The position numbers and the translations under genes are program-made. The notes beneath the pieces are model-generated. The model saw only the letters and a list, made by a program, of their open reading frames with translations. It did no database searches and was not told the origin of the DNA. A stretch of DNA of 64,000 nucleotides from an uncultured Gammaproteobacteria bacterium. Lineage in GTDB: Bacteria > Patescibacteriota > Patescibacteriia > 2-12-FULL-60-25. Numbering within the stretch: position 1 is the stretch's first letter; every line of letters starts with the position of its first letter. Location: NCBI GenBank assembly GCA_964604275.1, contig CAZRYH010000002.1, positions 2,413-66,412 of the forward strand, in the 5' to 3' direction. Below, piece after piece: positions 1 to 64,000 of this stretch.

Positions 1-8
1 CGGAGCGT

Positions 9-542
9 TCAAATGAGCAGTTGGCCGTTGTACGTGCTTTCCCACACGGGTTGGTCGAGGTAGAACAGTGTTTCTTTGCCGTTGAAGCGGACAAAGTTTC
101 CTTTATGCTCCACCATGTAGAGCCAATCGCCGCGTTCGTAGGCCGTGGGCCCGCGCAACATCTCAGGGTCCTCGTTTTTACTAAACGCCTCGTTCAGGAA
201 TGTCTCCAACTTCATGACCAAGTCCACGCGTTCCGCCGGACCGAGCCCGCCGAAGATCATTTGGTTTTCGATGGTATGGCCGTTGTACATCATTTCCCAG
301 ATGGCTTCTTCCAAACTGGGATTGGTTTCCGTGTTGCCGAAAACCAGCTCCGTAAAAATGATGCGATACGGAGCCATGGCTTCGCTCGTACCCATGCGCT
401 TTTGCATCATTTGACGATTGTCTTCCAGAAAGCGCCGTATCATCCAGCCTGGGCTGGTTCCGGGTTCGGGTTGCCCGGGTTCGAGCAGCGCCTTATGTGC
501 TTTGAGCAGAAAAAGTTCGAATTTGATGCGTTCGCGTGACAT
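9..542 (-). CDS. hypothetical protein; C-terminus resembles a DUF5680-type domain
   Basis: Track ORF 9..590; first ATG is at 542 (590 is TTG). The C-terminal GDWLYMVEHKGNFVRFNGKE..PVWESTYNG pattern recalls DUF5680. No other motif seen. Confidence 0.45.
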   Translation of the reverse strand: MSRERIKFELFLLKAHKALLEPGQPEPGTSPGWMIRRFLEDNRQMMQKRMGTSEAMAPYRIIFTELVFGNTETNPSLEEAIWEMMYNGHTIENQMIFGGLGPAERVDLVMKLETFLNEAFSKNEDPEMLRGPTAYERGDWLYMVEHKGNFVRFNGKETLFYLDQPVWESTYNGQLLI

Positions 543-786
543 GTTTTGACTCGCTTTTTTGATTGGCAAAGGATCGCGCAACGCCTCCAAACTAGTGGCA
601 AAAGCTCAAAAAGTCAAGAGTCGCGGTATACCAAAAACCGTCCAACGAATCATCGCGGGACGGTTTCTGCAATGCATTGCCAAAAAGGGGAAAGCGGTTT
701 TCTTGGCTCTGCCTGAAGAGTCAAAATGTTTTGACTGCTCGGGTAGGGACGCGATAGGGATCGCGTCTTTTGAGGAGGGTAGGACG

Positions 787-1233
787 TTACGGCTGGAGGT
801 CGAGCATGGAGCGGACGTAATCGGGATCGAGGTTGACTCCGAGCCACAGTCCGTCCGTGAGATCGCCGCCACCACAGCCGCCATCGTAGTGTCCGCTTTC
901 GGATTGCATCTCCAGGATGAAATCCTCATCGGCACCGTAGGAGCGCATTCGTTCGATTGCGGCCTCTGGGCTGTGGGCGAGTGCCGTCGCGCCGTCTTCT
1001 TCGTTGCTTGCCCATTCGCGGCCATCGATCTCGTGTAGGAGGTCGAAGATTCGCGCGTTGGGTCCGACCAGAGCTAGGGGAACGGTCAGATAAATCTGTC
1101 CGCCCCAATCGCCTTCGAGCACCAGCCAATAGCCGGTGGCATCTTCGATGGCGAAGCGCTCGCGGTCGGAAAGGGTGGTGTCGCTGGACGGGTAGAAGCA
1201 GACCGGCTTGGCGGTCTTTTCAGAATCGGTCAT
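787..1233 (-). CDS. hypothetical acidic protein
   Basis: Track ORF 787..1281; internal ATG at 1233 (MTDSEK) is preceded by AAGGA. No motif recognised. Confidence 0.45.
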   Translation of the reverse strand: MTDSEKTAKPVCFYPSSDTTLSDRERFAIEDATGYWLVLEGDWGGQIYLTVPLALVGPNARIFDLLHEIDGREWASNEEDGATALAHSPEAAIERMRSYGADEDFILEMQSESGHYDGGCGGGDLTDGLWLGVNLDPDYVRSMLDLQP

Positions 1234-1337
1234 GCCGACATCCTTGTAAGGTGGGGAGGATTCCCCGCAACGAAAGTCCAAATTTCGACTTCCGTTGCGG
1301 GCAACCGAGTTACCTCGGTTTCCGTCTGATGAATCGG

Positions 1338-1901
1338 TTAGGATAGACCGACCATCATCGCGGCTCCGCGCAAATAATCGTTGGCTTTTTTGTAGCCGCT
1401 TTCGACATCCGCATTTTCAGAAAAACGCAGGATGTCAGAATGTTTGCCGATTTTATTTTTAAGATTCACGGTCTGATCCAAGTCGCGTTTGCCGGTTTGC
1501 ATGAGTTCCGTGCATTTTTGCCCCAGTTCGCACGCTTCCTGCGTGGCTTGGTCCAAAATATTTTTTACGGTTTGGGTGGGGATGGCTTGCATCCAGGTTT
1601 TGGCGTAACCCGGAACTCGATCGCTGATTTTTCCGACGGCCGCCAATTTGCAGGTCGGGTCATCGCTGCCTAAATAATCGAGTATTTCGGCGTAAGCGTC
1701 GAACCAGTTTTCCGTCTCGTCCGGCACCGCCACCTCTGGCAATTCAGTCTGTGTCATCCGCACCTCGGGTTTTGTGTCCTCGGTTTTGAGCGGCACGACG
1801 AAGCCTTGGTTTTGTTCCGTGACCTTTTCGGTCTTCGGGGTTTGGTTGCGGCGAACGGTTTCCGATGTGGAAGGACGTTCGAATGATTTGAAGAAATTCA
1901 T
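1338..1901 (-). CDS. hypothetical protein
   Basis: 187-aa ORF, same strand and close spacing with its neighbours. No motif recognised. Confidence 0.45.
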   Translation of the reverse strand: MNFFKSFERPSTSETVRRNQTPKTEKVTEQNQGFVVPLKTEDTKPEVRMTQTELPEVAVPDETENWFDAYAEILDYLGSDDPTCKLAAVGKISDRVPGYAKTWMQAIPTQTVKNILDQATQEACELGQKCTELMQTGKRDLDQTVNLKNKIGKHSDILRFSENADVESGYKKANDYLRGAAMMVGLS

Positions 1902-1911
1902 ATGGGATTGA

Positions 1912-2970
1912 TTACCATCCGCTGACTATTCGCGTCTCGAGAAGATCTTCGTCGCGTAGGTTTTTGATCAGGCTTTCGGCTTCTGCGTGTCCCAAGCGGA
2001 CCACGTTGGAACCCACGTGTATGACTACTGTTTCAATATTATCTTCGATGTGTTTGTTGATTTGTCCGATAAATCCGTTGCGCAGTTCTTCAGGAGTGAG
2101 ATTGGATGCAGATTCAATGTTCTCATCCTGCCAGGGGGTGTCGTCGGATGGATTTTCCTCAAATTCCTTTTTGTAAGCCTCCAAATCTCCGTGGCCGGCC
2201 AAAATACACAAGCCGCCTGTTCCCGAATCCGAAAGTTTGTCGTCGATGGAATAGTTGCGGTAACGCTCCTTGATTTTCCCGGCGGACATGACCCACAGGT
2301 TGGGATAGTTGCCGTATGAGACTATCAGCTCTTGTTCGTCGATGAATGAATCCAGTTCTTTGAGTCGGGCTTGTGCGTAATGCTGCAGCCGGGCATCCGT
2401 CTCGAGAGCGTCCGAGACCATGACCACGTCCTCGTGAGGAACGTCATTCCCGGCCAACAGCTCGGCATAATGCGAACGGATGGAAGCGGCGGCTTTTTCC
2501 GCCGTGGTTTTGACCGCATGCGAATCAGAGGTGTACAGATACACTTCGCGTTGGCCGTCTTTGGAAGTCAGATCAACCAGCAAATCCTGTATGTGCGATC
2601 TGGTGAATTCGGCTATATGCGCGTGGTTGGATACGTATTTATGGTCCGTAGCAGTGGCGTTTTCCAGATGCGCCAAATAATTCGTGATGCCATCCTGGAT
2701 GCGCAACTCTTCCGGGGTCTGCAAATCGCGATCCTCCACGCGTTGGGCCCATGCGCGCCAATTCTGCCACTGCGCGGTTTGTTCCTGGTTCATTCCGCCC
2801 TCGGATTCAAAACGCGTTGATGTGTTTTCAGGTTTATTTTCATGGACCGCTTGGTCCTTGGATTGGTCGGCGACGATCGTCGCGCAGTCGAATTTGTTGG
2901 TCATATTCGTCTTCGGCACACCATGACAAGCTCGATGTGCTGAAGACGAAGGACGGCTAGATTCAGCCAT
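1912..2970 (-). CDS. hypothetical protein
   Basis: 352-aa ORF (alternative ATG at 2904). Acidic, no motif recognised. Confidence 0.5.
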   Translation of the reverse strand: MAESSRPSSSAHRACHGVPKTNMTNKFDCATIVADQSKDQAVHENKPENTSTRFESEGGMNQEQTAQWQNWRAWAQRVEDRDLQTPEELRIQDGITNYLAHLENATATDHKYVSNHAHIAEFTRSHIQDLLVDLTSKDGQREVYLYTSDSHAVKTTAEKAAASIRSHYAELLAGNDVPHEDVVMVSDALETDARLQHYAQARLKELDSFIDEQELIVSYGNYPNLWVMSAGKIKERYRNYSIDDKLSDSGTGGLCILAGHGDLEAYKKEFEENPSDDTPWQDENIESASNLTPEELRNGFIGQINKHIEDNIETVVIHVGSNVVRLGHAEAESLIKNLRDEDLLETRIVSGW

Positions 2971-3096
2971 CCGAGGTCAGGGCTCTGCTTCCCTAGACTC
3001 ACCACTTCGCAGGTGACTCGCCCGTGCTTTTACGGCCATGGATTTTGGCCAACCGCGTTTAACGCGGGGTTTTGGGTTGGAAAGCGAGAGTGCGAT

Positions 3097-3300
3097 CTAG
3101 CGACGGCGCTGGCCTCCGGTGGGAGTCAGCACGGCCAGTGGATTCCTTCCGCAGCAGACCTTGCGGGCCTCGCGACCCAGGTTGTGCATCCGGTTCCTAT
3201 CCAGGCCTAGGATTCCGAGCGCTTCGATATAGCGTTCGTCTTCCCTTTGCCGCCCGTTCCATACCGCCAACACCACCAACTGCGCATCAGACTTGCTCAT
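3097..3300 (-). CDS. small hypothetical protein
   Basis: ATG at 3300 (MSKSDAQ) is preceded by AAGGGAGGACGG, a Shine-Dalgarno-like sequence. 67 aa, no motif. Confidence 0.3.
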   Translation of the reverse strand: MSKSDAQLVVLAVWNGRQREDERYIEALGILGLDRNRMHNLGREARKVCCGRNPLAVLTPTGGQRRR

Positions 3301-3864
3301 CCGTCCTCCCTTGCGGCTCACCATCTCTCCTCGATGACGAGCCATACGGGAGACCCGAACTTTTGGTTCGGCTCCTCCTGTCCTCCCCCATGTAGGCTTT
3401 TGGCCTGATGGGAACGAATGTCGCAGTCCGTGTCAGAATGCGGCGTTCGTTTTGCCAATGACGATGCTTATCTTCATTGTCCGACGCGACGTGTTCGCTT
3501 TTCTGGGGGCGGAAACCGCCCGCTTTTTGGCCCGAATGAACGGGACGAAAGGCTACAGACGTTGGCATCAGAAGTCCGCCTGAGGCGAACCGCTAAATTG
3601 AATTGATTTGAATGAACTGCGTCTCATCCGGACAAGCACGTCGGACGATTCGCGCCTTTTTTGGCATTCGGCTTTTCAACCGAATGATGGACGATAACAC
3701 AACTTTAAGATTCTGTCAAGAGTGGCTGGACAGTTTTAGGGCCCGTTTTTCTAAGGGCTTAATTTAGCCAAAAACCCGCTTTTTACCTGTCAAAACCCAC
3801 TTTCCATGCAAAAGTACGTTGTACGCGGTACGTGGTACGAACCCACTGTCCGTCAACCGCACCG

Positions 3865-3893
3865 TTGACAAAACCCCAAAAAAGTGTTATAGT
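3865..3893 (+). promoter_or_regulatory. sigma70-like promoter (TTGACA-17-TATAGT)
   Basis: TTGACA at 3865..3870, 17-nt spacer, TATAGT at 3888..3893. It lies about 105 nt upstream of the ATG at 4000. Confidence 0.45.
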
Positions 3894-3999
3894 CGAACGT
3901 ATTTTGCTCGAAGTGTCGGGCAGATACCGTGCGTTCCGGCGAGGCATGTTGCCAAACCCAAGGATGCACGTCCGCCGCAAAAGGAAAGGAAAAATCAAA

Positions 4000-5043
4000 A
4001 TGGCGGAAGCACTGTTCAGGAAGGAAAAGATCGATCGTACGTTCGACAGTCAGTTCAAACGAAAAGGAAGTTTGATTTCAGATGTGGGCACTGGTATCGG
4101 TGCCGTGGCCATGGGCGCAGCTGCCCATTGTTCGATGCTCGTGTTGTCGCGTTACGGCTTCGTCGCCATCAGCGACCTGACGGCGGTGATCGGAGAAGCG
4201 GTATCGGTACTCCTGGCATTGGGTGGTTTCGGAATCATCTGCGCAAGCGAAGCACGACCTCCACGCCAGTCCGGTGATTTTCACTGCGGCTCCGGCGGGG
4301 GTGGCTCGTGCGGCGGCTCAGGAAAGTCGACTTGCCACAAGGAACGTAGGCGCCCTGAATGGATCGGGGTCAATTGCTTCCTGGCGAGCGGTATCGTTTC
4401 CATGTTCGGCGCTTTCGCGATGATGTGCAGCGCGTCGTCTACGTGGATGGCCATGGGTATCGTGTTGTATACGTGCAGTGCCATCCTCTTCGGACTCGCT
4501 GGGTTCTTCGGCCTCTGGGGCATGTTCGAACCCGTCATCTCATGCGACAAGCGCAGCGGCGGACCAGACAGCGGCTCGTCATGCAGCGGCAGCGACAAGC
4601 GCGGCGCAAAATACTGCTCCGCGACCTCGGACGTGGTCGAGTGTGTGTCTATCGATAGCCGCACCGACAACGTCTACACCTGCAGCCGCAACAGGCTCGC
4701 GCCCGCCAGCGGCGGATGCGCGTGCAAGAAGCCCTGCGAGGTCTGCAGGTGCGAGCTCGAGCGCAACTCTTCGCATTCTGACAGCGGGACCGCCAAGGCG
4801 GATTCCGCTCTCGGAAGCGACACCGAAGGCACCGGCGCTACGGATCGCATCATGCAGTCCGTGGACGGCCTTGTGGCCAAGCTCGCGCAGCTCATGTTCC
4901 CGACGGAGAACACCCGCGAATTCGCATTCGCTTCCGACGGCGGCCCCTACGGACGTGGCGGACCGTTCGGCGGCAAGTTGAACTGCGACGGCGGACCGTT
5001 CGGACGCGGTGGCCCCTTTGGCCGCGGCGGACCGTTCGGCTGA
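4000..5043 (+). CDS. Cys-rich multi-pass membrane protein with C-terminal GGPFGR repeats
   Basis: ATG at 4000 follows AAGGAAAGGA. About four hydrophobic helices, Gly/Ser/Cys-rich loops, and a C-terminus of GGPYGRGGPFGG..GGPFGRGGPFGRGGPFG. Confidence 0.6.
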   Translation: MAEALFRKEKIDRTFDSQFKRKGSLISDVGTGIGAVAMGAAAHCSMLVLSRYGFVAISDLTAVIGEAVSVLLALGGFGIICASEARPPRQSGDFHCGSGGGGSCGGSGKSTCHKERRRPEWIGVNCFLASGIVSMFGAFAMMCSASSTWMAMGIVLYTCSAILFGLAGFFGLWGMFEPVISCDKRSGGPDSGSSCSGSDKRGAKYCSATSDVVECVSIDSRTDNVYTCSRNRLAPASGGCACKKPCEVCRCELERNSSHSDSGTAKADSALGSDTEGTGATDRIMQSVDGLVAKLAQLMFPTENTREFAFASDGGPYGRGGPFGGKLNCDGGPFGRGGPFGRGGPFG

Positions 5044-5073
5044 TCGATGGATTGACAGAGCCCGTTTCCTGAC

Positions 5074-5103
5074 AAAAAAATGACGCCGAGTTGAATCGGC
5101 GCC
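5074..5103 (-). terminator. rho-independent terminator downstream of the TrmB-like gene
   Basis: Minus-strand hairpin GGCGCCGA..TCGGCGTC followed by a T7 run. Confidence 0.4.
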
Positions 5104-5157
5104 ACGCATCTCATAGAGGCTCGGTGACTACGCCGGGCCTCTTCTAATTGCCGATTT

Positions 5158-5895
5158 TTACGTTTGGTCCCAGGCCATCTGGAACATGCAGCGTATGGCT
5201 TGGGCGATTTCTTGGTTTTCTATCAGCACGCCCATGATTTTATTGCCTTTATAAGACGCCAAGCTGACCTTGTCGCCAAAGACCGTAATCTCGCCTTCGA
5301 AGTCGATGTCTTTGCGCGTGATGTTTTTGATCCTGGTGCTTTTGCGTGTAGGAACCGTTTTGTCCCGCGTCAGCACCAAGGCCCGCGTCTGGACGTTGTG
5401 TTTATCCAAGTTCGCTTTTATGGGCAAGAGATCCTCGTCCGTGAAGACTCTGGAAACCGCGTCATCGTTTACGAAATCGTCGACTTTTTTGGTTTGCGAT
5501 TTGGCCATCTCTTCGGACATAGCCAAGATGCCTTCTTTGCCTTCAAACATCTTCACCACTGGTTTTTCGCCGCGCTGCAAGAGCTTGAGTTCGTCGGCCG
5601 CGGTTTTGATTTCCTTGACCGTGGCTTCCATCATCTTGAGTTTGGCTTCGGCCACGGAGCGCAAACGTTCCGGGGATTCGGCCGCGTACAATTGTTTCTT
5701 GCCCTTTTCAACCGAACTCATCAAACCTTGTTTGACCAGTGAATCGATGGCCGTATAGATGGCTTGCCGCGAGAGCTTGGTCTTGTTGCCGATCTCTATG
5801 ACCGTGCTGGGGCCGAGCTCCAAGGCCGCGATGTACGTTTTGATTTCACTATCCAAGAAACCCAATGAACGCAGGGTGGGGGAAATGTCTCGCAT
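5158..5895 (-). CDS. TrmB-family transcriptional regulator
   Basis: N-terminal wHTH LGFLDSEIKTYIAALELGPSTVIEIGNKTKLSRQAIYTAIDSLVKQG plus a TrmB-like C-terminal domain. ATG at 5895 (track ORF extends to 6024). Confidence 0.7.
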   Translation of the reverse strand: MRDISPTLRSLGFLDSEIKTYIAALELGPSTVIEIGNKTKLSRQAIYTAIDSLVKQGLMSSVEKGKKQLYAAESPERLRSVAEAKLKMMEATVKEIKTAADELKLLQRGEKPVVKMFEGKEGILAMSEEMAKSQTKKVDDFVNDDAVSRVFTDEDLLPIKANLDKHNVQTRALVLTRDKTVPTRKSTRIKNITRKDIDFEGEITVFGDKVSLASYKGNKIMGVLIENQEIAQAIRCMFQMAWDQT

Positions 5896-5931
5896 ATGGC
5901 GAACATTATAAACAATTAGCAGATGAAGGTC

Positions 5932-6052
5932 CACAGCGAGTCGCAGTTCACAGTCGCAGTATGGAGACGTGAGCAGCAAACAAAAATCCCCCGAAGGGGA
6001 CTTTGAATCTTTCAACCTACCCACTGTGACTGCGAACTAAGCACTGCGACTG
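5932..6052. repeat. inverted AGTCGCAGT/ACTGCGACT repeat pairs flanking the rny terminator hairpin
   Basis: AGTCGCAGT occurs twice at 5938..5960 and ACTGCGA(C/A)T twice at 6026..6051. The hairpin TCCCC-cgaa-GGGGA at 5987..6000 has a T-run on the minus strand. Confidence 0.5.
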
Positions 6053-6053
6053 T

Positions 6054-7586
6054 TTATCTCGCGTATTCGATGATCCTGGTTTCCCTGATGAGAGTGACGC
6101 GGATTTCGCCGGGGTATTTGAGTTCGGCTTCGATTTTAGCCGCAACTTCGCGGGCCATGCTCAAGGCGGTGAAATCATCCACGACCTTGGGGTTCACGAA
6201 CACGCGGATTTCGCGGCCGGCTTGGATGGCATAGACCTTGTCCACGCCTTCGAAGGAAGAAGCCACGGCTTCGAGCTCTTCCAAGCGTTTGACGTATTGC
6301 TCCAAGGAGTCCTTGCGCGCTCCGGGACGAGCGCCGGAAATTGCGTCCGCAGCTTTGACGATGACGCCTTCCAAAGTGTGCGGTTTGTCTTCGTGGTGCG
6401 CTATGCATTGGTACCAGACTTCTTCTGGGAAACCGAATTTTTTGAGGATTTGCACGCCCAATTCCGGGTGTCCGCCTTGCATGTCGTGGTCGACCGCCTT
6501 ACCGATGTCGTGGAACAAGCCGCCCTTCTTACAGACCGCCACGTTGGCGCCCAATTCCTCGGCCAATAGGGACGCGATCAAAGCCACTTCGATGGAGTGC
6601 TGCAAGGCGCTCTGGCCGTATGAGGTGCGGTATTTCAAGCGGCCCAGGATTTGTACGAGTTTGGGATCGATACCAGCCATTGAAATGCCCAATTGGAACA
6701 GGGCGTCTTCGCCGGCCTTTTTGATGTCCAACGACAATTCCTTTTTGGCCTCGTCCACGGATTCTTCGATGCGTCCCGGGTGAATGCGTCCGTCTGAGAT
6801 GAGCTTGTCCAAAGCGCGCTTGGCCACTTGGCGGCGGATGGGGGAGAAGCCCGAAACTGTGATCATGTTCGGGGTGTCGTCGATGATGAGTTCGCAACCG
6901 GTCAGCAGTTCCAAAGTCTTGATGTTGCGCCCTTCGCGACCGATGATGCGGCCTTTCATCTCATCGCCAGGCAACTCCACGTGAGTGGTCGTGGTTTCCA
7001 CCACATGCGAAGCCGCGATGCGTTGCACGGCCACGCCCAGGATGTTGCGCGCGCGGCGCTCGATTTCGTCGGCTTCCTGCTGTTCGAGCTTGCGCACCCG
7101 GCTCATGATCGTGTCTTGGGATTGTTCCTCGACCAACGACAAAATGCGCTCCACGGCTTGGTCTCGGGTCAGACCCGCGACCTCTTCGAGCTTGGTGATC
7201 TCTTGGGCTTTGAGTTCTTCAACGCTTTGGATCTTATCTTTGAGTTCTTTTGATTGGTCTTCCAGTTTCTGCTTGATGGAATCCACCTCCAGCATCTTGG
7301 AGCCGAAAGCGGTTTCGCGTTCCACGAGTGATGCCTGTTGTTTCTTCAGTTCCTCGTTCATGCGCTTCTCTTCCAGACGCGCTTCCTCGAGGATTTTGAT
7401 GGCCTTATCCTTGGCCTTGACCATCACTTCCTGTTCCTTGTTCTCTGCCGCCTTGACCATCTGCTCGGCTTTGGATTTGGCGTCCTCAAGCGTGGCTTTG
7501 GCCTTTTTGGCTTTGGAGTCGGCCATGTACCAAACGGCTCCGCCGCCCAGTCCCAGGCCCACGACTAACGCAATAAGTTCGTACAT
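6054..7586 (-). CDS. rny: ribonuclease Y
   Basis: N-terminal TM helix, long coiled coil, KH (GREGRNIKTLE) and HD (LFHDIGK, HHEDKPH) domains. Confidence 0.95.
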   Translation of the reverse strand: MYELIALVVGLGLGGGAVWYMADSKAKKAKATLEDAKSKAEQMVKAAENKEQEVMVKAKDKAIKILEEARLEEKRMNEELKKQQASLVERETAFGSKMLEVDSIKQKLEDQSKELKDKIQSVEELKAQEITKLEEVAGLTRDQAVERILSLVEEQSQDTIMSRVRKLEQQEADEIERRARNILGVAVQRIAASHVVETTTTHVELPGDEMKGRIIGREGRNIKTLELLTGCELIIDDTPNMITVSGFSPIRRQVAKRALDKLISDGRIHPGRIEESVDEAKKELSLDIKKAGEDALFQLGISMAGIDPKLVQILGRLKYRTSYGQSALQHSIEVALIASLLAEELGANVAVCKKGGLFHDIGKAVDHDMQGGHPELGVQILKKFGFPEEVWYQCIAHHEDKPHTLEGVIVKAADAISGARPGARKDSLEQYVKRLEELEAVASSFEGVDKVYAIQAGREIRVFVNPKVVDDFTALSMAREVAAKIEAELKYPGEIRVTLIRETRIIEYAR

Positions 7587-7867
7587 AATTGGTACGCTCG
7601 GCAGACCGGTCGCATCTTTAGCCTAAGACAAACGTCGGAACACCCATTCCATGTGACACTTGTGATTCTGTGTTTTTCCCGCTAATTAAGCCTATTTCTT
7701 TGGGAATCCACTAATATCGTCGGAAGGCGAAAAGTTGCTATGCGACCGCAGATGCTTTACCGGTTCAGCCGAGACGGATTATTGAAATTGAATGCACGGC
7801 CAGAATACCAAAGGCAGGGGGTTTTGGCAACCAGGGGTTTTGGATAAAAAAAGAAGCCCGTAGGGCT

Positions 7868-8104
7868 TTAGGAGTTGTCGAGCTTGTAGCGAGCCCGACC
7901 TATGGACATGAGTACCCGTTGGTATTCTTCGAGCAAACGTTGGCTCTCCCGGTCGTCCAGGGGTTTGGGTCCTGGCGATGTTGGGTCAGCGCGGTACGCC
8001 GCCGCTGACTCCTTGTGGAATGAGAGTCGTCTGGAGATTCTGGTCTTGCGCGACTCCAGCCACACGAGCTTTAGCGTTAGCCAAAAACGGGTCAGCCAGT
8101 TCAC
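7868..8104 (-). CDS. hypothetical small protein
   Basis: 78-aa ORF. GTG start overlaps the upstream stop codon (GTGA). Terminator-like hairpin at 7845..7868. Confidence 0.35.
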   Translation of the reverse strand: MNWLTRFWLTLKLVWLESRKTRISRRLSFHKESAAAYRADPTSPGPKPLDDRESQRLLEEYQRVLMSIGRARYKLDNS

Positions 8105-8388
8105 ATCCGGGTCCGGCTTCGTGGGGCTTTGGCCTCAGCGCGAGCGAGATATCGGAGTTCGAGCTTGTCCATGAAGTCGAACAGCAGAGGTACGGACAAT
8201 CCGTACAGCACTACCTCGGCCAGTACGATGGGCGCCAGGAGGCTGGGGAAGAGGAGGATCGGAACCAGGAACGACAGGGCTACGACGATTCCGACGCCAG
8301 TGGCCATGGCCAGGACGGTCAATTCCCTCCGAATCGTAGTCGGGGAAGCGAGTTTGCTTTGGTCGGGCGTCAAAGGTCTTTCGTGCAT
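8101..8388 (-). CDS. hypothetical membrane protein
   Basis: ATG at 8388 (MHERPL). Two hydrophobic helices. Confidence 0.4.
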   Translation of the reverse strand: MHERPLTPDQSKLASPTTIRRELTVLAMATGVGIVVALSFLVPILLFPSLLAPIVLAEVVLYGLSVPLLFDFMDKLELRYLARAEAKAPRSRTRM

Positions 8389-8477
8389 CTTTTCACCATG
8401 CGTCTTTGGTTTTGGACAGCTCGGGTATATCACATTTTTCGTGATTGGTCAATGGGGCTGTCCCATGTTTGAACCTT

Positions 8478-8663
8478 TCACTGGTTTGCCGTCCGGGCTT
8501 TTTCTTGAACCTCGTTGGCATGCCCCCAAATTTCCATGAGTATCTTTCGGTCGTGCCGTTTGGCGACACGTTTGAGGGCAAGGATCCAAACGACGTACGT
8601 GATGAGGAACGCCACTGATCCTGTCAGCACTAGAACCGAAAAGCTTGCGACCACATTGTCCAT
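8478..8663 (-). CDS. small single-pass membrane protein
   Basis: ATG at 8663 (MDNVVASFSVLVL..) after AAAGG. One TM helix. Confidence 0.35.
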   Translation of the reverse strand: MDNVVASFSVLVLTGSVAFLITYVVWILALKRVAKRHDRKILMEIWGHANEVQEKARTANQ

Positions 8664-8801
8664 GTCGGCGCCTTTGTTGTTGGTGGAAGGGGCGTGCGGA
8701 TGCCAATTTATATTCCAAAATTGATGCTGGGTCAATCACTATTCCATAAAAAAAGCCCTGGTGGGCTCGGTAGTATTTGTGGATTCGAAGTCGTCGAAGG
8801 T

Positions 8802-9176
8802 TCAGTGGCCGACCAGCCTGAGGAGATCCTCGAGATCGCCTTGAATCGAGAACGGGGACATACCGGATTCTTCGCGGTAGAACGACGACTTTATCGGCAA
8901 CTTGTCCAAGTCGATGCCGATCCTTTGGCTCAACAAGGTCAGACGACGTTTCTCGGTGTCATCGGGCGGATTGTGTTCGAGGAACACGAGTTCCAGCGTC
9001 TCGCCAGATTCGAAGTCCTGACACATGGCAAGCACGCGTTGCGACTGTTCCGCCACCCACCGTTCGTCTTCCTGGGCTTGTTGGCTCAGGATTTCCGCAT
9101 GGGCTTTTTCCGCGCTTTGCTTGAGGGCATCGCGGATCTGGTCTTTGATGCTAGGCTGCGATTTGGTTTCGGTCAT
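8802..9176 (-). CDS. hypothetical acidic protein
   Basis: ATG at 9176 preceded by GGAGG. 124 aa, no motif. Confidence 0.45.
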   Translation of the reverse strand: MTETKSQPSIKDQIRDALKQSAEKAHAEILSQQAQEDERWVAEQSQRVLAMCQDFESGETLELVFLEHNPPDDTEKRRLTLLSQRIGIDLDKLPIKSSFYREESGMSPFSIQGDLEDLLRLVGH

Positions 9177-9300
9177 GCCTGCCTCCGTGTCGGTTTTCAG
9201 GTCCAAGGATCGTATTGTTACGGTTAAAATAACTATCATTCTTTAGTCTAAATGTCAATCCTTGGCCAATACAAAAAACCCTTTTTACAAGGGTTTTGAT

Positions 9301-10230
9301 TTATGCCGCCTGGAGTGAGGCATAGAGTCTGATTGTCTTGCGCGCGTTGGGCTCGAGCGGCAAATCGCGCAACGCCGCGTCTGCTGGCATCCAGACGAAT
9401 TCTTGAGCTTCGTAGTTGAGAGTCACACGACGGTGCGGGGCGTGGGCCACGAAATCCACGAACAGGTGCGTGGTCGCTGGATCGTAGTAGCCGGAGCGGC
9501 GAATCTGATCGAAGGTACAGAGATGGGTTCCCACACGCGCGTCCAATCCCGTCTCTTCCTTGATCTCGCGCGCATACGCTTGCCGCACGCGTTCCCCGCG
9601 TTTGACCTTGCCACCCACCACGGAAAATTTGTCGTGCCATTTGTGCGTGCGCACCAGCAGTATGTCCGGCGGTCCGCGTCGTCGTTCGTGGGCGATGATG
9701 CCACCCGCGGCCACGACCGCATTAGGTGCGAGCAAATCTCGCCACTGTCCGTACATCCCGTGTTCATTGTGTCGCGCCCGGACTCTGGGCAATCCACCGT
9801 TCGCGACAATGAAGTCGTCCAACTCTTCGGCGGACCGAATGGCTTGTGGTGGGATGTAAGCCGGTAGGTCCGCGACTTTCGTGGAGAAGAAACACGGTAC
9901 GCCCAAGGAGTGCGCCACGCCGAGCTCATAAGCCGCGCTGCGTCCCAGCAGGCCGTCAGGATTAACGAAGTAGGCGAAACCACGTTTGCTGCACGCCTTG
10001 AGCAGATGCAGAAAATCCAGCTCCACAGCGCGTGGGTCCAAGTCGAGTTGTCCGTCCAGAAATACGAAACCGTCACGTTCGCCCGTGCGTTTGGTTTCGA
10101 TCGGATACAGCACGAAAATGCCACGCGATTCGAATTCGCGTTTTGCTTGGACGATGTCCGCAAAATGTCGGCGGTAAGAACCCAAGATGACGCAACGGAA
10201 ACCCGCATCGTCGTTCTTTGAAAGGTGCAT
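9301..10230 (-). CDS. NUDIX hydrolase fused to an N-terminal nucleoside 2-deoxyribosyltransferase-like domain
   Basis: Nudix box GGKVKRGERVRQAYAREIKEETGL in the C-terminal half. The N-terminal half (GRSAAYELGVAHSLGVPCF) looks like an NDT/Rossmann-like fold. Confidence 0.7.
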   Translation of the reverse strand: MHLSKNDDAGFRCVILGSYRRHFADIVQAKREFESRGIFVLYPIETKRTGERDGFVFLDGQLDLDPRAVELDFLHLLKACSKRGFAYFVNPDGLLGRSAAYELGVAHSLGVPCFFSTKVADLPAYIPPQAIRSAEELDDFIVANGGLPRVRARHNEHGMYGQWRDLLAPNAVVAAGGIIAHERRRGPPDILLVRTHKWHDKFSVVGGKVKRGERVRQAYAREIKEETGLDARVGTHLCTFDQIRRSGYYDPATTHLFVDFVAHAPHRRVTLNYEAQEFVWMPADAALRDLPLEPNARKTIRLYASLQAA

Positions 10231-10334
10231 GCGATCCTCCGGTCAAACTTTCTGTCTCGTGTGACGTTTTGTCAACGGGTCGTCACAGGTCGTCATGGGC
10301 CGTGATCGTCCTTCGTTGGTTTAAGACCTTCCCC

Positions 10335-10456
10335 GTAGAGACGCCATCGGATGGCGTCTCCTCCCCGCGTATCCATGGTCGTGGTTTGCTGGAACCGACG
10401 CAAGACAAAACAAAAACATAAACTAAACGTAGAGACGCAAGATTTTGCGTCTCTAC
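10335..10456. repeat. two palindromic GTAGAGACGC hairpin elements (REP-like)
   Basis: GAGACGCCATC-g-GATGGCGTCTC at 10338..10360 and GTAGAGACGCAA-gatt-TTGCGTCTCTAC at 10429..10456. Confidence 0.6.
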
Positions 10457-10602
10457 CTGATTGCGAATTGCGGACTCCGCATTTGTTTGTTGCGGCTTGG
10501 TCGGATCCGCCTTCGCTGAAGCTACGGCGGATTGTCGCGCCTCATTTTGAATGATGCGGCGCAACAAAAAAAGCCCCTGATGGGCTGAGATGGGAGTGTC
10601 TG

Positions 10603-11274
10603 TCAGAGTGCGGCGGCGCGGATGTCTTCGGCCGGGGCTGGCGTTTCGTCATAACGCATGAATACGGCGTCTTCCTCGTGGATGGGCGCGGCGTATGTGA
10701 CGGTGCGCTTGAGACTGCTGCGCGGTATGCACAATCGATCTTCGAGCTGATCAACGTGCTGGCAGATGTTGATGTAGTCCTGGATTATATGCCCCAGGGG
10801 AGTCGGGAATTTACCCTTTTCGAGATGTTCGCTGAGCATGCCTACATTGCCGGGCAGAATCATGGGCAGATTCTGGGGCACGTCGGGCGTTTTTCGTAAG
10901 GCCAGCGTTAGCTCGTCCATGAGACGGGCGCGTTCACGGCGCAGCTTGGGCAAGTCGATTTCCGCCTCCCGCAAACTGTTTCGATGCTCGACGTAACTGT
11001 GGAGCGCACGTAACAGCGTCGCGGCAAAGCGCGTGCTCGAATACATGGCGAGTATCAAAGTTGAGGCCAGACCAACCACGACCGAGGTGTTCGCCAGGAC
11101 CGTGTTGTCCTGATGGAAACCGGCTTTGTCGCCCGTGGCCAAAAGGATCAGGAACGAAGACGCGATTAGCGCGGTCATCAACGACATGACGAAGTTGAAG
11201 TCCCGTCTTGATTCTTCGTCCCCACGATTCTGTTTCCAGAAGTCCGACCAGCTTCTTCCCCCCACGTTACTCAT
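10603..11274 (-). CDS. hypothetical membrane protein
   Basis: ATG at 11274 preceded by AAGGAG. Two or three TM helices, then a soluble C-terminus. Confidence 0.5.
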   Translation of the reverse strand: MSNVGGRSWSDFWKQNRGDEESRRDFNFVMSLMTALIASSFLILLATGDKAGFHQDNTVLANTSVVVGLASTLILAMYSSTRFAATLLRALHSYVEHRNSLREAEIDLPKLRRERARLMDELTLALRKTPDVPQNLPMILPGNVGMLSEHLEKGKFPTPLGHIIQDYINICQHVDQLEDRLCIPRSSLKRTVTYAAPIHEEDAVFMRYDETPAPAEDIRAAAL

Positions 11275-11356
11275 GAATATCTCCTTTCGAGGAACAATAC
11301 GCAGACTAGTCAAAACATAGCCATTTGTCAAGGCTCTTAGGAGGCTTCATGTCGGC

Positions 11357-12040
11357 TTATGCTAGGGAGACTTCCTCCAGTTTTTTCGCGTCCTGGATTG
11401 AGTGTTCACCGATTCTGGTCCGGCGCAATTCGGTCAGGTACGCGCCGCAACCCAATTTCTCTCCCAGGTCGTGGGCCAATGATCTTATATATGTGCCAGA
11501 AGAGCAGGAGACGCGGAACTTTAAATCCGGCCAGGCGTAATCCAACAATTCGATTTCGCTAATGTCTACTTTTTTAGTCGGCCTCAGTGCCTCCACGTCT
11601 TTGCCAGCGCGCGCCAATTCATACAATTTTTGTCCTTTAACTTTTTTGGCAGAAAACGCCGGCGCTTTTTGTTCATACCCACCCAAGAAGCTCTTTAGAG
11701 CTTCGTCGCATGTCGCACGTCCCAGTATCTCAAGTTCTGCGACGCGGGACGCGGGACGTGCGACGATCTTTCCCGTCAGATCATACGTATCGCTTGTGAC
11801 TCCGAGCCTCGCTGTGGCTTCGTAGGTTTTGTCTAAGCCGACGTAGGTTTGGAGTTTTTTGGTGGCTTTGCCCACACCCAATATAAGGAGGCCCGTGGCG
11901 AACGGGTCGAGCGTGCCGGCGTGGCCCACCGCTCTGGTCTTGAAGATGCGACGTACGCGGTCCACCACGTCGTGACTGGTCATACCCGCGGGCTTGTCGA
12001 TCAACAGAATGGCCTCAAGGGGATTTTGATTATCTTCCAT
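11357..12040 (-). CDS. truB: tRNA pseudouridine(55) synthase TruB
   Basis: GMTSHDVV..GHAGTLDPFATGLLILGVG catalytic-Asp motif, 227 aa. Confidence 0.9.
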   Translation of the reverse strand: MEDNQNPLEAILLIDKPAGMTSHDVVDRVRRIFKTRAVGHAGTLDPFATGLLILGVGKATKKLQTYVGLDKTYEATARLGVTSDTYDLTGKIVARPASRVAELEILGRATCDEALKSFLGGYEQKAPAFSAKKVKGQKLYELARAGKDVEALRPTKKVDISEIELLDYAWPDLKFRVSCSSGTYIRSLAHDLGEKLGCGAYLTELRRTRIGEHSIQDAKKLEEVSLA

Positions 12041-12141
12041 AATATATGTGGGTAGAATGTAGCATGAAAATATGGGGGTGCGTAAAGTTTCACGGTTTTA
12101 CGATTGACTTTGTCCGTATTCATGGGTATTTTGGCAGGGTT

Positions 12142-13536
12142 ATGAAAACGGTTAAACCTTCCTTGCCCGCCGGCGTGCGCGATTATCTGCCGGCCGAAAT
12201 GTTGTTTCGCGACAAGGTGCTCTCTAAGATTCGCGAGACGTATGAAATCTTCGGATTCTCCCCGATAGAAACGCCGGCCATCGAACGCGAGGAGGTGCTC
12301 ACGGGAGGCAAGCCGTTGGATACCATAATTTGGCGCACCTCCACCAGCTCGCTGAAAGAAGGCGACGATGGTTTGGCTTTGCACTTCGATCTGACGGTTC
12401 CGCTTTCGCGCGTAGTCGCCGCCAACCCAGAGTTGCCGCGACCTTTCCGCAGATATCAATGTCAAAAGGTGTGGCGCGGCGAAAAGCCCCAGTCCGGGCG
12501 TTACCGTGAGTTCATGCAATTCGACGCGGATATAGTTGGCGCGTCGAGCGTACTAGCGGATGCGGAAATTGTGTGGCTCATGGTCACTACACTGAGGAAT
12601 TTGGGTTTCAACCGTTTCAAGGTCAGATTTTCCACGCGCAAAGTCTTGAACGCTTTGGCCGGAATGTTGGGTTTGGAACCGGGCAGCGATCAGGCGCGCG
12701 ATTTGTTTAGAATTTTGGACAAGCAGGACAAGATCGGTCGTGATGGTGTGGCGGCTTTGCTGGCCAAGTCGTTCGTGGATCAATCAGAACGTGACCCTAA
12801 CGATCCGGACGCCACGGAAAGCGGCTTAAGTTTTGACGCCGAGAAGTTGGAATTGGTGCGCGGTTTTTTGGGGATCTCTGGAGAAACGGAATCTGTTCTG
12901 GAGAATCTTGGTAATTTTTTCCGCGGCCGCAGCGAGTTGGGCGAGGAGGCGGTCCGGGATTTGACGGACATGAATCGTGGTTTGAATGATTTGAACGTCC
13001 CGGCCGAGAATTGGGCCGTGGATATTTCCGTGGCGCGCGGCCTTTCGTACTACACGGGTCCGGTGTTTGAGACCTCGTTGCTGGATTTGCCAGAAATCGG
13101 TTCCGTGATGAGCGGCGGACGTTACGACGATTTGGTCAAACGCTTCACTGGCGAGTCTTTGCCTGCCACAGGCGCTTCCATCGGCGTGGATCGGTTGTTC
13201 GCGGCTATGGAAAAATTGGGCATGGTGGAAACGTCAAAGACCAAAACCCGCGCCTTGGTTACGGTCATGGATCAGGAATTGGTCGGTGCGTGTCTGGGCG
13301 TCTTGCATTCGTTGCGCGATGCCCAAGTGGCTTCTGAGATTTATATGGGTGCGGATTTGGCACTCAAGGCGCAGATAGCGTATGCGTTGAACCAGGGGAT
13401 TCGTTTCATTGTGTTTTTGGGAAAATCAGAAGTGGCCAACGGCACGGTGCAGCTCAAGGACACTGTCAAACGCGAACAAATCGAAGTACCGCTTGAAAAA
13501 TTGGCAGACAAGATACAAGAGCTGTCCCTGGCTTGA
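12142..13536 (+). CDS. hisS: histidine--tRNA ligase
   Basis: Class II motifs (GVRDYLP, FRRYQCQKVWRGEKPQSGRYREFMQFDADIVG) and a C-terminal anticodon-binding-like domain. ATG at 12142 (track ORF starts at 12046). Confidence 0.85.
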   Translation: MKTVKPSLPAGVRDYLPAEMLFRDKVLSKIRETYEIFGFSPIETPAIEREEVLTGGKPLDTIIWRTSTSSLKEGDDGLALHFDLTVPLSRVVAANPELPRPFRRYQCQKVWRGEKPQSGRYREFMQFDADIVGASSVLADAEIVWLMVTTLRNLGFNRFKVRFSTRKVLNALAGMLGLEPGSDQARDLFRILDKQDKIGRDGVAALLAKSFVDQSERDPNDPDATESGLSFDAEKLELVRGFLGISGETESVLENLGNFFRGRSELGEEAVRDLTDMNRGLNDLNVPAENWAVDISVARGLSYYTGPVFETSLLDLPEIGSVMSGGRYDDLVKRFTGESLPATGASIGVDRLFAAMEKLGMVETSKTKTRALVTVMDQELVGACLGVLHSLRDAQVASEIYMGADLALKAQIAYALNQGIRFIVFLGKSEVANGTVQLKDTVKREQIEVPLEKLADKIQELSLA

Positions 13537-13678
13537 ACCACTTTACGGAGTGCTGAATGACCGCCGGTTAGCAGGCGGTCTTTTTTTGGTGTTGGCTATT
13601 GACCCAAGCGACAATCCATGATATTAAACGGTTCTCGATTTACGCGCTCGCATTATTTTTTGCGCAGAAGGAGGAGGC

Positions 13679-14323
13679 GTGAAAACGAAGTGTTATTTTC
13701 CGGCTTTGATGGGTTTGAATTCACCCCACACGGAACGCAGCGGGACCATCGTGTTGCTGAGTTACAACGCGAGCTACAGGCCCAGGTACGAATGCGGTCA
13801 CATCTCTGATGCCGCCCGCGTCTATCGCTGTCCTCCGGAGTTGGTGGAGCAAGCCAAACGACTGCAGTTGCTGGCCAGTACCGACGGCATGGGAGACGTC
13901 CTTCTGTTCGACCAGAATGGCCGGGGAAGTCGGGGGACCGGGACGGGTTACCGCATTACGCAAACTTGTCCCGCCTGCACCTTTGAGATGTTGTTGCGCA
14001 CGCGTCCGGCTTGCGCCTTGTGCAACAGCCAACTGTTGCCTGGTCGTGTCGTGTACCTCGTGCATGAGGAGAGCATCCGCAAGATCCATGTGAACGGCAA
14101 GACCCAGATGCCCGCAGGGGCGTTGCGCTTGAGCGGCAGAAAGCCGCATCTCCTGTGTTGCGATGCGCCCAAATGTAGGCGACTGGCGCGCGGATGCGAA
14201 TCCCTGGAGTTCGACCCTAGGATCATCGAAAGCCGCATTGAGCGCGCCCAGCGCAAGACCAAAGACGACCAAGAGGCCGCCAAGCCTCGGCGCCGCTGCA
14301 CCATCAGTTCCTACGGCATGTGA
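13679..14323 (+). CDS. hypothetical Cys-rich protein (strand uncertain)
   Basis: 214-aa ORF with CPAC and CALC pairs. A similarly long antisense ORF (13721..14344) exists in this GC-rich stretch. Confidence 0.3.
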   Translation: MKTKCYFPALMGLNSPHTERSGTIVLLSYNASYRPRYECGHISDAARVYRCPPELVEQAKRLQLLASTDGMGDVLLFDQNGRGSRGTGTGYRITQTCPACTFEMLLRTRPACALCNSQLLPGRVVYLVHEESIRKIHVNGKTQMPAGALRLSGRKPHLLCCDAPKCRRLARGCESLEFDPRIIESRIERAQRKTKDDQEAAKPRRRCTISSYGM

Positions 14324-14395
14324 CCGCGTGCCGAATCTCCACACCGTCTCAGACTGAGGCGGTTTTTCAATATAAAAAAATAGACCTTTAGGGGT

Positions 14396-14644
14396 CTAAG
14401 AGTTGGGCGGCAGTTTGCCTTTGGCGCGTAGGTCCTTTTCCAGTTGCAGGTAGACCTTGGCCGCGTTGTCTTCGTCCAACATGAGCAGTTGGACCACGTC
14501 CTTGGCCGCGACCAGTTGTTTGATCTGGAATTCGCGATCCTCCCGCTTTTCGATGCGTTTGGCGCGGGTGCGCAGTGCGGTCGTGATGGTCCAGACCACG
14601 GCGCTGAGGATACCCAGAACGACTAACGCGTCGACGATGAGCAT
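14396..14644 (-). CDS. small single-pass membrane protein downstream of the SPFH gene
   Basis: ATG at 14644 lies 1 nt after the SPFH stop codon. One TM helix. A terminator hairpin overlaps the stop codon (about 14376..14400). Confidence 0.45.
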   Translation of the reverse strand: MLIVDALVVLGILSAVVWTITTALRTRAKRIEKREDREFQIKQLVAAKDVVQLLMLDEDNAAKVYLQLEKDLRAKGKLPPNS

Positions 14645-14645
14645 G

Positions 14646-15455
14646 TCATTTCCCCTGTGCGGGCGGCGGGGCCGGGGGCATGGGTTTGGCGCCACCCTGG
14701 CCGGGTGCCACCATCAGATTGGGCACGGGCGCCGCGATCACCAGATTGCCGTGTTCGCCGGCTTCCTTGTAGATGCCGGGCATCATGCTCTGCATGTTGT
14801 ACTGCAGATACTCCGGATTGCGTCGCAGGGCCGCGCCGATGCGATCGATGCGCGCGGCTTCGTTGTCGCCTTCGGATTCCGCGAGCTTGCGCCGCATGCC
14901 CGTGGTTTCGATTTCGGCGGTCACGCGGTCGCGTTCCGCGATGGCCTTGTCCTTGAAGATGCCCTGAACGGCCCGTTCGGTATTGGCCTTGATCATGGCA
15001 TCCGGGAACATCATGTTGTTCAGGCTCAGTTCGTAAATCGTGACCAGCTTGGGGTTCTGTTTGTTCACGATCTCATGGAAGCGCTTGTCGATGGATGCGT
15101 AAATCTCTTCGCGCTTGTTGTTGATGTCGTTGGCGTTGTGAGGCGAGACAGAGACGCGTACGGCTTCGCCCAAGGCCGGACGTACGTACAGCTCGTAGAT
15201 TTGCTGCGAGGTGATGACGAGCTTGTTCTCGGTCGGGGCCACCTTGGAGAGCAGGGCCGTGACCGAGGCGTCGTCTTCGCAGTTGGCGCTGTAACGCACG
15301 TACACGTCCATGCCAAACTGCACGCCATCTTTGGTCAGGGCCGAGAGTTGCTCCTTAGGGTTCTGCTGGGAGCAGTCGACCATGCGGACTTCCGGATAGA
15401 TGCCCGTATAATAGGTGCCTGGTCCAAGGATCGGGGCCTTCAAAGCCCTTGCCAC
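14646..15455 (-). CDS. SPFH/band-7 (prohibitin-like) domain protein, main frame
   Basis: SPFH-like core (LTKDGVQFGMDVYVRYS..), coiled C-terminus, Pro-rich tail. Lacks its own N-terminus (see 15355..15603). Confidence 0.7.
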   Translation of the reverse strand: MARALKAPILGPGTYYTGIYPEVRMVDCSQQNPKEQLSALTKDGVQFGMDVYVRYSANCEDDASVTALLSKVAPTENKLVITSQQIYELYVRPALGEAVRVSVSPHNANDINNKREEIYASIDKRFHEIVNKQNPKLVTIYELSLNNMMFPDAMIKANTERAVQGIFKDKAIAERDRVTAEIETTGMRRKLAESEGDNEAARIDRIGAALRRNPEYLQYNMQSMMPGIYKEAGEHGNLVIAAPVPNLMVAPGQGGAKPMPPAPPPAQGK

Positions 15456-15603
15456 CGGACCACAAGGCCATGGCCCCGGTCTTGTCGAACATGCGTCCCT
15501 TGTGTGCCTGAGGCACGTCTTGGCTATTGCAGCCCAGGGACAAGGCGGAGAAGACGATTGCTGATGCGCAAACGAGGAAACGGGATGTGAAAGTGCTCTT
15601 CAT
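15355..15603 (-). CDS. lipoprotein signal peptide fragment, probable frame-shifted N-terminus of the SPFH gene
   Basis: MKSTFTSRFLVCASAIVFSALSLGC lipobox. The frame overlaps 14646..15455 and joins it if one base of the G4 run at 15433..15436 is removed. Confidence 0.5.
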   Translation of the reverse strand: MKSTFTSRFLVCASAIVFSALSLGCNSQDVPQAHKGRMFDKTGAMALWSGGKGFEGPDPWTRHLLYGHLSGSPHGRLLPAEP

Positions 15604-15764
15604 GTCAGACTCCCTGTGTTGTTCCGGACTTCGACGTGGCCAGATGTAAGCAGTGAAAAGCTATTTTGTCAATGGCGCCACATCGTTCATTCTGAGGCGC
15701 CCCGTCACCTGCATCACATTCCGATTTCTTGACGGTTGGGCCAAAAAAGCCTATAGTGCACCGC

Positions 15765-17798
15765 ATGAATGTAAGCGATTTGGCCCGACGCCTGCGCGTC
15801 ACCCCACAAGAGTTGCTGGATAAATTGCCGCTACTCGGTTTTGACATTGGCGCTCGCGCCATCAAATTGGATAACCAGATGGCGGAAAAGATTTTCCGCA
15901 AATGGGTTGAGAAGGAACGTCGCGAAAGGTTGCGCGGCCAACTGCTCGCTTCCAGCAAAAAGATGCACGACGTGGGCGGCGAAGCCATACCCAAAAAGTC
16001 CATAACCTTGCCCTCCATCATCGTGGTGCGCGAACTGGCCGGAAAGCTGAACCTCCCGGTCACTCGCGTGATTCAGGAACTGATGCGCGCCGGTATTTTG
16101 GCATCGCAGAATGAACGTTTGGATTTTGAGACCGCGGCCATCATCGCGGACGAGTTGGGTTTTGAAGCCAAACAGGAAACCGAGACCGCGGAAATAACGG
16201 CTTCACTTTCGGACCAGGACAGGTTGCGCGAGGTTTTGGATCAAGAGAAAACAGTCGAAGCCACCCTCAAGCCGCGCCCTCCAGTCGTGGTTGTCATGGG
16301 TCACGTGGACCACGGCAAGACGCGTACGCTCGACGCCATCCGACGTACCAACGTCATGGAAGGCGAAGCCGGCGGCATCACGCAGCATATCGGCGCCTAT
16401 CAGGTCACGCGCAAAGGCCGTCTTCTGACCTTCATCGACACTCCGGGCCACGAGGCCTTCACTGTCATGCGTTCGCGTGGCGCCAAAGTCGCGGATATCG
16501 CCATTTTGGTAGTGGCTGCGGACGACGGCGTGCAACCCCAAACCAAAGAAGTCATCGACATCATACATGCGGCCAAGTTGCCCTTTGTGGTGGCCATGAA
16601 CAAAATCGATAAACCAGAAGCCGACCCAGACCGCGTTTTGGCCCAATTGGGAGAAGCGGGAGTGACTACAGAAGCCTGGGGAGGCAGCGTGCCCATGATT
16701 AAGATTTCAGCCAAGAAAGGTGAGGGTATCGACGACCTTCTGGAGACCTTGCTGTTGGTGGCTGATTTGAATGCCGAGCAGATTCGGGCCAACCCAGACC
16801 GCCGCGCCATCGGTACGATCATCGAATCGCACGTGGACAAGGGCGAAGGTCCGGTGGCTACGGTTTTGGTGCAAAGCGGCACGCTACATCGCAACGATCC
16901 CATCGGCATCCGCAGCGAGTTCTATGGGCGCGTACGTGCCATGCGCGATTGGAAAGGTGAGGCAGTGGATGCTGTGCCTCCTGGCATGCCGGTCAAAATT
17001 TTAGGCTTCCGCGTCGCGCCGTCCGTCGGCGACATTATGGAAGTCCCGGAAAGCGCCAATGCGCTCGAGAAGGTTAAACCCAAAACTGTGTCCCAACTCG
17101 GTACGCAGTTTACGGCCGTCAAAACTCAAAGCTCCAACGATCAAACCGAAGACAAGAAGGCCACCCTGAACGTCGTTATCAAAGCCGACGTGCTCGGTTC
17201 ATTGGAAGCCATTTTGGGCATGTTCGAAAAAATCCAACACGAAGCCGTGGCCGTGGATGTGATCAAAAAGGGTCTGGGCAATGTGGTGGAAACGGATATT
17301 GATGCGGCCTACAACGCCCCGCCTTCCGTGGTATACGGCTTCAATACGGTCGCGACTCCGGCAGCTAACATATTGGGCCGCGACAAAGGGGTCGAGATCA
17401 AGCAGTTTAAAATCATTTACGAATTGATGGACGACGTGGTTGCCAGACTGAACAAGTTGTTGCCACCTGAAGTCATACGCACTTCGTTGGGCGAGGCCGA
17501 TGTGGCTGCCATCTTCCGCACCGAACGCGACCGCATGGTCGTGGGTTGCAAGGTCAAAAAGGGGAGTGTGGCCAAAGGCGCCAAGGTCATCGTGTGGCGC
17601 AAAGAAGGAGAAACCGAACAACCCATGGGCGAAGGTACGGTGGATTCGGTGCAGGTCGGCAAAGAACAGGTGCGCGACGTGTACCAAGGCCAGGAGTGCG
17701 GCATCTCGTACCATGGCAAGGAGAAACTGCAGGTAGGCGACCGACTGGAAGTCTTCCACGAGGAAACCAAGGTCAGGCGTGTGGAAATACAACGATAA
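15765..17798 (+). CDS. infB: translation initiation factor IF-2
   Basis: G domain VVVMGHVDHGKTRTLD, DTPGHEAF, NKID, plus IF2 C-terminal domains. ATG at 15765 (track ORF starts at TTG 15729). Confidence 0.95.
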   Translation: MNVSDLARRLRVTPQELLDKLPLLGFDIGARAIKLDNQMAEKIFRKWVEKERRERLRGQLLASSKKMHDVGGEAIPKKSITLPSIIVVRELAGKLNLPVTRVIQELMRAGILASQNERLDFETAAIIADELGFEAKQETETAEITASLSDQDRLREVLDQEKTVEATLKPRPPVVVVMGHVDHGKTRTLDAIRRTNVMEGEAGGITQHIGAYQVTRKGRLLTFIDTPGHEAFTVMRSRGAKVADIAILVVAADDGVQPQTKEVIDIIHAAKLPFVVAMNKIDKPEADPDRVLAQLGEAGVTTEAWGGSVPMIKISAKKGEGIDDLLETLLLVADLNAEQIRANPDRRAIGTIIESHVDKGEGPVATVLVQSGTLHRNDPIGIRSEFYGRVRAMRDWKGEAVDAVPPGMPVKILGFRVAPSVGDIMEVPESANALEKVKPKTVSQLGTQFTAVKTQSSNDQTEDKKATLNVVIKADVLGSLEAILGMFEKIQHEAVAVDVIKKGLGNVVETDIDAAYNAPPSVVYGFNTVATPAANILGRDKGVEIKQFKIIYELMDDVVARLNKLLPPEVIRTSLGEADVAAIFRTERDRMVVGCKVKKGSVAKGAKVIVWRKEGETEQPMGEGTVDSVQVGKEQVRDVYQGQECGISYHGKEKLQVGDRLEVFHEETKVRRVEIQR

Positions 17799-17808
17799 AA
17801 CAACGAAG

Positions 17809-17840
17809 CTCCCCTGGAAAAAACACCAGGGGAGTTTTTT
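17809..17840 (+). terminator. rho-independent terminator after infB
   Basis: CTCCCCTGG-7nt-CCAGGGGAG followed by T7. Confidence 0.7.
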
Positions 17841-17867
17841 TGACTTAACTTTTTCCGGGGCGTATAA
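17839..17867 (+). promoter_or_regulatory. sigma70-like promoter for trxA (TTGACT-17-TATAAC)
   Basis: Hexamers at 17839..17844 and 17862..17867 with a 17-nt spacer. Confidence 0.45.
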
Positions 17868-17959
17868 CAGCCGTAAAGTGGATTGGGACGCATGCACCGG
17901 CATGTGAATAGGGTGGTGGACGCGAATAATTCACTTTCTTTTATTCCTAAAGAAATCTT

Positions 17960-18277
17960 ATGGAACATACTTTCACCGACGCGAATTTTGACGCCGAAGT
18001 TCTCAAATCTGATGTGCCCGTAATGGTGGATTTTTGGGCTCCGTGGTGCGGACCTTGCCGCATGATGGCTCCCATCATTGAAGAGTTGGCTGACGAGATG
18101 GAAGGCAAGGTCAAGGTCGGAAAATTGAACGTGGATGAAAACGCCAACGTAGCCGGCCAATTCGGCATCATGTCCATCCCCACCTTTTTGGTTTTTAAAA
18201 ACGGCATGGTGGCAGAACAGATCGTCGGCGGCTTGACCAAGGATGCTTTGAAGGAAAAGCTGAACAAAGTGGTTTAA
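17960..18277 (+). CDS. trxA: thioredoxin
   Basis: 105 aa, [10 protein letters not shown] active site. Confidence 0.95.
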
Positions 18278-18297
18278 AAATATTTTGCGGAAAAATG

Positions 18298-18320
18298 AAC
18301 GGCGCGGCAACGCGCCGTTT
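18298..18320 (+). terminator. terminator hairpin after trxA
   Basis: AACGGCGCG-gcaa-CGCGCCGTT. The T tract is weak. Confidence 0.5.
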
Positions 18321-18394
18321 GTGATAAATATGGAGGCGGATCCCTCCCTTCAGGGCTGCGGTCTATGTCCCGGCGGGCAAGACCCCTCCCGGCC

Positions 18395-18423
18395 TTGACT
18401 TTAGGCTTGGATTGGCCTATATT
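18395..18423 (+). promoter_or_regulatory. sigma70-like promoter upstream of rpsP (TTGACT-17-TATATT)
   Basis: Hexamers at 18395..18400 and 18418..18423. Implies a leader of about 195 nt. Confidence 0.45.
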
Positions 18424-18513
18424 GTGGCCATCGTCAAGCTTTGGTTTAGTAGGCCAAAGACAAGCTCTCACGGCTCCGGGTCTGGTAGCCCAAAGCCCAA
18501 AGCATGGGAATCT

Positions 18514-18623
18514 CGAATTGCGAATTACGAATCACAAGGATCAGAAATGACCTGATTCGTAACAGTAAGACGTCCGATTTCCGTGTATCTCGTAATTCGT
18601 AATTCCCTTCGTAATTCGTAATT
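18514..18623. repeat. inverted ATTACGAAT/ATTCGTAAT repeat arms in the rpsP leader
   Basis: CGAATTGCGAATTACGAAT at 18514..18532, opposed by CGTAATTCGTAATT at 18591..18604 and 18610..18623, ending at the rpsP ATG. Confidence 0.6.
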
Positions 18624-18935
18624 ATGTTATCCATTCGTTTGACCCGTATCGGTAAAAAGAAACAGCCAGAGTATCGTTTCGTCATCATGGAGAAAGCCCG
18701 CGACCCATGGGGTAAGGCTTTGGAAATTTTGGGAAACTACAACCCGCGCACCAATCCCGTGGCCTTCAACGTCAAAAAGGACCGCGTGGAATATTGGATC
18801 AAGAACGGCGCCCAATGCACGGATACGGTCTGGAACCTGTTTTTGGACAATGGTTTGGTCAAAGGCGACAAGCGCAAGAAGATGGGTATCTCCAAGAAGC
18901 GCAAAGAAAAGTTGGCCAAGAAACAAGCCGCGTAA
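18624..18935 (+). CDS. rpsP: 30S ribosomal protein S16 (bS16)
   Basis: MLSIRLTRIGKKKQPEYRFV.. is a typical bS16 N-terminus. Confidence 0.95.
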   Translation: MLSIRLTRIGKKKQPEYRFVIMEKARDPWGKALEILGNYNPRTNPVAFNVKKDRVEYWIKNGAQCTDTVWNLFLDNGLVKGDKRKKMGISKKRKEKLAKKQAA

Positions 18936-18943
18936 AAAATTTA

Positions 18944-18965
18944 AAAGGCCTTCGGGCCTTTTTGG
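18944..18965 (+). terminator. terminator after rpsP
   Basis: AAAGGCC-ttcg-GGCCTTT plus a T-run. Confidence 0.6.
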
Positions 18966-19255
18966 TTTGAGGTGTTGGCATTTGGGCGCTTAACGTCTTG
19001 GAATTTACGTATAATAAATTCTATAATTTCGCTGGGTTAAGATAAAAAAATCAGCATGTTGATTGACTATCGAGGTTCGTGGTGCTATGCTTTATGCGCT
19101 TTGGATTGAAGATGCCGTTCTAAGGCTCATTACCTCAGCATAAATCCAAGCTTGGCTCTGCATCTTGGGGCAAGCTATCAGCAGGTTCCGCACCCACGCA
19201 TCGCCGCTTTGCAAACCCAAAGAGCGAGCGCGGACGGAACGTTCCGAAAGCCGCT

Positions 19256-19609
19256 ATGGCGGAAAAGGACCAACAGTTCATAGAGTTCCTGGTGAAGTCC
19301 ATTGTCAATCACCCGGAAGACGTCCGGACCGAACGGACCGTTGACGAACGCGGCGTGCTCATCACGCTTTATATCAATCAGGACGACATGGGTTACGTGA
19401 TCGGTCGCCAAGGCCAGACTGCACGTGCCCTACGCATCCTATTGAAGACCGTGGGCGCTAAGGATAATGCCCGCGTGAACCTCAAGATTTACGAACCCGA
19501 TGAGGCCCGCAAAGCTCATCAGGATTCCAAAGGCCCGGCCCCCGTGGCCGCCGCCCCAGCCAAGAGCTCGGCTGTGACGGACGACGATTTGGCGGACTTG
19601 GGAATCTAA
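19256..19609 (+). CDS. KH-domain RNA-binding protein (YlqC/KhpA-like)
   Basis: DDMGYVIGRQGQTARALRILLKTV (GxxG loop). In the usual position after rpsP. Confidence 0.85.
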   Translation: MAEKDQQFIEFLVKSIVNHPEDVRTERTVDERGVLITLYINQDDMGYVIGRQGQTARALRILLKTVGAKDNARVNLKIYEPDEARKAHQDSKGPAPVAAAPAKSSAVTDDDLADLGI

Positions 19610-19747
19610 GTCCAAAGACTAAAGATCAAAGACAATGACCGCTCGGAGCAATCCGGGCGGTTTTGAATTTAATTACTACCTTGAATCCTAGCATCGTCTT
19701 CGCCAGGACCCGACTAAAGCATCCGTCAGATTGAAAAAGCCCCGATT

Positions 19748-20482
19748 TTAGGCGGGGCGGGCAAGAGGGGCGCGGCGTAGAACTTTTTCCAGAAAGTTCT
19801 TAACCTTGAGTTGCTCGGAAAGCGGGTTGCTCAGCTCGATGGCAGCGTATTTGCCGTAGAGCGCAGCGGGGTAGTCGCGCAGGTAGTCGAAATCCTCAAG
19901 TGACACATACGTGTGGCGGTCCGGACGGATGGCCGTGCCCACGTAAGCTTTGACGTAAGCGCTGACATGGTTGGCGCGGATGGCATGTCTGCCCAACACC
20001 CGCAACAAGTTCTCGTAATCTTCCGCCTTGTCTTGGCGTACGGCTTCGAGATGCGACAGGTCCAGGCAGATGCCCGAGAAACCTTCCATGTCTTCGTCGT
20101 CCAGGTACCACGCGTTTTCGATGCAGATCCTGCTTTTCAGTTCAGGTGGCAAGCTGTACTGCAAAGGCTTGTCCTTGGTTCGATGCAGGTTGAACAGTTC
20201 GGTGCCGAAATCGTTCATGAGCAGCCGATATTCATCGGGCCGCATGTCGTTGCGCGCGTGTACGAAGGGTATGGTCATGCGCGGCGCGTGTTTATGGAAC
20301 AGGCCGTAACATTCCTGGCGTTCCTCTGGTCCGAGGCCCGTCAGGAACAGTCCTATGCGACGCTGACCCAGCCTTGGGGCCACGCGGATGGCCATGCGCC
20401 AATCCATGGGTCTGTCTCCGTGCGTGGCCGCGGTGGTAACCGAACACAAAACTTCGCAATCCGGCTTTTTCCCAAAGAACAT
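19748..20482 (-). CDS. hypothetical protein
   Basis: Track ORF 19748..20521 (TTG); first ATG at 20482. Has its own terminator hairpin. No motif assigned. Confidence 0.45.
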   Translation of the reverse strand: MFFGKKPDCEVLCSVTTAATHGDRPMDWRMAIRVAPRLGQRRIGLFLTGLGPEERQECYGLFHKHAPRMTIPFVHARNDMRPDEYRLLMNDFGTELFNLHRTKDKPLQYSLPPELKSRICIENAWYLDDEDMEGFSGICLDLSHLEAVRQDKAEDYENLLRVLGRHAIRANHVSAYVKAYVGTAIRPDRHTYVSLEDFDYLRDYPAALYGKYAAIELSNPLSEQLKVKNFLEKVLRRAPLARPA

Positions 20483-20553
20483 GCCGGCGAAAATACCACC
20501 ACTTGAGTTGCAAGTCAACAATTTGCGTAAGAAAAAAACCCGCTATCCGGGTT

Positions 20554-21234
20554 TTAGATGGCCAAGGCCGGAGACGACCCTTCGAGCCAAGGGGTGCAGC
20601 ACTCTTTTTCGACCAGCGTCAGGTGCCGGCGTGGGCTGATGCCATACACGGTAACGGAAGCGTTGTCCGCGATCTTGCCACGATAGCGGTCCACGGCTTC
20701 CTGGATGGAGAAGTGGTGGATCAACCGCTGGAACAGGATGAGCCAGTGGCCATGGACCACGATGAGCACGCTGTCGTTGTCTCCATAATCGCGGGCCAAG
20801 GTGCCCAGGAACGAATGGATGCGCAGCTCCATGTCCGGCCAGTTTTCCCCGCCATACGGCCGGTAATGGTAGAGGCCGTCACGCTCTTTGCGAATGAGCT
20901 CGTTGGGGTAGGTCCGTTCCACTTCTGCGCGGGTCATCATGTGCCAGATGCCACGTTCACCTTCGCGCAAACGCGGGTCCTCGTACACCTTGGCGCCAGG
21001 ATACATGATTCGCATGGTCTCTTTGGCGCGCTCGTAATACGAAGTGTAATAGGTGTCGAAGGGACCGTATTTGTCGCGCAAGTATTGGCCCGTGATTTTG
21101 GCCTGCTCGCGCCCGCGCTCCGTGAGGGCGTAGTCCTTGGTCGATTTTTCAAAGGCCGCACGATCGTCCACGGAAAGAACGTTGCCCTCGGATTCCGCAT
21201 GCCGCACCAGCACCAACAGTCTCGGCCAACTCAT
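20554..21234 (-). CDS. histidine phosphatase family protein (phosphoglycerate mutase-like)
   Basis: LVLVRHAESEGN catalytic RH motif and a later VVHGHW. ATG at 21234. Terminator at about 20535..20552. Confidence 0.7.
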   Translation of the reverse strand: MSWPRLLVLVRHAESEGNVLSVDDRAAFEKSTKDYALTERGREQAKITGQYLRDKYGPFDTYYTSYYERAKETMRIMYPGAKVYEDPRLREGERGIWHMMTRAEVERTYPNELIRKERDGLYHYRPYGGENWPDMELRIHSFLGTLARDYGDNDSVLIVVHGHWLILFQRLIHHFSIQEAVDRYRGKIADNASVTVYGISPRRHLTLVEKECCTPWLEGSSPALAI

Positions 21235-21462
21235 GTCTCGCGTCCTTGGTGCCCGAACCTTAGTCGAATCATCAGGTCTGGTCAAGGATGGACGGAGGCC
21301 ACGAAATGTGTCAGAATCCGATGAGAAAATATGACATTGAAATCGCGGAAATCCTCTAAATCCCCTTTGGCAAGGGGACTTAAGAGTCATAAAAATTCCC
21401 TGAATAACAAGGGTGGCGAAGTTGTCGTCACCTCCCTTGTCAAAGGGAGGAGGGGAGGGATT

Positions 21463-22203
21463 TTGAATATTGATGTTTTGACTCTGTTCCCTGAGATGAT
21501 TGACGCGTATTGCGGGACCGCGATTTTGGGACGTGCCCAAAAATCAGGTTTGCTCAAGGTTAAAGCCCATCAGCTTCGCGAGTGGGCTATCGACAAACAC
21601 GGCCACGTGGACGACCGTCCGTTTGGCGGCGGGGCGGGCATGGTCATGCGGGTCGAACCTTTCTTTAACGCGCTGCGCGCATTGAAGGTACGAAGTACCA
21701 GGTACAAGGTTCTGGCCGCTAAAAACACCAGCACCAAGCACCAAACACCAAGTACTCGGGTGATACTTACCTCGGCCAAAGGCAAAATGTTCACTCAGGC
21801 TGACGCTAAGCGGTTGAGCAAATACGACCGTCTCGTGTTTTTATGCGGTCGGTACGAAGGCGTGGATGAGCGCGTAGCCTCCAAACTTGCGGACGAGGAG
21901 ATGTGCATCGGCCCGTACGTCATGACCGGCGGTGAGATAGCGTCTTTGGCCATGATCGACGCGATTGCGCGCCTGCGTCCCGGAGTGCTCGGCCAAGCCG
22001 CATCACTGGATGAAGAGTCATGGAACGATGGCGTGAAAAAAGAATATCCGCAATACACGCGCCCCGAAGTTTTTTTCCCCAAAGGTGAATCCGCGTCAGG
22101 CGGAAACAAATGGAAAGTGCCGAAAGTCCTATTATCCGGAGATCATGCGGAGATTAAAAAATGGAGGGAAGGGGAGAGGACGGAAGTCGGAGGTAAGGAC
22201 TAA
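21463..22203 (+). CDS. trmD: tRNA (guanine37-N1)-methyltransferase TrmD
   Basis: LTLFPEM, VDDRPFGGGAGMVM, CGRYEGVDERV. Likely TTG start at 21463 behind GGAGGGGAGGGA (track ORF starts at 21331). Confidence 0.85.
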   Translation: MNIDVLTLFPEMIDAYCGTAILGRAQKSGLLKVKAHQLREWAIDKHGHVDDRPFGGGAGMVMRVEPFFNALRALKVRSTRYKVLAAKNTSTKHQTPSTRVILTSAKGKMFTQADAKRLSKYDRLVFLCGRYEGVDERVASKLADEEMCIGPYVMTGGEIASLAMIDAIARLRPGVLGQAASLDEESWNDGVKKEYPQYTRPEVFFPKGESASGGNKWKVPKVLLSGDHAEIKKWREGERTEVGGKD

Positions 22204-22392
22204 GGACTTAAATGAGTCGTCGGTCGACAGTCGTCGGTCGACAGTGGACTGCGGGCACGAGGGAGTGCGTCCGAGGGGGAGTCCGAAGTCCGGAGTTCGA
22301 GTTAAGCATTAGGCAACCATTCGAATTTGAATATTTCTTGATTTTTGGTCATTCGAATTTGGTTATTTCACGAGACGTGTTTTTTCCCATTT

Positions 22393-22424
22393 AAAAAACG
22401 AGTGATTTTCTCACTCGTTTTTTG
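22393..22424. terminator. bidirectional terminator
   Basis: CGAGTGA-ttttc-TCACTCG flanked by A6 and T7. Sits between trmD (+) and the MFS genes (-). Confidence 0.65.
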
Positions 22425-22437
22425 TTGAATTGTGTGT

Positions 22438-23010
22438 TTACTCTTTTACCGCAAAAACCGCGAAAGCACTCACTCCCGTGGCGCTGACTCCGAGCAGGAA
22501 CATCATCCAAAGCAGACGATCAAAGCCGAATTGAGCGGCCACTAAGCCACCCAAAGCCGCGGCTGCGGCCATTATCATGACGTTTGAGAACTGGCGCATT
22601 TTGCGGACCGTGCGGCGATGTTTTTCTTCTGTGATGTGCCGCATGATGTGGCTCCAAGAGGACTTGCCCATGCCTAAACCCACGCCCAGACAAATCTGCG
22701 CCGCATAAATCAAAGTCATGTCTTTGGCGTAGATGTAAAACAGCGGTACGAGCGCGGTGAAAATTGAGCCGGCGACAAGGCCTCCGCGGGCGCGGTCCGT
22801 GGGTTTGCCGTGTTGCAGGTAGGCGGCGAAAATCCAATCGAACATGGCGTATGAAAACAACCATAAAGCCGCGGATGCGGATATGGCTTGGATGCTCGCA
22901 TCTGGCAGGCGCTCGGTAAGGAATAACGCGAAGAGCGGCAACAACAATCCATAGGATCCGACCAGCAACAGATCCGCGGCGAACAGGTTTTTAAGCACGT
23001 TTATTTTCAT
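22438..23010 (-). CDS. 6-TM MFS-like half-transporter (C-terminal-half equivalent)
   Basis: 190 aa, six hydrophobic helices. Paralogous to the adjacent ORF. Confidence 0.55.
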   Translation of the reverse strand: MKINVLKNLFAADLLLVGSYGLLLPLFALFLTERLPDASIQAISASAALWLFSYAMFDWIFAAYLQHGKPTDRARGGLVAGSIFTALVPLFYIYAKDMTLIYAAQICLGVGLGMGKSSWSHIMRHITEEKHRRTVRKMRQFSNVMIMAAAAALGGLVAAQFGFDRLLWMMFLLGVSATGVSAFAVFAVKE

Positions 23011-23017
23011 AAAAATC

Positions 23018-23596
23018 CTAAGCTCGGTTCAGGGCCAAGCGGTTATAGGCCACGACCACCAGAGAAGATGCCAAAAACAAGGTTGTGCCAAAGAAGGCCA
23101 GCAGCGCGGTCATGCCTTGATCTTGGGCTATCATGCCACCCAAAAGGGCCAAACCGGCGCCCAGCAAGGCCCCGAACGCGTCCAATCGGAACCATACCGG
23201 TCCGCTGGCCAAATGGCACGTCTTTTGCTCCATGCGGTCCCAAGCCGGTTCGGAAAAAGCCAATCCCACGCCGTACAGGGCTTGGATGACGTAGATATCG
23301 ATCATGTCACGCGCCATCATGTACAGGAAGGGCGTGGCGATGGCGAACGCGCTGCCGAACCACAGCATTTTTTCCGCGCGATGGCCGCGGAAATCGTTTT
23401 TGCATGACAGTTCGGCAAAGGGACGGATCAGGCCAAGCGACAGCAGGAAAATGGCTTCGGCTAAACCCACGGAAACCAACGTGGATCCGGGTATCTGCTC
23501 CTTAAGGAACAGCGAAAAAATCGGGCCCAACAAACCGAAGGCCATCAGGTAGACCATATTGCCCATGGCGAGCAAACGCATCCATCGGGGAAACAT
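23018..23596 (-). CDS. 6-TM MFS-like half-transporter (N-terminal-half equivalent)
   Basis: 192 aa, six hydrophobic helices. Ends in TAG 7 nt before the next ATG. Confidence 0.55.
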   Translation of the reverse strand: MFPRWMRLLAMGNMVYLMAFGLLGPIFSLFLKEQIPGSTLVSVGLAEAIFLLSLGLIRPFAELSCKNDFRGHRAEKMLWFGSAFAIATPFLYMMARDMIDIYVIQALYGVGLAFSEPAWDRMEQKTCHLASGPVWFRLDAFGALLGAGLALLGGMIAQDQGMTALLAFFGTTLFLASSLVVVAYNRLALNRA

Positions 23597-23705
23597 GCAG
23601 GCATTATATCACAAACGTGTTTGTGGGTGTGGCCACGATTGACAAAACCGAAAATGGATGATAACCAATTACCGCACCGTCACACCAAAAACGAAAGGAT
23701 ATCTG

Positions 23706-24395
23706 ATGAGTTTTTCCATGGAACAAGGCCATGAGGTCAGCCAGACCGTCACGCATAAAAAGACCATGAGTCAGAGGCAGGATGTGGCCATCCAACAGAC
23801 CATGCTGCAACGCCAACGCGAGTTGGTCGAGGCCGTATGCGGCATTCGGTACCAACCGCATGGCGATTGCGGCCAGTGCGGGCATCGTTTGACCGACCTC
23901 GAAATCCTCAAGGGCTTTCGTGACGATCCTAGGGATTACACCACGGAATGCCCCCTGTGCCACTGGCGTTTCGAGCCGCGGCTCCATGCCTCGACCCAGT
24001 TCACGAGTCTGCAAATCATGTACCTCTGTCCGACCCAGACGTTGGACAAGCTTGCATCCCTGCAGAATACGCCTTTGGATGAAATCAAGTCCCTGCACGC
24101 GACCGCATACCACTCGGCGCTCACGCACTTCGGTGGTCTGAAGCAGGCTTTCGCGCAACTGGGCATGGAATACGCCTTTGAGGCCGATCTGGACTGGCGC
24201 AAAAAAGTGGTTCCATTCCTGGGTAAGCTGCCGGACACGGTCATCGCCAAGTTACTTGGGGCTAGCGTGTGGCAGGTGAGGCGTTTGCGCGCCGCCAAGA
24301 GCATCGCGCCGTTCAGGGTTCGCGACTTGCCCGGCCAAGAGCCCGGCATTCTCGAACATCACGTTGACGAAGAGAGGAAGGGCGGCGAAGGCTGA
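23706..24395 (+). CDS. hypothetical Zn-ribbon protein with HTH-like tail, paralog 1
   Basis: ATG at 23706 after AAAGGA. Motifs QRELVEAVCG, CGQCGH..CPLCHW, HFGGLKQAFAQLG, LPDTVIAKLLG..RRLR. Confidence 0.55.
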   Translation: MSFSMEQGHEVSQTVTHKKTMSQRQDVAIQQTMLQRQRELVEAVCGIRYQPHGDCGQCGHRLTDLEILKGFRDDPRDYTTECPLCHWRFEPRLHASTQFTSLQIMYLCPTQTLDKLASLQNTPLDEIKSLHATAYHSALTHFGGLKQAFAQLGMEYAFEADLDWRKKVVPFLGKLPDTVIAKLLGASVWQVRRLRAAKSIAPFRVRDLPGQEPGILEHHVDEERKGGEG

Positions 24396-24423
24396 GCTCG
24401 GCCGACCGGAAAGGTGGTGCTCG

Positions 24424-25071
24424 ATGGTTTATCCGCGCGATCCGTTGAAGGGCGTGGGCATGGGCTGCTGCTCCAAACGAAATCCTGAATTCAAGAAAAT
24501 CGTTTGGCGTAGGCAGCGCGAGTTGGTGGAGGCTATCACTGGCAAGAAGTTCACGATTTCTTGCGTCTGCCGCAACACCACTTGCGCCCATAGTTACACG
24601 GAATGGGAAATCGTGAATTGGTTCGACGTGGACGGCTTCACGGTCGAATGTCCCAAGTGCGGTTGGCATTCCGAGCCGCGGCTGACAGTGGATTTCGGTG
24701 ACGGCGGCAACCGCAAGCGCATCGAGTGCCAGTTATACGGTCCTGGTTTGGTTCTGGAGCGCTTGCCGGTGGTGCTCAAATCGCCGCCTTGGGATTTCGC
24801 TGAATATTCGGCTATCTGCAACTCGGCGGTCGTACACTTCGGTGGCCTGAAGCAGGCCTGCGCGCAGTTGGGCATCGAACGTTCTTTCGGTCCGGGTCCT
24901 GACTGGCGCGATCGGATCGATCCGTTCCTGGGCAGACTGCCAGACACGGTCATGGCCCGGTTGCTCGACACTAGTCCACGGTTCATGAGACGGTGGCGCC
25001 GCAATCAGCGCATCGCGCCTTTCGATCCTGGTCGGGTTCTTTTGTCCGGAAAAGAGGTCCGGACAGTTTGA
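24424..25071 (+). CDS. hypothetical Zn-ribbon protein with HTH-like tail, paralog 2
   Basis: ATG at 24424 after GAAAGGTGG. Motifs QRELVEAITG, CPKCGW, HFGGLKQACAQLG, LPDTVMARLL. Confidence 0.55.
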   Translation: MVYPRDPLKGVGMGCCSKRNPEFKKIVWRRQRELVEAITGKKFTISCVCRNTTCAHSYTEWEIVNWFDVDGFTVECPKCGWHSEPRLTVDFGDGGNRKRIECQLYGPGLVLERLPVVLKSPPWDFAEYSAICNSAVVHFGGLKQACAQLGIERSFGPGPDWRDRIDPFLGRLPDTVMARLLDTSPRFMRRWRRNQRIAPFDPGRVLLSGKEVRTV

Positions 25072-25080
25072 CTCAACTTG

Positions 25081-25101
25081 AACGCCCAAGGGCGTTTTTT
25101 T
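25081..25101 (+). terminator. terminator after paralog 2
   Basis: AACGCCC-aa-GGGCGTT followed by T7. Confidence 0.65.
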
Positions 25102-25104
25102 CAT

Positions 25105-25128
25105 ACAAAAAATCCCTTTGCAGGGATT
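25105..25128 (-). terminator. terminator ending the minus-strand radical-SAM operon
   Basis: AATCCCT-gcaa-AGGGATT followed by T6, read on the minus strand. Confidence 0.6.
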
Positions 25129-25137
25129 GTTTTCGCA

Positions 25138-26115
25138 TCACATCAAATCCTTATAGCACATCGGATCCGCACCGGTCAGTTCTCCGGTCAGCCTGTACGC
25201 TCGGTTGCGGCAACCGCCGCAGTGGGCCAGGCGTTCGCAGTTGCGGCAGGGTTCGTCAAAGTCTTGCCGCTGTCTGATTTTATTGAACAGTTCGCTGTCT
25301 GACCAAATTTTTTCCAAAGGTGTTTCAAAAATATTGCCAGCGCTGACTCGGAAGAACGGACAGGGATAACATTCGCCAGATGGACCTATGACGCACGCGC
25401 CCACGCCAGCCGTGCAACCACCGTGGATGCCATCGAAGTCGCCTTTTTTGGATTCGTCCAACAAAGATACGAGCGGACTGGTGTAGCGGAGTATGTCGCC
25501 TTTCAGGAACAGCTCGTTGAGATGCTTTTCCGTGTCCATGAATTCCTCGCGCGTCATCAGGAAAGAAGGGTCGAGACGTTCGACCGGAATGCAGATGTTG
25601 AATCCGATCGGCACGTTGGCGCTTTTTGCGGCTTCAACCATCTGGTCGATCAAGTGACGGTTTTTGCGGTGGATAGTGGAAAAGACGTAGTTGTTGATGC
25701 CCGCGCGCCGCATGTCCTCCGCCAATTTGAGGTTGGCCGAACCGTGCAAACGCACGTCCTCGACCGGATCGAAACTCAGATGCACCAAATCGAAAATACG
25801 CAGTTTGTCCCACAGCCTCTCTTTGAGAAGCGTGCCGTTGCTCTGCAAAACCAGCCTGAATTTATGCGGCGTGTTGGTTATGAAATCGACCAATTTGTCG
25901 AATTCGCTGTGCAGGATGGCCTCGCCTCCTGAAATGGTGAATGTCCAAACGTCGTTGCGGTCCGCGAATCGATAAAGATCTTTAATTGTTTCGAGCGGCA
26001 AATCCACGGGTTTGAAATTCCGGTTGTAGCAATGTTTGCAGTTGAGATTGCATTTGGTGGTTATCTCAACTTCCAATATATGCATGCCCAAATTGGCATC
26101 TGATGTCTGGTCCAT
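25138..26115 (-). CDS. radical SAM/SPASM-domain protein (maturase 3 of the precursor operon)
   Basis: CNLNCKHC (CxxxCxxC) near the N-terminus. C-terminal Cys clusters GGCTAGVGAC..CYPC..CRNCERLAHCGGC. Confidence 0.8.
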   Translation of the reverse strand: MDQTSDANLGMHILEVEITTKCNLNCKHCYNRNFKPVDLPLETIKDLYRFADRNDVWTFTISGGEAILHSEFDKLVDFITNTPHKFRLVLQSNGTLLKERLWDKLRIFDLVHLSFDPVEDVRLHGSANLKLAEDMRRAGINNYVFSTIHRKNRHLIDQMVEAAKSANVPIGFNICIPVERLDPSFLMTREEFMDTEKHLNELFLKGDILRYTSPLVSLLDESKKGDFDGIHGGCTAGVGACVIGPSGECYPCPFFRVSAGNIFETPLEKIWSDSELFNKIRQRQDFDEPCRNCERLAHCGGCRNRAYRLTGELTGADPMCYKDLM

Positions 26116-27145
26116 AGTTGGTATTTGAATCCGTTAAACGCCACGCTAAGCAACCTCCGCGGCACTTGCCCCACTTCATGCAACCCGAACATGCTCCGGG
26201 CTTGGGCTTTTCCAGAATCTGCTTGCGGAAAAATTCGAAACCTTTGCCGTGGTTCCAAATTTCCGAGGGGTCTTCATCGAAGATATTGCCGCAAAGGTAT
26301 TCCTCGCTCTGGAAATAGCGGCAAGGGAACACGTCGCCTCGATAATCCACCACCAGCTTGTATTTTCCTCCGGCGCAATGGGGTAGGGGGACAGCGCTTT
26401 GGAAAACTTCGGGTTGATCGCAGAATACGTTCTGCATTCCGTGTCGCAATTTTCGTCGATTGTCCGGTATGGTCCGGAGGAATTCCAGATATTTGGGTAC
26501 TGCGGTTTCGTACATTGATTGCCTTTGAGTTAGGGTGCCGCGATCTATCGCCAAGTTGAAGGCGTGGTAGGCTAAATCCAAATTCGCGAACCGGGCATAA
26601 ATTGCTGGCATTTTCTCGATGCGATCCGCATCCACAACCGTGTTGATGGCCACATTCAAGCCGCGGTCCAGGGCCATGGCCAGAGACGCGGTGACGCGCG
26701 CGAACGAGCCTGGGACGCCGGTCAGGGCATCGTGGTCTTGGTCCAGAGCATGGATGGAAAACACTAACTCGTCGATATCTCCAAGTTCAAATTTGGACAA
26801 ATCCATGATGCCGTTGGTGTTGACCGTAATCCGCGTCATGCCGATTTTTTTCGCGAAAGAGAACAGGCGCGGGACGTCGCGATACATGAAGATTTCTCCG
26901 CCGCTGAAATTGAGCTGCCGCACACCGATGGCGTGGAGCTTGGTCAACGCGTTTTCCCAGTCGGCCAAGGGCTTGTCCTCAAAACGACGATCCGGCGCGC
27001 AGGCCCTAAAGCAAAACACGCACCGCTGGTTGCAGTTCCGCGTCACTTCAAGCTGGGCCATGGCCGGCTTTTGGATGGCCAGGCCGAACAGCTCGGGGTA
27101 TGAGAAACCGGCCAAATCAGCCGTTGATGAGGATGCGCCTGTCAT
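26066..27145 (-). CDS. radical SAM/SPASM-domain protein (maturase 2)
   Basis: CNQRCVFC cluster. C-terminal CAGGKYK..FPCRYF..CSGCMKWGKCRGGC. Overlaps the downstream gene by 50 nt. Confidence 0.8.
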   Translation of the reverse strand: MTGASSSTADLAGFSYPELFGLAIQKPAMAQLEVTRNCNQRCVFCFRACAPDRRFEDKPLADWENALTKLHAIGVRQLNFSGGEIFMYRDVPRLFSFAKKIGMTRITVNTNGIMDLSKFELGDIDELVFSIHALDQDHDALTGVPGSFARVTASLAMALDRGLNVAINTVVDADRIEKMPAIYARFANLDLAYHAFNLAIDRGTLTQRQSMYETAVPKYLEFLRTIPDNRRKLRHGMQNVFCDQPEVFQSAVPLPHCAGGKYKLVVDYRGDVFPCRYFQSEEYLCGNIFDEDPSEIWNHGKGFEFFRKQILEKPKPGACSGCMKWGKCRGGCLAWRLTDSNTNYGPDIRCQFGHAYIGS

Positions 27146-27362
27146 GTAGGTGTTCGATAAATGCGGCCGGGATGCGGCCGCATTGGTTGGTTGTACCGTT
27201 CTTCAAAATCACCGAAATCCATTCGGCGGTCTGGTCTTCGAAAAAATAAAAGTCAAAGTCCAGGCACACCGCCACGCGCCCCCCTTTTTCCATCCAAGCG
27301 ACCCGCGGATTGACGCGTTGGCCGTCTTGGATGGAATTCATGTCCGACGGGGGATTAGGCAT
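27117..27362 (-). CDS. PqqD-like peptide-binding (RRE) protein candidate
   Basis: 81 aa from ATG 27362 (track ORF starts at TTG 27386). Size and position between a small ORF and a rSAM gene fit. GGRVAVCLDFDFYFFEDQTAEWISVILKNG loosely resembles PqqD. Confidence 0.45.
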   Translation of the reverse strand: MPNPPSDMNSIQDGQRVNPRVAWMEKGGRVAVCLDFDFYFFEDQTAEWISVILKNGTTNQCGRIPAAFIEHLHDRRILING

Positions 27363-27364
27363 GG

Positions 27365-27505
27365 TTAGTCGCCGTTTATCAGACAACCGTTGTTCTTGAA
27401 ATCTTTGACGCTCATTTTCCAGGTCGTCGAGCTCTTGGGGGCTTGTACGGTCTTGGCCTTGTCAGCTGTTTTCTTAGCTTTCTTGGCTGGCGCGAGGTTC
27501 TTCAT
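27365..27505 (-). CDS. candidate RiPP precursor peptide (46 aa, below the ORF-track cutoff)
   Basis: Hand translation gives MKNLAPAKKAKKTADKAKTVQAPKSSTTWKMSVKDFKNNGCLINGD. The stop codon lies 2 nt before the PqqD-like ATG. Has its own promoter. No clear Shine-Dalgarno sequence. Confidence 0.45.
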   Translation of the reverse strand: MKNLAPAKKAKKTADKAKTVQAPKSSTTWKMSVKDFKNNGCLINGD

Positions 27506-27541
27506 AAAATGAAGATAGATTAATGAAAAATTGACGCCTCC

Positions 27542-27570
27542 AACATAGACCCGTGGGCTTGGGATGTCAA
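27542..27570 (-). promoter_or_regulatory. near-consensus sigma70 promoter (TTGACA-17-TATGTT) for the small ORF operon
   Basis: On the minus strand, TTGACA at 27570..27565, 17-nt spacer, TATGTT at 27547..27542. Confidence 0.5.
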
Positions 27571-27579
27571 TTCCCTGGG

Positions 27580-27608
27580 AAAAATAAAAAACCCGACTTG
27601 TCGCCGGG
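27580..27608 (-). terminator. rho-independent terminator after the methyltransferase gene
   Basis: Minus strand reads CCCGGC-gacaa-GTCGGG, then TTTTTTATTTT. Confidence 0.6.
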
Positions 27609-27622
27609 TTGGGTTTGAGGGA

Positions 27623-28375
27623 TTAGGCAGCTCGGGCCGTGAAATAGAGACGACTCGGATGCTCGAGACCGTCTTCATAGACCTTGGTCTCAAGCTTTGT
27701 CTCCAAATTCATGAAGCCCGCCGTTTCCAACATCGGAAGGATGTCGGTTTCGTCGTAGCCGCGCTCGGTGTGGAGCTCGTGGTCGTGGGCGAAGGCGCCA
27801 TCCGGACGCCGCAGAAACATGTCCACGTCCATGGTCCAGACGCGATCCTGCCCTCCAAAGCGGAACGTCACGAAGGAAGCTTCATCCTCGAAAATCCTGG
27901 GCTTGTTCTTCTGCGAAGCCGCGATGTGGTCGCGGGTATTCATGTCGAAGAGGAAGATGCCACCCGGCTTCATGTTCCGCCTCACGCTCCTGAACGCGGA
28001 CAGCATGTCCTCATCGGTCAGGAGATAGTTGAGTGAATCGTAGAAGCAGACGGCCAAATCCACGGCGCCGTATTCCGAGAGGTCAAAGTCGCGCATGTCG
28101 GCCAAGACGTAGACTCCAGAAGGTGATTTGCCTCGCGCCTTCTCGAGCATTGGCCCTGAGAGGTCGATGCCCAAGGGCGAAAAACCCATGCCCTCAAGCA
28201 TGCGCGAGATGGTCCCGGTGCCGCAGGCCACATCTAGAGCGCGACCGCGGGGTACGGCGTAGCGCTCAACGGTTTCCGCGATCAGGGATTCCCAGGCCGC
28301 GTATTTTTTGCCGCTCATGAGGCGGTCGTATTGGGCGGCGAAATTGTCGCCGTATTGCGTTTGATCGTGGTTCAT
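27623..28375 (-). CDS. class I SAM-dependent methyltransferase
   Basis: Motif I ALDVACGTGTISRML. ATG at 28375 overlaps the upstream TGA (ATGA). Confidence 0.8.
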   Translation of the reverse strand: MNHDQTQYGDNFAAQYDRLMSGKKYAAWESLIAETVERYAVPRGRALDVACGTGTISRMLEGMGFSPLGIDLSGPMLEKARGKSPSGVYVLADMRDFDLSEYGAVDLAVCFYDSLNYLLTDEDMLSAFRSVRRNMKPGGIFLFDMNTRDHIAASQKNKPRIFEDEASFVTFRFGGQDRVWTMDVDMFLRRPDGAFAHDHELHTERGYDETDILPMLETAGFMNLETKLETKVYEDGLEHPSRLYFTARAA

Positions 28376-29628
28376 AGCCTTATTCCTTGTTCGTAAGCGC
28401 ATGAGAAGCGGCAGAAACCGCCACAAGCCGCGCATGATTCCGTGGAATTGTGCGTGCAAGTCGCGCAGGTCTTGTGCCGCGAGAGGAAGCGTTTGGTTTC
28501 TGCTTCAAGCGCCGCGACCAAGCCCGGCCCGTCATACGTCTCGATGTCATCCAGGGCGCGCGTGCGGTCCATGACGCATGGATAGAGCTTGCCGATGGCG
28601 CTCACGGAGATGCGCTTTCTGATGCCGCATCCGTAGTACGCGGCCTTGGGTATGGATTTCTTGCTCGCCAACATACCGTTACGCACGTTACCGTTGCCCA
28701 AATGTGTGGCTATGGCCGACAGTTCGGCTTTGGCCAAGGCGTTGTGAACCGCATTGCCGGTCCGTATCGCTGGACGCAGGTGCACAGTTGTCTGATGGTC
28801 GTGCGCCACTCGGATGAGCCCGTCGATTTGATCCAGATTGTTGGCGTGGATCGTGGCGATGAAGTAGGGCTTGATGCCCACCTCGTGTATCCGTTTCAAT
28901 CCGGTCATCAGATTATCATACAGCCCGGAAAGCCGTCGAATGCTGTCATGGACCGGACCCACGCCATCCAAGCTGATGGCTACGCCCAATCCGCGGCCGA
29001 GAGACTCCAGCAGTGCGCTTGATGCGCCCGCCAGTCCGCCACCGTTGGTCACCACGTAGTAATGCCTTCCCAAGCCGTGGATGTGGTCCAGGATGAGCGG
29101 CAGGTCTTGGCGTAAGGTCGGTTCTCCGCCCGTGACCTCAAACAGGCACGTACCCAGATGCGCCAACCAATCGATGCGGCGCAAGACGTCATGGAGCGTG
29201 GGCTGAGGGCCATGCAAATCGTCGATGTGATAACACGCCTCGCAGGCGCAATCACACGCGCTCGTCACGTCCAACAGAGTTTGGGGCGGCAATCCGACGC
29301 AGTCCACCTTGCAATCCAAGCGTTGGGATGAGGTGGAGCGCGATTCCAGCAGGACCGCGTTCTCCGTCAGCAGGGCGACCGTATCGCGGTCCAGTTGCGA
29401 TTCACGGATTGGTTCTTGACCTTGCAACGCATCGGCCAAGTCTTGATCCGCGTGGATGAATGCGGCGTAGAGGTGGGGCGGGGTGATGACCGCGCCACCG
29501 GGTTCGCGGCGGATGATGGCTAGGGGATTGCGATGCAGAATGCGCGAGCCTGTCGCGGGCGTCCTGTCGGTTTCGCGGATTTTGACCACGCAAGGCGCCC
29601 CCAGATGGTGCAGCGATGTAGCGAACAT
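28372..29628 (-). CDS. radical SAM/SPASM-domain protein with an N-terminal extension of about 110 aa (maturase 1)
   Basis: CDCACEAC cluster at about residue 125. C-terminal YYGCG..YPCVMD..CATC..CAACGGFC. AAGGAG precedes the ATG at 29628. Confidence 0.8.
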   Translation of the reverse strand: MFATSLHHLGAPCVVKIRETDRTPATGSRILHRNPLAIIRREPGGAVITPPHLYAAFIHADQDLADALQGQEPIRESQLDRDTVALLTENAVLLESRSTSSQRLDCKVDCVGLPPQTLLDVTSACDCACEACYHIDDLHGPQPTLHDVLRRIDWLAHLGTCLFEVTGGEPTLRQDLPLILDHIHGLGRHYYVVTNGGGLAGASSALLESLGRGLGVAISLDGVGPVHDSIRRLSGLYDNLMTGLKRIHEVGIKPYFIATIHANNLDQIDGLIRVAHDHQTTVHLRPAIRTGNAVHNALAKAELSAIATHLGNGNVRNGMLASKKSIPKAAYYGCGIRKRISVSAIGKLYPCVMDRTRALDDIETYDGPGLVAALEAETKRFLSRHKTCATCTHNSTESCAACGGFCRFSCAYEQGIRL

Positions 29629-29637
29629 GTCGGCTCC

Positions 29638-30648
29638 TTATTTCGTGGTTTCAGTGAATAGTCGTCCGTATTCCAGCAGCGCGTCCTCGGCAGGCACATC
29701 CAGACGCGTCAGGGCATCCAAGCCGGCCGTGCGATCGATGATTCCGAACCGAACACGTTCGGCTAAGTACTCGAGGACCACCGGACATTTTTCGATCACT
29801 TCTTCCAATGGCAGGCGTTTGCGACCTTGCGTCAGGTCCGCGAAATATGCGCCCGGCATCAGGCAGTCCGTGTCGTAGCCACCACACAACGGATCGGCCC
29901 ACGGGAGGTTGAGCTCCGAGACCAGATTGCGGTTACGCGTTTTGCTCAGCCCGAAGGCGAAGCCGCCGCGTACGATGGTGATACCCGACGGTTTTTTCCA
30001 ATGGATGGAAAAGTTGCCGTCCTGTTTCTGTTTGGGCGTGTCGCCCCCTGTCATGAGCGTTTCGTATCCCGTCGCCCGCATGGTCTCCAAATATGCACGG
30101 TCGATCATGCGATTGCAGAGCTTGCCGCAGGGCAGGGTCCGCGTCGCGTGGCAATGGCGATACACGTCGAACGTGTCCAAGGTCTTTCCCGTGATGGCGA
30201 TGACCGCGGGGTCGTCTTGTATGGCGTGGGTGATGTCCACGGTGAGATGGGCTTCCCCCAGCCCGAGGTTACTGATGACGTCGCGCACGTTCTTGTCCGC
30301 AACGTTGCCTTTGACTCCCGTGGCCACCGTAAAAACGTCGAGCTTTATTCCGCGCTTGCGGCATTCGTCGCGCATGAGCGCGAGCACGATGGTGCTGTCC
30401 AATCCGCCCGAATAGGCGAAGAGCACGCTGCGAGTCGAACCAAGGAACTCCTGGAATTCGCGGTCGCAGGTTTCTCGGATGTTGGCCAAACCCAGGTCGT
30501 GGACCGCGGCGCAGCATTCGCATAGCGGTTGACCAGCGCGCATTTCGAAGTCGAGGGGTTTCCCCGTGGCCGGATTGTTCACCCGCAGACCCATGGGAAA
30601 TACGCACGAGGAACAGAAAACGAAATCCTGATCTTTTGAATCGCACAT
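29638..30648 (-). CDS. PP-loop ATP pyrophosphatase with N-terminal 4-Cys ribbon (amidotransferase-like)
   Basis: CSSC..CECC ribbon followed by AYSGGLDST (SGGxDS PP-loop). This order recalls WbpG/PseA-type N-acetyl-sugar amidotransferases. Confidence 0.65.
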   Translation of the reverse strand: MCDSKDQDFVFCSSCVFPMGLRVNNPATGKPLDFEMRAGQPLCECCAAVHDLGLANIRETCDREFQEFLGSTRSVLFAYSGGLDSTIVLALMRDECRKRGIKLDVFTVATGVKGNVADKNVRDVISNLGLGEAHLTVDITHAIQDDPAVIAITGKTLDTFDVYRHCHATRTLPCGKLCNRMIDRAYLETMRATGYETLMTGGDTPKQKQDGNFSIHWKKPSGITIVRGGFAFGLSKTRNRNLVSELNLPWADPLCGGYDTDCLMPGAYFADLTQGRKRLPLEEVIEKCPVVLEYLAERVRFGIIDRTAGLDALTRLDVPAEDALLEYGRLFTETTK

Positions 30649-30765
30649 GTTTGGCCTCTGCTGCCTATGGGTTGTCCAAGGGGCGAACGCGTTTCGCGTT
30701 GCGGTTAGTTAAGCCGTATAAATAGACAAAAGTCAAGCCCTCAAGAATCAAAAAAAAAGCCCCGG

Positions 30766-31632
30766 TCATTTGAACGGGACCTCAGGAAGAGAATCCAACA
30801 ATCTCTGCAGGGTGACGAGCGCCTCCACGTGCTGGAAATTTTCATTCAGGTTGCGTTTGAGGTCACGGATGAGGCCTTCGTCGCCGGCCGCGACATGGAT
30901 CGCATCGTGCCAAGCGCTGACCTTGCCGTACACCATCAAACACCTGTCCCTGAATTCTACTGATGGTTCGTTGGTGGGGGCATTCTCCGTGGCCGCAGAC
31001 ATCTCGAGCATAACTGCGCACTCCAAGGCCGCTTCCATGAAAACCGATCCGTCGCGTTTGTACGCTTCGAATTTCGCGTTCAGCTCGCGGCAGTGCATGA
31101 TGGCCGAAAGCATTTCCGACCGAGCCTCCGTGTCACCGCTTTCTCCCAACTGCATCTGCTTGTTGGAGGCCGACTGCTGGAATGAATCGAAGGGCTTGCC
31201 CAGAATGTTGGGACCCAAGACGCCTTGGTCGCTGAGCAGGCAGTCCTGTGCCATCTCCAAATACGTCAGCAACGCGGAAGCCATGCGCATGGCTTGGCTT
31301 TTGCGGCGGTTGAGTTCCGCATGGGCGTGGATCCTGGCTCTGGTCTCCACTTTTTGCCAGGCCAACAAGGCGGTGATGGACATGAAAATCAGAGTGGAGA
31401 GGGAGGCTTTGACCGCGGATTCGGAATTGTCAGCCATAAGTACGAACCCGGATCCGAACGCCGCCCCACCTAACGCGAACATGCTTACGAGCCAGAATGT
31501 CGCCTTCCTTGAAAGGTGAGATCCGCAGGTGTTGCAGACCACGCAGTCCGTCCTCTTGAGCTCCAGGGCTTTGGCTGAGTCGGCGAACGAGAGCAGTTCA
31601 TGCAAACTGGGTTGGGCATCGGATTTTTGCAT
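30766..31632 (-). CDS. hypothetical membrane protein with N-terminal CxxC..C motif
   Basis: CVVCNTCGSHL, two TM helices, helical C-terminal domain. No family recognised. Confidence 0.45.
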   Translation of the reverse strand: MQKSDAQPSLHELLSFADSAKALELKRTDCVVCNTCGSHLSRKATFWLVSMFALGGAAFGSGFVLMADNSESAVKASLSTLIFMSITALLAWQKVETRARIHAHAELNRRKSQAMRMASALLTYLEMAQDCLLSDQGVLGPNILGKPFDSFQQSASNKQMQLGESGDTEARSEMLSAIMHCRELNAKFEAYKRDGSVFMEAALECAVMLEMSAATENAPTNEPSVEFRDRCLMVYGKVSAWHDAIHVAAGDEGLIRDLKRNLNENFQHVEALVTLQRLLDSLPEVPFK

Positions 31633-31642
31633 GGGCTTCCTT

Positions 31643-32539
31643 TCATCCGCAGGCGAGCTTGGCCAAGCGTATCGCGCCTTCGCGGCTTTTGGCCGTGACG
31701 ATGAAGCGTTTGACGTGGCAGAAGATGGCGTCTGATACAGAGGTAGCCGCGATCAATGATGCTTGTGTTTTTCCGGCCCATGCCTCCGGCAAAGGATGCA
31801 ACGGGTCTGGCGAACCGGGCGCGATGGGAACCGCGCGCACGCTCCAATAGTTGCCGTCGTCGTAGATGACGTACCGCACTTCCGGGAATTCGTCTGCGAC
31901 CGCATTCTGCCAAGGCAGTTTGCGGCCCAGGACCATGATGCGCGGATCTTCGCGTACGGCGGCGGCTTCTCGAATCAAACCGCGCGCGGCTACGACGGTT
32001 TTGGCTTGGGCGATGTTGCGATCAAGAATCAGCTCGGCCACGCGCACCATTTGATGGAAGGCATGGTCCTCGGTCAAGCCCTGTTCCAACCATGTTGGGT
32101 TGAAAGTCTCGAGCATGCACGCCACGGTATAGGGAATGGGATCGCGGACATGTTTCCAGGGCGTTTCGCCGTTGTCCGCCGCGTCGCCGTGCTGGATGAG
32201 CGTGTCGTCTACCAAATTGGCCACATCAGCGCCACCGCAAATCCTAGATCCGTATTCCAGCCACAGCAGTCCCGCGGCCGCGTATTTAACTCCGTTGGCA
32301 CGGCGGGGGACGTCCGGTTGATGGTGGTCGAAATCTCCGGTCGCCGGGTTGTGCTTTCCGCCCACGTCGGCCCTAAAGTCCGCGTCCGCGAGCGTTTGCG
32401 GTTCGCGCGTGCGCACGATTTTGACGTTGAACAGCTTGTTGAGAATGGCCACGGACAAAGCGTCGTCCCAGTGGGCCGTGCCGTCATGCACCGCAACGAT
32501 CTTTGAAGTTGTTTGGCGGATTGATTGCTCGCGTGTCAC
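31643..32539 (-). CDS. MYG1/UPF0160-family metal-dependent hydrolase
   Basis: VHDGTAHWDDALSVAIL, VRTREP, DVGG..DFDHHQ motifs. Confidence 0.7.
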   Translation of the reverse strand: MTREQSIRQTTSKIVAVHDGTAHWDDALSVAILNKLFNVKIVRTREPQTLADADFRADVGGKHNPATGDFDHHQPDVPRRANGVKYAAAGLLWLEYGSRICGGADVANLVDDTLIQHGDAADNGETPWKHVRDPIPYTVACMLETFNPTWLEQGLTEDHAFHQMVRVAELILDRNIAQAKTVVAARGLIREAAAVREDPRIMVLGRKLPWQNAVADEFPEVRYVIYDDGNYWSVRAVPIAPGSPDPLHPLPEAWAGKTQASLIAATSVSDAIFCHVKRFIVTAKSREGAIRLAKLACG

Positions 32540-32657
32540 TCGTCACCTCTTTTGTGTGCGATGTGAAATAACGATGAAACAGGGCTGAGTTTAGCATAAA
32601 ATCATGATAAGGTCAACTCCCTGAACTAAAAAACAGCCTTAGGGCTGTTGGAGTGTT

Positions 32658-33437
32658 TCAGTCTTGAGCCAAGCGTGCGAGGAGGCTTGAAAACTTTGAG
32701 TATTTTTCGTATTCAGCGAGCGTATTGGCCAAGTGCGCTTTGAAGTCTCGGTGGTCCATGGCGGCGTATGCGCGGCAGACGTGGTTGAGATTGGCGCTAT
32801 CGATTTCCATAGCCAAGGCGCACTCGGCGGCATACGCCTCAACTTCCATCGGAAAGATGGTGCGCATATCGTCTTCCGTGAGAGGTTGGGGAGCGAAACG
32901 CAAGGGTTCACGCGGAAAGCGTCCTTCCAATTGTTGTTTGGCGTGGATCCATTCGTGGTACAGGACAAGTTCCTTTTCGCGCCTGCTCCTGGTGTCCGAG
33001 ATTAGGAGCCTGGGGTTGATGCTCAACACCAATCGGTCTACGCCATCTACCTCGGCCCAGCCTATGCCTGCCAAACTATCCGTACCCGTCACGTTCTCTT
33101 GGAAATTGAGAGAGATTCGTCCCGAATCTATTAATGGAAAAAATCTTTCTCTCACTTCCGCGTGCGGATGGTGCGACAGCAGGTCGTGCAAGACCATTTC
33201 GCATTCTTCGCGCCTTTGGTTTTGTCCCGAGGACTCCTTAATCCGTAAAACGCTGTATCCCAACCCCCAATCCTTTCCCGAAGGCAGGGGAGAGGGGCGT
33301 GCGAGAGTCTCGAATGAAGCCCGCACCATCAGGAGCGCTAAACCCAACCAAAGATAGACTCGGATTGACTTGCGGCTCAAGACCGCAAAACTGTGGTTGT
33401 CAGGTCTGAACATTCCAACCCCCTCCAGAAAAGTCAC
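32658..33437 (-). CDS. putative secreted HExxH metalloprotease-like protein
   Basis: N-terminal hydrophobic signal-like segment and a LVLYHEWIHAKQ (HExxH) motif. Terminator at about 32627..32650. Confidence 0.45.
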   Translation of the reverse strand: MTFLEGVGMFRPDNHSFAVLSRKSIRVYLWLGLALLMVRASFETLARPSPLPSGKDWGLGYSVLRIKESSGQNQRREECEMVLHDLLSHHPHAEVRERFFPLIDSGRISLNFQENVTGTDSLAGIGWAEVDGVDRLVLSINPRLLISDTRSRREKELVLYHEWIHAKQQLEGRFPREPLRFAPQPLTEDDMRTIFPMEVEAYAAECALAMEIDSANLNHVCRAYAAMDHRDFKAHLANTLAEYEKYSKFSSLLARLAQD

Positions 33438-33473
33438 ATAGGCTTGTACGTTCGAGACGCCTCTGGGATTGCG

Positions 33474-34808
33474 TCATTCCTCGGTTACGTATTCAACATC
33501 CGGGAGCTTGGGGCCTGGTATTTGCACTTGTTTCAAAAAATCCACGATGGTGGCATCGAGTTTGATTTGGGAGAAAGTCACGGGTTTGACCAGTTGTAGA
33601 CCTTCGAGCGAAGTGCAACGACTGAGGGCCACGTAAACCTGGCCAGCCGCGAATGCCCCGCTACCCAAATCCAACGCTACCTTTTCAAAGGTCTTGCCTT
33701 GGCTTTTGTGAATGGTCACAGCCCATGCCAGACGCAGCGGCAGTTGTTTGAAACTGCCGATTTGTTGGCGTTCCAAAGTGTCCGAGCTTTTTACGTATTT
33801 TGTCCGGAACATGTTCCACGTGTACGACTCGATGGTGATGGGTTCCTTTTTTCCGTCCAGCAACACGGTGGCCGAAGCGTGCGTCTCGTCCAAACCCGTG
33901 ACCCAACCCAAGCTGCCGTTAACGAATCTACCGGCTTGGTCGTTGGCCACGCACATCACGCGCGCCCCGATTTTCAAATCCAGATTTTCATCCGTGGGTA
34001 GATCGCGTTCCGAGAATTTGCCTTGCAGTGTGCCGTTGAAACTTCGCGTTTCGGCTTTGAGCTGGCGCATGCGCGATTGGTTGATGGCGTCGGCCGCGGC
34101 GTTGGTGGGCGTGAGCACTATCGAGTCGGGCGGCAATTCGCCTGTGGTGCGACGGGCGTTCAATGTGATGAGTTCGCTAGCCGAAACCGTGCGGTCGCGT
34201 ATGGCGTTGAGGATGCGGATGAAGTCTTTGTCTTTTTGGCGATAGATTTTTTCCAGTTCCGCAAAATCCACCATGCCTAATTCTGCCAGCATGCGGTAGA
34301 CTTTGGCCGAGAAGAAATAAGGTGAGGAATAGAACCTGGAAAAAGCTTGGTTTTCGTCTTGTCTGATGACAGGTGGAAGCTGGTAAAGATCTCCGATGCC
34401 GATAAGGCGCACCCCGCCGAACGGCAGATGGTTTTTGCGTACGGTTTTTAAGAACGCATCCATGCTGTCCAGCAGGTCGGCGCGTACCATGGATATTTCA
34501 TCGATGACCAGGGCGTTGATCTTTCGATATATGCCGGCGTTCTTGCGTTCCAAGGCTTCCTGTCTGGCGATGTCGGGCGTGACGGCTGGCGGGAGCTTGA
34601 AAAAGCGGTGGATGGTTTCCCCGTCCACGTTCAACGCGGCCACCCCGGTGGGCGCCAGCACAGGCACGTTGAACTTACTGTTTTGAACGAAATGCTTGAG
34701 CAATGTGCTTTTGCCCGTGCCCGCACGTCCGGTTACGAAAACGAAGGCTTTGCCATTCTCCATTTTGGCCAAAGCGTTTTCGAATTGCGGGGTAAAATCC
34801 AGTAGCAT
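33474..34808 (-). CDS. PIF1/RecD-like SF1 helicase
   Basis: GRAGTGKSTLLK (Walker A), LVIDEISMV, VTIHKSQGKTF, YVALSRCTS. Confidence 0.8.
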   Translation of the reverse strand: MLLDFTPQFENALAKMENGKAFVFVTGRAGTGKSTLLKHFVQNSKFNVPVLAPTGVAALNVDGETIHRFFKLPPAVTPDIARQEALERKNAGIYRKINALVIDEISMVRADLLDSMDAFLKTVRKNHLPFGGVRLIGIGDLYQLPPVIRQDENQAFSRFYSSPYFFSAKVYRMLAELGMVDFAELEKIYRQKDKDFIRILNAIRDRTVSASELITLNARRTTGELPPDSIVLTPTNAAADAINQSRMRQLKAETRSFNGTLQGKFSERDLPTDENLDLKIGARVMCVANDQAGRFVNGSLGWVTGLDETHASATVLLDGKKEPITIESYTWNMFRTKYVKSSDTLERQQIGSFKQLPLRLAWAVTIHKSQGKTFEKVALDLGSGAFAAGQVYVALSRCTSLEGLQLVKPVTFSQIKLDATIVDFLKQVQIPGPKLPDVEYVTEE

Positions 34809-34930
34809 GTCGGATTATTAAACCTGACCGTACGTCTTGCCGCAAGACCGAAATTTTAACCGAAATAAATCCTAATAAAACAATACGCCACCGATATTGG
34901 GTGGCGAAGAGGGATGAAAGGGCTGGAAAA

Positions 34931-35380
34931 TTAGGCGCACAATCCGTATTGCACGGCGTGGCTGTACATGTCCGGGCGGTATTGGCGCACGCGTATCCAA
35001 CGGGTCAGATGGGCAAAACCGTTATTCAGATCCTCGTGAGTCATCAACTTGATGGCTGGATATGGTTTGGAATCACGCGCCACCACGAAACCCACGGTCC
35101 ATTGTCCGGGAGCCCCGATGCACCACGGCCTAAGCCCGAGCCCATGTTCCACCAATTCCAAAACTAGATCCTCATAGTCCACGCGGTCCGGCACCGGGAT
35201 GATGCAGCCGGTCTCGATTTGCCAACCGTGGGATTTGTCATGTGGCTTTCTGACCCAATGTCTCCGATCCCATAATTCACAGATCGGACAGTAGCGTTCT
35301 TGGAACGCATAACTGGGTTTGGTCTTTTTCGGTTCCCAGGCGTGTTCAATGAACTGCGTCAAAATCGAAAGGGTCGACAT
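34931..35380 (-). CDS. hypothetical protein
   Basis: ATG at 35380 after GGGAG (track ORF extends to 35512). No motif. Confidence 0.4.
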   Translation of the reverse strand: MSTLSILTQFIEHAWEPKKTKPSYAFQERYCPICELWDRRHWVRKPHDKSHGWQIETGCIIPVPDRVDYEDLVLELVEHGLGLRPWCIGAPGQWTVGFVVARDSKPYPAIKLMTHEDLNNGFAHLTRWIRVRQYRPDMYSHAVQYGLCA

Positions 35381-35574
35381 TTGATAGTTACTCCCTGACG
35401 AAAAGGCACAGCTGTGGCGATTGGGCAAAAAACGCGACAATCTAGCATATGCCATGTATGAACATACGACACGTGCTCTTTCCCTCTTTCTGATATTCTG
35501 CGTTTTAGCCAAAAAATGGGGCAGGTATGAAGAGAATGTGAAAATGACAATTTTTACATGGCGTATATTTTGAT

Positions 35575-35811
35575 ATGGCCATTAATTCATTGATAGCACA
35601 GTCTATGAACAGATTGAGTGCATTGGATTGGGTAGCGGTCGTGATTTTGGTGATCGGGGGATTGAATTGGGGCTTGGTCGGATTGTTCGGGTTCGATCTG
35701 GTGGCCGCCATTTTTGGCGACATGTCCGTGCTCACCAGGATTATTTATGTGCTGGTCGGCGTGTCGGCCGTGTACGTAGCGGTGGTGGTCCAGACTTTCA
35801 AACGGCCTTAA
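35575..35811 (+). CDS. DUF378-family small membrane protein
   Basis: LDWVAVVILVIGGLNWGLVGLFGFDLVAAIFG is the typical DUF378 pattern. Confidence 0.7.
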   Translation: MAINSLIAQSMNRLSALDWVAVVILVIGGLNWGLVGLFGFDLVAAIFGDMSVLTRIIYVLVGVSAVYVAVVVQTFKRP

Positions 35812-35913
35812 CGAAAAACTCCCGAAAGGGAGTTTTTCGTAACTGTTTGGACGTGGAGAGATTTGTCAGGGTCGCCTTTCCGTTGTAGTATCCGTGCGAA
35901 TCAGGAGGTGGCC

Positions 35914-36435
35914 ATGTCGCATCAGATTGAGCCGCGCAAGATTTGCGTCACGTTCGATGAGTACTTTGAACTTCTGGGCCGACTGGTGCGGAACATCCGC
36001 GGTTCCGGTTTCAGCCCCCAACAGATCGTATGCATCGCGCGTGGCGGCCTCATGCCGGGTGAAATAGCATCCCGCGCGTTCGGCGTGCCGTTGGCCGTGA
36101 TGTCTGTGGCCAGTTACCCGGAGCAGGGTACGCAACAGGAAAGGATGTGTTTCAGCCGCGACCTGACCTCGGCCAAACCTTTGCGCCGCCATTCCATCCT
36201 GGTCTTGGACGACCTGACGGAAACCGGCTTGACCTTGGCCAAGACGGTCGAGTGGCTCAACTGGTGGTATAGCATCCCACTGGAAGAGATTAGGACTGCC
36301 ACGGTATGGCACAAGGCTTGGTCCGAATTCGTCCCGGATTTTTACGTCCAAATCGTGGAGCCGGATCCCGACGGTTCGCGTCCGTGGATTGTGCAGCCGC
36401 AAGAACGGTTTTGCCAAAGTCTCATTGAGCCCTAA
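35914..36435 (+). CDS. phosphoribosyltransferase-family protein
   Basis: PRPP-binding motif ILVLDDLTETGLTL. ATG at 35914 after AGGAGGTGG. Confidence 0.7.
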   Translation: MSHQIEPRKICVTFDEYFELLGRLVRNIRGSGFSPQQIVCIARGGLMPGEIASRAFGVPLAVMSVASYPEQGTQQERMCFSRDLTSAKPLRRHSILVLDDLTETGLTLAKTVEWLNWWYSIPLEEIRTATVWHKAWSEFVPDFYVQIVEPDPDGSRPWIVQPQERFCQSLIEP

Positions 36436-36547
36436 GTCACGAACTCCGGGCTTTTTATTTTTACGCGACATCAATTCTCGAGCGTCGTGTAGGGCTTGAC
36501 TTTTTGACCAAAATGGGGTTAATTCAAGCCCGCAAAGGAGGGTTTGG

Positions 36548-36949
36548 ATGGCCATCATAGACATGCGCAACGGCGACCCTGTCGAGCTCGATCCAACCAC
36601 CAGAACAGTGGTCTTTCTGCTGCCAACACAGGGCTTTGGTCGTGGATACGCGGCCAAGGAATCGGCGCGCTTCACTGACGAGTCTCGGGTCTTGGGGAAG
36701 GCGTACTCCATGGCGCAACAGGACCGCGTATATCTTGCGGTCACCGTACATACGGACGACGACTACTCGCAGGCGCCCAAAATCATTGAGGATTTCCTGA
36801 ATCATCTGGACGAGACGCACAGCCGGAGGGTGCCCATTGCCATGGTCATCAGTGGCCGCGACATCCCAGTGGAAGTGCGGTTCGAGTTCATGGCCACCTT
36901 AGCCCGCTCCAAGCAACGCATCAAACTCTTTGACTTCTCGAGTTCTTGA
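36548..36949 (+). CDS. hypothetical protein
   Basis: ATG after AAAGGAGGG. A terminator hairpin follows at 36949..36975. Confidence 0.5.
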   Translation: MAIIDMRNGDPVELDPTTRTVVFLLPTQGFGRGYAAKESARFTDESRVLGKAYSMAQQDRVYLAVTVHTDDDYSQAPKIIEDFLNHLDETHSRRVPIAMVISGRDIPVEVRFEFMATLARSKQRIKLFDFSSS

Positions 36950-37134
36950 CCTCGACCATCGAGGTTTTTTATTTGCATCATCCCACGCAGACTCTCGACA
37001 GCGGTTCATATAGGAAGATCCCTCGTCACTCCCCTCCAGAGGCGGGCAGGCGTTTTCCCTCGGGATGACATTTTTTCGGTTTGCGTTTTAAAAACCGGGA
37101 TTTGCGATCCCGGTTGTTGGTTTAAATTTTTTGC

Positions 37135-38064
37135 TTAAGACTTGATGCCAGCCTGAAGGGTTTTGATTTTTTCAGCGGCCGACTTGAGAGCCTCCCTTTC
37201 CTGTTCAGATAAATCCAATTCAATTATTTTTTGCACGCCTTGGCGCGAGAGGACGGCGGGCACGCCCATGAACACGTCTTGTTGTCCGTATTCGCCTTGG
37301 AGCAGGCACGAGCAGGGGAGCGTGGTCTGGCGATCGTTCAAGATGGCGTCAGCCATTTCCGCGATGGAAAAGCCAGGGGCGTAATAGGCGCTGCCCGTCT
37401 TGAGCAATCCAACGATTTCCGCGCCACCGTTTTGCGTGCGCGCCACCAGTGCTTGGATTTTTTCAGCGTCCAACGCGTGGGTCAAAGGCTTGCCGTCCAC
37501 CGTGGCCGCGGAAATCACTGGCACCATCTCGTCGCCGTGACTGCCCAACACCATGGCTTGGATTTTTTCCGGCGCCACGCCAAGTTCGCGCCCCGCGAAC
37601 AACCGGAAGCGCGAAGTGTCTAAAACGCCGGCCATGCCTACGACTCGTTGCTTGGGGAATCCGGATTGCTTCCAAGCCGCGTAGCACATGGCATCTAAAG
37701 GATTGGTCACGACCATCAAAATGGCGTTGGGCGAGTGTTGAGATACGCGTTTTGCGACAGGACCCACGATGCCCGCGTTCACGTCCAGCAGTTGTTCGCG
37801 TGTCATGCCGGGTTTGCGCGGCAGTCCGGCCGTTATGATGACTAAATCCGAACCCGCCAAATCATCTTCGCTGTTCGTGCCCGTGACCGTACCTTGGAAT
37901 CCGGCCAAAGCCGAGCATTGGCTGATGTCCAAAGCCACGCCCTGCGGACGGCCTTCCACGATATCGAACAGCACGATGTCACCCAAATTCAATTCCGCGA
38001 TCCTGAGCGCCGCGGTGGCGCCCACATTGCCCGCGCCGATGATGCTGATCTTATTTTTTGGCAT
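37135..38064 (-). CDS. mdh: malate dehydrogenase (LDH-like family)
   Basis: KISIIGAGNVGATAA, GLPRKPGMTREQLL, GSHGDEMVP. Confidence 0.85.
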   Translation of the reverse strand: MPKNKISIIGAGNVGATAALRIAELNLGDIVLFDIVEGRPQGVALDISQCSALAGFQGTVTGTNSEDDLAGSDLVIITAGLPRKPGMTREQLLDVNAGIVGPVAKRVSQHSPNAILMVVTNPLDAMCYAAWKQSGFPKQRVVGMAGVLDTSRFRLFAGRELGVAPEKIQAMVLGSHGDEMVPVISAATVDGKPLTHALDAEKIQALVARTQNGGAEIVGLLKTGSAYYAPGFSIAEMADAILNDRQTTLPCSCLLQGEYGQQDVFMGVPAVLSRQGVQKIIELDLSEQEREALKSAAEKIKTLQAGIKS

Positions 38065-39259
38065 AGTTTTTGAATTCTTTTAGTCCCTCCAACAGATGGT
38101 ACAAAGCCTTCTCCAGTTTCGGCGCTTCAAGCACGAAAGCGATGCGGGCTTGGGTCAGGCCTTGCCCTGGGGTTTTGTAAAAATTGGCGGCTGGCGTGAC
38201 CATGGCCGTTTCCTTATCTTTTTCGATACCCGAATAGTCGGTGAGCATGAAGCGCGTGAATTCCTCTGCGTCCACGCCCAAATCAACCATGAGATACAAG
38301 GCGCCTTGTGGGTAGCCACATTTGAGTCCGGCCTGCGTCAACATCTTGTGCGCGAGTTGGCGGCGCGCGTCGTATTCCTGTTTGGCGCGTTCGATGTCTT
38401 CCTGCCCCTTGTCGATGATTTGCGCGGCCGCGATTTGTTCCAGCGTAGCCACGCACAACCTGGCTTGCGCGTATTTGAGGGCCGCGGACATAACCTCTGG
38501 ATTGCGGCTCACCAGCCAACCCACGCGCGCGCCGCACACCGAATAGCGTTTGGAAACGCTGTCCACCACGATGGCCAAATTTTTCATCTCGGGTTTGGAG
38601 AGCAAACTGGTGGATTTGAGGCCTTCGTACGCGAATTCGCGATAGACTTCGTCGGAAATGACGAACAAACCGTGCTTGAGGGCGATGGCACACACCTGAT
38701 TCAGCTCTTCCGCGCTCATCACGGCCCCGGTCGGGTTGTTGGGACTGCAGATGAGGATGGCTTTGGTTTTAGGCGTGACCAGGGATTCCAGTTTTTGGAT
38801 GTCATGAATCGCGAAATTGTCTTCCAGTTTGGTCTGAAGCGGCACGATCTCCACCTGGTTTTGCATGGCGAACGTGTTGTAGTTGGTGTAGTAGGGTTCC
38901 GGGATGATGATTTGGTCGCCCGGATCGCAAACCAAGGAAATGGCCATGATCAAAGCTTCGCTCCCGCCGGATGTGACGATGCATTGCTCCGGGGCCACCT
39001 CCAATTCCAGCTTGGCGTAATAATCCGAAATGGCTTTTTTCAGCAACGGGTTGCCCGCGCTGTTTTCATACGCCACCACGGGCTCGTGGAAAGCGCGGAT
39101 GGCGTCGAAGAACAGATGCGACGTGGCCACGTCCGGTTGGCCTATGTTCAAATGGTAGACCGAAACACCGGTTTTCTTCAGGGCGTCAGACAGGGGAACG
39201 TACTTGCGGATGGCCGAGGCGGGCAAAGACTGAGCGCGTTGGGAAATCGTTAGTTCCAT
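38051..39259 (-). CDS. class I/II pyridoxal-phosphate aminotransferase (aspartate aminotransferase-like)
   Basis: SVSKRYSVCGARVGW PLP-Lys motif. ATG at 39259 (track ORF extends to 39388). Confidence 0.8.
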   Translation of the reverse strand: MELTISQRAQSLPASAIRKYVPLSDALKKTGVSVYHLNIGQPDVATSHLFFDAIRAFHEPVVAYENSAGNPLLKKAISDYYAKLELEVAPEQCIVTSGGSEALIMAISLVCDPGDQIIIPEPYYTNYNTFAMQNQVEIVPLQTKLEDNFAIHDIQKLESLVTPKTKAILICSPNNPTGAVMSAEELNQVCAIALKHGLFVISDEVYREFAYEGLKSTSLLSKPEMKNLAIVVDSVSKRYSVCGARVGWLVSRNPEVMSAALKYAQARLCVATLEQIAAAQIIDKGQEDIERAKQEYDARRQLAHKMLTQAGLKCGYPQGALYLMVDLGVDAEEFTRFMLTDYSGIEKDKETAMVTPAANFYKTPGQGLTQARIAFVLEAPKLEKALYHLLEGLKEFKNYAKK

Positions 39260-39365
39260 ATTCGATATATTTTTAGTCTGGGCCCATATAATAGGATTGT
39301 CGCGCGGTTTGTGCAAGATGTGGGTAGATGTGCCGCTTATCTGATTAGACCGCGGTTTGAGGCGC

Positions 39366-40169
39366 ATGTATTCTTTCTTCGAAGCCATTATGCCTTTTAA
39401 AAATTACACGACCCTAAAACTCATCCAGGATTATCCTTTTTCCGGTGTGGAGATCGTGGAGCGGAACCGTAAAAAATTCATACTCAAATCGGTTCCGGAA
39501 TTTTTTGGCGAGCAACCTTTTAGGCAAAGATATTTAGTTCAGAGGTGTAAAAGGACGCGCATACCAAAAATCCATTGGATAAAGAAGCTCGGAGGTCGGT
39601 ATTATTTTCTCATGGATTATATCGAGAAGGCCGAAACTCCGGTCGCGACTAAAAAGTACATCCAGACTTTGAATGTTTTTCAACGCGAGACCACCAATTG
39701 TAAGGCGCGGATTTTTCCGCTATATGATTATGGCGTTTTCCGCGATGAATTCGTCAAAGCCAAAAACCTCATGCCCAAGTCGCTGTACGCTCGGCTGGAA
39801 CGCAATTTGAGCATCTTGAAGACCGTTTTCGATCTACCAAAATCCGTGGTGCATGGCGATTGGGTTCCGGCCCAGCTTATTTCGCATAAGGGAAAAAGTT
39901 ACATCATCGACTTCGAGATGTCGTTTTACGGTCCTTCTATTTTGGACCACGCGCATTTTTTCTATAAGCAAGAATCGGTTATCGACGAAACGCTCAAGCT
40001 TATTGGCACGGATCGGAAGACGTTCGTCAGGGCCTGCGCGGTCGAAGCTTTGCGCAAACTCGGTTGGGTTGTCGGTATGCTCCACGGTGGCCACACGACT
40101 TACAAATTCAAACCAGAAATTAAAGAATACGTGGGGATCCTGAAACGGTTGGTCAAAGATTTGCGCTGA
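39366..40169 (+). CDS. aminoglycoside/choline-kinase-like phosphotransferase family protein
   Basis: VVHGDWVPAQLI..YIIDFEMS resembles the APH catalytic and DFG-like segment. Lower GC than the upstream genes. Confidence 0.5.
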   Translation: MYSFFEAIMPFKNYTTLKLIQDYPFSGVEIVERNRKKFILKSVPEFFGEQPFRQRYLVQRCKRTRIPKIHWIKKLGGRYYFLMDYIEKAETPVATKKYIQTLNVFQRETTNCKARIFPLYDYGVFRDEFVKAKNLMPKSLYARLERNLSILKTVFDLPKSVVHGDWVPAQLISHKGKSYIIDFEMSFYGPSILDHAHFFYKQESVIDETLKLIGTDRKTFVRACAVEALRKLGWVVGMLHGGHTTYKFKPEIKEYVGILKRLVKDLR

Positions 40170-40176
40170 TGATCTT

Positions 40177-40662
40177 TCAATAGCCGAGGCTGACGCCCAC
40201 GAGCAATATCTGCAAGGTCATCCAAAGGGAATACAATCCGGCGATTACAAAATTGATTCCAAAATACACAGTGATGATATTTATCGACTTCTTTGTCTTG
40301 GTTGTCAGCGCCCATCTCATTAGCACATAATCAATAAATGAAAAGACCGAAGCGCAGGCCACTAAAATGTAAAATCTGATATCAGCCGCGTCTTTACGAA
40401 AGTTCCAAAAGTTCATTGCTGTACCCGGGAAGAAAACCTTGATACCAACCCTGTATGCGATTGTTGCCAGCAGGGTCGGCACCCCAAAAAGCATATAACC
40501 ACCCACATTTACTACTGACTCGGATAATAACGACAGGATTTTAACAAAATTACCTGTCGATAAACCCAGTTTTAAAATGGCCGCTGCAAGAATGGGCGAG
40601 AACAATATGAGGACCGCCCAACCCAACAGTTTCAACCAATTTTTGGCTTTATATAAATCCAT
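40177..40662 (-). CDS. hypothetical multi-pass membrane protein
   Basis: ATG at 40662 (MDLYKAKNW). About 5 TM helices. TATAAT lies 11 nt upstream. Confidence 0.45.
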   Translation of the reverse strand: MDLYKAKNWLKLLGWAVLILFSPILAAAILKLGLSTGNFVKILSLLSESVVNVGGYMLFGVPTLLATIAYRVGIKVFFPGTAMNFWNFRKDAADIRFYILVACASVFSFIDYVLMRWALTTKTKKSINIITVYFGINFVIAGLYSLWMTLQILLVGVSLGY

Positions 40663-40710
40663 AGCTTTTTCAATTATAGCATAGGTCGGGGATCCTAATT
40701 GTCTCAAAAA

Positions 40711-40737
40711 CAGAAAACCACCCGAAGGTGGTTTCTG
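40711..40737 (-). terminator. strong terminator downstream of the AAA ATPase gene
   Basis: CAGAAACCACC-ttcg-GGTGGTTTTCTG followed by a T-run on the minus strand. Confidence 0.7.
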
Positions 40738-40846
40738 TTTGGTCGCTGTTTGACGCTTGTTGCGTTCAACGTGATGGTAGCCCAAGTTAGAGCGAATTGG
40801 AACCAATTATTGGTGGAAATGAAGGGATGGGAGAGGCTGGCAAAGG

Positions 40847-43477
40847 CTACTGCCTGATTTTATCGTTCGTCAGTGTAGCCATGGGCATTTGATTAGTCCT
40901 CCGTCGCATTCGTACCTGCTGAACCCACTTTTCAAGTTTTTCAATATCGTTTTTCACCTCACTTGGAATAGGAAAAGGTTCATACGCTGCAAGAGGCTGA
41001 TCATGACCGCCCTCCCATTTTGAAGATTTACGTATACCTTCACGAATAGTTGAGATGTCTGCTTCAGTTATATCATGAAGGTTCTTCATGAGCTTCGTGT
41101 CGACATTACGCCTGTAGCGCACTACTGCATTTTCAAAAAGAACTTCTTCCACGGCTCTTTCCCATGTTTGACGAAGGCGCGCATAGATACGAGTTACCAT
41201 TGGTTCGTATTCATTTTCTCCGCGCTCTTTATATATACGTTCGGCGCGGCTAAGTTCCTGTTGGAGAATATCAATCCTCTCCTTTGTGCCCTTCCCCTCC
41301 CAAGGGAGTCCTGCGTTGATATGACCAGCCAAAGAATCTCCACCTCGACTGATTGTCTGGGTGTCGCATAATACATCCAAAGTTTTCGCCTCCTCAATGA
41401 GAGCAGCAACAAAAACTATTTCATGTGTAAAAACTATCACCTGACGCTTTTTTGCCTCTTCGACTAATCTTTTTGCCACGTTGGTACGCCAGCGATGGTC
41501 TAAGGACGATACGGGGTCATCGAAGATGATTGCCGACGCATGAGTAGCGCCACGAACCTCTGCTAAAAATGCAGCCAAAGCGATACACCTGCTCTCGCCC
41601 TCACTGACAACCTTACCCAGTTCTGCCTTTGTTGCGTGCTTCAAAAACACCTGGTGATAAAGAACGCCTTTCTGACCTCCTGCAGGTCTTAGCTCTAGTT
41701 CCGGTGCGTTGAATCCCAACAGTCGCAATTCATCATCGAAGGCTACTGTTAGAGTGTCTGTCACGTATTTTTTGGTTAAGTTGGTACTAAAAGTTGTCAG
41801 TGCTCGAGTATTTGTAGATTTCAAACATTGTTCGTACGCATTCATACGACCCTTGCGATCAATTTCTGCGTTTATCTGTGGAAGGACCGCCTCGAGCATG
41901 GAGCGTGACTTCAATTCCAACAGCCGCTCTTCCGATCGTTTTCGCTCAACTGGATTTGATGCCTTTAATATTTCGGTTGCCCGCTCTTCAATGCTTGTCG
42001 CTAAATTTTCCAAAATTGTTGTTGGTGGTGCCAGAGAAATTGAAGTTGGGACAAGACTATCTCCGAATAGACTAGTGCGCGCTGATTCTGCAGCCTCTAA
42101 GAACCGCTTTGTGGCTTCGTAGCCGTCGGGATCAAGTACAGCTAAGTCATCGAGTGCATCTTTCACATTCCCCGGAACAAAAGCACGGCATTTCAAAGAG
42201 AATTCTTCAAAAATCTTCTGCTTTGCCACAGCATCTGCCTGAGCGGTGCCCTGCACAAACTCTTCGAGCTTCGTCAAACGCTCCTTCGTAGACGATTCCA
42301 TCTCTTGTTGACATAAAACGCATTTAGCGCCTTCTTCAATGTGCGGGAAGGCAAGACTAGGATAAGCGTTTTCTTTCGAATATACACGTGCAGACTCCCA
42401 CAATCCTCGCCATGCAGACGATTCAAGACCGGCGAGTGTGACCTGTCCACTAAATTTCTCGGCAGCGTTACGAGCGACCCTAGCTGCATTGGATGCCTCA
42501 TCGCGGAGTCTGACGAACTGCGCAACCGACGCATCTCCTAACGATACGCTTTGCTTTTTAAGTTCTTCCGTCAGGCGACGTAATCGCGACCCCTTAATTC
42601 TGTGGTCTGCTGCCTTTTTTTCCGGATTCTCCGATTTTGCAGTAGCAATCACTTCCGTCAATTTCTCAAGCTCAAGTTGTTCATCATGAGTCAACCTAGC
42701 TACGAGATCGACGTCTTCACGCTTTGTCAAAGCTGTCAGGTTGTTCAGAAATTGGCTTGCCTGAGTATTCTGAGGGATTGCTGGCCAAGTTACGACCTGA
42801 GTTTGGAGTAAATGGAGCTCATTGTTAAGACGCGACTCTATACGCGCACAGACCCCAGCGAGTCTGTCCATCACATCGAGGCCAAAAGGTCTGAAACGCA
42901 CTTCGGTTTTATCAGATACGTACACCTGCGCAGCAGATGAGTCGAACACGCTTACTGCTCCGAGATTAGCGGGTCCAGCTATACCATCCTTCCAGATATA
43001 TTCATCTTCGTCCCCAGCGACATCAACTATGAACTTAGCGGTTGGCGGTCCGGCAGGTTTCTCAGAGAGTGCGTTTGCGAGGATAGCGTCGTTGCTTCCG
43101 CGAGCTCTACAGGCTCTCTTTAGTATCCTTCCGTAACCCGACTTACCAGCACCATTATCTCCATAGACAATGGTGAGACCTGTTTTTCCAAACTTAATCG
43201 ACTCATTTGGTGCAAGCGCATTGACGTCAGAGACATGTGTGAGGGCAACAAGATTAACAGATCCTTTTTCTTGACCGGTTGGTAGATGGTCAATGATCAA
43301 CGGTGAAATCTCGATTGTAGTCGCGCTAAGACCTTGTGGTTTCTTGCAAAGTTCCGTCAACTCCTCGATATCAGTTTCTGTAATGTCAGTTTGGACAATA
43401 ATTCGTCGCAACGCATCGCGTATCCAATGATTCTCGAGAGAATTTGACCAGGCGAGTATTTCTTCTAGGACAGACAT
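40847..43477 (-). CDS. ABC/SMC-type AAA ATPase, PrrC/RloC-like (AAA_13-like) with coiled-coil insert
   Basis: Walker A GDNGAGKSG. Long helical insert carrying CVLC. Signature SEGESRC, Walker B IIFDDPVSSLD, H-loop VFTHE. About 190-aa C-terminal domain with RLRQTWERAVEE..GGHD. Confidence 0.65.
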   Translation of the reverse strand: MSVLEEILAWSNSLENHWIRDALRRIIVQTDITETDIEELTELCKKPQGLSATTIEISPLIIDHLPTGQEKGSVNLVALTHVSDVNALAPNESIKFGKTGLTIVYGDNGAGKSGYGRILKRACRARGSNDAILANALSEKPAGPPTAKFIVDVAGDEDEYIWKDGIAGPANLGAVSVFDSSAAQVYVSDKTEVRFRPFGLDVMDRLAGVCARIESRLNNELHLLQTQVVTWPAIPQNTQASQFLNNLTALTKREDVDLVARLTHDEQLELEKLTEVIATAKSENPEKKAADHRIKGSRLRRLTEELKKQSVSLGDASVAQFVRLRDEASNAARVARNAAEKFSGQVTLAGLESSAWRGLWESARVYSKENAYPSLAFPHIEEGAKCVLCQQEMESSTKERLTKLEEFVQGTAQADAVAKQKIFEEFSLKCRAFVPGNVKDALDDLAVLDPDGYEATKRFLEAAESARTSLFGDSLVPTSISLAPPTTILENLATSIEERATEILKASNPVERKRSEERLLELKSRSMLEAVLPQINAEIDRKGRMNAYEQCLKSTNTRALTTFSTNLTKKYVTDTLTVAFDDELRLLGFNAPELELRPAGGQKGVLYHQVFLKHATKAELGKVVSEGESRCIALAAFLAEVRGATHASAIIFDDPVSSLDHRWRTNVAKRLVEEAKKRQVIVFTHEIVFVAALIEEAKTLDVLCDTQTISRGGDSLAGHINAGLPWEGKGTKERIDILQQELSRAERIYKERGENEYEPMVTRIYARLRQTWERAVEEVLFENAVVRYRRNVDTKLMKNLHDITEADISTIREGIRKSSKWEGGHDQPLAAYEPFPIPSEVKNDIEKLEKWVQQVRMRRRTNQMPMATLTNDKIRQ

Positions 43478-43639
43478 AGTGACGAAAAATATTCAAAAGC
43501 AGCTCTTTATCCAAGCCATTCTGCCGCCTAGCTCCCCACTTGGCAAGTGTAGACAAAAACTGCATAAAATGGCACTATTAAGGCCATAAAGTTCGGCAAA
43601 ACGGTCGGCAACATCCGACGTTGATACGAAAACTAATGT

Positions 43640-46600
43640 ATGGAAAAAATCTTGGATAACAAAAAGGCAAAAGTAGTCGATGTGCTGCAAGATAGGATAC
43701 AGGCAGGTTCTAAGTTATCTGTCATTTCGGCGTATTTCACTATCTACGCGTTCGACAAGTTGCGGGAACAGCTTGAGCGCGTTGATAGCCTACGCTTCCT
43801 TTTTGTAGAGCCGACCTTCACTAAACAAAAAGAAGAGAAGCGTGAGTTCGTGATCAATCGCAACGAGCGTGAACGGTTCCTGTCAGGCACGGAGTTTGAA
43901 ATAAAACTAAGAAACGAATTAACCCAATCAAAGATCGCGAAGGAATGTGCGGAATGGATTCGTAACAAAGTTGAGTTTCGTTCGATGATGAAATCCGACG
44001 CTTCACAGACGCGCGCTATACATGTCAGTAATCCAAAAGAAGAATTTGTAGTTCAAGGGTCTATTGATTTCACAGCGACAGGTATCGGCGCGGTTCCGTC
44101 GCGGAAGCTCGATCTCAACATGTTCTCCAATGATCCGCAGGCGACAAGAGAGGTCCTGACTTGGTTTGATGAGATTTGGGACAACCCTGCTCTTGCAGAA
44201 GACGTAAAGGATCAGGTTCTCCAAAATATCCAGAACATCTACAAAGAAAACAGTCCGGAGTTCTTGTATTTTGTTACGCTATACAACGTCTTCCGGGAAT
44301 ATCTCGAAGAACTGACAGAGGAAAACATCCTTAAACCACGAACAGGCATCAAGGACACTACTGTATGGAACAAGCTCTACAAGTTTCAAAAAGACGGTGT
44401 CATGGGAGCGATTGCTAAACTGGAGAAGCACAACGGCTGCATCATCGCTGATAGTGTCGGGTTGGGGAAGACATTCGAAGGACTCGCTATCATAAAATAC
44501 TACGAGCTACGCAACTGCCGTGTGCTTGTTCTTGCCCCAAAAAAACTTCGTGATAACTGGACGCTCTATCGAGTGAACGACAGCAGGAACATCTTGGCGC
44601 AGGATCGTTTTGGCTATGATGTTTTGAACCATACCGATCTCAGCCGAACGAGTGGCACATCGGGCGACATCAATCTAGAGACGGTCAATTGGGGAAACTA
44701 CGACCTTGTCGTCATCGACGAATCTCATAACTTTCGTAATAACGATCCACGCAAAGACCGCAAAACACGCTATCGGAAGCTCATGGAGGATATCATTCGC
44801 AGCGGCGTGAAGACAAAAGTCTTGATGTTGTCTGCGACACCCGTAAACAATCGTTTGAATGACCTTAAAAACCAGATTGCCTTTATTACAGAAGGCGACG
44901 ACAACGCACTCAAAGAAGATGGTATACGTAGCATCAGCGATACGCTTCGTTCCGCGCAGCTCGCGTTCAACACGTGGCTCAAGCTCCCAACAGAAGGAAG
45001 AAAGATGGGCAACCTATTGTCGTCTTTGAACATCGACTATTTTAAGCTTTTGGACGCATTAACAATCGCACGTTCGCGAAAGCACATAGAGAAGTACTAC
45101 GATTTGACGGATGTCGGCAAGTTTCCTGTTAGGCGTAAGCCGATAAACCAAAAAACAGATATTGACACAGAGGGTAATTTTCCGACGTTTGACGACATCA
45201 ACGATTCGATAAGGCGTCTGAAGCTCGCTCTCTATTCTCCCTTTACATACGTGCGGCCAGACAGAATCGCCTACTATGAGAAAAAATATGATATTCAAGT
45301 ACAGGGCGGACGCTCTGTCTTTCGTCAGGAGGATCGCGAGCGCAACCTTGTGAACCTGATGCGCGTGAATATCTTGAAGCGTCTTGAAAGTTCCGTCTAT
45401 TCCTATGACTTGACCCTACAACGCATCCACGGACGTATTGTAGGAGTTCTCAAGCAAATTGATGATATCGAGCGTACCGGTGAAGACGAAGAACAATTCA
45501 ATCTCGATAATGTAACGCAAGAAGAGGCTGTAGACGACGAAAACCTAGAGCCAGAAGATTTGATGATCGGCACGACCGTGAAAGTTGCCTTCAAAGACCT
45601 GGATCTCGTTCGTTGGCGACAGGATCTCGTTGACGATGAAAAACGTCTGTCAGGTTTGATTACTGACTCCAAACAGGTTAAACCCAAACGCGACGCCAAG
45701 CTAGAAAGACTGAAGCAAGTCATTCAAGAGAAAATGGTGCATCCGATCAACCCAGGCAATCGAAAGGTCGTTATTTTTAGTGCGTTCGCAGATACAACAA
45801 ATTACCTGTACGAGCACATAGCCAAGTGGGCAAAGAATGAGTTTGGTGTTGAAAGCGCCCTGGTTACCGGTAGTGGACCGAACTTAAGCACGGCAAGTGA
45901 CATTCCTCACCAGTTCGGAGCCATTTTGACCAACTTCTCACCATTGTCAAAAGAACGAGACAAAGTCTACCCGAACATAAAAACGAATATCGACATACTG
46001 ATCGCAACCGATTGCGTATCTGAGGGCCAAAACCTTCAGGACTGTGATTGTTTGGTGAATTATGACATCCACTGGAACCCAGTGCGAATCATCCAACGAT
46101 TTGGTCGTATTGACCGTATCGGGTCAAAAAATGACAGTATCCAATTGATAAACTTTTGGCCAAACTTAGAGCTTGATGCGTACATCCGTCTGGAATCGCG
46201 CGTACGTGGCCGTATGATGCTCTTAAACTCATCCGCGACTGGTGAAGACGACATCATCAATGAAACGGAGACGGACATAATGAACGATATTGAATATCGA
46301 AAAAACCAGCTCATGAAACTTCAAGAAGAGGTGGTGGATCTGGAGGATATCTCCGGCAATCTGTCTATCACGGACCTGACCATGAACGATTTCAAAATGG
46401 ACTTGATGGAGTACATGAAAGACCACAAACAAGAGTTGGAAAACGCCCCCCTTGGTATGTACGCCGTTGCCGATCGCACGCGCATGACAGATAGCGAGCT
46501 TAAGCCCGGCGCGATTTTCGTGCTGAAGCAGGCAGCGTTCTCGGGGTTAGAGAGTAAGGAAGTTAACGCTCTCCACCCCTACTACCTCATCTGCATCGAA

Positions 46601-46909
46601 GAAGGCGGCATTATCCGGCATGGATACACGCAGGCAAAGTACATTCTGGATATGTACAAGAAGCTTTGCCGTGGCGTGGAAGGCGTAAATGCGGATTTGG
46701 TCGCTGCGTTTGATCGCACGACAAATGAAGCCAGTGATATGCGCCTCTACTCCTCCCTGCTCGAGACGGCCATCGCGAATATCATCGGTAAAAAACAAGA
46801 AAATGTTCTTACGTCGTTATTTTCCCTAGGTAGATCACTCATTGCGGAACAAGGCCGTTTATCTGGACTGGATGATTTTGAGCTCGTTTCCTTTCTCGTG
46901 ATTAAATGA
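43640..46909 (+). CDS. SNF2-family helicase with N-terminal PLD-like domain
   Basis: ADSVGLGKTFEG, VVIDESHNFRN, ATDCVSEGQNLQD, HWNPVRIIQRFGRIDRIGS. N-terminal SVISAYFTIYAF..LRFLF segment. Confidence 0.85.
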   Translation: MEKILDNKKAKVVDVLQDRIQAGSKLSVISAYFTIYAFDKLREQLERVDSLRFLFVEPTFTKQKEEKREFVINRNERERFLSGTEFEIKLRNELTQSKIAKECAEWIRNKVEFRSMMKSDASQTRAIHVSNPKEEFVVQGSIDFTATGIGAVPSRKLDLNMFSNDPQATREVLTWFDEIWDNPALAEDVKDQVLQNIQNIYKENSPEFLYFVTLYNVFREYLEELTEENILKPRTGIKDTTVWNKLYKFQKDGVMGAIAKLEKHNGCIIADSVGLGKTFEGLAIIKYYELRNCRVLVLAPKKLRDNWTLYRVNDSRNILAQDRFGYDVLNHTDLSRTSGTSGDINLETVNWGNYDLVVIDESHNFRNNDPRKDRKTRYRKLMEDIIRSGVKTKVLMLSATPVNNRLNDLKNQIAFITEGDDNALKEDGIRSISDTLRSAQLAFNTWLKLPTEGRKMGNLLSSLNIDYFKLLDALTIARSRKHIEKYYDLTDVGKFPVRRKPINQKTDIDTEGNFPTFDDINDSIRRLKLALYSPFTYVRPDRIAYYEKKYDIQVQGGRSVFRQEDRERNLVNLMRVNILKRLESSVYSYDLTLQRIHGRIVGVLKQIDDIERTGEDEEQFNLDNVTQEEAVDDENLEPEDLMIGTTVKVAFKDLDLVRWRQDLVDDEKRLSGLITDSKQVKPKRDAKLERLKQVIQEKMVHPINPGNRKVVIFSAFADTTNYLYEHIAKWAKNEFGVESALVTGSGPNLSTASDIPHQFGAILTNFSPLSKERDKVYPNIKTNIDILIATDCVSEGQNLQDCDCLVNYDIHWNPVRIIQRFGRIDRIGSKNDSIQLINFWPNLELDAYIRLESRVRGRMMLLNSSATGEDDIINETETDIMNDIEYRKNQLMKLQEEVVDLEDISGNLSITDLTMNDFKMDLMEYMKDHKQELENAPLGMYAVADRTRMTDSELKPGAIFVLKQAAFSGLESKEVNALHPYYLICIEEGGIIRHGYTQAKYILDMYKKLCRGVEGVNADLVAAFDRTTNEASDMRLYSSLLETAIANIIGKKQENVLTSLFSLGRSLIAEQGRLSGLDDFELVSFLVIK

Positions 46910-46910
46910 T

Positions 46911-47690
46911 ATGCGCAATCTTGTCATTGAAGCCCTTGGTCTCACGAAACATCCTGCTCTTCAAAATAGTCGTGTTCCAAAAGCAGCTTTTTTTGAGCAG
47001 GAAAGCTGTGACGCACAAGATCGAAGACTTCTGACGGCTGAGGTTGATGGTTTAACTTTACTTGCAGTCTTCAATGCTACAACGACCAACCTCGCCTCCT
47101 ACCAAGATGAAGATCACAATTACGAGGAGTTGTATCTGTTCTACGTTGAACTTCGGAGCGATACGCACGTACATCATATCGCCGAGTTGCTTCATGCGAT
47201 CATCCCCAATCCTTTACTGGTCGTGTTTGCTTATGAGGGGAAAATAGCCTTGTCTGCAGCCGAGAAACGACTGAACAAAAATGAACATGGCAAGACAATC
47301 GTCGAGGGTGTTATGACGAGCCCTTGGACGTCCTTAAAGCCAACCAATGACCAAGAACGTGCATTCCTCACTTCGATAGCCATAACAAACTGGTCTCACC
47401 ACGACATACTTTCATTTCTGCGTGATGCAGAACGCCTGATCTTAGCCTCCAATCTTGCGCTGATTGCCGGGCAGTTCACCTCTAGCCGCAAGTTGGATGT
47501 AATGGACGCAACCAGACTATTGCAAGAGCATGCTATGTGCACAGAAAGGATTAACGCTTTGGAAAGAGAAGAAAAAAACACCTCCCATTTTGGGGAACGA
47601 ATGCAAATCCACCTCACCGCGAATAACGAGCGTAAAAAACTAGAGTCGTGCAGACAAACCATTAAAACCCTCGTCCAATCCCTTACTTAA
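46911..47690 (+). CDS. DUF4391-like protein
   Basis: 259 aa, sits between a helicase and a methylase. IPNPLLVVFAYEGKIALSAAEKRLNK resembles the DUF4391 core. Called from memory, not from a search. Confidence 0.55.
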   Translation: MRNLVIEALGLTKHPALQNSRVPKAAFFEQESCDAQDRRLLTAEVDGLTLLAVFNATTTNLASYQDEDHNYEELYLFYVELRSDTHVHHIAELLHAIIPNPLLVVFAYEGKIALSAAEKRLNKNEHGKTIVEGVMTSPWTSLKPTNDQERAFLTSIAITNWSHHDILSFLRDAERLILASNLALIAGQFTSSRKLDVMDATRLLQEHAMCTERINALEREEKNTSHFGERMQIHLTANNERKKLESCRQTIKTLVQSLT

Positions 47691-47695
47691 AAACT

Positions 47696-49474
47696 ATGCA
47701 AAAACTCACTCTAAATACGCATGACCTTATTGCGGACAATATCGAACAACTGAAGTCATTGTTTCCAGAGGCATTCGTCGAGGGAAAAGTGGACTTTGAC
47801 ATGCTGCGGACACTGCTTGGAGATGCGGTGGAGAAGGACAAGGAACGATTTGGCTTGTCGTGGCCAGGAAAGCAAGATGCAATCAAGATGGCACTGGTGC
47901 AAAATAGCGGTACCCTGCGACCGAAGAAGGAGGAGAGCAAAGACTGGGACACAACAGGTAATCTTTTTATCGAAGGAGATAATCTTGAGGTCTTACGCGT
48001 ATTACTCGAGACGTATCGTGGAAAGGTGAAGATGATTTATATCGACCCGCCGTATAACACGGGCAATGATTTTGTGTATAAGGACGACTTTGCGGACAAT
48101 GTGGCAAGCTATAAAGAGAAAGCCGGTGAAAACATGAAATCCAATGCGGCGACTGCAGGACGCTATCACTCTAACTGGTTGTCCATGATGTATCCGAGGT
48201 TGAAGTTAGCGAAGGAGTTTTTGAAGGATGACGGTGCAATTTTTGTGAGTATTGATGACAATGAATGTAAAAATTTGCGAAGTATGATGGATGAAATTTT
48301 TGGTGAAGAGAACTGGGCAGCTACATTCGCATGGAGAAAGACGGATAACCAACCTAATATTGGAAACGTCGCCAGAGTAAAGGAATACATTGTTTGTTAT
48401 TCTCACTCAATTAAATGTTTGAGATTGAACAAGATGCGTCTCACGGATCGCGCGAAGAGAGAATATAGATATGAAGATACAAACGGAATATTTAGAAGGA
48501 CGATACTTTTAGATAAAACCAGGGGCAGGCATTACTACGACCTCAAAACACCAACCGGCAAAATATTAGGGGGTCCTTGGATGATAAGGCTTGAGGAGTT
48601 TCTAGAACTCGAAAAAGATAATCAAATATATTGGACAAGAGGTGGAGAAGAGCAACCTTACGGGAAATTGCACTTATCTAATAGTGAGGGTCAAATAACA
48701 AACGATTTTCTTGGTATTGAATACGGCACAAATCAACAAGGTAGTTTGGAATGTGAAGAGTTGTTCGGGAGCAGGGTATTTGATTTTCCCAAGCCGGTTT
48801 CATTAATCAAACATTTCGCAACAGTTGCTACGTCAGATAATGACATCATTCTAGACTTTTTTGCTGGATCTGGAACCACGGCACAAGCGACTTTGGAGCT
48901 AAATATCGAAGACAGCGCTAATCGTAAGTTTATTCTTATTCAACTACCAGAAATAACTCCAGAAGCAGGTGAAGCACGAAAGGCCGGATTTAAGACTATC
49001 GCTGATATTACAAAAGAACGCATCAGGCGTGCAGGCGAGAAGATTAAAAAGGAGAATACAGAGAAACCGCTTGATGTCGGCTTCAAAGTCTTCACCCTCG
49101 ATACCTCAAACCTCGCTCAATGGGACGAAAAAACACGCGACCTCCAAAATAGTCTTCTAAACTATACTCAAGGCATCAAGACGGATCGAGCACCGGAAGA
49201 CGTGTTGTATGAAGTCTTGCTCAAATACGGCATTGATCTGACGACACCTATTGCCACGGAATCAATCAACGGGAAACAAGTCTACAATGTCGGAGAAGGT
49301 TATCTGCTTGTTTGCTTGGAGAAAGATGTTGATCTGGCCACAATTGAGGCCATTGCCGCAAAGAAGCCATCCCGTGTCGTTTTTTTGGACAAAGGTTTTG
49401 CTGACGACGTCGTAAAACTGAATGCCGAGCAGACGCTTAAGAAAGCGGGGGTTGAGGACCTGCGTGTTTTGTAG
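47696..49474 (+). CDS. N6-adenine DNA methyltransferase (type III Mod-like, beta class)
   Basis: IYIDPPYNTGNDF (motif IV) comes before DFFAGSGTTAQA (motif I). Confidence 0.9.
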   Translation: MQKLTLNTHDLIADNIEQLKSLFPEAFVEGKVDFDMLRTLLGDAVEKDKERFGLSWPGKQDAIKMALVQNSGTLRPKKEESKDWDTTGNLFIEGDNLEVLRVLLETYRGKVKMIYIDPPYNTGNDFVYKDDFADNVASYKEKAGENMKSNAATAGRYHSNWLSMMYPRLKLAKEFLKDDGAIFVSIDDNECKNLRSMMDEIFGEENWAATFAWRKTDNQPNIGNVARVKEYIVCYSHSIKCLRLNKMRLTDRAKREYRYEDTNGIFRRTILLDKTRGRHYYDLKTPTGKILGGPWMIRLEEFLELEKDNQIYWTRGGEEQPYGKLHLSNSEGQITNDFLGIEYGTNQQGSLECEELFGSRVFDFPKPVSLIKHFATVATSDNDIILDFFAGSGTTAQATLELNIEDSANRKFILIQLPEITPEAGEARKAGFKTIADITKERIRRAGEKIKKENTEKPLDVGFKVFTLDTSNLAQWDEKTRDLQNSLLNYTQGIKTDRAPEDVLYEVLLKYGIDLTTPIATESINGKQVYNVGEGYLLVCLEKDVDLATIEAIAAKKPSRVVFLDKGFADDVVKLNAEQTLKKAGVEDLRVL

Positions 49475-49477
49475 CGT

Positions 49478-52471
49478 ATGTTGAAACTAAAATTTGACGC
49501 GCATCAAAAGTTCCAGCAGGACGCAGTCGAAGCGATTGCGGATATTTTTGACGGCCAATCGCTACGCCATTCCGCCTTCACAGCCACAAAAGGTCGTGGC
49601 CTCTTTGGAGTCATGACTGAGCTCGGCTACGGCAACAAGCTAGACCTCATTGAAGAAGATCTATTGAAGAACGTTATACGCATTCAGGATCGTAACAAAC
49701 TTAAACGCAGCATGCGTATCGTAGATGATCTCTATGGCGTTCCAAACTTCGCTGTGGAGATGGAGACAGGGACGGGCAAGACGTATGCCTACACGCGTAC
49801 GATATTTGAATTGAACCGACGTTATGGATTCTCCAAGTTCATCATCGTCGTTCCGAGCGTCGCCATTCGTGAAGGCGTAAAAAAGTCACTTGAGATTACA
49901 GAAACGCATTTTCGTGAACTTTTTCCAGACCAAGCCTATGACCACTTCGTCTATGACTCGACCAAGCTGAGTCGTGTGCGAGACTTCGCCACGAACAGCG
50001 CGATCCAAATCATGATTATCAACATCGACGCATTTCGCAAGGGATTCACCGGCGACGAGGGCGACACCAAGGCAAACGTAATCCACAAGGAGCAAGATGC
50101 TCTAAGCGGACGTAGGCCGATCGAGTTCATTCAAGCGACAAACCCAATCGTTATCATCGACGAGCCACAATCTGTCGACAACACAGACAAGGCAAAAGAG
50201 TCCATCAAGTCGCTCAATCCGCTTTGCATTTTGCGCTACTCTGCAACACATCGCGATGCGTATAATCTGATGTACAAACTCGGCCCAGTAGACGCCTGCG
50301 AACAAAAGCTCGTGAAGAGAATAGAAGTCCTTGCCATGGGGAGCGCTCCAGCCGGACCGGATATGCAGCTGGTGAGCGTCTCTGAAAAAGCTGGAAACTA
50401 CACCGCAAAGCTTGAGATTGGATGTGTAAATAAAGGCGACGGCGGTATTACTGCCAAGGCTATCACGGTCAATGCAGGAAAAAAGAGCGACCTTTTTCTT
50501 CTCTCAGGTGAAAACCCCGCCTTCAAGGGCTATCGTGTTTCAAGCGTATCTATTGCACCCGGGAATGAATACGTTGAAGTCAATGACACGATCGTCGTCA
50601 AACTCCAACAAGCGACAAATGACGACGAGCTTAAACGCGCGCAGATACGCTCGACTATCGAAGCTCATCTTGAAAAAGAAGTGCACTTGCTCGATAAAGG
50701 CATCAAGGTCCTATCGTTGTTTTTCATTGATCGCGTTGCAAACTATCGTAATCATGAAGCGGCTAATCTCAAAGGGAAGTATGCGCGTATATTTGAAGAA
50801 GAATATCTTAAAGTTGTAGCCATCCCCAAATATCAAACCCTTTTTACCACTGACTTTGTTCGTCAGTATGCTTTGACTCATGATGTCGAAAAAGCGCACG
50901 ATGGTTATTTCTCCAAGGACAAAAAAGGGAAGGTGAAAGATACTTCCGAAGGGAGAACGACTCAGGACGACCAGTCGATATACGACCTGATCATGAAAAA
51001 TAAAGAACTATTGCTAAGCTTTGACTCGCCTCTGCGTTTTATCTTCTCCCACTCTGCCCTGCGAGAGGGTTGGGATAATCCGAACGTATTTCAAATTTGT
51101 ACGCTTGTCGAAACGCAAGATGCCATGACGAAGCGACAAAAAATTGGTCGTGGATTACGTCTTCCGGTAAACCAACTGGGGGACAGGATCGTGGACGATC
51201 AAATCAATATCCTGACCGTTGTAGCCAATGAAAGCTATGAGCAGTTCGCGGAGACCTTGCAACACGAGATCGAGAGCGAAACGAACACCCGATTCGGCGT
51301 CATCACCGAGCGACTGTTCGAAGATATTCTGGTTGGTACCGAAGACACCGCGCATAGACTCGGCTATGACGCTTCAAAACGCATCCACGATCACCTACTC
51401 CAACAAGGACTTCTAGATCGTCATGATAAGGCGACAAAGGAGCTTAAGGATGCTATCGCAAGAAATGACCTCCCTGTGCCGCAAGAGTTCGTACCGCTGA
51501 AAATGGCCATTCTAGAAGAGATTGAGAAGACAACGAAACGTTTGCAGATTTTTAACGCTGGAGACAAAGAGCATGTATCTGTACACAAACAGGTTCTGCT
51601 CGATCCAAACTTCCGCGAGCTGTGGGATCGCATCAAGTGGAAGACGGTTTTTCGTTTGGATTTTGACGTGGACGGCCTAATCCAAGACTGCATCGACTCC
51701 TTAAAAGATCGCGGGAACATGCCGGAACTGACACCGAATCCCATTATCGCAAAGTGGGTCAACATCAATATCACCAATCAGGGCATTACAGCGTCCGAGC
51801 CGCATCGCATACGGACATTCGTACGCGATAACTACGAGAATCAAAACCTGCCAAATCTTCTTGAATACATTGAACGTTTCACGCGCATCAAAAAGGATAC
51901 GATTGCCAAGATTTTGGTCGGATCCGGACGTCTTGAGGAGTGTTATGTGAATCCACAGGTCTTTATGGAGACGGTCATTTCGATAATCAACAGAAACAAG
52001 ACCAAGCGCATCACAGACGGCATTCGTTACGAACGCATCGGAGATGAGTCTTTTTTTGCCCAAGAACTCTTTGAGGACGAAGAATTGCTTGGCTACCTAA
52101 AGATGAATGCCCTATCTGTCGACAAGAGCGTCTATTCTCACGTCTTGTACGACTCTGATATTGAAAGACAGTTCGCTCAACGCCTCAATGATGACGATGA
52201 TGTAAAGATGTTCATAAAGCTCCCAAGTTGGTTCAAAGTTGAAACACCACTTGGTACATACAATCCTGATTGGGCTGTCGTTCTAGAAAAGAATGGTATC
52301 GAAAAACTCTATTTTATCCTTGAAACAAAGGGTAGTATCATCGCAGAAGATCTTCGCTTCTTCGAACAAAAGAAGATCGAATGTGGCCGTAAACATTTTG
52401 CGGCTATCGGAGACGGCGTGACGTTTGATGTCGCCGAATCCTATACGCAGTGGCGAAGCAAATTGATGTAA
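49478..52471 (+). CDS. type III restriction enzyme Res-like helicase-nuclease
   Basis: METGTGKTY, IIDEPQS, helicase C-terminal motifs. C-terminal PD-(D/E)xK-like YNPDWAVV..YFILETKG. Confidence 0.85.
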   Translation: MLKLKFDAHQKFQQDAVEAIADIFDGQSLRHSAFTATKGRGLFGVMTELGYGNKLDLIEEDLLKNVIRIQDRNKLKRSMRIVDDLYGVPNFAVEMETGTGKTYAYTRTIFELNRRYGFSKFIIVVPSVAIREGVKKSLEITETHFRELFPDQAYDHFVYDSTKLSRVRDFATNSAIQIMIINIDAFRKGFTGDEGDTKANVIHKEQDALSGRRPIEFIQATNPIVIIDEPQSVDNTDKAKESIKSLNPLCILRYSATHRDAYNLMYKLGPVDACEQKLVKRIEVLAMGSAPAGPDMQLVSVSEKAGNYTAKLEIGCVNKGDGGITAKAITVNAGKKSDLFLLSGENPAFKGYRVSSVSIAPGNEYVEVNDTIVVKLQQATNDDELKRAQIRSTIEAHLEKEVHLLDKGIKVLSLFFIDRVANYRNHEAANLKGKYARIFEEEYLKVVAIPKYQTLFTTDFVRQYALTHDVEKAHDGYFSKDKKGKVKDTSEGRTTQDDQSIYDLIMKNKELLLSFDSPLRFIFSHSALREGWDNPNVFQICTLVETQDAMTKRQKIGRGLRLPVNQLGDRIVDDQINILTVVANESYEQFAETLQHEIESETNTRFGVITERLFEDILVGTEDTAHRLGYDASKRIHDHLLQQGLLDRHDKATKELKDAIARNDLPVPQEFVPLKMAILEEIEKTTKRLQIFNAGDKEHVSVHKQVLLDPNFRELWDRIKWKTVFRLDFDVDGLIQDCIDSLKDRGNMPELTPNPIIAKWVNINITNQGITASEPHRIRTFVRDNYENQNLPNLLEYIERFTRIKKDTIAKILVGSGRLEECYVNPQVFMETVISIINRNKTKRITDGIRYERIGDESFFAQELFEDEELLGYLKMNALSVDKSVYSHVLYDSDIERQFAQRLNDDDDVKMFIKLPSWFKVETPLGTYNPDWAVVLEKNGIEKLYFILETKGSIIAEDLRFFEQKKIECGRKHFAAIGDGVTFDVAESYTQWRSKLM

Positions 52472-53181
52472 GTCAAATAGGTCCTTCTATTCGCGGCAAG
52501 CACTCCTATCACTGACCGTCAGTTACAGAATAATCGTGTCCTTAGCGACTCCTTCAAACATGACCGTGTGGTCCCGAAGGACATTGAGGGGCTCTACATC
52601 TTCCACTCGTCCAATAGTTAGACATCCTGATAAAATTACAAATGGAAGGTGATTATAGAGTGAAAGGAAAGCTGTTCCTGGACGGACTACAGTGGCATTT
52701 CGAGAACCCCTGATTTGCTGGCCAAGCGATAATATTGAAAATATCGCATACATCTTGGAGCGCCATCCAGCATCGACGATGCGAATATTTGAACTCAAAG
52801 ATAAATTGAGCCACTAGCTACAATAGACTACCAAGACTTATCGAAAGCAGCACGTAAAGTCTTGGACGTACTGAACGCCAATATACCAGCACCTGTCGAA
52901 CCTACGTATTATTTCCGCAAAAGAGAGCAAGGACCTATTCTTGTTTTGCGTCTACTTATTGGCGACTGGCTCTACTGTTATCCATGGTCTTACGCTATCC
53001 ACCTAATGACGTTCGGGCTGACAGGATGGTTTCTAAGGGCAGTGGGGTTTTGGGTTTATTAACATCTTATACTTGATAGTTACGAGATATGCGTAGTTAA
53101 ATGGATAATCGTCTGTGTTCTAGCTCGTTCACTTACGGTGAGGAGGACCATAAATTCTAATAATACGATTACATCACTAAT

Positions 53182-53385
53182 ATGATAAAAGTTGACCAAG
53201 ACTCCATAGATCCGATTAACCGCGCGAGCAAAATAACCTGCAAATGTGAGCACTGCTCCTCAATAATAACAATCCATGTGACTAACGGATTCGACGTGGA
53301 CGACAAGGGTGAATGTATTGATGCAGGGGTAATCGAGGGCCTGATGAAGGACCTATCCTGCGAGGCCTGTGGGAGCAAATTCTAA
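53182..53385 (+). CDS. small Cys-containing protein (possible zinc ribbon)
   Basis: 67 aa with CKCEHC ... CEACG. The stop codon lies 7 nt before the next ATG. Confidence 0.4.
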   Translation: MIKVDQDSIDPINRASKITCKCEHCSSIITIHVTNGFDVDDKGECIDAGVIEGLMKDLSCEACGSKF

Positions 53386-53392
53386 CAAAAAT

Positions 53393-54301
53393 ATGCCTGA
53401 CAAAGCTTGTCCGTTATGTAAGAATGCCGCGATCATAGAGAATCAGTTTCCGAAGTCAACCATATTCGTGGAATGCGACCGATGTGGAAGATACGAAATA
53501 AGTACAATGTTGAATGCAAGCGAGGTACTTAATAAATACAGGACGGCGCTTTCTGGACTATGTCGTGAATTAACCGAGACGCATCAGGATCTTCCCGTCT
53601 TAACCACCTCTCTTGATGAGCTTGTTAAGAATTTTCCAGTACCGAATATGGATGATTTGGAGGCTAAGCTTGAAAAGCTACTGGCCGCCATCAAGCGTAA
53701 ATCAAAATACTTTGGATATCTTGTAGAGCTTGATTATGACAAGGATTATCCCTTAGCGTATGCCCAGAACGGCGACGAGCTCTTTGCTTTCATTAATCAG
53801 CTAAGAGCCATGGGGCTACTCGAGCTCAAGAGTGAAGATAGCCAAACGAAATTCGTATCCCTGTCAGGTGAGGGATGGAAGCAACTGTCTAGGCTAACAA
53901 AAACAATAAAACAGAAGCAGGGTTTCGTGGCCGCCTGGTTCGATCCAAGCACCGACGAAAGCATTTCAACCATAAAACAAGCAATTGAGTCCTGTGGCTT
54001 TGCTCCTATGTGCATAAAGACGGAGCACTTCAAAGAGACGATAATGGATAAGGCCTTAGGGGAACTACAAAACAGTAGGTTTGTCGTTGTGGACCTAACA
54101 GGCTCACGCCCTAGTGTATTTTTTGAGGCGGGTTACGCCCGAGCCCTCAACATCGAGACTATTTTTGTCTATAAGGAAGATGAAGCTGAAAAACAAAAAT
54201 TAGAATTTTACGTTAAGCATTACCAGTGCCACAAATACAATGATATGGACGAGTTAGGCGAGATTATTAAAAATGCGATCAGCTCAAGAATTAAAGATTA
54301 A
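53393..54301 (+). CDS. Zn-ribbon / winged-helix / NDT- or TIR-like Rossmann domain protein
   Basis: CPLCKN..CDRCGR. FINQLRAMGLLELK..SLSGEGW (wHTH-like). C-terminal GFVAAWFD..FVVVDLTGSRPSVFFEAGYARAL. Confidence 0.55.
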   Translation: MPDKACPLCKNAAIIENQFPKSTIFVECDRCGRYEISTMLNASEVLNKYRTALSGLCRELTETHQDLPVLTTSLDELVKNFPVPNMDDLEAKLEKLLAAIKRKSKYFGYLVELDYDKDYPLAYAQNGDELFAFINQLRAMGLLELKSEDSQTKFVSLSGEGWKQLSRLTKTIKQKQGFVAAWFDPSTDESISTIKQAIESCGFAPMCIKTEHFKETIMDKALGELQNSRFVVVDLTGSRPSVFFEAGYARALNIETIFVYKEDEAEKQKLEFYVKHYQCHKYNDMDELGEIIKNAISSRIKD

Positions 54302-54693
54302 GATTCTAGATACGCCGCTTTGCCCTTATAAAAAATAATCAGGTTGGCCAACGTGAATAACAGGCCGGTCATTTCGATTGCGGTTCTGTACCCGTAAAAG
54401 CCTGCCACGGAGATACTCAAAACAGACCTGAATACCCACATTCCGGAGACGAAGAACAGTAAGAATAGGCCCCACGATTTTCGTTTGATCAGACCCACAA
54501 TCATTATTGCCATTGTTAGACTTAGAATCCAGTAAGCGGGCGCGAAGATTCCCCTTATACCTGACACAACAGGGTCATTATAGTCAGACGATCCAATGCT
54601 CAACCCAAGGTTAGCTACAATCAGTGCTATTAGAAGTAATGAAGAAAAAAAATAAGTGAATATCTTACGCCACCAGTTGTAAAAATTTGTCAT
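54298..54693 (-). CDS. hypothetical 4-TM membrane protein
   Basis: 131 aa, four hydrophobic helices. Its 3' end overlaps the convergent gene by 4 nt. Confidence 0.5.
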   Translation of the reverse strand: MTNFYNWWRKIFTYFFSSLLLIALIVANLGLSIGSSDYNDPVVSGIRGIFAPAYWILSLTMAIMIVGLIKRKSWGLFLLFFVSGMWVFRSVLSISVAGFYGYRTAIEMTGLLFTLANLIIFYKGKAAYLES

Positions 54694-54709
54694 AGTTCAT
54701 TTGATCTAC

Positions 54710-54946
54710 TCACTTATAACCCGGCGAAAGTAGACGATAAAGAGAGTCAGTGATGCGCTCAAGGTCCCTTGCGGGAATAGAACGCCAGACTTCCTTGATC
54801 CAGCCAGTTGTTTGGTCGGTTAGGTCAACGCGGAAGTTGCCGTTTTTATACGGCGTAACTTTTAAGTCATAGCGAGTGTTGGGTACTCGTATATGCCAGA
54901 AGGGCGCGTCTTCACCCTTCCAGACGATGTCAGCGCAGGGGAGCAT
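54710..54946 (-). CDS. hypothetical small protein
   Basis: 78-aa ORF in the same operon-like string. No motif. Confidence 0.4.
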   Translation of the reverse strand: MLPCADIVWKGEDAPFWHIRVPNTRYDLKVTPYKNGNFRVDLTDQTTGWIKEVWRSIPARDLERITDSLYRLLSPGYK

Positions 54947-55040
54947 AGTTAGGTCTTAGCTTGAGGCACGCAAATGTGCCAAAAGAGCATTTCATTATTA
55001 TCATTATCCTGTATGTCCATAATCATTTTCTTGTTATGCG

Positions 55041-55667
55041 TCAAGAATTGCCGAGGTATGGGTTGGCTAAATTTGAAAATGACGACCAAGTACTAGAAAA
55101 TGATTTATAATCCGTTCCGCCCTTAATCATACCCGTTACCAGAAAACACGCCTTGTCATATTTGGCGCTACCTAAATAATTCTGGTCTTGAAAACCATCT
55201 GCATTGAAATTCGGCATCAGTCCAAGTGCTGCCCAATGAAAGAGAAAATTTTTGGTTAACAAGACCCATTTATAATTTTGATCAAGAAAAGCAAGACTTT
55301 GCTCATCCCCCTTGGCTGCACCATCTATCAATTCCCGAAAATCCTCGAAGGATGCAATGTCCTTTACCAATATTTCAGCTTCCCTTAAGCCTTGGATTCT
55401 TTGGTTAATCTTGCCCTGTAATTCACGGTATTCCTTCCATAGGAAATCTACATTTTTATTGATATCGGCATCGCCGTGAACATTTTCCTCAAAACAGGAA
55501 AGGAGTTTTGGGTAGAACGCTTCCATGCTTATTAGCTCATAAAAAATATTCATCACCAATTTACGTGGGTACTCTTCTTCCGAATAACGCTCTTTCCATT
55601 CTGTAATCTTAAAATCAGATCGGGTTAACGTATCTTTAACAATGTAATCCGCTATATTATTTTGCAT
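55041..55667 (-). CDS. hypothetical protein
   Basis: 208-aa ORF, no motif. Confidence 0.45.
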   Translation of the reverse strand: MQNNIADYIVKDTLTRSDFKITEWKERYSEEEYPRKLVMNIFYELISMEAFYPKLLSCFEENVHGDADINKNVDFLWKEYRELQGKINQRIQGLREAEILVKDIASFEDFRELIDGAAKGDEQSLAFLDQNYKWVLLTKNFLFHWAALGLMPNFNADGFQDQNYLGSAKYDKACFLVTGMIKGGTDYKSFSSTWSSFSNLANPYLGNS

Positions 55668-55689
55668 ATAGTATTCATTATCTACGCAG

Positions 55690-55959
55690 TCAGCTTATTG
55701 ATTGTTTTTCTGGATTAGCTAAAAAAGCAAAAAACACCAAAACTCCTGCGATAAAATACAGCGCCCATGCGGTCGGACCATCAGCATGAACGAACAATGA
55801 GAGGACCGGAACCGTAAAGCAGGCTAATGCTAATCTTAGCGACCTGTTTTTAATCAGCTTACGTAGCAATAAGTTGAGAATCCCCGCCACAAGAGCGGTG
55901 ATTAATCCGGCTCCAAGAAAAGACCCGACATACATTCCTATAACTTCATCTGAAGGCAT
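55690..55959 (-). CDS. hypothetical small membrane protein
   Basis: 89 aa, three hydrophobic helices. Confidence 0.45.
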   Translation of the reverse strand: MPSDEVIGMYVGSFLGAGLITALVAGILNLLLRKLIKNRSLRLALACFTVPVLSLFVHADGPTAWALYFIAGVLVFFAFLANPEKQSIS

Positions 55960-56212
55960 AAGTTTGATGAAAATAATATTTTATACAAAAAGGACACCCC
56001 ATCAGGTGTCTAGGCCCAAACAGCAGGAACGAGTCCTTACTGCTTGTTTTCAGGGGTGCCCGTTACGGCGCACTAAGGACCCCGAAAACAAAAGCTCACG
56101 CCTCTGTTTGATTCCAACTGTTCGAGCCTAGACGGAAACAATATAGCTTTTCCGGCCAAAATGGTCAAAATACCCCAATCCACGATGAACTGGGGTATCG
56201 ACAGCACTAGAG

Positions 56213-56668
56213 TCACTTCCAAAGCTCGAAATGGCGATACTCCACCGAAAGCATACCGGTACTTTCATCAAGCATCCCCTCAAGATCGCCTGGGTAGACA
56301 CCAGTCCAGCACGTACACTCGCCATCCCCATCAGGACAACTATCATCCTGGCATTTTCCGTATTCGTAGCACATCAGCTCATAGCCTTTTGGAATTCCGG
56401 TCTCGAGCAGTATCTGAGCCACTTCTCGTGAGACCGGTGTCCCACCATAGGATGGCGACTTTAGACTAATGAGATCAACTTTGAGCTTGTCCATCGCGTA
56501 TCTGATGCCATCGACAAAACCGAGCTCCCTTTCCCGTTCGCCATGAGCCAATCCATCCTCCTCCGCATCAGCTTCGAGGCTCTCGGCTAAATTTTCAGCT
56601 TCTTGCATATCTTGCATCAGACCCGCCACCACCTCGCGACCGAAGCGCGAATCAAAACGATCTTGCAT
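56213..56668 (-). CDS. hypothetical acidic protein with C-terminal Cys cluster
   Basis: 151 aa. CYEYGKCQDDSCPDGDGECTC. Confidence 0.45.
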   Translation of the reverse strand: MQDRFDSRFGREVVAGLMQDMQEAENLAESLEADAEEDGLAHGERERELGFVDGIRYAMDKLKVDLISLKSPSYGGTPVSREVAQILLETGIPKGYELMCYEYGKCQDDSCPDGDGECTCWTGVYPGDLEGMLDESTGMLSVEYRHFELWK

Positions 56669-56685
56669 ATAATGTAAGTTTAGGA

Positions 56686-58071
56686 TTATTGGACAACTAT
56701 CAAACGACTTCGCGCTCTTGTATGAGCGACGTAAGAGATTCTGCGCTCCTCCAGCTTGTCATCAGGAGCATCTAAGCCAAGTGAAACGTTGAGGCGACTT
56801 AGGACATCCTTCCTATAAGGTTGCTTGGCATACAGAACCGTATCTGCCTCCATACCTTTAGCCCGATGAACGGTCATGAAGTTGGCAAAGGGATATTCCT
56901 TCTCCCAAGAGGCTAAGTCTACGCCATAGAGGGAATTAGACCGCGACAATACCAAACATGGCCGCCCAAGGGAGGCCAGGAACTGACGGACGCAAACTCC
57001 CCCGAGGCCACCCTTAATAAACTCGACTTCACCGCCTGATTCGTTGGTTAAACCACCGGCTCCCATGCCTCGCATCTGCTTGTTCGCGTATTCGACTATC
57101 TCCCTTCCGCTACGATAGTTAGTGAGCAGGCTTACACGAGCAGAATCACCGAAACGTCCCTCGAAGTTGCGGAAGTAGTCCAAGTTCGATCCAGCAAAGC
57201 CATTGATGGCCTGCCAATCGTCGCCAACACAATACAAGCCCATGGAGGAGTTTCTGTCCCTAAGTTTCTGGACTAAGCGGAAGAATGGACTGGAGAAGTC
57301 TTGGAATTCGTCGATACACAGGAGCTTGATTGAGCCGAAACGGACTGATTGAGAGCCTAAGCGGATTATCTGGCCGTCTTTAATGCTATCGACACCCGTA
57401 AGTGCTGCTTCGATCAGGTCATCGAAATCAATCCGGCCACTGTCCGCAAGGGCCTGCTGGTATCGCTCAAAGACATCAACGGCTAGAGTAGCCAGATTTC
57501 CTTTGCCTTTAGCCCGTTCGTTGGCTTGCTCGGGGGTGAGATTCAGGTGCTTACACTTTGAGATTAAGGCCAAGATGGAATCTCTTAGTCCGTCCTCTTT
57601 GAAGCCATATGGTCTGAGGCAATCCTCTACGATACGTTCCCTTGCCTGCCCGAAGACTAAAGTCCCACGCGCAGGCTGCACGATCGAATGCGCCAAGGCG
57701 TGGAAGGTCGAAGATGGGATCAATTTGGCTCCATATCTATCCATTCTTCGGCCTAAGCCCAAGGCGGCATTACGATTAAACGAGAGTGCTAGGATGTCTG
57801 TCGCCTTAGTGCCTTTATCGAGCTCTAACGCTGCTCTCAAGGCGATGACGGCGGTCTTGCCGGCCCCAGCTCTCGCCGTTACCAGAACATTCTTGTTAGG
57901 GACGCTAAGAGCATCCAGCTTCTCCTTACTCGGGGAAAAACCTGTGATGGACTCAAGCCATATTCTTAAGCGATCGTTATAGGGACCAGTCGGGACCGGC
58001 TGCTCTTTGGCTCTCTTTTGCTCCGCCCACCCAAACGCAAGGACAATGAGGATGATGATTAAGATGGACAT
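56686..58071 (-). CDS. UvrD/Rep-like SF1 helicase with N-terminal hydrophobic anchor
   Basis: TARAGAGKTA, CIDEFQDFS, TVHRAKGMEAD, YVAHTRARS. The N-terminus MSILIIILIVLAFGW is TM-like. Confidence 0.7.
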   Translation of the reverse strand: MSILIIILIVLAFGWAEQKRAKEQPVPTGPYNDRLRIWLESITGFSPSKEKLDALSVPNKNVLVTARAGAGKTAVIALRAALELDKGTKATDILALSFNRNAALGLGRRMDRYGAKLIPSSTFHALAHSIVQPARGTLVFGQARERIVEDCLRPYGFKEDGLRDSILALISKCKHLNLTPEQANERAKGKGNLATLAVDVFERYQQALADSGRIDFDDLIEAALTGVDSIKDGQIIRLGSQSVRFGSIKLLCIDEFQDFSSPFFRLVQKLRDRNSSMGLYCVGDDWQAINGFAGSNLDYFRNFEGRFGDSARVSLLTNYRSGREIVEYANKQMRGMGAGGLTNESGGEVEFIKGGLGGVCVRQFLASLGRPCLVLSRSNSLYGVDLASWEKEYPFANFMTVHRAKGMEADTVLYAKQPYRKDVLSRLNVSLGLDAPDDKLEERRISYVAHTRARSRLIVVQ

Positions 58072-58120
58072 AAAGAAACCGGAGCGACACAGGAATCTGC
58101 ACCGCCCCGGGTCATATGAT

Positions 58121-58807
58121 TTAGTCGGCGTTCTGCTGCCGTATCATCTCACTGATAAACTGACTTGCATCGGCCTTGGATAAGCCTTCTATTACGCCCA
58201 AAGCCCTTTCTCGGTCTTCGGGATCGTCGTATCTTCGCGTTATAAGTTGGACGAGCAAGCCGCGCTGTCTTGGCGTCATACCAGTAGGATCTTCTGCAGG
58301 GGCAGGACTCGCTGTCTCGGGATACGCTTCGGCAGCGGCCATTCCGCCGTGCATAACCTCCTCAGCAGAAGGAGCCGACCAGCCGATCAGGTTGGCTATG
58401 GCCCGATTGGTAGCCCTCGTCTCGGCGATTGCCCTGACATCGCTCGCCTTGGTGAACTTGCGTTCATCCGAGTGGCACGAAGCAAGAGCCGTCATGAACC
58501 GTCCAGATGGTGAGATGGCACGCATGGTGACGAGGTAGGCCATACCATCTTTGAGTTCGATGCGGTCTTCATTGACCAGCTCCGTGCTAATGCCGAAAGC
58601 TAAAGCAAGCTTTCTAAAAGCGGATTTCTTAGCCAGCTTCTCCCCCTTAACCTCGGCGAAGTCGGATGGCTCGAGCAGCTTGACCTTGAGCTCTTGGAAA
58701 TTCTGCCAGGATTGAAGAATCTTTTCATTGGAGGCTACCGGCGAGACCAAAGGGAACTCCTGGTGAAGAGATGCTGTCGGTGGAGCTGTAACTACAGTGG
58801 GTAACAT
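58121..58807 (-). CDS. putative single-strand annealing protein (Rad52/ERF-like core)
   Basis: FRKLALAFGIS..AIAETRATNRAIANLIG resembles the conserved SSAP segment. Weak, called from memory. Confidence 0.35.
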   Translation of the reverse strand: MLPTVVTAPPTASLHQEFPLVSPVASNEKILQSWQNFQELKVKLLEPSDFAEVKGEKLAKKSAFRKLALAFGISTELVNEDRIELKDGMAYLVTMRAISPSGRFMTALASCHSDERKFTKASDVRAIAETRATNRAIANLIGWSAPSAEEVMHGGMAAAEAYPETASPAPAEDPTGMTPRQRGLLVQLITRRYDDPEDRERALGVIEGLSKADASQFISEMIRQQNAD

Positions 58808-58828
58808 ATATTTGGACTAATTAGTTGG

Positions 58829-59011
58829 TTAACTTTCAAAGCCACATTTGCGGCAAACGCAAACCTCCAGGACCCTGTCATGCTCGTTATCAAGCAACGG
58901 GATCCGCTCGAAGCGGTGTTTGCACTCCGACTGGCGCTGACGCCTGCGGGATTCCTGGTATTCGAAGAAATCCTTTTGAAGGAGCCGGACTGGAATTTTG
59001 ATGGACTCCAT
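58829..59011 (-). CDS. small Cys protein
   Basis: ATG at 59011 lies 1 nt after the upstream stop codon. 60 aa, ends in CVCRKCGFES. Confidence 0.35.
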   Translation of the reverse strand: MESIKIPVRLLQKDFFEYQESRRRQRQSECKHRFERIPLLDNEHDRVLEVCVCRKCGFES

Positions 59012-59012
59012 A

Positions 59013-59333
59013 TCAGGAGTTTTGAATCCTCTCGACCTGGCTCTGGTAGAACAGGAAGATCTTCTTGGGATAGCTCTCGATAACTTTTCCCGAGCTGTCC
59101 TTTCTGTCAATCATGGTGATTGATTCCAAAGCCTTCTCGCCCTTCTTAACGATAAATCCATTCTTAATCCAATTTTTGTACGTTCTAGCCGAGCGGCTCG
59201 GTTCATATGAATCGGCAGCCTCAGAGCCATAGCGTTCGCGTATCTGATCGCGGACCATCTTGGCGGTCTTGATACTGCCTCTGTAGCCGTTCGGCACATC
59301 GGCCAAAGCTACTGGCATGGTTTGTTCTGACAT
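59013..59333 (-). CDS. hypothetical protein, ArdC-N/ssDNA-binding-like motif
   Basis: ATG at 59333. RTYKNWIKNGFIVKKGEKA resembles the ArdC N-terminal domain motif. Weak. Confidence 0.35.
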   Translation of the reverse strand: MSEQTMPVALADVPNGYRGSIKTAKMVRDQIRERYGSEAADSYEPSRSARTYKNWIKNGFIVKKGEKALESITMIDRKDSSGKVIESYPKKIFLFYQSQVERIQNS

Positions 59334-59568
59334 ATTGTAATGGCGCAAAATAAATAAGCGGCCCATCCCGTACGCGGAGGGCCAATGGGGTACGCCAACC
59401 CTAGAGAAGAAAAATATGCAAAGCGGGTTATGACAGAGACAGACAAACAAATAGCGGACAACAAATAAGCCATGGGGGGTTCTTGGCTTACCTCCCCTGG
59501 GTTGGATTTAGATGGTGGGGATACCAACTCAGCCGCTCTTTTTCCTATTTTTAGTGTAAAATATAAGC

Positions 59569-60108
59569 ATGAACCACTTACATGAAGGCACTAAAAACGG
59601 TCAAAAAGCACTCCAAGATGAGTACCCTTATTTGAGCATTAATGACTTCAGTAGAGGCCTCCTCAGACATGATGGGGGTGGCGACAGGTGCCTGAAGCTT
59701 CCTGGTTTTGGCGGGCTTGAGATATCGTATGAGGTGAACTTAGACGAAAGCTATTTAGAGTTCTACGGAACGACCAAGCCCTTATACGGTTTTATCAGGC
59801 TCCGATCTTCCGAATCATCTTTCGGTATTCGACCATGGCTCGCTTGCCCAAGCTGTGGCAAACGCAGAGGAAAGCTATATAAATCAGGTAAAGGATTCAG
59901 TTGTCGCATCTGCCTCAACCTAACGTACGCCAGTACCAGATTCCCAAGGAACTGGCCTATTTTCAGCCTTTTCAGCAAGCAGATGCGACTAACCCAACTG
60001 GCAGAGAAAGTTAAGCGCATAACCTACGGCGGACAGCTGACTAGGCGAGCCAGACGCGTCATGACTTTGAGCAAAGCCCTTCAGGTGGATTTAGATGGGC
60101 AGAAATGA
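59569..60108 (+). CDS. hypothetical zinc-ribbon protein
   Basis: 179 aa with CPSCGKR..CRIC. Confidence 0.45.
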   Translation: MNHLHEGTKNGQKALQDEYPYLSINDFSRGLLRHDGGGDRCLKLPGFGGLEISYEVNLDESYLEFYGTTKPLYGFIRLRSSESSFGIRPWLACPSCGKRRGKLYKSGKGFSCRICLNLTYASTRFPRNWPIFSLFSKQMRLTQLAEKVKRITYGGQLTRRARRVMTLSKALQVDLDGQK

Positions 60109-60994
60109 TAGGATTCCACATGATTTAGGTTATTTAGGTCGGAAGGAGAAGGGGGCGGAGAAGCGCACAGAGCCTAGTTTCTATATGCCTACAGTACACA
60201 ACGATATCTATAAAGATTTAACATATCCCTTGTTGGATTTTTTAATTGATAGGCGTCTTGATACGGATTCTAAGGGCAGATACAAGCCAGTCGACATAGA
60301 AGTTGAGGAGCTTGGGCGTTTTTTGGATAGTACCTTTTATAACGTACCTGAAAGGTTAGAAATAAAATGGCAACTGCTTCAAAAGGAATTGGAGGATATA
60401 GCCCAAGATATTGATCCAGCTGGAAATAAGTGTTTGTTAAAAATTGAAACGCCCGACAAGCTCGTTATGCTGGCAAATGGCGATACAGACGGCGGGATAA
60501 TAAGGCTGAGATATTCCAGGGAGGATCTGGAAGAGTATAAAAAATACCTTAAACGCGGCGATATGTTGGCCGCCCAAAGGGACTATTTAGTTCTGGGCGC
60601 TGTTCCTGAGGTTATCGAAGGCCGCGTAATGTGGGGGTACGGGGACGATAAAATACACATTAAAGGACGGGCTGAAAAAAATTATGCGTCACGCCTGTGT
60701 CTGCTTTTGTACGGAAAACCTGCAAAAATTGATGGCGGAAGGGATATGACCATTAAAGAATTTGCGGCGGTTGATCAAGACGAGTTGGGGTACGACGACT
60801 ACGAACCAGGTAAGTCGATAGATATTGGTTACCTCACAAAAATACTGATTCCTGATCTATCAAATTCTGAAATAGCTGGATCGCGTCAAAAAATCAGAAC
60901 GGCAATCGAGGGTCTAAATAAGGCTTTTAAGAAACGGTGGCACAAGGTGCCTTTTAACATCAAAGATAACCAAGTAAAAATCGAGAAGTGGTAA
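60095..60994 (+). CDS. hypothetical protein
   Basis: 299-aa ORF. 14-nt overlap with the upstream gene. A terminator follows at about 61029..61052. Confidence 0.45.
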   Translation: MGRNDRIPHDLGYLGRKEKGAEKRTEPSFYMPTVHNDIYKDLTYPLLDFLIDRRLDTDSKGRYKPVDIEVEELGRFLDSTFYNVPERLEIKWQLLQKELEDIAQDIDPAGNKCLLKIETPDKLVMLANGDTDGGIIRLRYSREDLEEYKKYLKRGDMLAAQRDYLVLGAVPEVIEGRVMWGYGDDKIHIKGRAEKNYASRLCLLLYGKPAKIDGGRDMTIKEFAAVDQDELGYDDYEPGKSIDIGYLTKILIPDLSNSEIAGSRQKIRTAIEGLNKAFKKRWHKVPFNIKDNQVKIEKW

Positions 60995-61159
60995 TTCCGT
61001 AATAAGTTAAATCCTTGTGGACAAGAGCGGCCAAGGCCGTTTTTTTGTTTATACAGCCAAAATACTGCATAAGTTAACTTAACTCAGTTAAGTGAAGTGG
61101 AGAAAAATTATAATGCTCGTACTGATTCAGTAGCTAAATAATGCACTAACCAACTCAGT

Positions 61160-62020
61160 ATGGAAAAGAATCAAAACGCAGAGTGGGCAAAGCAATACTT
61201 AAATCATTATTGGCCGGCAATTCCTCTGGGACAAAAACCAGACCTTTCATGGAAGCAAGCGCTGGTTCCCTGGCAGTCTTACGAAAATATGTTGCCGACG
61301 GAAGCAGATATTGCGTCCTGGTGGAACCAGTGGCCATTTGCAAGGGTCGGCATAATCACGGGGAAGATATCAAAATTAGTGGTCGTCGACATCGACCCAA
61401 GGCATGGCGGAAACCCGAATGAGCTCGACTTACCTCCCACCCTTATCGCCTCAACTGGCGGTGGCGGCTGGCACTACTACTATCGCTATCCGGAGCATAT
61501 GCGTATCAAAAGCCAGTCCGACATCAAAAAAGGGGTTGATATCAGGGCCGAGGGTGGGTTGGTTGTGGCCCCACCGTCAGAACATATCTCTGGAAAGAAA
61601 TACGAATGGCAAGATGAGTTCGATCCATCAATGATCGCTCCATGTCCGGATTGGATTATCGAAATAAACAAAGACATGGCTATTGCGCCATCGAGGATCC
61701 AATCTGCTTCGCCTTTAATTTACGGACGAGATCCGCTAAGCAGGGCTCTAAACGCCCCAATCAATGAAGTCATATGTTATGCGGCAAAAGCAGTTGGCGT
61801 GAGCGTGTCGTTTCGGCAAAACGGCAACAGAACGTGCCAAATAATCGAGGACGGAAGGGTTACATCAGGTTTTATCTCATCGCAAGGGAACTACTGTTAT
61901 TCAGCATCCGGCAAACTGCGCCGTGGGAACCCGATAAATGTCGCTGAATATTACATAAATGTTGTGGGAGGACGTAAGTATAGCCGCTCACAAATAATAA
62001 AAACTATCAACAACTTATGA
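61160..62020 (+). CDS. bifunctional DNA primase/polymerase (PrimPol) domain protein
   Basis: LVVVDIDPRHGG, GGGGWHYYY, DIRAEGGLVVAPPS motifs. Confidence 0.85.
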   Translation: MEKNQNAEWAKQYLNHYWPAIPLGQKPDLSWKQALVPWQSYENMLPTEADIASWWNQWPFARVGIITGKISKLVVVDIDPRHGGNPNELDLPPTLIASTGGGGWHYYYRYPEHMRIKSQSDIKKGVDIRAEGGLVVAPPSEHISGKKYEWQDEFDPSMIAPCPDWIIEINKDMAIAPSRIQSASPLIYGRDPLSRALNAPINEVICYAAKAVGVSVSFRQNGNRTCQIIEDGRVTSGFISSQGNYCYSASGKLRRGNPINVAEYYINVVGGRKYSRSQIIKTINNL

Positions 62021-63021
62021 ATTCAGAGTGTGAATTTCCGATTATCAAGTATAAAGAGCTCTGTTCTATGAATTTGCCAAAAATCAATTATTTAGTGGAG
62101 GGGTTAATTCCAGAAATAGGTTTGACCATGTTTCAAGGTCACCCTGGCACGAACAAATCTTGGTTTGCCTACTATTTAGCCTATTGTGCGGCTAACGGAT
62201 TACCCTTATTGAATACATACAAGACAAAAAAGGCTTCTGTGTTACTAGTATGCCCCGATGACTACCTACCGACCATGCAAGAAAGATTGGCGATCTTAGG
62301 CCTTGATCCCAATGTCGATATTTCGGTGCTAAATCCTGAGAAAATCCTTGACGTAGGTTCGCCGGAATTCGACCGGTTTCTGGATTACATAGAAAAAGAA
62401 AAACACGAGGTCGTGATCATAGATACCTTACGAAACATTCATCGCGCTGATGAAAACGATTCAAGTCAAATGGATATTATCATGCAGAGACTCCGTCTAC
62501 TGGCCAAGAATCGGTGCGTAGTCCTCATCCACCACCTTAATAAAAATACTTTGGTCAACACAGTTGTTGCTTCAAGGGGCTCCACGGTTATACCCGCCGC
62601 CCTGATTTCAGGGTTCAATTTCAAAAAAAATGGAGAGTACCGCTTAAGCCTCACGCAGTTCAAGAATAAAATTGGCAGGCTTCATCCCGAATTACGGCTG
62701 GAATTCAATGAGCAGATGCGAGGCATCGACATATTTAATCTCGATCTATCAAGACCCAAAGAAGAAGTCCAAAGCTCTATCTTGAAAGTGATTAAGGAAG
62801 CCTATGAAGAAAACCCCACACCGGAGTTAACCAAAAATGAATTCAAAGATCTTCTTCATGGAAGTGGCAATGGTGCATATTCCAAGAATGAAATTGATAA
62901 GGCTTATTCAGAATTGATTAAACAGGGCTTCCTTTGCCCGGACGGCATCCGTAGACAGGCTAATCGCATCTGCTACATCAAGAACCCATGCACCAGGACG
63001 ACCGAAACGGAAGCCACTTAG
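62017..63021 (+). CDS. RecA-fold AAA_25/RepA-like ATPase
   Basis: GHPGTNKSWFA (Walker A), VVIIDTLRNIH (Walker B). ATGA overlap with the PrimPol gene. Confidence 0.7.
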   Translation: MNSECEFPIIKYKELCSMNLPKINYLVEGLIPEIGLTMFQGHPGTNKSWFAYYLAYCAANGLPLLNTYKTKKASVLLVCPDDYLPTMQERLAILGLDPNVDISVLNPEKILDVGSPEFDRFLDYIEKEKHEVVIIDTLRNIHRADENDSSQMDIIMQRLRLLAKNRCVVLIHHLNKNTLVNTVVASRGSTVIPAALISGFNFKKNGEYRLSLTQFKNKIGRLHPELRLEFNEQMRGIDIFNLDLSRPKEEVQSSILKVIKEAYEENPTPELTKNEFKDLLHGSGNGAYSKNEIDKAYSELIKQGFLCPDGIRRQANRICYIKNPCTRTTETEAT

Positions 63022-63040
63022 TGGATATGGTTAATAATGT

Positions 63041-63108
63041 AATTACCCAACTGAACCAACTGACGGGTAATACAATTACCCAATTACGAAAATATAGTAG
63101 TTGGTTAG
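63041..63108. repeat. cluster of short direct and inverted repeats (AATTACCCAA x2, CCAACTGA x2, GGGTAAT/ATTACCC)
   Basis: AATTACCCAA at 63041 and 63074. CCAACTGA at 63047 and 63056. GGGTAAT-aca-ATTACCC at 63065..63081. AGTTGG at 63099. Confidence 0.6.
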
Positions 63109-63214
63109 TCGTTAAATCACTTATTAGTCCTACCCCACCTACTCTATACCAACGCTCAATGTGAGTGGCTAGGTTGTAGAGAAAGAGAAGCAACTCAAAT
63201 TTACGCAATATCCC

Positions 63215-63397
63215 ATGCTCACCCTGGATCAATGCCGCAAGCTATTGCCCCCAGGACTCGCCAGCATTACTGACGAGGAGCTTTTGGAAATTCGCAAGCA
63301 GTTATACACAATGGGCAGGCTCGGGCTTGAATCCTTCCTTACGTTGAGCGGTTCGACGAGCTCCCCTTTGGTTATCTATAAAGAGGCCAACGAATGA
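63215..63397 (+). CDS. small hypothetical protein
   Basis: 60-aa ORF directly upstream of the recombinase gene. Confidence 0.3.
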   Translation: MLTLDQCRKLLPPGLASITDEELLEIRKQLYTMGRLGLESFLTLSGSTSSPLVIYKEANE

Positions 63398-63413
63398 GCT
63401 AACCTGTAATAAT

Positions 63414-64000
63414 ATGCCCGCCCAAACCAATATACGACCCAACACCTGCGTCATTTATGTCCGGGTATCCACGACTGAACAGACGGAGGGTACGAGCTTG
63501 GATGTCCAGGAACGCTCCTGTCGTGAATACGCTGACAGAATGGGCTGGGAAGTCTTACGCGTGTTTATTGAGCAAGGCGAGTCGGCCAAGACCGCAGATC
63601 GCACCGAATTTAACAGAGCTATTGCTTTCTGTGGCAATAAAAAACAGACGATCGGATATTTCGTGGTCAATAAGCTTGACCGGTTCGCTAGGTGCCAAGA
63701 CGATCATGTCGGAGTAAGAGGCGTTCTACGACGTTATGGCACGGTACTGCGGTCCGCAACAGAGAACATCGATGACACCCCGATGGGCAAGGTGGTCGAG
63801 GGCATCCTTTCTGTTATTGCTGAGTTTGATAACAATGTTCGCATGGAGCGCACTAAGGGCGGCATGCAGGCTCGGATAAAAGATGGCATTTGGTGCTGGC
63901 AACCGCCTATTGGTTACTTCAAACCCGTAAACGGCAAAGGAACGAACATCGCGCCCGACCCCGTAGCCGGACCGTTGGTGAGGCTGGGATTTGAGGAATA
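63414..64000 (+). CDS. large serine recombinase (partial, continues beyond the window)
   Basis: Hand translation gives MPAQTNIRPNTCVIYVRVSTTEQ..NKLDRFAR..AEFDNNVRMERTKGG. This is a resolvase catalytic domain with no stop codon before position 64000. Confidence 0.85.
   Translation, partial: MPAQTNIRPNTCVIYVRVSTTEQTEGTSLDVQERSCREYADRMGWEVLRVFIEQGESAKTADRTEFNRAIAFCGNKKQTIGYFVVNKLDRFARCQDDHVGVRGVLRRYGTVLRSATENIDDTPMGKVVEGILSVIAEFDNNVRMERTKGGMQARIKDGIWCWQPPIGYFKPVNGKGTNIAPDPVAGPLVRLGFEE

Follow-up and report, generated by a model that had tools for sequence, protein, structure and literature searches.

The minus strand of the window, by which we mean the whole 64,000-nucleotide stretch of DNA that was analysed, carries a cassette of seven genes encoding a PP-loop ATPase, three radical-SAM enzymes (rSAM-A, rSAM-B and rSAM-C), a class I methyltransferase and two small ORFs of 46 and 81 codons (Table 1). 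All seven had been delineated in an earlier note on this DNA and their coordinates were borne out, as were the overlaps claimed there: an ATGA (28372-28375), in which the ATG of the methyltransferase overlaps the rSAM-A stop codon, and overlaps of 50 nt (26066-26115) and 29 nt (27117-27145). In a consensus scan, the promoter-like sequence ahead of the 46-codon ORF was the best such match within 24900-31000; the total number of promoter-like sites in this interval was not above shuffled expectation. The hairpin following rSAM-C is the probable end of the operon, on the strength of a pattern match only.

Table 1. Positions in the window of the cassette genes and of putative signals around them
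Feature	Position	Strand	Basis
PP-loop (AANH-superfamily) ATPase, 336 aa	29638..30648	-	SGGLDS motif
rSAM-A, 418 aa	28372..29628	-	CDCACEAC; Pfam Radical_SAM
Class I SAM-dependent methyltransferase, 250 aa	27623..28375	-	Methyltransf_25 E = 2e-15
Terminator-like hairpin + T-run, just 3' of methyltransferase stop	27590..27610	-	consensus scan and sequence inspection; pattern match only
Sigma-70-like promoter TTGACA-17-TATGTT, 10/12 matches, directly upstream of 46-aa ORF	27542..27570	-	pattern match only
Precursor peptide, 46 aa, MKNLAPAKKAKKTADKAKTVQAPKSSTTWKMSVKDFKNNGCLINGD	27365..27505	-	conserved ORF
81-aa protein, putative stand-alone RRE-like	27117..27362	-	conserved position between peptide gene and rSAM-B
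rSAM-B, radical SAM/SPASM, 359 aa	26066..27145	-	CNQRCVFC; Pfam Radical_SAM + SPASM
rSAM-C, radical SAM/SPASM, 325 aa	25138..26115	-	CNLNCKHC; Pfam Radical_SAM + SPASM
Terminator-like hairpin + T-run after rSAM-C stop	25111..25128	-	consensus scan; pattern match only

The 46-aa ORF was found in the same position in every related locus long enough to show that position, so that its loss from homologous loci, named in the earlier note as an observation that would refute a RiPP-like cluster, did not occur. The N-terminal part of the peptide is variable and charged, while a C-terminal 18-mer is conserved in fixed register (consensus W-x-[MLI]-x-[VIAT]-x-x-[FVLI]-x-x-x-[GV]-C-x-[LIV]-N-x-[DN]-stop), with a near-invariant C-terminus, W-x-M-x-V-x-x-F-x-x-NGCLINGD. 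W29, C41 and N44 are invariant, the last residue is D or N with the stop codon directly after it, and the peptide contains exactly one Cys, as had been noted. This core is nearly invariant although the cassette enzymes are only 36-50% identical. Pairwise differences among 24 distinct DNA versions of the ORF were 0.32, 0.18 and 0.55 at the three successive codon positions; variation was greatest at third positions, the pattern expected of coding sequence. A gene call for the ORF was present on six Logan contigs, and scanning metagenome contigs with the motif alone recovered 17 loci, in each of which cassette genes lie next to the peptide. These results establish the 46-aa ORF as a genuine, conserved gene and show that the peptide is never found apart from the cassette enzymes.

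The seven-gene order recurs in ~30 independent loci, among them those of 14 GTDB species and of 17 metagenome contigs, and is embedded in unrelated flanks (loci L007, L009, L011-L025 and L033-L049); chance is excluded as an explanation of this arrangement. The PP-loop gene is absent from L007 and the 81-aa gene from L020, indicating that neither is strictly essential. The cassette is rare (14/185,579 species representatives), which argues against an essential cofactor, and has so far been seen only in tiny-genome Patescibacteria (CPR). No conserved protease, exporter or transporter, immunity gene or dehydrogenase was found in the flanks of 17 loci; at L009 the cassette lies among housekeeping genes such as those for ribosomal proteins and EF-G. 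Divergence of the proteins was correlated within two groups, the PP-loop enzyme, rSAM-A and the methyltransferase (rho 0.78-0.93) and the 81-aa protein, rSAM-B and rSAM-C (rho 0.57-0.67), and less so between them (rho 0.23-0.44), these values being pairwise correlations and not independent observations. Such co-evolving modules agree with the terminator-like and promoter-like pair ahead of the peptide gene.

All three ORFs previously identified as radical-SAM enzymes from the Cys motifs listed in Table 1 scored above the Pfam Radical_SAM cut-off, and their SAM-cluster and auxiliary-cluster cysteines are intact. SPASM domains, also attributed to all three, were confirmed by Pfam in rSAM-B and rSAM-C but not in rSAM-A, which matched no SPASM HMM in Pfam and offers only conserved Cys and a predicted fold. 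No cassette enzyme reached any curated NCBIfam equivalog cut-off; for the radical-SAM enzymes, scores against cut-offs were 121/500 for AhbD, 76-83/381 for PqqE, 75-84/265 for MftC and 59/349 for anSME. With these scores far below cut-off, and with the RiPP maturases SkfB, SuiB and CteB nearest to rSAM-A, the radical-SAM enzymes fall outside the sulfatase-maturase and cofactor families, which together with conservation of the small ORF supports the RiPP-like reading of the locus.

Three parts make up rSAM-A: an RRE-like domain at the N-terminus (~residues 30-100), the radical-SAM core with C125/C129/C132, and a C-terminal auxiliary-cluster domain rich in Cys, in which C334, C351, C388, C391, C402 and C406 are invariant across 32 orthologues. 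Its family comprises 61 clusters, beyond which E-values fall sharply from 1e-76 to 1e-12. The rSAM-A profile was closest to SkfB (6efn; E = 1.6e-21) among PDB sequences, and Foldseek with the AF2 model (pLDDT 93) returned SkfB first (4e-16, TM 0.63/0.68, 410 columns), then SuiB and CteB, the matches spanning about 410 of 418 residues. As far as a predicted model can tell, rSAM-A was thereby shown to have the architecture of RRE-fused peptide maturases. The methyltransferase scored above the Pfam cut-offs of Methyltransf_25/11/12/23/31. Its best NCBIfam match was the daptide methyltransferase, below cut-off (55.6/175), and its nearest characterised solved relatives are the amine N,N-dimethyltransferases DesVI and TylM1. 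Fusions of rSAM-A to the methyltransferase (P0004, P0006 and P0035) provide a physical link, which we count in favour of a common pathway.

rSAM-B and rSAM-C each possess eight invariant C-terminal Cys in addition to C38/C42/C45 and C22/C26/C29, respectively, and each scored comparably against the PqqE and MftC models of NCBIfam. Among PDB sequences, rSAM-B was closest to PqqE (6c8v; E = 2e-13), followed by SuiB and SkfB; the matches of rSAM-C, to PqqE, SuiB and anSME, lay chiefly in the SPASM portion, and the best NCBIfam matches of this enzyme were AhbD and NirJ2 (107/500), both below cut-off. The gene for the 81-aa protein (89 aa if an upstream TTG is used as start) keeps its place, with the peptide gene on one side and rSAM-B on the other, in at least 13 loci, and divergence of the protein tracks that of rSAM-B and rSAM-C. 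Of its earlier description as PqqD-sized, the size holds; an identity with PqqD has no HMM support, PF05402 being missed by the cassette protein and 12 orthologues. The protein had no PDB match by sequence and no PqqD or RRE HMM match, and alignment with the N-terminal domain of rSAM-A by hhalign gave a probability of 64% (E = 6.5e-5). On this match rests our putative assignment of the protein as an RRE-like partner that stands alone and binds the peptide for rSAM-B and rSAM-C.

The PP-loop enzyme is a member of a new family with a Zn ribbon, consisting of 89 clusters, of which all those taxonomically named belong to Patescibacteria/CPR. The N-terminal four-Cys ribbon (C12, C15, C43 and C46) precedes the SGGLDS motif, and three Cys outside the ribbon are also invariant, C174/C178 (PCGKxCN) and C262 (GGYDTDC). 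We preferred the 336-aa start because the 318-aa start chosen by some gene callers would remove invariant C12/C15. Pfam PP-loop, Asn_synthase and QueC all remained below cut-off, and matches in Pfam and NCBIfam were confined to the PP-loop region. Fold neighbours of the AF2 model (pLDDT 95) were TtuA, NcsA, [4Fe-4S]-LarE and NASAT: in Foldseek the best E-value was to TtuA (5b4f; 2e-6), with a TM-score of only 0.38, and the best TM-score (0.50-0.53) was to the N-acetyl sugar amidotransferase 8wex. The enzyme resembles both TtuA sulfurtransferases and N-acetyl-sugar amidotransferases.

Taken together, these data favour, with a probability that we put at about 0.72, a self-contained, Patescibacteria-restricted RiPP-type peptide-modification pathway, organised as two modules around a precursor gene and possibly cofactor-like. 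Most likely the cassette enzymes modify the peptide into an unknown product, although the chemistry is inferred and not shown, and reactions are assigned to individual enzymes by analogy throughout, no chemistry having been observed. Neither peptide nor system is described in the NCBIfam models, Pfam models or literature searched; the earlier word 'undescribed' holds as far as it can be checked.

In such a pathway, the alternating hydrophobic strand W-x-M-x-V-x-x-F would serve recognition, bound by the RRE-like domain of rSAM-A and by the 81-aa protein; since rSAM-B and rSAM-C lack a peptide-binding domain of their own, we infer that the latter presents the peptide to both. The core would be the eight C-terminal residues NGCLINGD. 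Within the upstream module (PP-loop enzyme, rSAM-A and methyltransferase), the SkfB-like rSAM-A would most likely join the single Cys to a carbon close by through a thioether; the best candidate acceptor is the invariant Asn three residues downstream of the Cys. The PP-loop enzyme may adenylate a core carbonyl or carboxylate and then swap O for S, as in TtuA and CtaC, or for N, in the manner of an amidotransferase. The sulfur route would use a [4Fe-4S] cluster on C174/C178/C262, whose proximity in the model is not established; as a precedent, CtaC, an Fe-S AANH enzyme of the TtuA type, introduces thioamides into a peptide backbone (PMC6772006). The methyltransferase, related to amine N-methyltransferases, could cap a heteroatom, and the downstream module (81-aa protein, rSAM-B and rSAM-C) might add two more C-H functionalisations, for example a cross-link, epimerisation or oxidative decarboxylation. 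The lack of protease, exporter and immunity genes and a core near-invariant across deep divergence lead us to lean towards a product that serves one conserved function, a small cofactor-like or signalling molecule freed by a housekeeping protease, over a hypervariable antibiotic.

A secreted bacteriocin of the sactipeptide or ranthipeptide type, with one thioether, decorations from the other enzymes and unlinked generic export and cleavage, could kill competitors and would suit the kinship of rSAM-A to the thioether-forming SkfB and CteB; rSAM/SPASM enzymes beside an RRE-like protein and a short peptide are also typical of such clusters. We nevertheless regard it as unlikely. Several Cys are usual in sactipeptides and SCIFF/ranthipeptides, whereas this peptide has only one; the AlbA, SkfB and StsB equivalog cut-offs were missed widely; genes for an exporter, a leader peptidase or immunity were not conserved in the 17 loci; and a core so constant across such diverged enzymes is unlike typical antimicrobial cores. 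That same invariant core, ending right at the stop codon after D/N, would suit a purely sacrificial scaffold, on whose C-terminus a small molecule derived from amino acids, or a redox cofactor, is made and cleaved off, in the style of PQQ, mycofactocin and pearlins, and used by other enzymes. The PqqE and MftC likenesses of rSAM-B and rSAM-C, the missing export and immunity genes and the housekeeping neighbours in L009 point the same way, but the PqqE and MftC cut-offs were not reached, the PqqA (E-x3-Y) and MftA (GVY) motifs and counterparts of PqqB/C and MftD/E are absent, neither a client dehydrogenase nor a dedicated peptidase is co-conserved, and the distribution is sporadic, leaving this account quite improbable. 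It overlaps with our best explanation.

That the radical-SAM proteins instead act in cofactor or tetrapyrrole metabolism, like AhbD or NirJ, or else mature sulfatases, and that the small ORFs beside them are non-functional, is scarcely credible. The substrates of AhbD and NirJ2, the best NCBIfam matches of rSAM-C, are tetrapyrroles, but scores of 121 and 107 stand against cut-offs of 500, no heme, d1 or sulfatase genes were found nearby, and rSAM-A has a predicted RRE-maturase fold. Moreover, the small ORF keeps its position, frame and sequence in ~30 loci with coding-type substitutions, which already contradicts a non-functional ORF.

Among known systems, the peptide-modification pathway that we favour shares with SkfB, CteB and SuiB the three-part build of rSAM-A (N-terminal peptide-binding domain, radical-SAM core and C-terminal auxiliary Fe-S domain) and a short substrate peptide encoded beside the enzyme; SkfB is the best match of rSAM-A in both sequence and structure. 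However, rSAM-A scored 42.7 bits against an SkfB cut-off of 300, and the single-Cys precursor is an unrelated peptide. The cassette adds a PP-loop ATPase, a methyltransferase and two SPASM enzymes, and lacks both a protease of the SkfC/E/F type and an ABC exporter. In the PQQ (PqqA/D/E) and mycofactocin (MftA/B/C) pathways, too, a short precursor carries a C-terminal core that does not vary, SPASM radical-SAM enzymes are accompanied by a small peptide chaperone of the stand-alone kind, and an exporter is lacking; among solved sequences, PqqE is nearest to both rSAM-B and rSAM-C. They differ in core motif, in having one radical-SAM enzyme rather than three and in PqqB/C/F and MftD/E/F, which the cassette lacks; PqqE and MftC equivalog cut-offs are unmet and PF05402 does not match the 81-aa protein.

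The PP-loop enzyme shares its SGGxDS PP-loop and N-terminal Zn-finger-type Cys pairs with the [4Fe-4S]-dependent AANH sulfurtransferases TtuA, TtcA, Ncs6 and CtaC. They also share three further conserved Cys after the PP-loop, at what is presumably a roughly comparable spacing, going by the residue numbering of TtuA and TtcA. The cassette enzyme resembles this group in sequence over the PP-loop region alone, has C-x3-C and not C-x2-C, and lacks the C-terminal zinc finger; we know of no precedent for a TtuA-type enzyme acting on a ribosomal peptide. In NASAT enzymes (WbuX, PseA and LpNASAT 8WEX), an N-terminal tetracysteine ribbon (CXXC...CXXC) precedes a PP-loop Rossmann domain (PMC10607449), the order seen in the cassette enzyme, for which LpNASAT gave the highest TM-score. 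The hallmarks of NASAT consulted there (PMC10607449) do not include the extra invariant C174, C178 and C262; against TIGR03573 the cassette enzyme reached 18 of the 203 bits required, and the cassette has no sugar-biosynthesis context. Daptides, tailored at the C-terminus by an N,N-dimethyltransferase, differ in the score of the methyltransferase (55.6 bits vs 175), in their oxidoreductase and aminotransferase, which are missing from the cassette, and in a precursor ending in T and not D/N. The daptide enzyme is nonetheless the best NCBIfam match of the cassette methyltransferase, which has amine N,N-dimethyltransferase relatives, and the conserved portion of the cassette peptide is likewise its extreme C-terminus.

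The cassette occupies 25138-30648 on the minus strand and consists of seven tightly spaced ORFs, all head to tail, which encode a PP-loop enzyme, three radical-SAM enzymes (rSAM-A, rSAM-B and rSAM-C), a methyltransferase and two small proteins of 46 and 81 aa. The details of this arrangement listed in the earlier note were all correct, two of them needing qualification. SPASM domains had been attributed to all three radical-SAM enzymes; rSAM-B and rSAM-C indeed scored above cut-off for SPASM in both Pfam and NCBIfam (PF13186 / TIGR04085), but no SPASM HMM matched rSAM-A. One ORF, the 81-aa one, had been called PqqD-sized, a label that holds for size only; in none of its 13 orthologues did the PqqD HMM (PF05402) find a match. 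No Pfam or NCBIfam model matched either the 46-aa or the 81-aa ORF, and searching the window for tRNAs and Rfam families gave nothing.

Coordinates of the cassette genes and of nearby features in the window
Feature	Position	Strand	Remark
PP-loop protein, 336 aa	29638-30648	-	
rSAM-A, 418 aa	28372-29628	-	CDCACEAC
Class I methyltransferase, 250 aa	27623-28375	-	ATGA: its ATG overlaps the rSAM-A stop codon
Terminator-like hairpin	27610-27590		pattern match only
Sigma-70-like site	27570-27542		TTGACA-17-TATGTT; best in the region; pattern match only
46-aa ORF (precursor peptide)	27365-27505	-	
81-aa ORF	27117-27362	-	starts two bases past the stop codon of the 46-aa ORF
rSAM-B, 359 aa	26066-27145	-	CNQRCVFC; overlaps the 81-aa ORF by 29 nt
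rSAM-C, 325 aa	25138-26115	-	CNLNCKHC; overlaps rSAM-B by 50 nt
Paralogous ORF, 245 aa	23658-24395	+	just past the cassette end
Paralogous ORF, 235 aa	24364-25071	+	adjacent to the preceding ORF
Defence-type island	40847-52471		GC 0.41-0.47, against 0.52-0.60 elsewhere in the window

The rSAM-A family comprises 61 clusters with E-values no worse than 1e-76, and the gap to the next match, at only 1e-12, marks it as small and sharply bounded. All members with a taxonomic name are Patescibacteria (Parcubacteria, Falkowbacteria, Paceibacterota, Moraniibacteriota). We compared loci from contigs of distant rSAM-A members (36-50% identity) and from one scan of GTDB species representatives, in which the cassette was rare (14 true loci, L012-L025, in 185,579 representatives). 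The order PP-loop, rSAM-A, methyltransferase, small ORF, 63-81-aa ORF, rSAM-B, rSAM-C was common to both sets, reduced variants apart, and the flanks of the loci were mutually unrelated. The earlier note had named failure to conserve the small ORF at homologous loci as an outcome that would refute its reading; the ORF instead kept its place in every sufficiently long locus. Two loci are natural reduced variants: L007 (GCA_900089805.1) has a protein kinase gene in place of the PP-loop gene upstream of rSAM-A, and L020 (CAYWEY010000003.1), with the most divergent peptide, WKLSVEEVLSSVCELNGD, has no 81-aa gene between peptide and rSAM-B. Five MAGs with these loci bear Gammaproteobacteria or Woesearchaeota labels, as submitted in automated third-party submissions.

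The precursor peptide in the window reads WKMSVKDFKNNGCLINGD. Its C-terminal 18 residues keep one register throughout, W-x-[MLI]-x-[VIAT]-x-x-[FVLI]-x-x-x-[GV]-C-x-[LIV]-N-x-[DN]-stop, with invariant W, C and N and a single Cys in all 24 versions, and its N-terminal part varies between loci in length and charge. Mean pairwise differences at the three codon positions were 0.32, 0.18 and 0.55 (18 codons, 24 distinct DNA versions), a pattern indicating a translated sequence under purifying selection. This coding-type pattern, together with conservation, ruled out a spurious small ORF. A scan of 241 million metagenome records with the motif NGCLIN[GAS]D alone, built on eight closer peptide sequences, yielded 17 confirmed loci, each with the methyltransferase upstream and the 81-aa gene and rSAM-B downstream as far as the contig reached; nowhere in these records did the motif scan find the peptide apart from the cassette. 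A phmmer search of 1.84 billion representatives returned a single match (E = 5e-4), the 46-aa query being statistically underpowered. These results show that the peptide is conserved and translated, and that six conserved genes for enzymes or partner proteins are linked to it.

Tandem precursor genes were seen within single cassettes. L024 carries two (1699-1881 and 2112-2291), whose leaders differ and whose cores are similar but not identical (…WQMDVEEFEKNGCLINSD and …WQIEVKEFEENGCLVNVD), and L039 and L040 likewise carry two each. The alternation of D and N at the C-terminus does not cleanly follow the presence of the PP-loop gene, as the peptides of L022 and L025 end in N yet these loci retain the gene.

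All three radical-SAM enzymes scored above the Pfam PF04055 cut-off, and the CxxxCxxC motif is invariant among the orthologues of each. In 32 rSAM-A orthologues the invariant cysteines are the SAM triad (C125, C129, C132), six at the C-terminus (C334, C351, C388, C391, C402, C406) and C13. The last lies in an invariant Pro-Cys (P12-C13) at the extreme N-terminus, outside the SAM motif and the C-terminal cluster, and might be an additional cluster ligand. Against PDB sequences, the rSAM-A profile was closest to SkfB (E = 1.6e-21). Foldseek with the AlphaFold model (pLDDT 93) also ranked SkfB best (E = 4e-16, TM 0.63/0.68, 410 aligned columns), followed by SuiB and CteB. Each of these is a RiPP maturase that combines a radical-SAM core with an N-terminal RRE and an auxiliary-cluster domain. 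The N-terminal ~100 residues of the model form strands and then two helices, and align structurally within RRE-fused maturases; the evidence for an auxiliary domain consists of the six C-terminal cysteines and the full-length structural likeness to SkfB, SuiB and CteB. In its predicted structure, rSAM-A was shown to have the fold of RRE-fused peptide maturases.

The 81-aa protein is conserved (consensus LNPxV...VVYxDFNYxFF...PxDFIxYL...II) and aligned with rSAM-A residues 30-97 with an hhalign probability of 64%. A word-indexed homologue search recovered only the protein itself, its family profile found nothing meaningful among PDB sequences, and hhalign against the N-terminus of P0062, a single PqqD-containing radical-SAM protein, was uninformative. 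That this protein is a stand-alone RRE is an inference, with neither a PqqD HMM match nor a PDB match behind it.

rSAM-B and rSAM-C each possess the SAM triad and eight invariant C-terminal cysteines, and their nearest solved sequences are PqqE, SuiB, SkfB and anSME. Since none of the three enzymes reached any NCBIfam equivalog cut-off, they are, as far as sequence comparison can tell, peptide-maturase-like and outside every described family. Sactipeptide maturases form a thioether from Cys sulfur to an alpha-carbon; membership among them was rejected, the equivalog scores for AlbA (46-59 bits against a cut-off of 850), SkfB (42.7 against 300, rSAM-A) and StsB (50-69 against 625) all being far too low. 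Ranthipeptides/SCIFF have a Cys-rich C-terminal core, with about six Cys in ~45 residues, whereas the cassette peptide has one. A streptide-type (KxxxW, StrB/SuiB) pathway would call for a Lys at fixed distance from the invariant Trp, and none is conserved; TIGR04080 scores were 40-46 against 500.

Pathways to cofactors fared no better. For PQQ, PqqE TIGR02109 gave 75.8 and 82.8 against 381, PF05402 was unmatched, the peptide has no E-x3-Y, and no other conserved genes (PqqB/C) accompany the cassette. For mycofactocin, MftC TIGR03962 gave 74.9 and 84.3 against 265, and the peptide ends in ...LIN-x-[DN], not in the ...GVY of MftA. rSAM-C scored 121 for AhbD and 107 for NirJ2, each against 500, and there were no tetrapyrrole genes in the flanks, so that heme and heme d1 enzymes were rejected as well. 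An anaerobic sulfatase maturase was excluded by a TIGR03942 (anSME) score of 59 against 349 and by the absence of a sulfatase nearby. Clustering with sulfatase-maturase or cofactor enzymes, which had also been named as an outcome fatal to the RiPP reading, was thus not borne out.

The PP-loop enzyme gave only sub-threshold matches to PF01171, Asn_synthase and QueC, all around its SGGLDS motif. Its family contains 89 clusters, none with an E-value worse than 1e-44, and every cluster with a taxonomic name is from Patescibacteria/CPR, one of them from Absconditabacterales. Features invariant or at least 90% conserved in 47 sequences are the ribbon C12/C15/C43/C46, SGGLDS, PCGKxCN (C174, C178), GGDTP and GGYDTDC (C262); the SGGxDS motif of TtuA/TtcA/CtaC type is present as an invariant S80-G-G-L-D-S85. 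Public gene calls give two lengths, 318 and 336 aa, and the 336-aa start is probably the correct one, because the shorter start loses the invariant C12-x2-C15 pair.

The AlphaFold model of this enzyme (pLDDT 95) gave its best Foldseek E-value with the [4Fe-4S]-dependent tRNA thiolase TtuA (2e-6, but TM 0.38) and its best TM-scores (0.50-0.53) with the Legionella N-acetyl sugar amidotransferase 8WEX; NcsA, [4Fe-4S]-LarE, GMP synthetase and NAD synthetase followed. In TtuA/TtcA-type enzymes three conserved cysteines hold a [4Fe-4S] cluster that delivers sulfide, and the cassette enzyme has three invariant cysteines outside the ribbon (C174, C178, C262). The defining features of NASATs are a PP-loop and a tetracysteine motif that binds Zn (CXXC-Xn-[GN]XCXXC; PMC10607449), and the cassette enzyme is NASAT-like to the extent that it combines a Cys ribbon with a PP-loop. 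It is not a NASAT by score (TIGR03573 18 against a cut-off of 203), and the structural likeness is moderate. CtaC, a TtuA/TtcA-type member, thioamidates a peptide backbone (PMC6772006). By analogy with the TtuA and NASAT structural neighbours and the chemistry of NASAT and TtuA/CtaC, we infer that the PP-loop enzyme would adenylate a carbonyl or carboxylate and swap its oxygen for sulfur or nitrogen. Of the two we lean towards sulfur on account of the three extra invariant cysteines, with neither their proximity in the model nor their equivalence to the TtuA ligands established.

The methyltransferase matched Pfam Methyltransf_25/11/12. In at least three genomes (proteins P0004, P0006 and P0035) it forms the C-terminal part of a ~670-aa fusion with rSAM-A, and the fusion also occurs at L011/L012 (8001-10001), which argues that the two enzymes act together. 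The best NCBIfam match was the daptide methyltransferase NF041820, whose membership was rejected at 55.6 bits against a cut-off of 175; the closest solved relatives are two uncharacterised proteins, then the amine N,N-dimethyltransferases DesVI, TylM1 and CalS10. Membership failed, in sum, for each specific family tested: sactipeptide, ranthipeptide, PQQ, mycofactocin, streptide, AhbD/NirJ, anSME, NASAT and daptide methyltransferase. The kind of system is known, namely radical SAM/SPASM enzymes with an RRE and a precursor peptide. The RiPP-type reading of the earlier note is supported in silico and its observation confirmed, the chemistry being unknown.

We propose that the RRE-like domain of rSAM-A, and likewise the 81-aa protein, which would serve rSAM-B and rSAM-C, bind the alternating hydrophobic segment W-x-M-x-V-x-x-F as a strand. 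NGCLINGD would be the core, in which rSAM-A may join the only Cys to a carbon close by; the obvious candidate acceptor is the invariant Asn at +3. The PP-loop enzyme and methyltransferase are envisaged to act with rSAM-A on the same region, the former replacing O by S or N after adenylation, the latter methylating; rSAM-B and rSAM-C might introduce two further radical modifications, and a housekeeping protease would free the product. Because the core is near-invariant, export and immunity genes are absent and the neighbourhoods are of a housekeeping kind, a conserved-function molecule, cofactor-like or a signal, is more likely than a classical bacteriocin; that so few species representatives carry the cassette speaks against an essential cofactor.

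Neither NCBIfam release 20 nor Pfam was found to describe the system, and nor was the literature searched (CPR radical-SAM/RiPP, PP-loop in RiPPs, peptide motif), where the strings GCLINGD and NGCLINGD were also absent. New are the precursor motif, the three-radical-SAM set, the occurrence in a RiPP-type cluster of a PP-loop enzyme from a new family, and the confinement of the cassette to Patescibacteria. It is possible, though at roughly three chances in ten we would not bet on it, that the cassette makes a new Patescibacteria-specific class of peptide-derived product, with an NGCLINGD core, three radical-SAM enzymes and, in addition, a thioamide, thiocarboxylate or amidine installed by the PP-loop enzyme. 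To our knowledge, such chemistry in RiPPs has so far come only from YcaO/TfuA enzymes. If this reading is true, the near-invariant core and the missing export and immunity genes would point to a product that serves these episymbiotic bacteria with reduced genomes as a conserved cofactor or as a signal in their interaction with hosts.

Patescibacteria have genomes of ~1 Mb and very little biosynthetic capacity, so a conserved outlay of seven genes on one small peptide implies an important undescribed function. There is a fair chance of new chemistry. As no curated model exists for any of them, the precursor motif, the PP-loop family and the three radical-SAM subfamilies are each candidates for new enzymology, the most interesting possibility being PP-loop-dependent insertion of sulfur or nitrogen into a ribosomal peptide. 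Because the core is invariant, one synthetic gene set and one peptide would stand for the whole family, which makes testing easy, and the product might offer a way into CPR physiology or CPR-host interaction.

In the flanks of 17 loci no gene family recurred in more than four, and no conserved protease, transporter, immunity protein or oxidoreductase was found. In the window, its neighbours include TrmD, a histidine phosphatase, MFS-like half-proteins, a MYG1-family protein and a PIF1 helicase. When divergence was compared pair by pair over 12 complete loci (the window and 11 related), two co-evolving modules separated: Spearman coefficients were 0.78-0.93 among PP-loop enzyme, rSAM-A and methyltransferase, 0.57-0.67 among the 81-aa protein, rSAM-B and rSAM-C, and 0.23-0.44 between the groups. 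This split suggests recombination at or near the peptide gene, and it coincides with the terminator-like hairpin after the methyltransferase and the sigma-70-like site ahead of the peptide gene.

In one lineage (L016, 2120-4480; L044, 2-1357) two more radical-SAM genes, resembling rSAM-C, are paired ~1.5 kb upstream of the cassette and may be a second, unrelated radical-SAM system. The two paralogous ORFs next to the cassette in the window share a conserved C-terminal half (…HFGGLKQA-AQLG-E…DWR…PFLG-LPDTV-A-LL…) and match no Pfam family except, weakly, HTH_17. The low-GC island encodes an AAA_21/AAA_13/SMC_N ATPase (876 aa), an SNF2/Helicase_C protein (1089 aa), DUF4391, an N6_N4 DNA methylase and a ResIII + RE_endonuc protein (997 aa), and is probably a horizontally acquired restriction-modification-like system.

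Follow-up and report, generated by a model that had tools for sequence, protein, structure and literature searches.

The question raised by this locus is whether a 46-codon open reading frame, lying just ahead of a small protein gene and two radical SAM (rSAM) genes, encodes the peptide on which these enzymes act. The frame lies in a stretch of 64,000 nucleotides, here called the window, and had been put forward as a precursor candidate in an initial annotation. Its extent is exactly as first read: positions 27365..27505 of the minus strand run from an ATG start to a TAA stop and translate to MKNLAPAKKAKKTADKAKTVQAPKSSTTWKMSVKDFKNNGCLINGD. The 2-nt gap that had been claimed is also there, with the TAA (27367-27365) followed by CC and then by the ATG (27362) of an 81-aa ORF. 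As had been cautioned, no Shine-Dalgarno sequence is found upstream of the peptide ORF. We do not see this as a problem, because such sites are rare in the window, occurring in only about 11 of its 47 long ORFs, and because relatives in the WQM subgroup have strong GGAGG sites ahead of the peptide gene. The surrounding 15 kb hold 180 ORFs of at least 30 aa, and a 46-codon ORF by itself is within chance. Whether it is a gene has thus to be judged by comparing loci.

Protein-level searching recovered an exact copy of the ORF, which is present on six other contigs. The closest relative is a 45-aa ORF, MKRAMPAKKAKKSEDKAKVNQSPKNDNWKMSVKDFKDNGCLINGD, which is 72% identical and lies in a fully syntenic contig of 93 kb (L002). 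When the DNA of the window and L002 is aligned, the sole indel within the ORF is 3 nt long and in frame, while the 5' UTR shows large indels, and the last 19 codons differ by four synonymous and two non-synonymous changes. Starting from the enzymes, the peptide ORF was present in ten of ten loci reached via the rSAM, namely L002 and nine more distant loci, with all nine of the latter carrying a small ORF at the equivalent position with the same terminal motif. Starting from the peptide, we scanned a metagenome collection with a hand-made degenerate DNA pattern, W-[K/Q]-M-x8-G-C-L-[IVM]-N-x-[D/N]-stop, and obtained 33 matches, all recognisable family members. An rSAM homologue lies 250-530 nt downstream in 30 of the 33, the remaining three contigs stop within 600 nt, and the second rSAM is present wherever the contig reaches that far. 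The pattern dictated some of the residues in these 33 loci; the ten loci derived from the enzyme fit it unfiltered.

Across the 31 distinct core DNAs, pS is 0.91 and pN 0.25, with synonymous sites saturated and non-synonymous sites not. All six codons are in use for an invariant Leu and all four for an invariant Gly. Because synteny holds in both directions and pS contrasts so strongly with pN, sequence comparison indicates that the ORF is a real protein-coding gene under purifying selection, tightly coupled to rSAM enzymes. A search of homologous clusters for a conserved small ORF, with alignment of the C-termini, had been proposed as a check on the precursor candidate, and it finds the ORF in every related locus that was retrieved; the loss of the ORF from syntenic loci, which would have spoken against it, is not seen, and the ORF is kept throughout. 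Tandem second copies of the peptide gene, a typical RiPP trait, occur in L039 and in L020/L048/L049. The diverged copies lie at about 162-218 and 398-454 of L039 and at 330-387 and about 699-797 of L048. In a deposited NCBI genome, GCA_029210915.1 (L013), neither the peptide gene nor the gene of its small partner protein was called in the region 4585-5001, so the family is under-annotated.

A promoter of its own precedes the peptide gene, which is the first gene of a compact operon of four, the others being the 81-aa ORF and two overlapping radical SAM/SPASM genes. The promoter is of the sigma-70 type (TTGACA-17-TATGTT, 27542..27570, minus strand), with 10 of 12 positions matching, and both hexamers are identical between the window and L002 while the flanking DNA diverges. 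Just ahead of it, an intrinsic-terminator-like hairpin with a T-run (27590..27610, minus strand) ends an upstream tailoring operon, and a counterpart of this stem and T-run lies at the equivalent place in L002. Another terminator-like hairpin (25111..25128, minus strand) marks the 3' end of the four genes. The peptide, the partner protein and the two rSAM/SPASM genes are conserved as a unit, which bears out the proposed coupling of the precursor candidate to its neighbours. We also observed a near-perfect GC-rich palindrome, GCGGCCG-n5-CGGCCGC, at 27160-27184, within the partner gene at the codons of its conserved G-R-I-P-A-A motif; the stem is identical in L002 and was flagged on the plus strand in the terminator scan.

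Conservation within the peptide is confined to its C-terminal end. The last 19 residues, TWKMSVKDFKNNGCLINGD (27368..27424, minus strand), align across loci to the consensus x-W-[K/Q]-M-[D/S/N]-[V/I/A]-x-[E/D/S]-[F/L/V]-x-x-N-G-C-L-[I/V/M]-N-x-[D/N]-stop. The single Cys is invariant, as are the flanking Gly, Leu and Asn, and the stop codon stands at a fixed distance, always five residues past this Cys. Around the Cys, N-G-C (Asn at Cys-2, in 26 of 31 cores) and C-x-x-N (Asn at Cys+3) are conserved. The Met is not absolute, with the second copy in L048 reading WQI. Residues 1-27 (27425..27505, minus strand) are hypervariable, with no conserved length or sequence, being Lys-rich in some loci, Glu/Asn-rich in others and missing in L016, where the whole peptide, MDWQMDVEDLESNGCLVNSN, is leaderless and only 20 aa long. 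The conserved 19-mer is therefore the functional unit. The gene for this 20-aa peptide (L016, 3729-3791) is preceded by a TTGACA promoter and by GAGAGGA, a strong ribosome-binding site. The initial annotation had called the leader Lys/Ala-rich and atypical. The description is accurate for the window, and the worry is resolved in that the region is a dispensable, drifting extension. On these alignments, selection acts at the protein level on the final 19 residues and nowhere else in the peptide. Pfam and NCBIfam models gave no match to the peptide even at E ≤ 10.

The second gene of the operon (27117..27362, minus strand) encodes the 81-aa partner, and it is present in every locus. From the loci we collected 26 distinct sequences, with relatives of 62-89 aa, and the protein has 13 matches among 1.84 billion representative proteins. 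It gave no match to Pfam or to NCBIfam at E ≤ 10, including the Pfam model for PqqD, and a word-indexed search found a near-identical copy only. A profile of the family run against PDB sequences returned noise, and hhalign of the family against a three-sequence PqqD profile gave a probability of 0.1%. The single-sequence AlphaFold model was unusable (pLDDT 39.5). With an alignment of 14 sequences, AlphaFold2 gave a model with a pLDDT of 79, above 90 in the core, in which strands are followed by two helices. Searched against the PDB with Foldseek, this model placed TbiB1 with its leader peptide on top (TM 0.66, probability 1.00), and the list consists almost entirely of RiPP recognition elements (RREs): TbiB1, LynD, TruD, TfuB1, PbtF-RRE, McbB, ThcOx, MccB and SuiB. 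The E-values are weak (best 7e-3), with TM scores of 0.6-0.66. The clear reading of the predicted model is nevertheless an RRE fold, because nearly all matches are RREs and they align over their full length. The ORF had been described as PqqD-like, which is borne out structurally by the predicted fold and not by sequence.

The best structural matches of the model, at TM 0.60-0.66, are the lasso-peptide B1 proteins TbiB1 and TfuB1, which are free-standing too, are about 85 aa long and bind their precursor. Unlike them, the cluster protein has rSAM/SPASM partners, and the cluster lacks a lasso cyclase and a B2 protease; sequence identity is about 10%. A separate observation concerns P0039, a protein of 1670 aa, which matches partner residues 13-45 (the beta-strand part) in eight separate stretches (E 2e-9) and may consist of repeats of a beta unit resembling this one.

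The two remaining genes of the operon encode maturases with Pfam Radical_SAM and SPASM domains. Maturase 1 (359 aa, 26066..27145, minus strand) overlaps the RRE gene by 29 nt and keeps C38/C42/C45 and eight SPASM-region Cys in 25 homologues. Maturase 2 (325 aa, 25138..26115, minus strand) overlaps maturase 1 by 50 nt and keeps its CxxxCxxC and eight SPASM-region Cys across 23 homologues. The CxxxCxxC begins at residue 38 in one of these enzymes and at residue 22 in the other, and since neither has an N-terminal extension of its own, a stand-alone RRE is to be expected. Around maturase 1 there is a discrete family: 27 proteins are 38-98% identical to it, and the next matches drop to 27%. One member is annotated as a Patescibacteria group bacterium. 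The family is rare and patchy, amounting to about 27 enzyme clusters among 5.8 billion proteins, and a scan of genome contigs with the rSAM gave one unrelated match only (L001, 22% identity). The closest solved structures to both maturases are PqqE, SuiB and SkfB, all peptide-modifying enzymes. No rSAM of the cluster approaches an NCBIfam equivalog cut-off, with the best matches of both maturases (GeoRSP, PqqE, AhbD, MftC, WgkB and NirJ2) scoring 70-120 bits against cut-offs of 265-650. The reaction type can therefore not be transferred from these families.

Upstream of the peptide gene, most loci carry an accessory trio. In the window it comprises a PP-loop ATP pyrophosphatase of 336 aa (29638..30648, minus strand), with an SGGLDS motif, an N-terminal CxxC...CxxC ribbon and further conserved Cys; a third radical SAM of 418 aa (28372..29628, minus strand) with a conserved N-terminal domain of about 120 aa; and a class I SAM methyltransferase of about 250 aa (27623..28375, minus strand), which in most loci lies directly upstream of the peptide. 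In L013 (2585-4585) a single 666-aa protein combines the third rSAM with the methyltransferase, so the two act together. When aligned with hhalign, the N-terminal domain of the third rSAM matches the small RRE family (probability 42%, E 2.6e-4, 67 columns), which suggests that these 120 or so residues are probably a fused RRE.

The distribution of the PP-loop gene follows the last residue of the peptide. It is present in 13 distinct loci with an Asp-ending peptide and missing from all six evaluable Asn-ending loci (L016, L018, L030, L032, L034 and L038), a link that is confounded by shared ancestry; a neighbour-joining tree of the rSAM scatters the Asn-ending loci over at least four positions. 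One of these loci, L018, retains the third rSAM and the methyltransferase and lacks the PP-loop gene. Conversely, in L014 and L031 the PP-loop gene has been relocated and the other two accessory genes are gone, and these peptides end in Asp. An apparent exception is L020, with no PP-loop gene within 6 kb upstream. Because the gene accompanies Asp-ending peptides and is missing where Asn is already terminal, the simplest reading is that the PP-loop enzyme probably acts on the carboxylate of the last Asp by activating it, with amidation as the most likely outcome. A macrolactam that joins the terminal Asp to the Lys adjoining the Trp in some cores was also considered, and rejected because loci with Gln in place of this Lys keep both the Asp and the PP-loop gene.

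Several other genes lie close to the cluster. Just beyond it and on its strand are two adjacent paralogous membrane-protein genes (22438-23010 and 23018-23596) encoding about 190 aa each, one with a weak MFS_1 match. The pair is conserved in the closest relative only (L002, 13387-14573) and is possibly a split exporter. Between this MFS-like pair and the cluster are two overlapping paralogous genes on the plus strand (23658-24395 and 24364-25071), whose products (245 and 235 aa) contain motifs rich in Cys and match HTH_17 weakly at the C-terminus, with one homologue in L002. Domains unusual for bacteria are also found nearby, namely a PIF1 helicase (33474-34808) and MYG1/UPF0160 (31643-32539), and L002 encodes an 857-aa MVP_shoulder protein (1535-4108).

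With a co-conserved precursor, a predicted RRE fold and the full set of rSAM and SPASM Cys, the system belongs to a known general kind, RRE-dependent rSAM/SPASM peptide modification. As far as its sequences tell, it lacks what defines the NxxC, streptide, tryglysin, PQQ and mycofactocin families. We consider it likely that the ORF encodes the substrate peptide of an undescribed rSAM-modified RiPP-type system that occurs sporadically in Patescibacteria-type genomes.

Among the alternatives, the one that fares best is that the peptide is a scaffold for an intracellular cofactor or small molecule, like PqqA in PQQ or MftA in mycofactocin biosynthesis, and not a secreted bioactive product. As in those systems, a short peptide gene accompanies a stand-alone RRE-fold protein and an rSAM/SPASM enzyme without an RRE of its own, and the order of the genes is that of mftA-mftB-mftC. 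The conserved and presumably reacting part is the C-terminal end of the peptide, which, as in MftA, keeps a fixed position. Both rSAMs have PqqE as their nearest solved structure, and PqqE and MftC are among their top NCBIfam matches. A downstream search found no conserved protease or exporter/transporter with the cluster, a lack that is unusual for a secreted natural product. Additionally, the hosts have small genomes and the cluster sits amid housekeeping genes such as trmD and rpsP. The scores of the two rSAMs are, however, far under the cut-offs, at 75.8 and 82.8 bits for PqqE (cut-off 381) and 74.9 and 84.3 bits for MftC (cut-off 265), some 76-84 bits overall. The peptide has neither Glu-x3-Tyr nor Gly-Val-Tyr; its motif is W...GCLxNxD, with a core that has no Tyr and an end of N-x-[D/N]. 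The known systems have one rSAM/SPASM enzyme and the cluster two, its RRE has no sequence similarity to PqqD, and the other pqq and mft genes are absent from it. No candidate cofactor-using dehydrogenases are conserved nearby, the tandem peptide copies are divergent, and a needed cofactor would be less sparsely distributed than the maturase 1 family. We therefore regard a cofactor scaffold as unlikely, while giving it more weight than a Trp-Lys link, an NxxC-type peptide or a chance ORF.

The initial annotation had drawn attention to pairs of Trp and Lys in the peptide and to streptide-type enzymes, which link the two. The locus does resemble the streptococcal RaS-RiPPs (streptide and tryglysin/WGK) in that a small precursor with an invariant Trp adjoins an rSAM/SPASM gene, in that a Lys adjoins this Trp in the window peptide, and in that WgkB is among the better, though weak, NCBIfam matches of both rSAMs. 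The pairing is not conserved, however: 17 of 31 cores have Gln in place of the adjacent Lys, no Lys elsewhere is conserved, and the spacing is neither KxxxW nor WGK. Against WgkB (NF050035) the enzymes score 70.5 and 91 bits with a cut-off of 650, and against the streptide enzyme StrB/SuiB (TIGR04080) 45.8 and 40.1 bits with a cut-off of 500. The cluster further differs in its host group, in its two to three rSAMs and PP-loop enzyme, and in the absence of a shp/rgg quorum-sensing context. A link from the Trp to a Lys side chain is thus very improbable.

Sactipeptide and ranthipeptide systems (for instance CteB, PapB, NxxcB, SkfB and AlbA) offer a further parallel. They too place an rSAM/SPASM gene beside a Cys-containing precursor, SkfB and AlbA are among the matches of the cluster enzymes, and the invariant Cys of the peptide lies near Asn and Asp, which are known thioether acceptors (PMC9389541). 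In contrast to these systems, the cluster peptide has one Cys only, with no multi-Cys pattern of the SCIFF type, and the RRE is a protein of its own and not fused to the N-terminus of either core enzyme. CxxN and Cx4[D/N] are the candidate motifs, and not the described NxxC or Cx3D, and scores stay below every equivalog cut-off. A specific version of this idea had been raised for the window peptide, which reads N-N-G-C: that an rSAM bonds the Cys to the Asn at Cys-3 through the beta-carbon of the latter, as in NxxcA/NxxcB. Chemistry of the NxxcB type on Asn is established (PMC9389541), but the motif as a whole is not a feature of the family. The residue at Cys-3 is Lys in nine of the 31 cores, Ala in six, Asn in only five, Ser in three, Asp and Glu in two each, and Thr, Arg, Leu or Gln in one each; even the closest relative has Asp there, and Asn is found in only two of the ten loci reached without a motif filter. 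This makes an NxxC-type bond even less probable than a Trp-Lys link.

Finally, a chance ORF or a non-coding element of the rSAM operon, such as a 5' leader or small RNA, can be set aside as a negligible prospect: the frame is short, without a Shine-Dalgarno sequence, of low complexity at its N-terminus and uncalled in at least one NCBI genome (L013), but its frame, stop position and motif survive saturated synonymous divergence, relatives have strong ribosome-binding sites, and no Rfam match was found in the window.

Taking the ORF as the substrate of an rSAM-modified RiPP-type system, we can outline how the modification might proceed. The stand-alone RRE would bind the W-[K/Q]-M-x-V-x-x-F stretch of the core, as the N-terminus can be missing and the core rSAMs have no RRE of their own, and would offer the two rSAM/SPASM enzymes the N-G-C-L-Φ-N-x-[D/N] tail. 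One of these enzymes probably links the lone invariant Cys by a radical thioether to the invariant Asn at +3 or to the terminal Asp/Asn at +5. Such enzymes are established to use Asn and Asp as thioether acceptors, as in NxxcB and PapB (PMC9389541), and a thioether from this Cys, as residue conservation suggests, is our leading guess for the chemistry. The other enzyme would carry out a second radical modification, perhaps of the invariant Trp, or else an epimerisation. In loci that have the upstream module, its enzymes would tailor the same peptide, with the PP-loop enzyme probably adenylating and amidating the C-terminal Asp.

Our literature search found no paper with the core sequences or describing such a cluster in Patescibacteria/CPR, and the peptide quite probably founds an undescribed modified-peptide family in tiny, uncultured bacteria of the Patescibacteria type. 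The precursor is short and synthesisable, its leader is dispensable in at least one natural version, and the compactness of the cluster suits direct co-expression in E. coli. The covariation of the terminal Asp/Asn with the PP-loop gene provides a falsifiable hypothesis on one tailoring step, and profiles of the 19-mer and the RRE family would recover genes missed in annotation, such as those in L013. To our knowledge, hardly any natural product has been characterised from the Patescibacteria (CPR), whose genomes are minimal. A conserved radical-SAM peptide system of four to seven genes is thus a concrete entry to the chemistry of this group. More tentatively, and with the odds against it, the two to three rSAMs, the methyltransferase and the PP-loop enzyme may together build an undescribed crosslinked C-terminus on a leader- and protease-independent 19-mer, which would amount to a RiPP class, or a cofactor derived from a peptide, that is new and confined to ultra-small Patescibacteria. 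Such a product could have a place in their episymbiotic lifestyle.

Follow-up and report, generated by a model that had tools for sequence, protein, structure and literature searches.

We analysed a window of 64,000 nucleotides (the whole stretch of DNA under study), in which a minus-strand ORF with an ATG start encodes an ABC ATPase (Table 1). The gene sits in a low-GC island together with restriction-modification (R-M) and other defence-like genes. tRNA genes were sought as a marker of the island edge, and none was found in the window. Upstream of the ATG is a promoter-like site, and ~110 nt past the stop codon is a strong bidirectional hairpin terminator (9-bp stem, then a T run), indicating that the ATPase gene is a stand-alone transcription unit. 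An operon encoding an SNF2 helicase, a DUF4391 protein and type III Mod and Res subunits runs in the opposite direction, head-to-head with the ATPase gene across an intergenic gap of 162 bp. A 209-aa ORF downstream of the ATPase gene (40177-40806) was considered as a partner and rejected. It is absent from 80 of 80 related loci, and the ATPase terminator lies inside its 5' part.

Table 1 Features of the ATPase gene and its surroundings, in positions of the window; residue numbers are those of the ATPase.
Feature	Position	Strand	Remarks
Strong bidirectional hairpin terminator	40714..40735	.	
Whole gene: RloC-superfamily ABC ATPase, 876 aa	40847..43477	-	PADLOC PDC-S06, sub-model PDLC04891
Predicted all-alpha HEPN-like C-terminal domain, residues 724-866	40880..41308	-	Putative RNase effector; model pLDDT 81, pTM 0.76
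Histidine motif K817-S-S819-K820-WEGG-H825-D826	41000..41029	-	Helix end; H825 100% invariant
Helix motif R769-QTW-E773-RAV-E777-E778	41144..41173	-	R769 and E773 100% invariant
ABC head C-lobe, residues 594-722	41312..41698	-	Signature, Walker B/D-loop, H-loop
Long helical (coiled-coil) insert, residues ~200-586, ~390 aa	41720..42880	-	AF2 helices; second arm collinear with RloC insert
CxxC zinc-hook motif C386-V-L-C389	42311..42322	-	Both Cys invariant; aligned to RloC CPFC
ABC head N-lobe, residues 74-195	42893..43258	-	
Walker A G106-DNGAGKS-113	43139-43162	-	Within ABC head N-lobe
Family-specific N-terminal three-helix domain, residues 1-70	43268..43477	-	Invariant D21, L23-R24-R25, K45, G49-L50
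Promoter-like site upstream of ATG	43518..43546	-	Consensus match only
SNF2 helicase	43640-46909	+	First gene of divergent operon 43640..52471
DUF4391	46911-47690	+	Divergent operon
Type III Mod	47696-49474	+	Divergent operon
Type III Res	49478-52471	+	Divergent operon

An initial sequence-only reading of the window had described an ABC ATPase split by a coiled-coil insert with CVLC. Walker A, the signature (S625-EGES-629), the Walker B/D-loop (I650-IFDDPVSSLD-660), the H-loop (T684-H685) and the CVLC insert are all present. In 40 homologs, these positions and those of the C-terminal motif vary little or not at all. In the AF2 model (pLDDT 84), C386-V-L-C389 forms the apex of the helical insert that splits the ATPase head. 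The same reading had proposed a C-terminal domain of about 190 aa with an R..E...H pattern. The pattern is there, but the size was not upheld. The region in question begins with ~40 aa that still belong to the ATPase, as its last strands (to ~722); a helical domain of ~140 aa (724-866) follows, and then a disordered tail. Pfam scans at E <= 10 of the isolated N-terminal, insert and C-terminal regions, with single sequences and per member, returned scattered noise only. PDB sequence searches with the whole protein and with the C-terminal profile gave generic ABC-lobe matches or none.

Profile comparisons placed the protein with RloC, a wobble-nucleotide-excising, zinc-responsive anticodon nuclease (ACNase) characterised in Geobacillus kaustophilus and Acinetobacter baylyi (PMC2610378). 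Pfam AAA_13 (PF13166) matched at 43.4 bits, above its cut-off of 36, and AAA_21 also exceeded its cut-off. The PADLOC model PDLC04891 (858 positions), one of the 13 sub-models of PDC-S06, matched residues 1-860 with E = 6e-219. PDC-S06 is a computational phage-defence candidate nominated through guilt-by-embedding (Payne et al. 2024 preprint), for which the literature that we found gives no mechanism. Its sub-models mix classic RloC with the sub-clade of the window protein. RloC proteins, including some named 'wobble nucleotide-excising tRNase', match sister PDC-S06 models at about 1e-250, and PDC-S06 is therefore in effect the RloC superfamily. An hhalign comparison of the family with an RloC profile reached 98.2% probability (E = 3e-14). 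Its 321 collinear columns begin with CxxC aligned on CxxC and continue through the signature, Walker B and H-loop to the ATPase C-lobe. The idiosyncratic RloC Walker B/D-loop 'DDPxSSLD' is common to both.

A link to the published RloC set is provided by Swit_4992, an 881-aa protein that adjoins a carbamoyltransferase on pSWIT02 and carries the N- and C-terminal domains of the sub-clade. It is entry #30 of the RloC ortholog Table S1 (Davidov & Kaufmann 2008, PMC2610378); the listing concerns this relative and not the window protein. RloC and the window protein both fall within a size range of 658-897 aa, and both combine ABC ATPase motifs, a coiled-coil insert with CxxC and a small helical C-terminal domain with Arg-x3-Glu-x(36-52)-His. 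The 70-aa N-terminal domain is a difference. Its HMM matches Swit_4992 at 3e-15 and found no match in APEC O1 RloC; classic RloC lacks the domain, and its Walker A starts at ~30 rather than at 106. Source annotations of sub-clade proteins read 'AAA family ATPase', 'EcfA2' or similar, and never RloC. Judged by sequence, the window gene does belong with the phage-defence proteins of the RloC superfamily, and its initial description as RloC-like agrees with the AAA_13 score, the full-length PDC-S06 match, the hhalign result, the ortholog-table entry of Swit_4992 and the residue spacing described below.

We considered whether the protein could be a housekeeping DNA-repair ATPase of the SMC/Rad50/RecN type with no role in defence. 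The full-length fold search is compatible with this, as it returned only heads of SMC, cohesin, Rad50, RecN, JetC, LmuB and retron PtuA, but it does not discriminate between the hypotheses. Pfam SMC_N also matched, although below its cut-off (37.1 bits, cut-off 40). The likeness to SMC, Rad50 and RecN is at the level of fold only, and the sequence groups with AAA_13, PDC-S06 and RloC. Moreover, no Mre11/SbcD-type partner adjoins the gene, which lies in the defence-like island described above. The family is patchy in distribution, occurs on plasmids and in islands, and has an extra HEPN-like domain. A repair function is thus very improbable.

The C-terminal domain contains both of the strings singled out by the sequence-only reading, ARLRQTWERAVEE (767-779) and 'GGHD' (823-826). 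R769, E773, R787, H825 and P836 show 100% conservation both among 257 closer members of the family and among 76 more divergent ones, which is far beyond chance. The triad R769-x3-E773-x51-H825 fits the published RloC definition Arg-X3-Glu-X36-52-His. E777 and E778, on the same long helix as E773 and preceding the His motif, are highly conserved. A basic residue, [KR]817, is kept 5-7 residues before the His throughout the family (5 in short-loop members, 7 in the window protein) and is followed by C, S or T. A Ser lies 6 residues before the triad His in the window protein and directly before it in Swit_4992.

Modelling predicts a HEPN-like fold for this domain; HEPN domains are four-helix up-down bundles of about 100-140 aa. 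The top PDB matches of the model were nearly all HEPN domains, including AF_0298, ST0689, HepT, SO_3166, TT1696, sacsin and Csm6, with probabilities of 0.9-0.99, TM-scores of 0.5-0.6 and weak E-values (0.1-1). These E-values, and the fact that four-helix bundles are common, count against the HEPN assignment. The best structural matches, near-global, were to HepT/SO_3166-type HEPN toxins (PDB 5yep, 7bxo). In these toxins as in the C-terminal domain, a His lies just past a helix end, a basic residue stands 4-7 positions before it, and an earlier helix bears an invariant acidic residue. In the window protein, H825 lies just past the helix end, and its index (102) equals that of the catalytic H102 of SO_3166 in a positional comparison with R97/H102. 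E773 is the acidic residue upstream of the His motif, as in the HEPN superfamily. The HEPN motif Rx4-6H, in which a polar residue follows R, is degenerate in the family (K/R, with 5-7 spacing, and C, S or T after the basic residue), and there is no Pfam HEPN sequence match. At the x4 spacing, K/R is present at 820 in just 68% of the closer members and 21% of the more divergent ones. The canonical motif is matched only loosely. HEPN toxins are paired with an MNT antitoxin, whereas the C-terminal domain is fused to an ABC ATPase. A search of a viral structure library with the domain returned nothing informative.

We compared the domain directly with the ACNase domain that the sequence-only reading had expected there, and obtained no profile similarity. 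hhalign against the RloC ACNase profile was negative in local and in global mode, and also when repeated with an enlarged C-terminal profile (108 sequences, Neff 4.8); the probability was 0.2% for each of two profiles. Reciprocal cross-family HMMs found no match between the two domains, and no Pfam family matched the domain in 32 members at E <= 10. The coverage of AAA_13 and of the PADLOC PrrC model ends at the ATPase, leaving the C-terminal domain uncovered. A search with the C-terminal HMM for bridging architectures found none among the 150 matches listed, all of which belong to the same family. The RloC motifs N.MRNILE.YF, NR.SHS, HY..MM and Y..LW are missing from the sub-clade, which has LR.TWER..EE, RFR and K.S...GHD in their place. 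The domain is connected with the RloC/PrrC ACNase domain by its fold class (HEPN-like) and motif pattern only. The branch of PDC-S06 to which the window protein belongs differs from the studied RloC precisely in its effector domain and added N-terminal domain. Of the two outcomes that were to count against an ACNase-type ATPase, a C-terminal domain without similarity to ACNase domains and a grouping with SMC/RecN, neither is fully borne out, because the ATPase groups by sequence with RloC.

These differences allow an alternative in which the C-terminal domain would be a working nuclease of HEPN type that cuts mRNA, rRNA or other RNA indiscriminately, and not tRNA anticodon loops (compare RnlA/LsoA and the HepT toxins). 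The sub-clade and RloC would then differ in function, and the R-x3-E...H likeness would be convergent. The lack of profile similarity to the ACNase domain, the missing Y..LW and HY..MM motifs, and best folds that are MNT-associated HepT/SO_3166-type toxins and include no tRNase structure are all consistent with it. However, the overall architecture and triad spacing match those of RloC, and HEPN RNases frequently cut tRNA. We consider this alternative unlikely.

The sequence-only reading had named PrrC, the tRNA-Lys ACNase, alongside RloC. Both PrrC and the window protein join an ABC ATPase to a domain with R-x3-E...H at the C-terminus, and the concept of a latent RNase guarding an R-M system is common to both. 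The label 'PrrC-like' nevertheless fits poorly, because PrrC lacks the coiled-coil insert and resides inside type Ic hsd loci. PrrC has ~400 aa and no zinc hook, whereas the window protein has 876 aa with a 390-aa insert, and the PrrC HMM aligns with residues 624-700 only (E = 2.8e-6). PrrC is encoded inside the EcoprrI type Ic hsd locus, whereas the gene in the window adjoins a type III/SNF2 operon that is encoded on the other strand. Some family members do occupy a PrrC-like position, hsdM-hsdS-ATPase-...-hsdR (loci L012 and L075).

We profiled the gene neighbourhoods of 79 loci of the family. In 21 of them, the ATPase has type I or Mod/Res/SNF2 genes at a distance of 10 kb or less, so the proposed R-M linkage is true for the family. 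The head-to-head arrangement, in contrast, applies to the window and is not a conserved trait: in loci other than the window, 42 of the 43 R-M genes linked to the ATPase run in its direction, and the ATPase is recurrently embedded in R-M operons. Like RloC, the sub-clade is single-gene, occurs in mobile or defence islands and is occasionally linked to type I/III R-M systems. The linkage is commoner in the sub-clade than in RloC, of which 8 of 72 orthologs were at an R-M locus in a 2008 survey (PMC2610378). Genes of the RhuM family and Ymh-type HEPN genes recur near family members; both have previously been reported near PrrC/RloC. A role as a general subunit of R-M/SNF2 operons was considered for the ATPase and rejected, as most homologs have no R-M neighbour and the linked R-M types differ.

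No neighbour of the ATPase is conserved among the 79 loci, which implies that the effector must be in cis. This bears on a further explanation, in which the protein would be an ATPase sensor or scaffold only, its C-terminal domain a non-catalytic interaction or nucleic-acid-binding module, and killing would be performed by the R-M/SNF2 neighbours or by an effector elsewhere (compare AriA-AriB, PtuA-PtuB and LmuB-LmuA). Precedents exist, since the ABC ATPases of PARIS, Septu and Lamassu rely on separate effectors and some HEPN domains are non-catalytic binding modules (published HEPN study). The family is also often found co-directionally inside R-M operons. However, beyond the absence of a conserved neighbour, most loci have no nearby R-M gene, and the window gene, which ends at a terminator of its own, diverges from the R-M operon. 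An invariant R/E/R/H set in a small helical domain characterises catalytic sites more than scaffolds. We regard the scaffold role as rather improbable.

Our preferred interpretation, which we hold as moderately likely, is that the window gene encodes a single-gene abortive-infection RNase, probably an ACNase, from a large and divergent sub-clade of the RloC superfamily, with an ABC ATPase head that is Rad50-like. By analogy with RloC/PrrC, the protein would dimerise through its zinc hook and ATPase heads. The ATPase and accessory domains may sense a disturbance caused by phage, for example broken DNA, the ends of foreign DNA or a co-resident R-M enzyme that has been inactivated. A conformational change would then free a metal-independent RNase site in the C-terminal domain (R769, E773, R787, [KR]817, H825), which would cut cellular RNA, most likely the anticodon loops of tRNAs. 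Translation would stop and the infection would be aborted. The architecture, the homology of the ATPase and zinc-hook part to RloC, the invariant polar residues, the predicted HEPN-like fold, the stand-alone gene and the recurrent embedding in R-M operons come from the analysis itself. We infer that the protein acts as an RNase, that tRNA is its target and what triggers it, as well as any coupling to the type III R-M/SNF2 operon next to it.

A more divergent scenario is conceivable but doubtful. The sub-clade may be a separate lineage that combines an RloC-like ATPase/zinc-hook chassis with an unrelated or convergent HEPN-like effector and a new N-terminal sensor. Such a protein could act as a dedicated guard over type I and type III/SNF2 restriction complexes, reading their functional state. 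Its substrate or trigger would then differ from the DNA-break-activated tRNA wobble excision of RloC.

At 50% identity the sub-clade falls into at least 1,858 clusters. It occurs in many phyla and includes 142 plasmid-borne full-length copies. As a find, the window gene is fairly ordinary, since its family already figures in databases as a candidate for defence, although the function of its branch is predicted only. A standard defence-finder run would flag the gene as PDC-S06, and the picture of bacterial immunity is unchanged. The analysis is of modest use in clarifying that PDC-S06, as the RloC superfamily in effect, has a very large uncharacterised branch, found near R-M genes (<=10 kb) in about a quarter of loci. 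If this branch is a true RNase, K112, C386/C389, R769, E773, R787 and H825 would be clear mutational targets, and the paradigm of ACNases as a back-up to restriction would reach beyond rare PrrC-type cases and take in a widespread family.

We found every motif that the sequence-only reading had named in the ATPase (Walker A, CVLC, signature, Walker B, H-loop and two C-terminal strings). A 40-sequence alignment revealed strong conservation over the entire length of the protein, and the AlphaFold model made from it (mean pLDDT 84) resolves five regions. Among Pfam models, AAA_21 and AAA_13 (PF13166) exceeded their cut-offs and SMC_N fell under its own; we consider an SMC-like repair protein very improbable. 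The PADLOC PDC-S06 model PDLC04891 matched end to end (E = 6e-219).

Features of the ATPase locus (window positions) and of the ATPase protein (residues)
Feature	Position	Strand	Remark
Hairpin terminator	40714-40735		strong; ~110 nt past ATPase stop codon
ATPase gene	40847-43477	-	ORF of 876 aa
SNF2 helicase gene	43640-46909	+	first gene of divergent operon
DUF4391 protein, type III Mod, type III Res	to 52471	+	rest of divergent operon, after SNF2
UvrD-like helicase	56686-58071	-	beyond R-M genes
Prim-Pol	61160-62020	+	beyond R-M genes
AAA_25 ATPase	62017-63021	+	beyond R-M genes
N-terminal three-helix domain	residues 1-~70		AlphaFold model
ABC head N-lobe	after N-terminal domain		AlphaFold model
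Helical insert	~390 residues		AlphaFold model; CxxC near its middle
ABC head C-lobe	to ~722		AlphaFold model
All-alpha C-terminal domain	helices 731-752, 754-780, 794-799, 805-822, 838-863		AlphaFold model
Walker A	G106-DNGAGKS-113
CxxC	C386-VL-C389
Signature	S625-EGES
Walker B/D-loop	I650-IFDDPVSSLD-660
H-loop	H685
C-terminal strings	767-779; 823-826		ARLRQTWERAVEE; GGHD

Four features defined RloC (Davidov & Kaufmann 2008, PMC2610378): the protein is 658-897 aa long, has the motifs of an ABC ATPase, carries a CXXC zinc hook in a coiled-coil insert, and bears an Arg-X3-Glu-X36-52-His triad near its C-terminus. The window protein shows all four as a pattern, the triad being R769-X3-E773-X51-H825. 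The reference RloC was the E. coli APEC O1 protein (738 aa, entry #51 of the 2008 ortholog table), and its relatives, several of them source-named 'wobble nucleotide-excising tRNase', made up the RloC family profile. In a profile-profile comparison, 321 collinear columns of the window family aligned with this profile (probability 98.2%, E = 3e-14); they begin at the CxxC, take in the second arm of the coiled coil, the signature, the Walker B/D-loop and the H-loop, and end at residue 722. The sensor half is homologous to RloC. Genuine RloC proteins (APEC O1 relatives) matched other PDC-S06 sub-models at about 1e-250. Therefore PDC-S06, a computational defence candidate from a guilt-by-embedding screen, effectively equals the RloC superfamily, and the window protein falls in a distinct branch (sub-models 04891/04893). 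One member of this branch, Swit_4992 (881 aa, encoded beside a carbamoyltransferase gene on plasmid pSWIT02), appears as entry #30 in the 2008 table (PMC2610378), so the branch was already counted as RloC, by pattern. Both terminal domains of Swit_4992 are of the branch type (N-terminal, E = 3e-15; C-terminal, E = 2e-26), and it does not carry the classic RloC nuclease domain.

The branch goes unrecognised as RloC in routine annotation. JGI names its members 'EcfA2' or 'hemin transport ATPase', whereas classic RloC relatives go by 'wobble nucleotide-excising tRNase'. The APEC O1 RloC-type gene itself (L081:45932-48148, genomic 925932-928148) is just an 'AAA family ATPase' in RefSeq; it lies in an accessory hotspot of a P2-like prophage, flanked by the replication endonuclease and portal genes.

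The C-terminal domain, the putative effector, had no Pfam match at E <= 10 in the window protein or any of 32 members, and a profile search of PDB sequences returned nothing. Against the RloC nuclease-domain profile, hhalign gave 0.2% probability, with the initial and the enlarged 108-sequence profile alike, and reciprocal HMM searches were negative. The RloC motifs N.MRNILE.YF, NR.SHS and HY..MM are missing from the branch domain. The RloC-like reading thus holds for the superfamily, but homology of the effector to the anticodon nuclease domain was not demonstrable. Modelled separately with AlphaFold, residues 724-866 (pLDDT 81, pTM 0.76) gave best PDB fold matches that were nearly all HEPN (AF_0298, ST0689, HepT, SO_3166, TT1696, sacsin and Csm6 among them), with probabilities of 0.9-0.99, TM-scores of 0.5-0.6 and E-values of just 0.1-1. 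[quoted passage not shown] R769, E773, R787, H825 and P836 were 100% invariant, both in 257 close members and in 76 that have diverged further, a set that looks catalytic in the predicted HEPN-like fold; that the protein is a non-catalytic sensor working together with other effectors seems unlikely. A basic residue, [KR]817, stands 5-7 residues ahead of the His across members (e.g. KCSNYAHD, RCSALLHS), inside the range of the HEPN Rx4-6H motif or slightly past it; in the window protein both K-x7-H and K820-x4-H are present. H825 lies past a helix end and has domain index 102, the same as catalytic H102 in SO_3166. We regard this domain as a probable divergent RNase of the HEPN type.

By analogy with published RloC and PrrC work, the zinc hook would mediate dimerisation and ATPase control would keep the RNase latent until DNA damage or loss of restriction triggers it. 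It would then cut RNA, probably tRNA anticodon loops, so that translation stops and the infection is aborted. That the protein is a HEPN RNase acting on a target other than tRNA is a lesser possibility, though a slightly better one than the non-catalytic sensor.

The ATPase gene lies, as first described, head-to-head with the SNF2/DUF4391/Mod/Res operon, and the two are divergently transcribed. A promoter-like site precedes its ATG and a terminator follows its stop codon, so the gene looks monocistronic. Mod and Res each matched type III PADLOC models over their full length. The 1089-aa SNF2 helicase matched PADLOC C3a139 'HKD+Snf2' over its full length (3e-143), although Pfam detected no PLD domain in it. 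Judged from its predicted genes, 43640-52471 (+) is a four-gene R-M-like module, not a plain type III system. With the ATPase locus at its left end, a stretch of low GC starts at ~40 kb (GC ~0.44-0.47 versus ~0.53-0.59), right where the housekeeping genes end. In the same island, a 310-aa ORF (53369-54301, +) has a weak N-terminal Lar-type zinc-ribbon match and a C-terminal PADLOC 'Effector TIR' match (2.8e-8; nucleoside 2-deoxyribosyltransferase sub-threshold), and may be a further stand-alone defence gene. The UvrD-like, Prim-Pol and AAA_25 genes stand amid many ORFs without a family match; 56686-63021 resembles a replication module belonging to an integrated mobile element. No tRNA genes were found within the window. 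Downstream of the ATPase, a 209-aa TTG ORF (40177-40806, -) contains the terminator hairpin in its 5' part, and a shorter ~161-aa ORF within it (ATG near 40662) has 4-5 predicted hydrophobic segments. No family match was found for this ORF, and it lay next to the ATPase homolog at none of 80 loci.

Those 80 loci, from many phyla, were retrieved for context comparison, and no conserved neighbour of the ATPase emerged across them. R-M genes recurred within 10 kb (<=10 kb) in 21/79 loci, and within two genes in 17; eleven loci had type I hsdM/S/R and ten had N6_N4 Mod, ResIII-nuclease or SNF2. All but one of the 43 linked R-M genes (42) run in the same direction as the ATPase gene, which is thus embedded in their operons, and the head-to-head layout of the window is an exception. 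The proposed R-M link is therefore borne out as nearness, which is typical of the family; the divergent pairing is atypical and incidental. The proposed PrrC resemblance extends to gene order at some branch loci (hsdM-hsdS-ATPase-...-hsdR at L012 and L075), but the PADLOC PrrC model, which reaches through the nuclease domain in genuine RloC, aligned to residues 624-700 only of the window protein. Further recurrent neighbours included RhuM-family and Ymh-type HEPN proteins, RmuC, DUF2130, integrases and recombinases. An AAA ATPase and subtilase (Peptidase_S8) pair sits directly beside the homolog in three unrelated genomes (L011, L025, L065), in L025 between an SNF2 gene and Mod/Res genes. Just downstream of Swit_4992, pSWIT02 (L082, 107623-113298) encodes an HD phosphohydrolase, an 'Abi family protein', a metallophosphoesterase and another 881-aa hypothetical protein, the last two perhaps an SbcCD-like pair, which suggests a plasmid-borne defence cluster.

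Homology searching yielded 3,486 relatives, with identities of up to 81% and full-length members typically of ~860 aa; full-length copies occurred in 142 plasmid records. The C-terminal profile, searched against 1.84 billion 50%-identity clusters, matched 2,471 representatives at E <= 0.001 and 1,858 at E <= 1e-10. Among the matches listed, every full-length one was a protein of ~860 aa that ends in this domain. The original observation is confirmed and its interpretation partly supported: the window gene is a new addition to a family catalogued before, RloC sensu lato (PADLOC PDC-S06), within a very large branch whose effector and N-terminal domains set it apart from the RloC proteins that have been studied.
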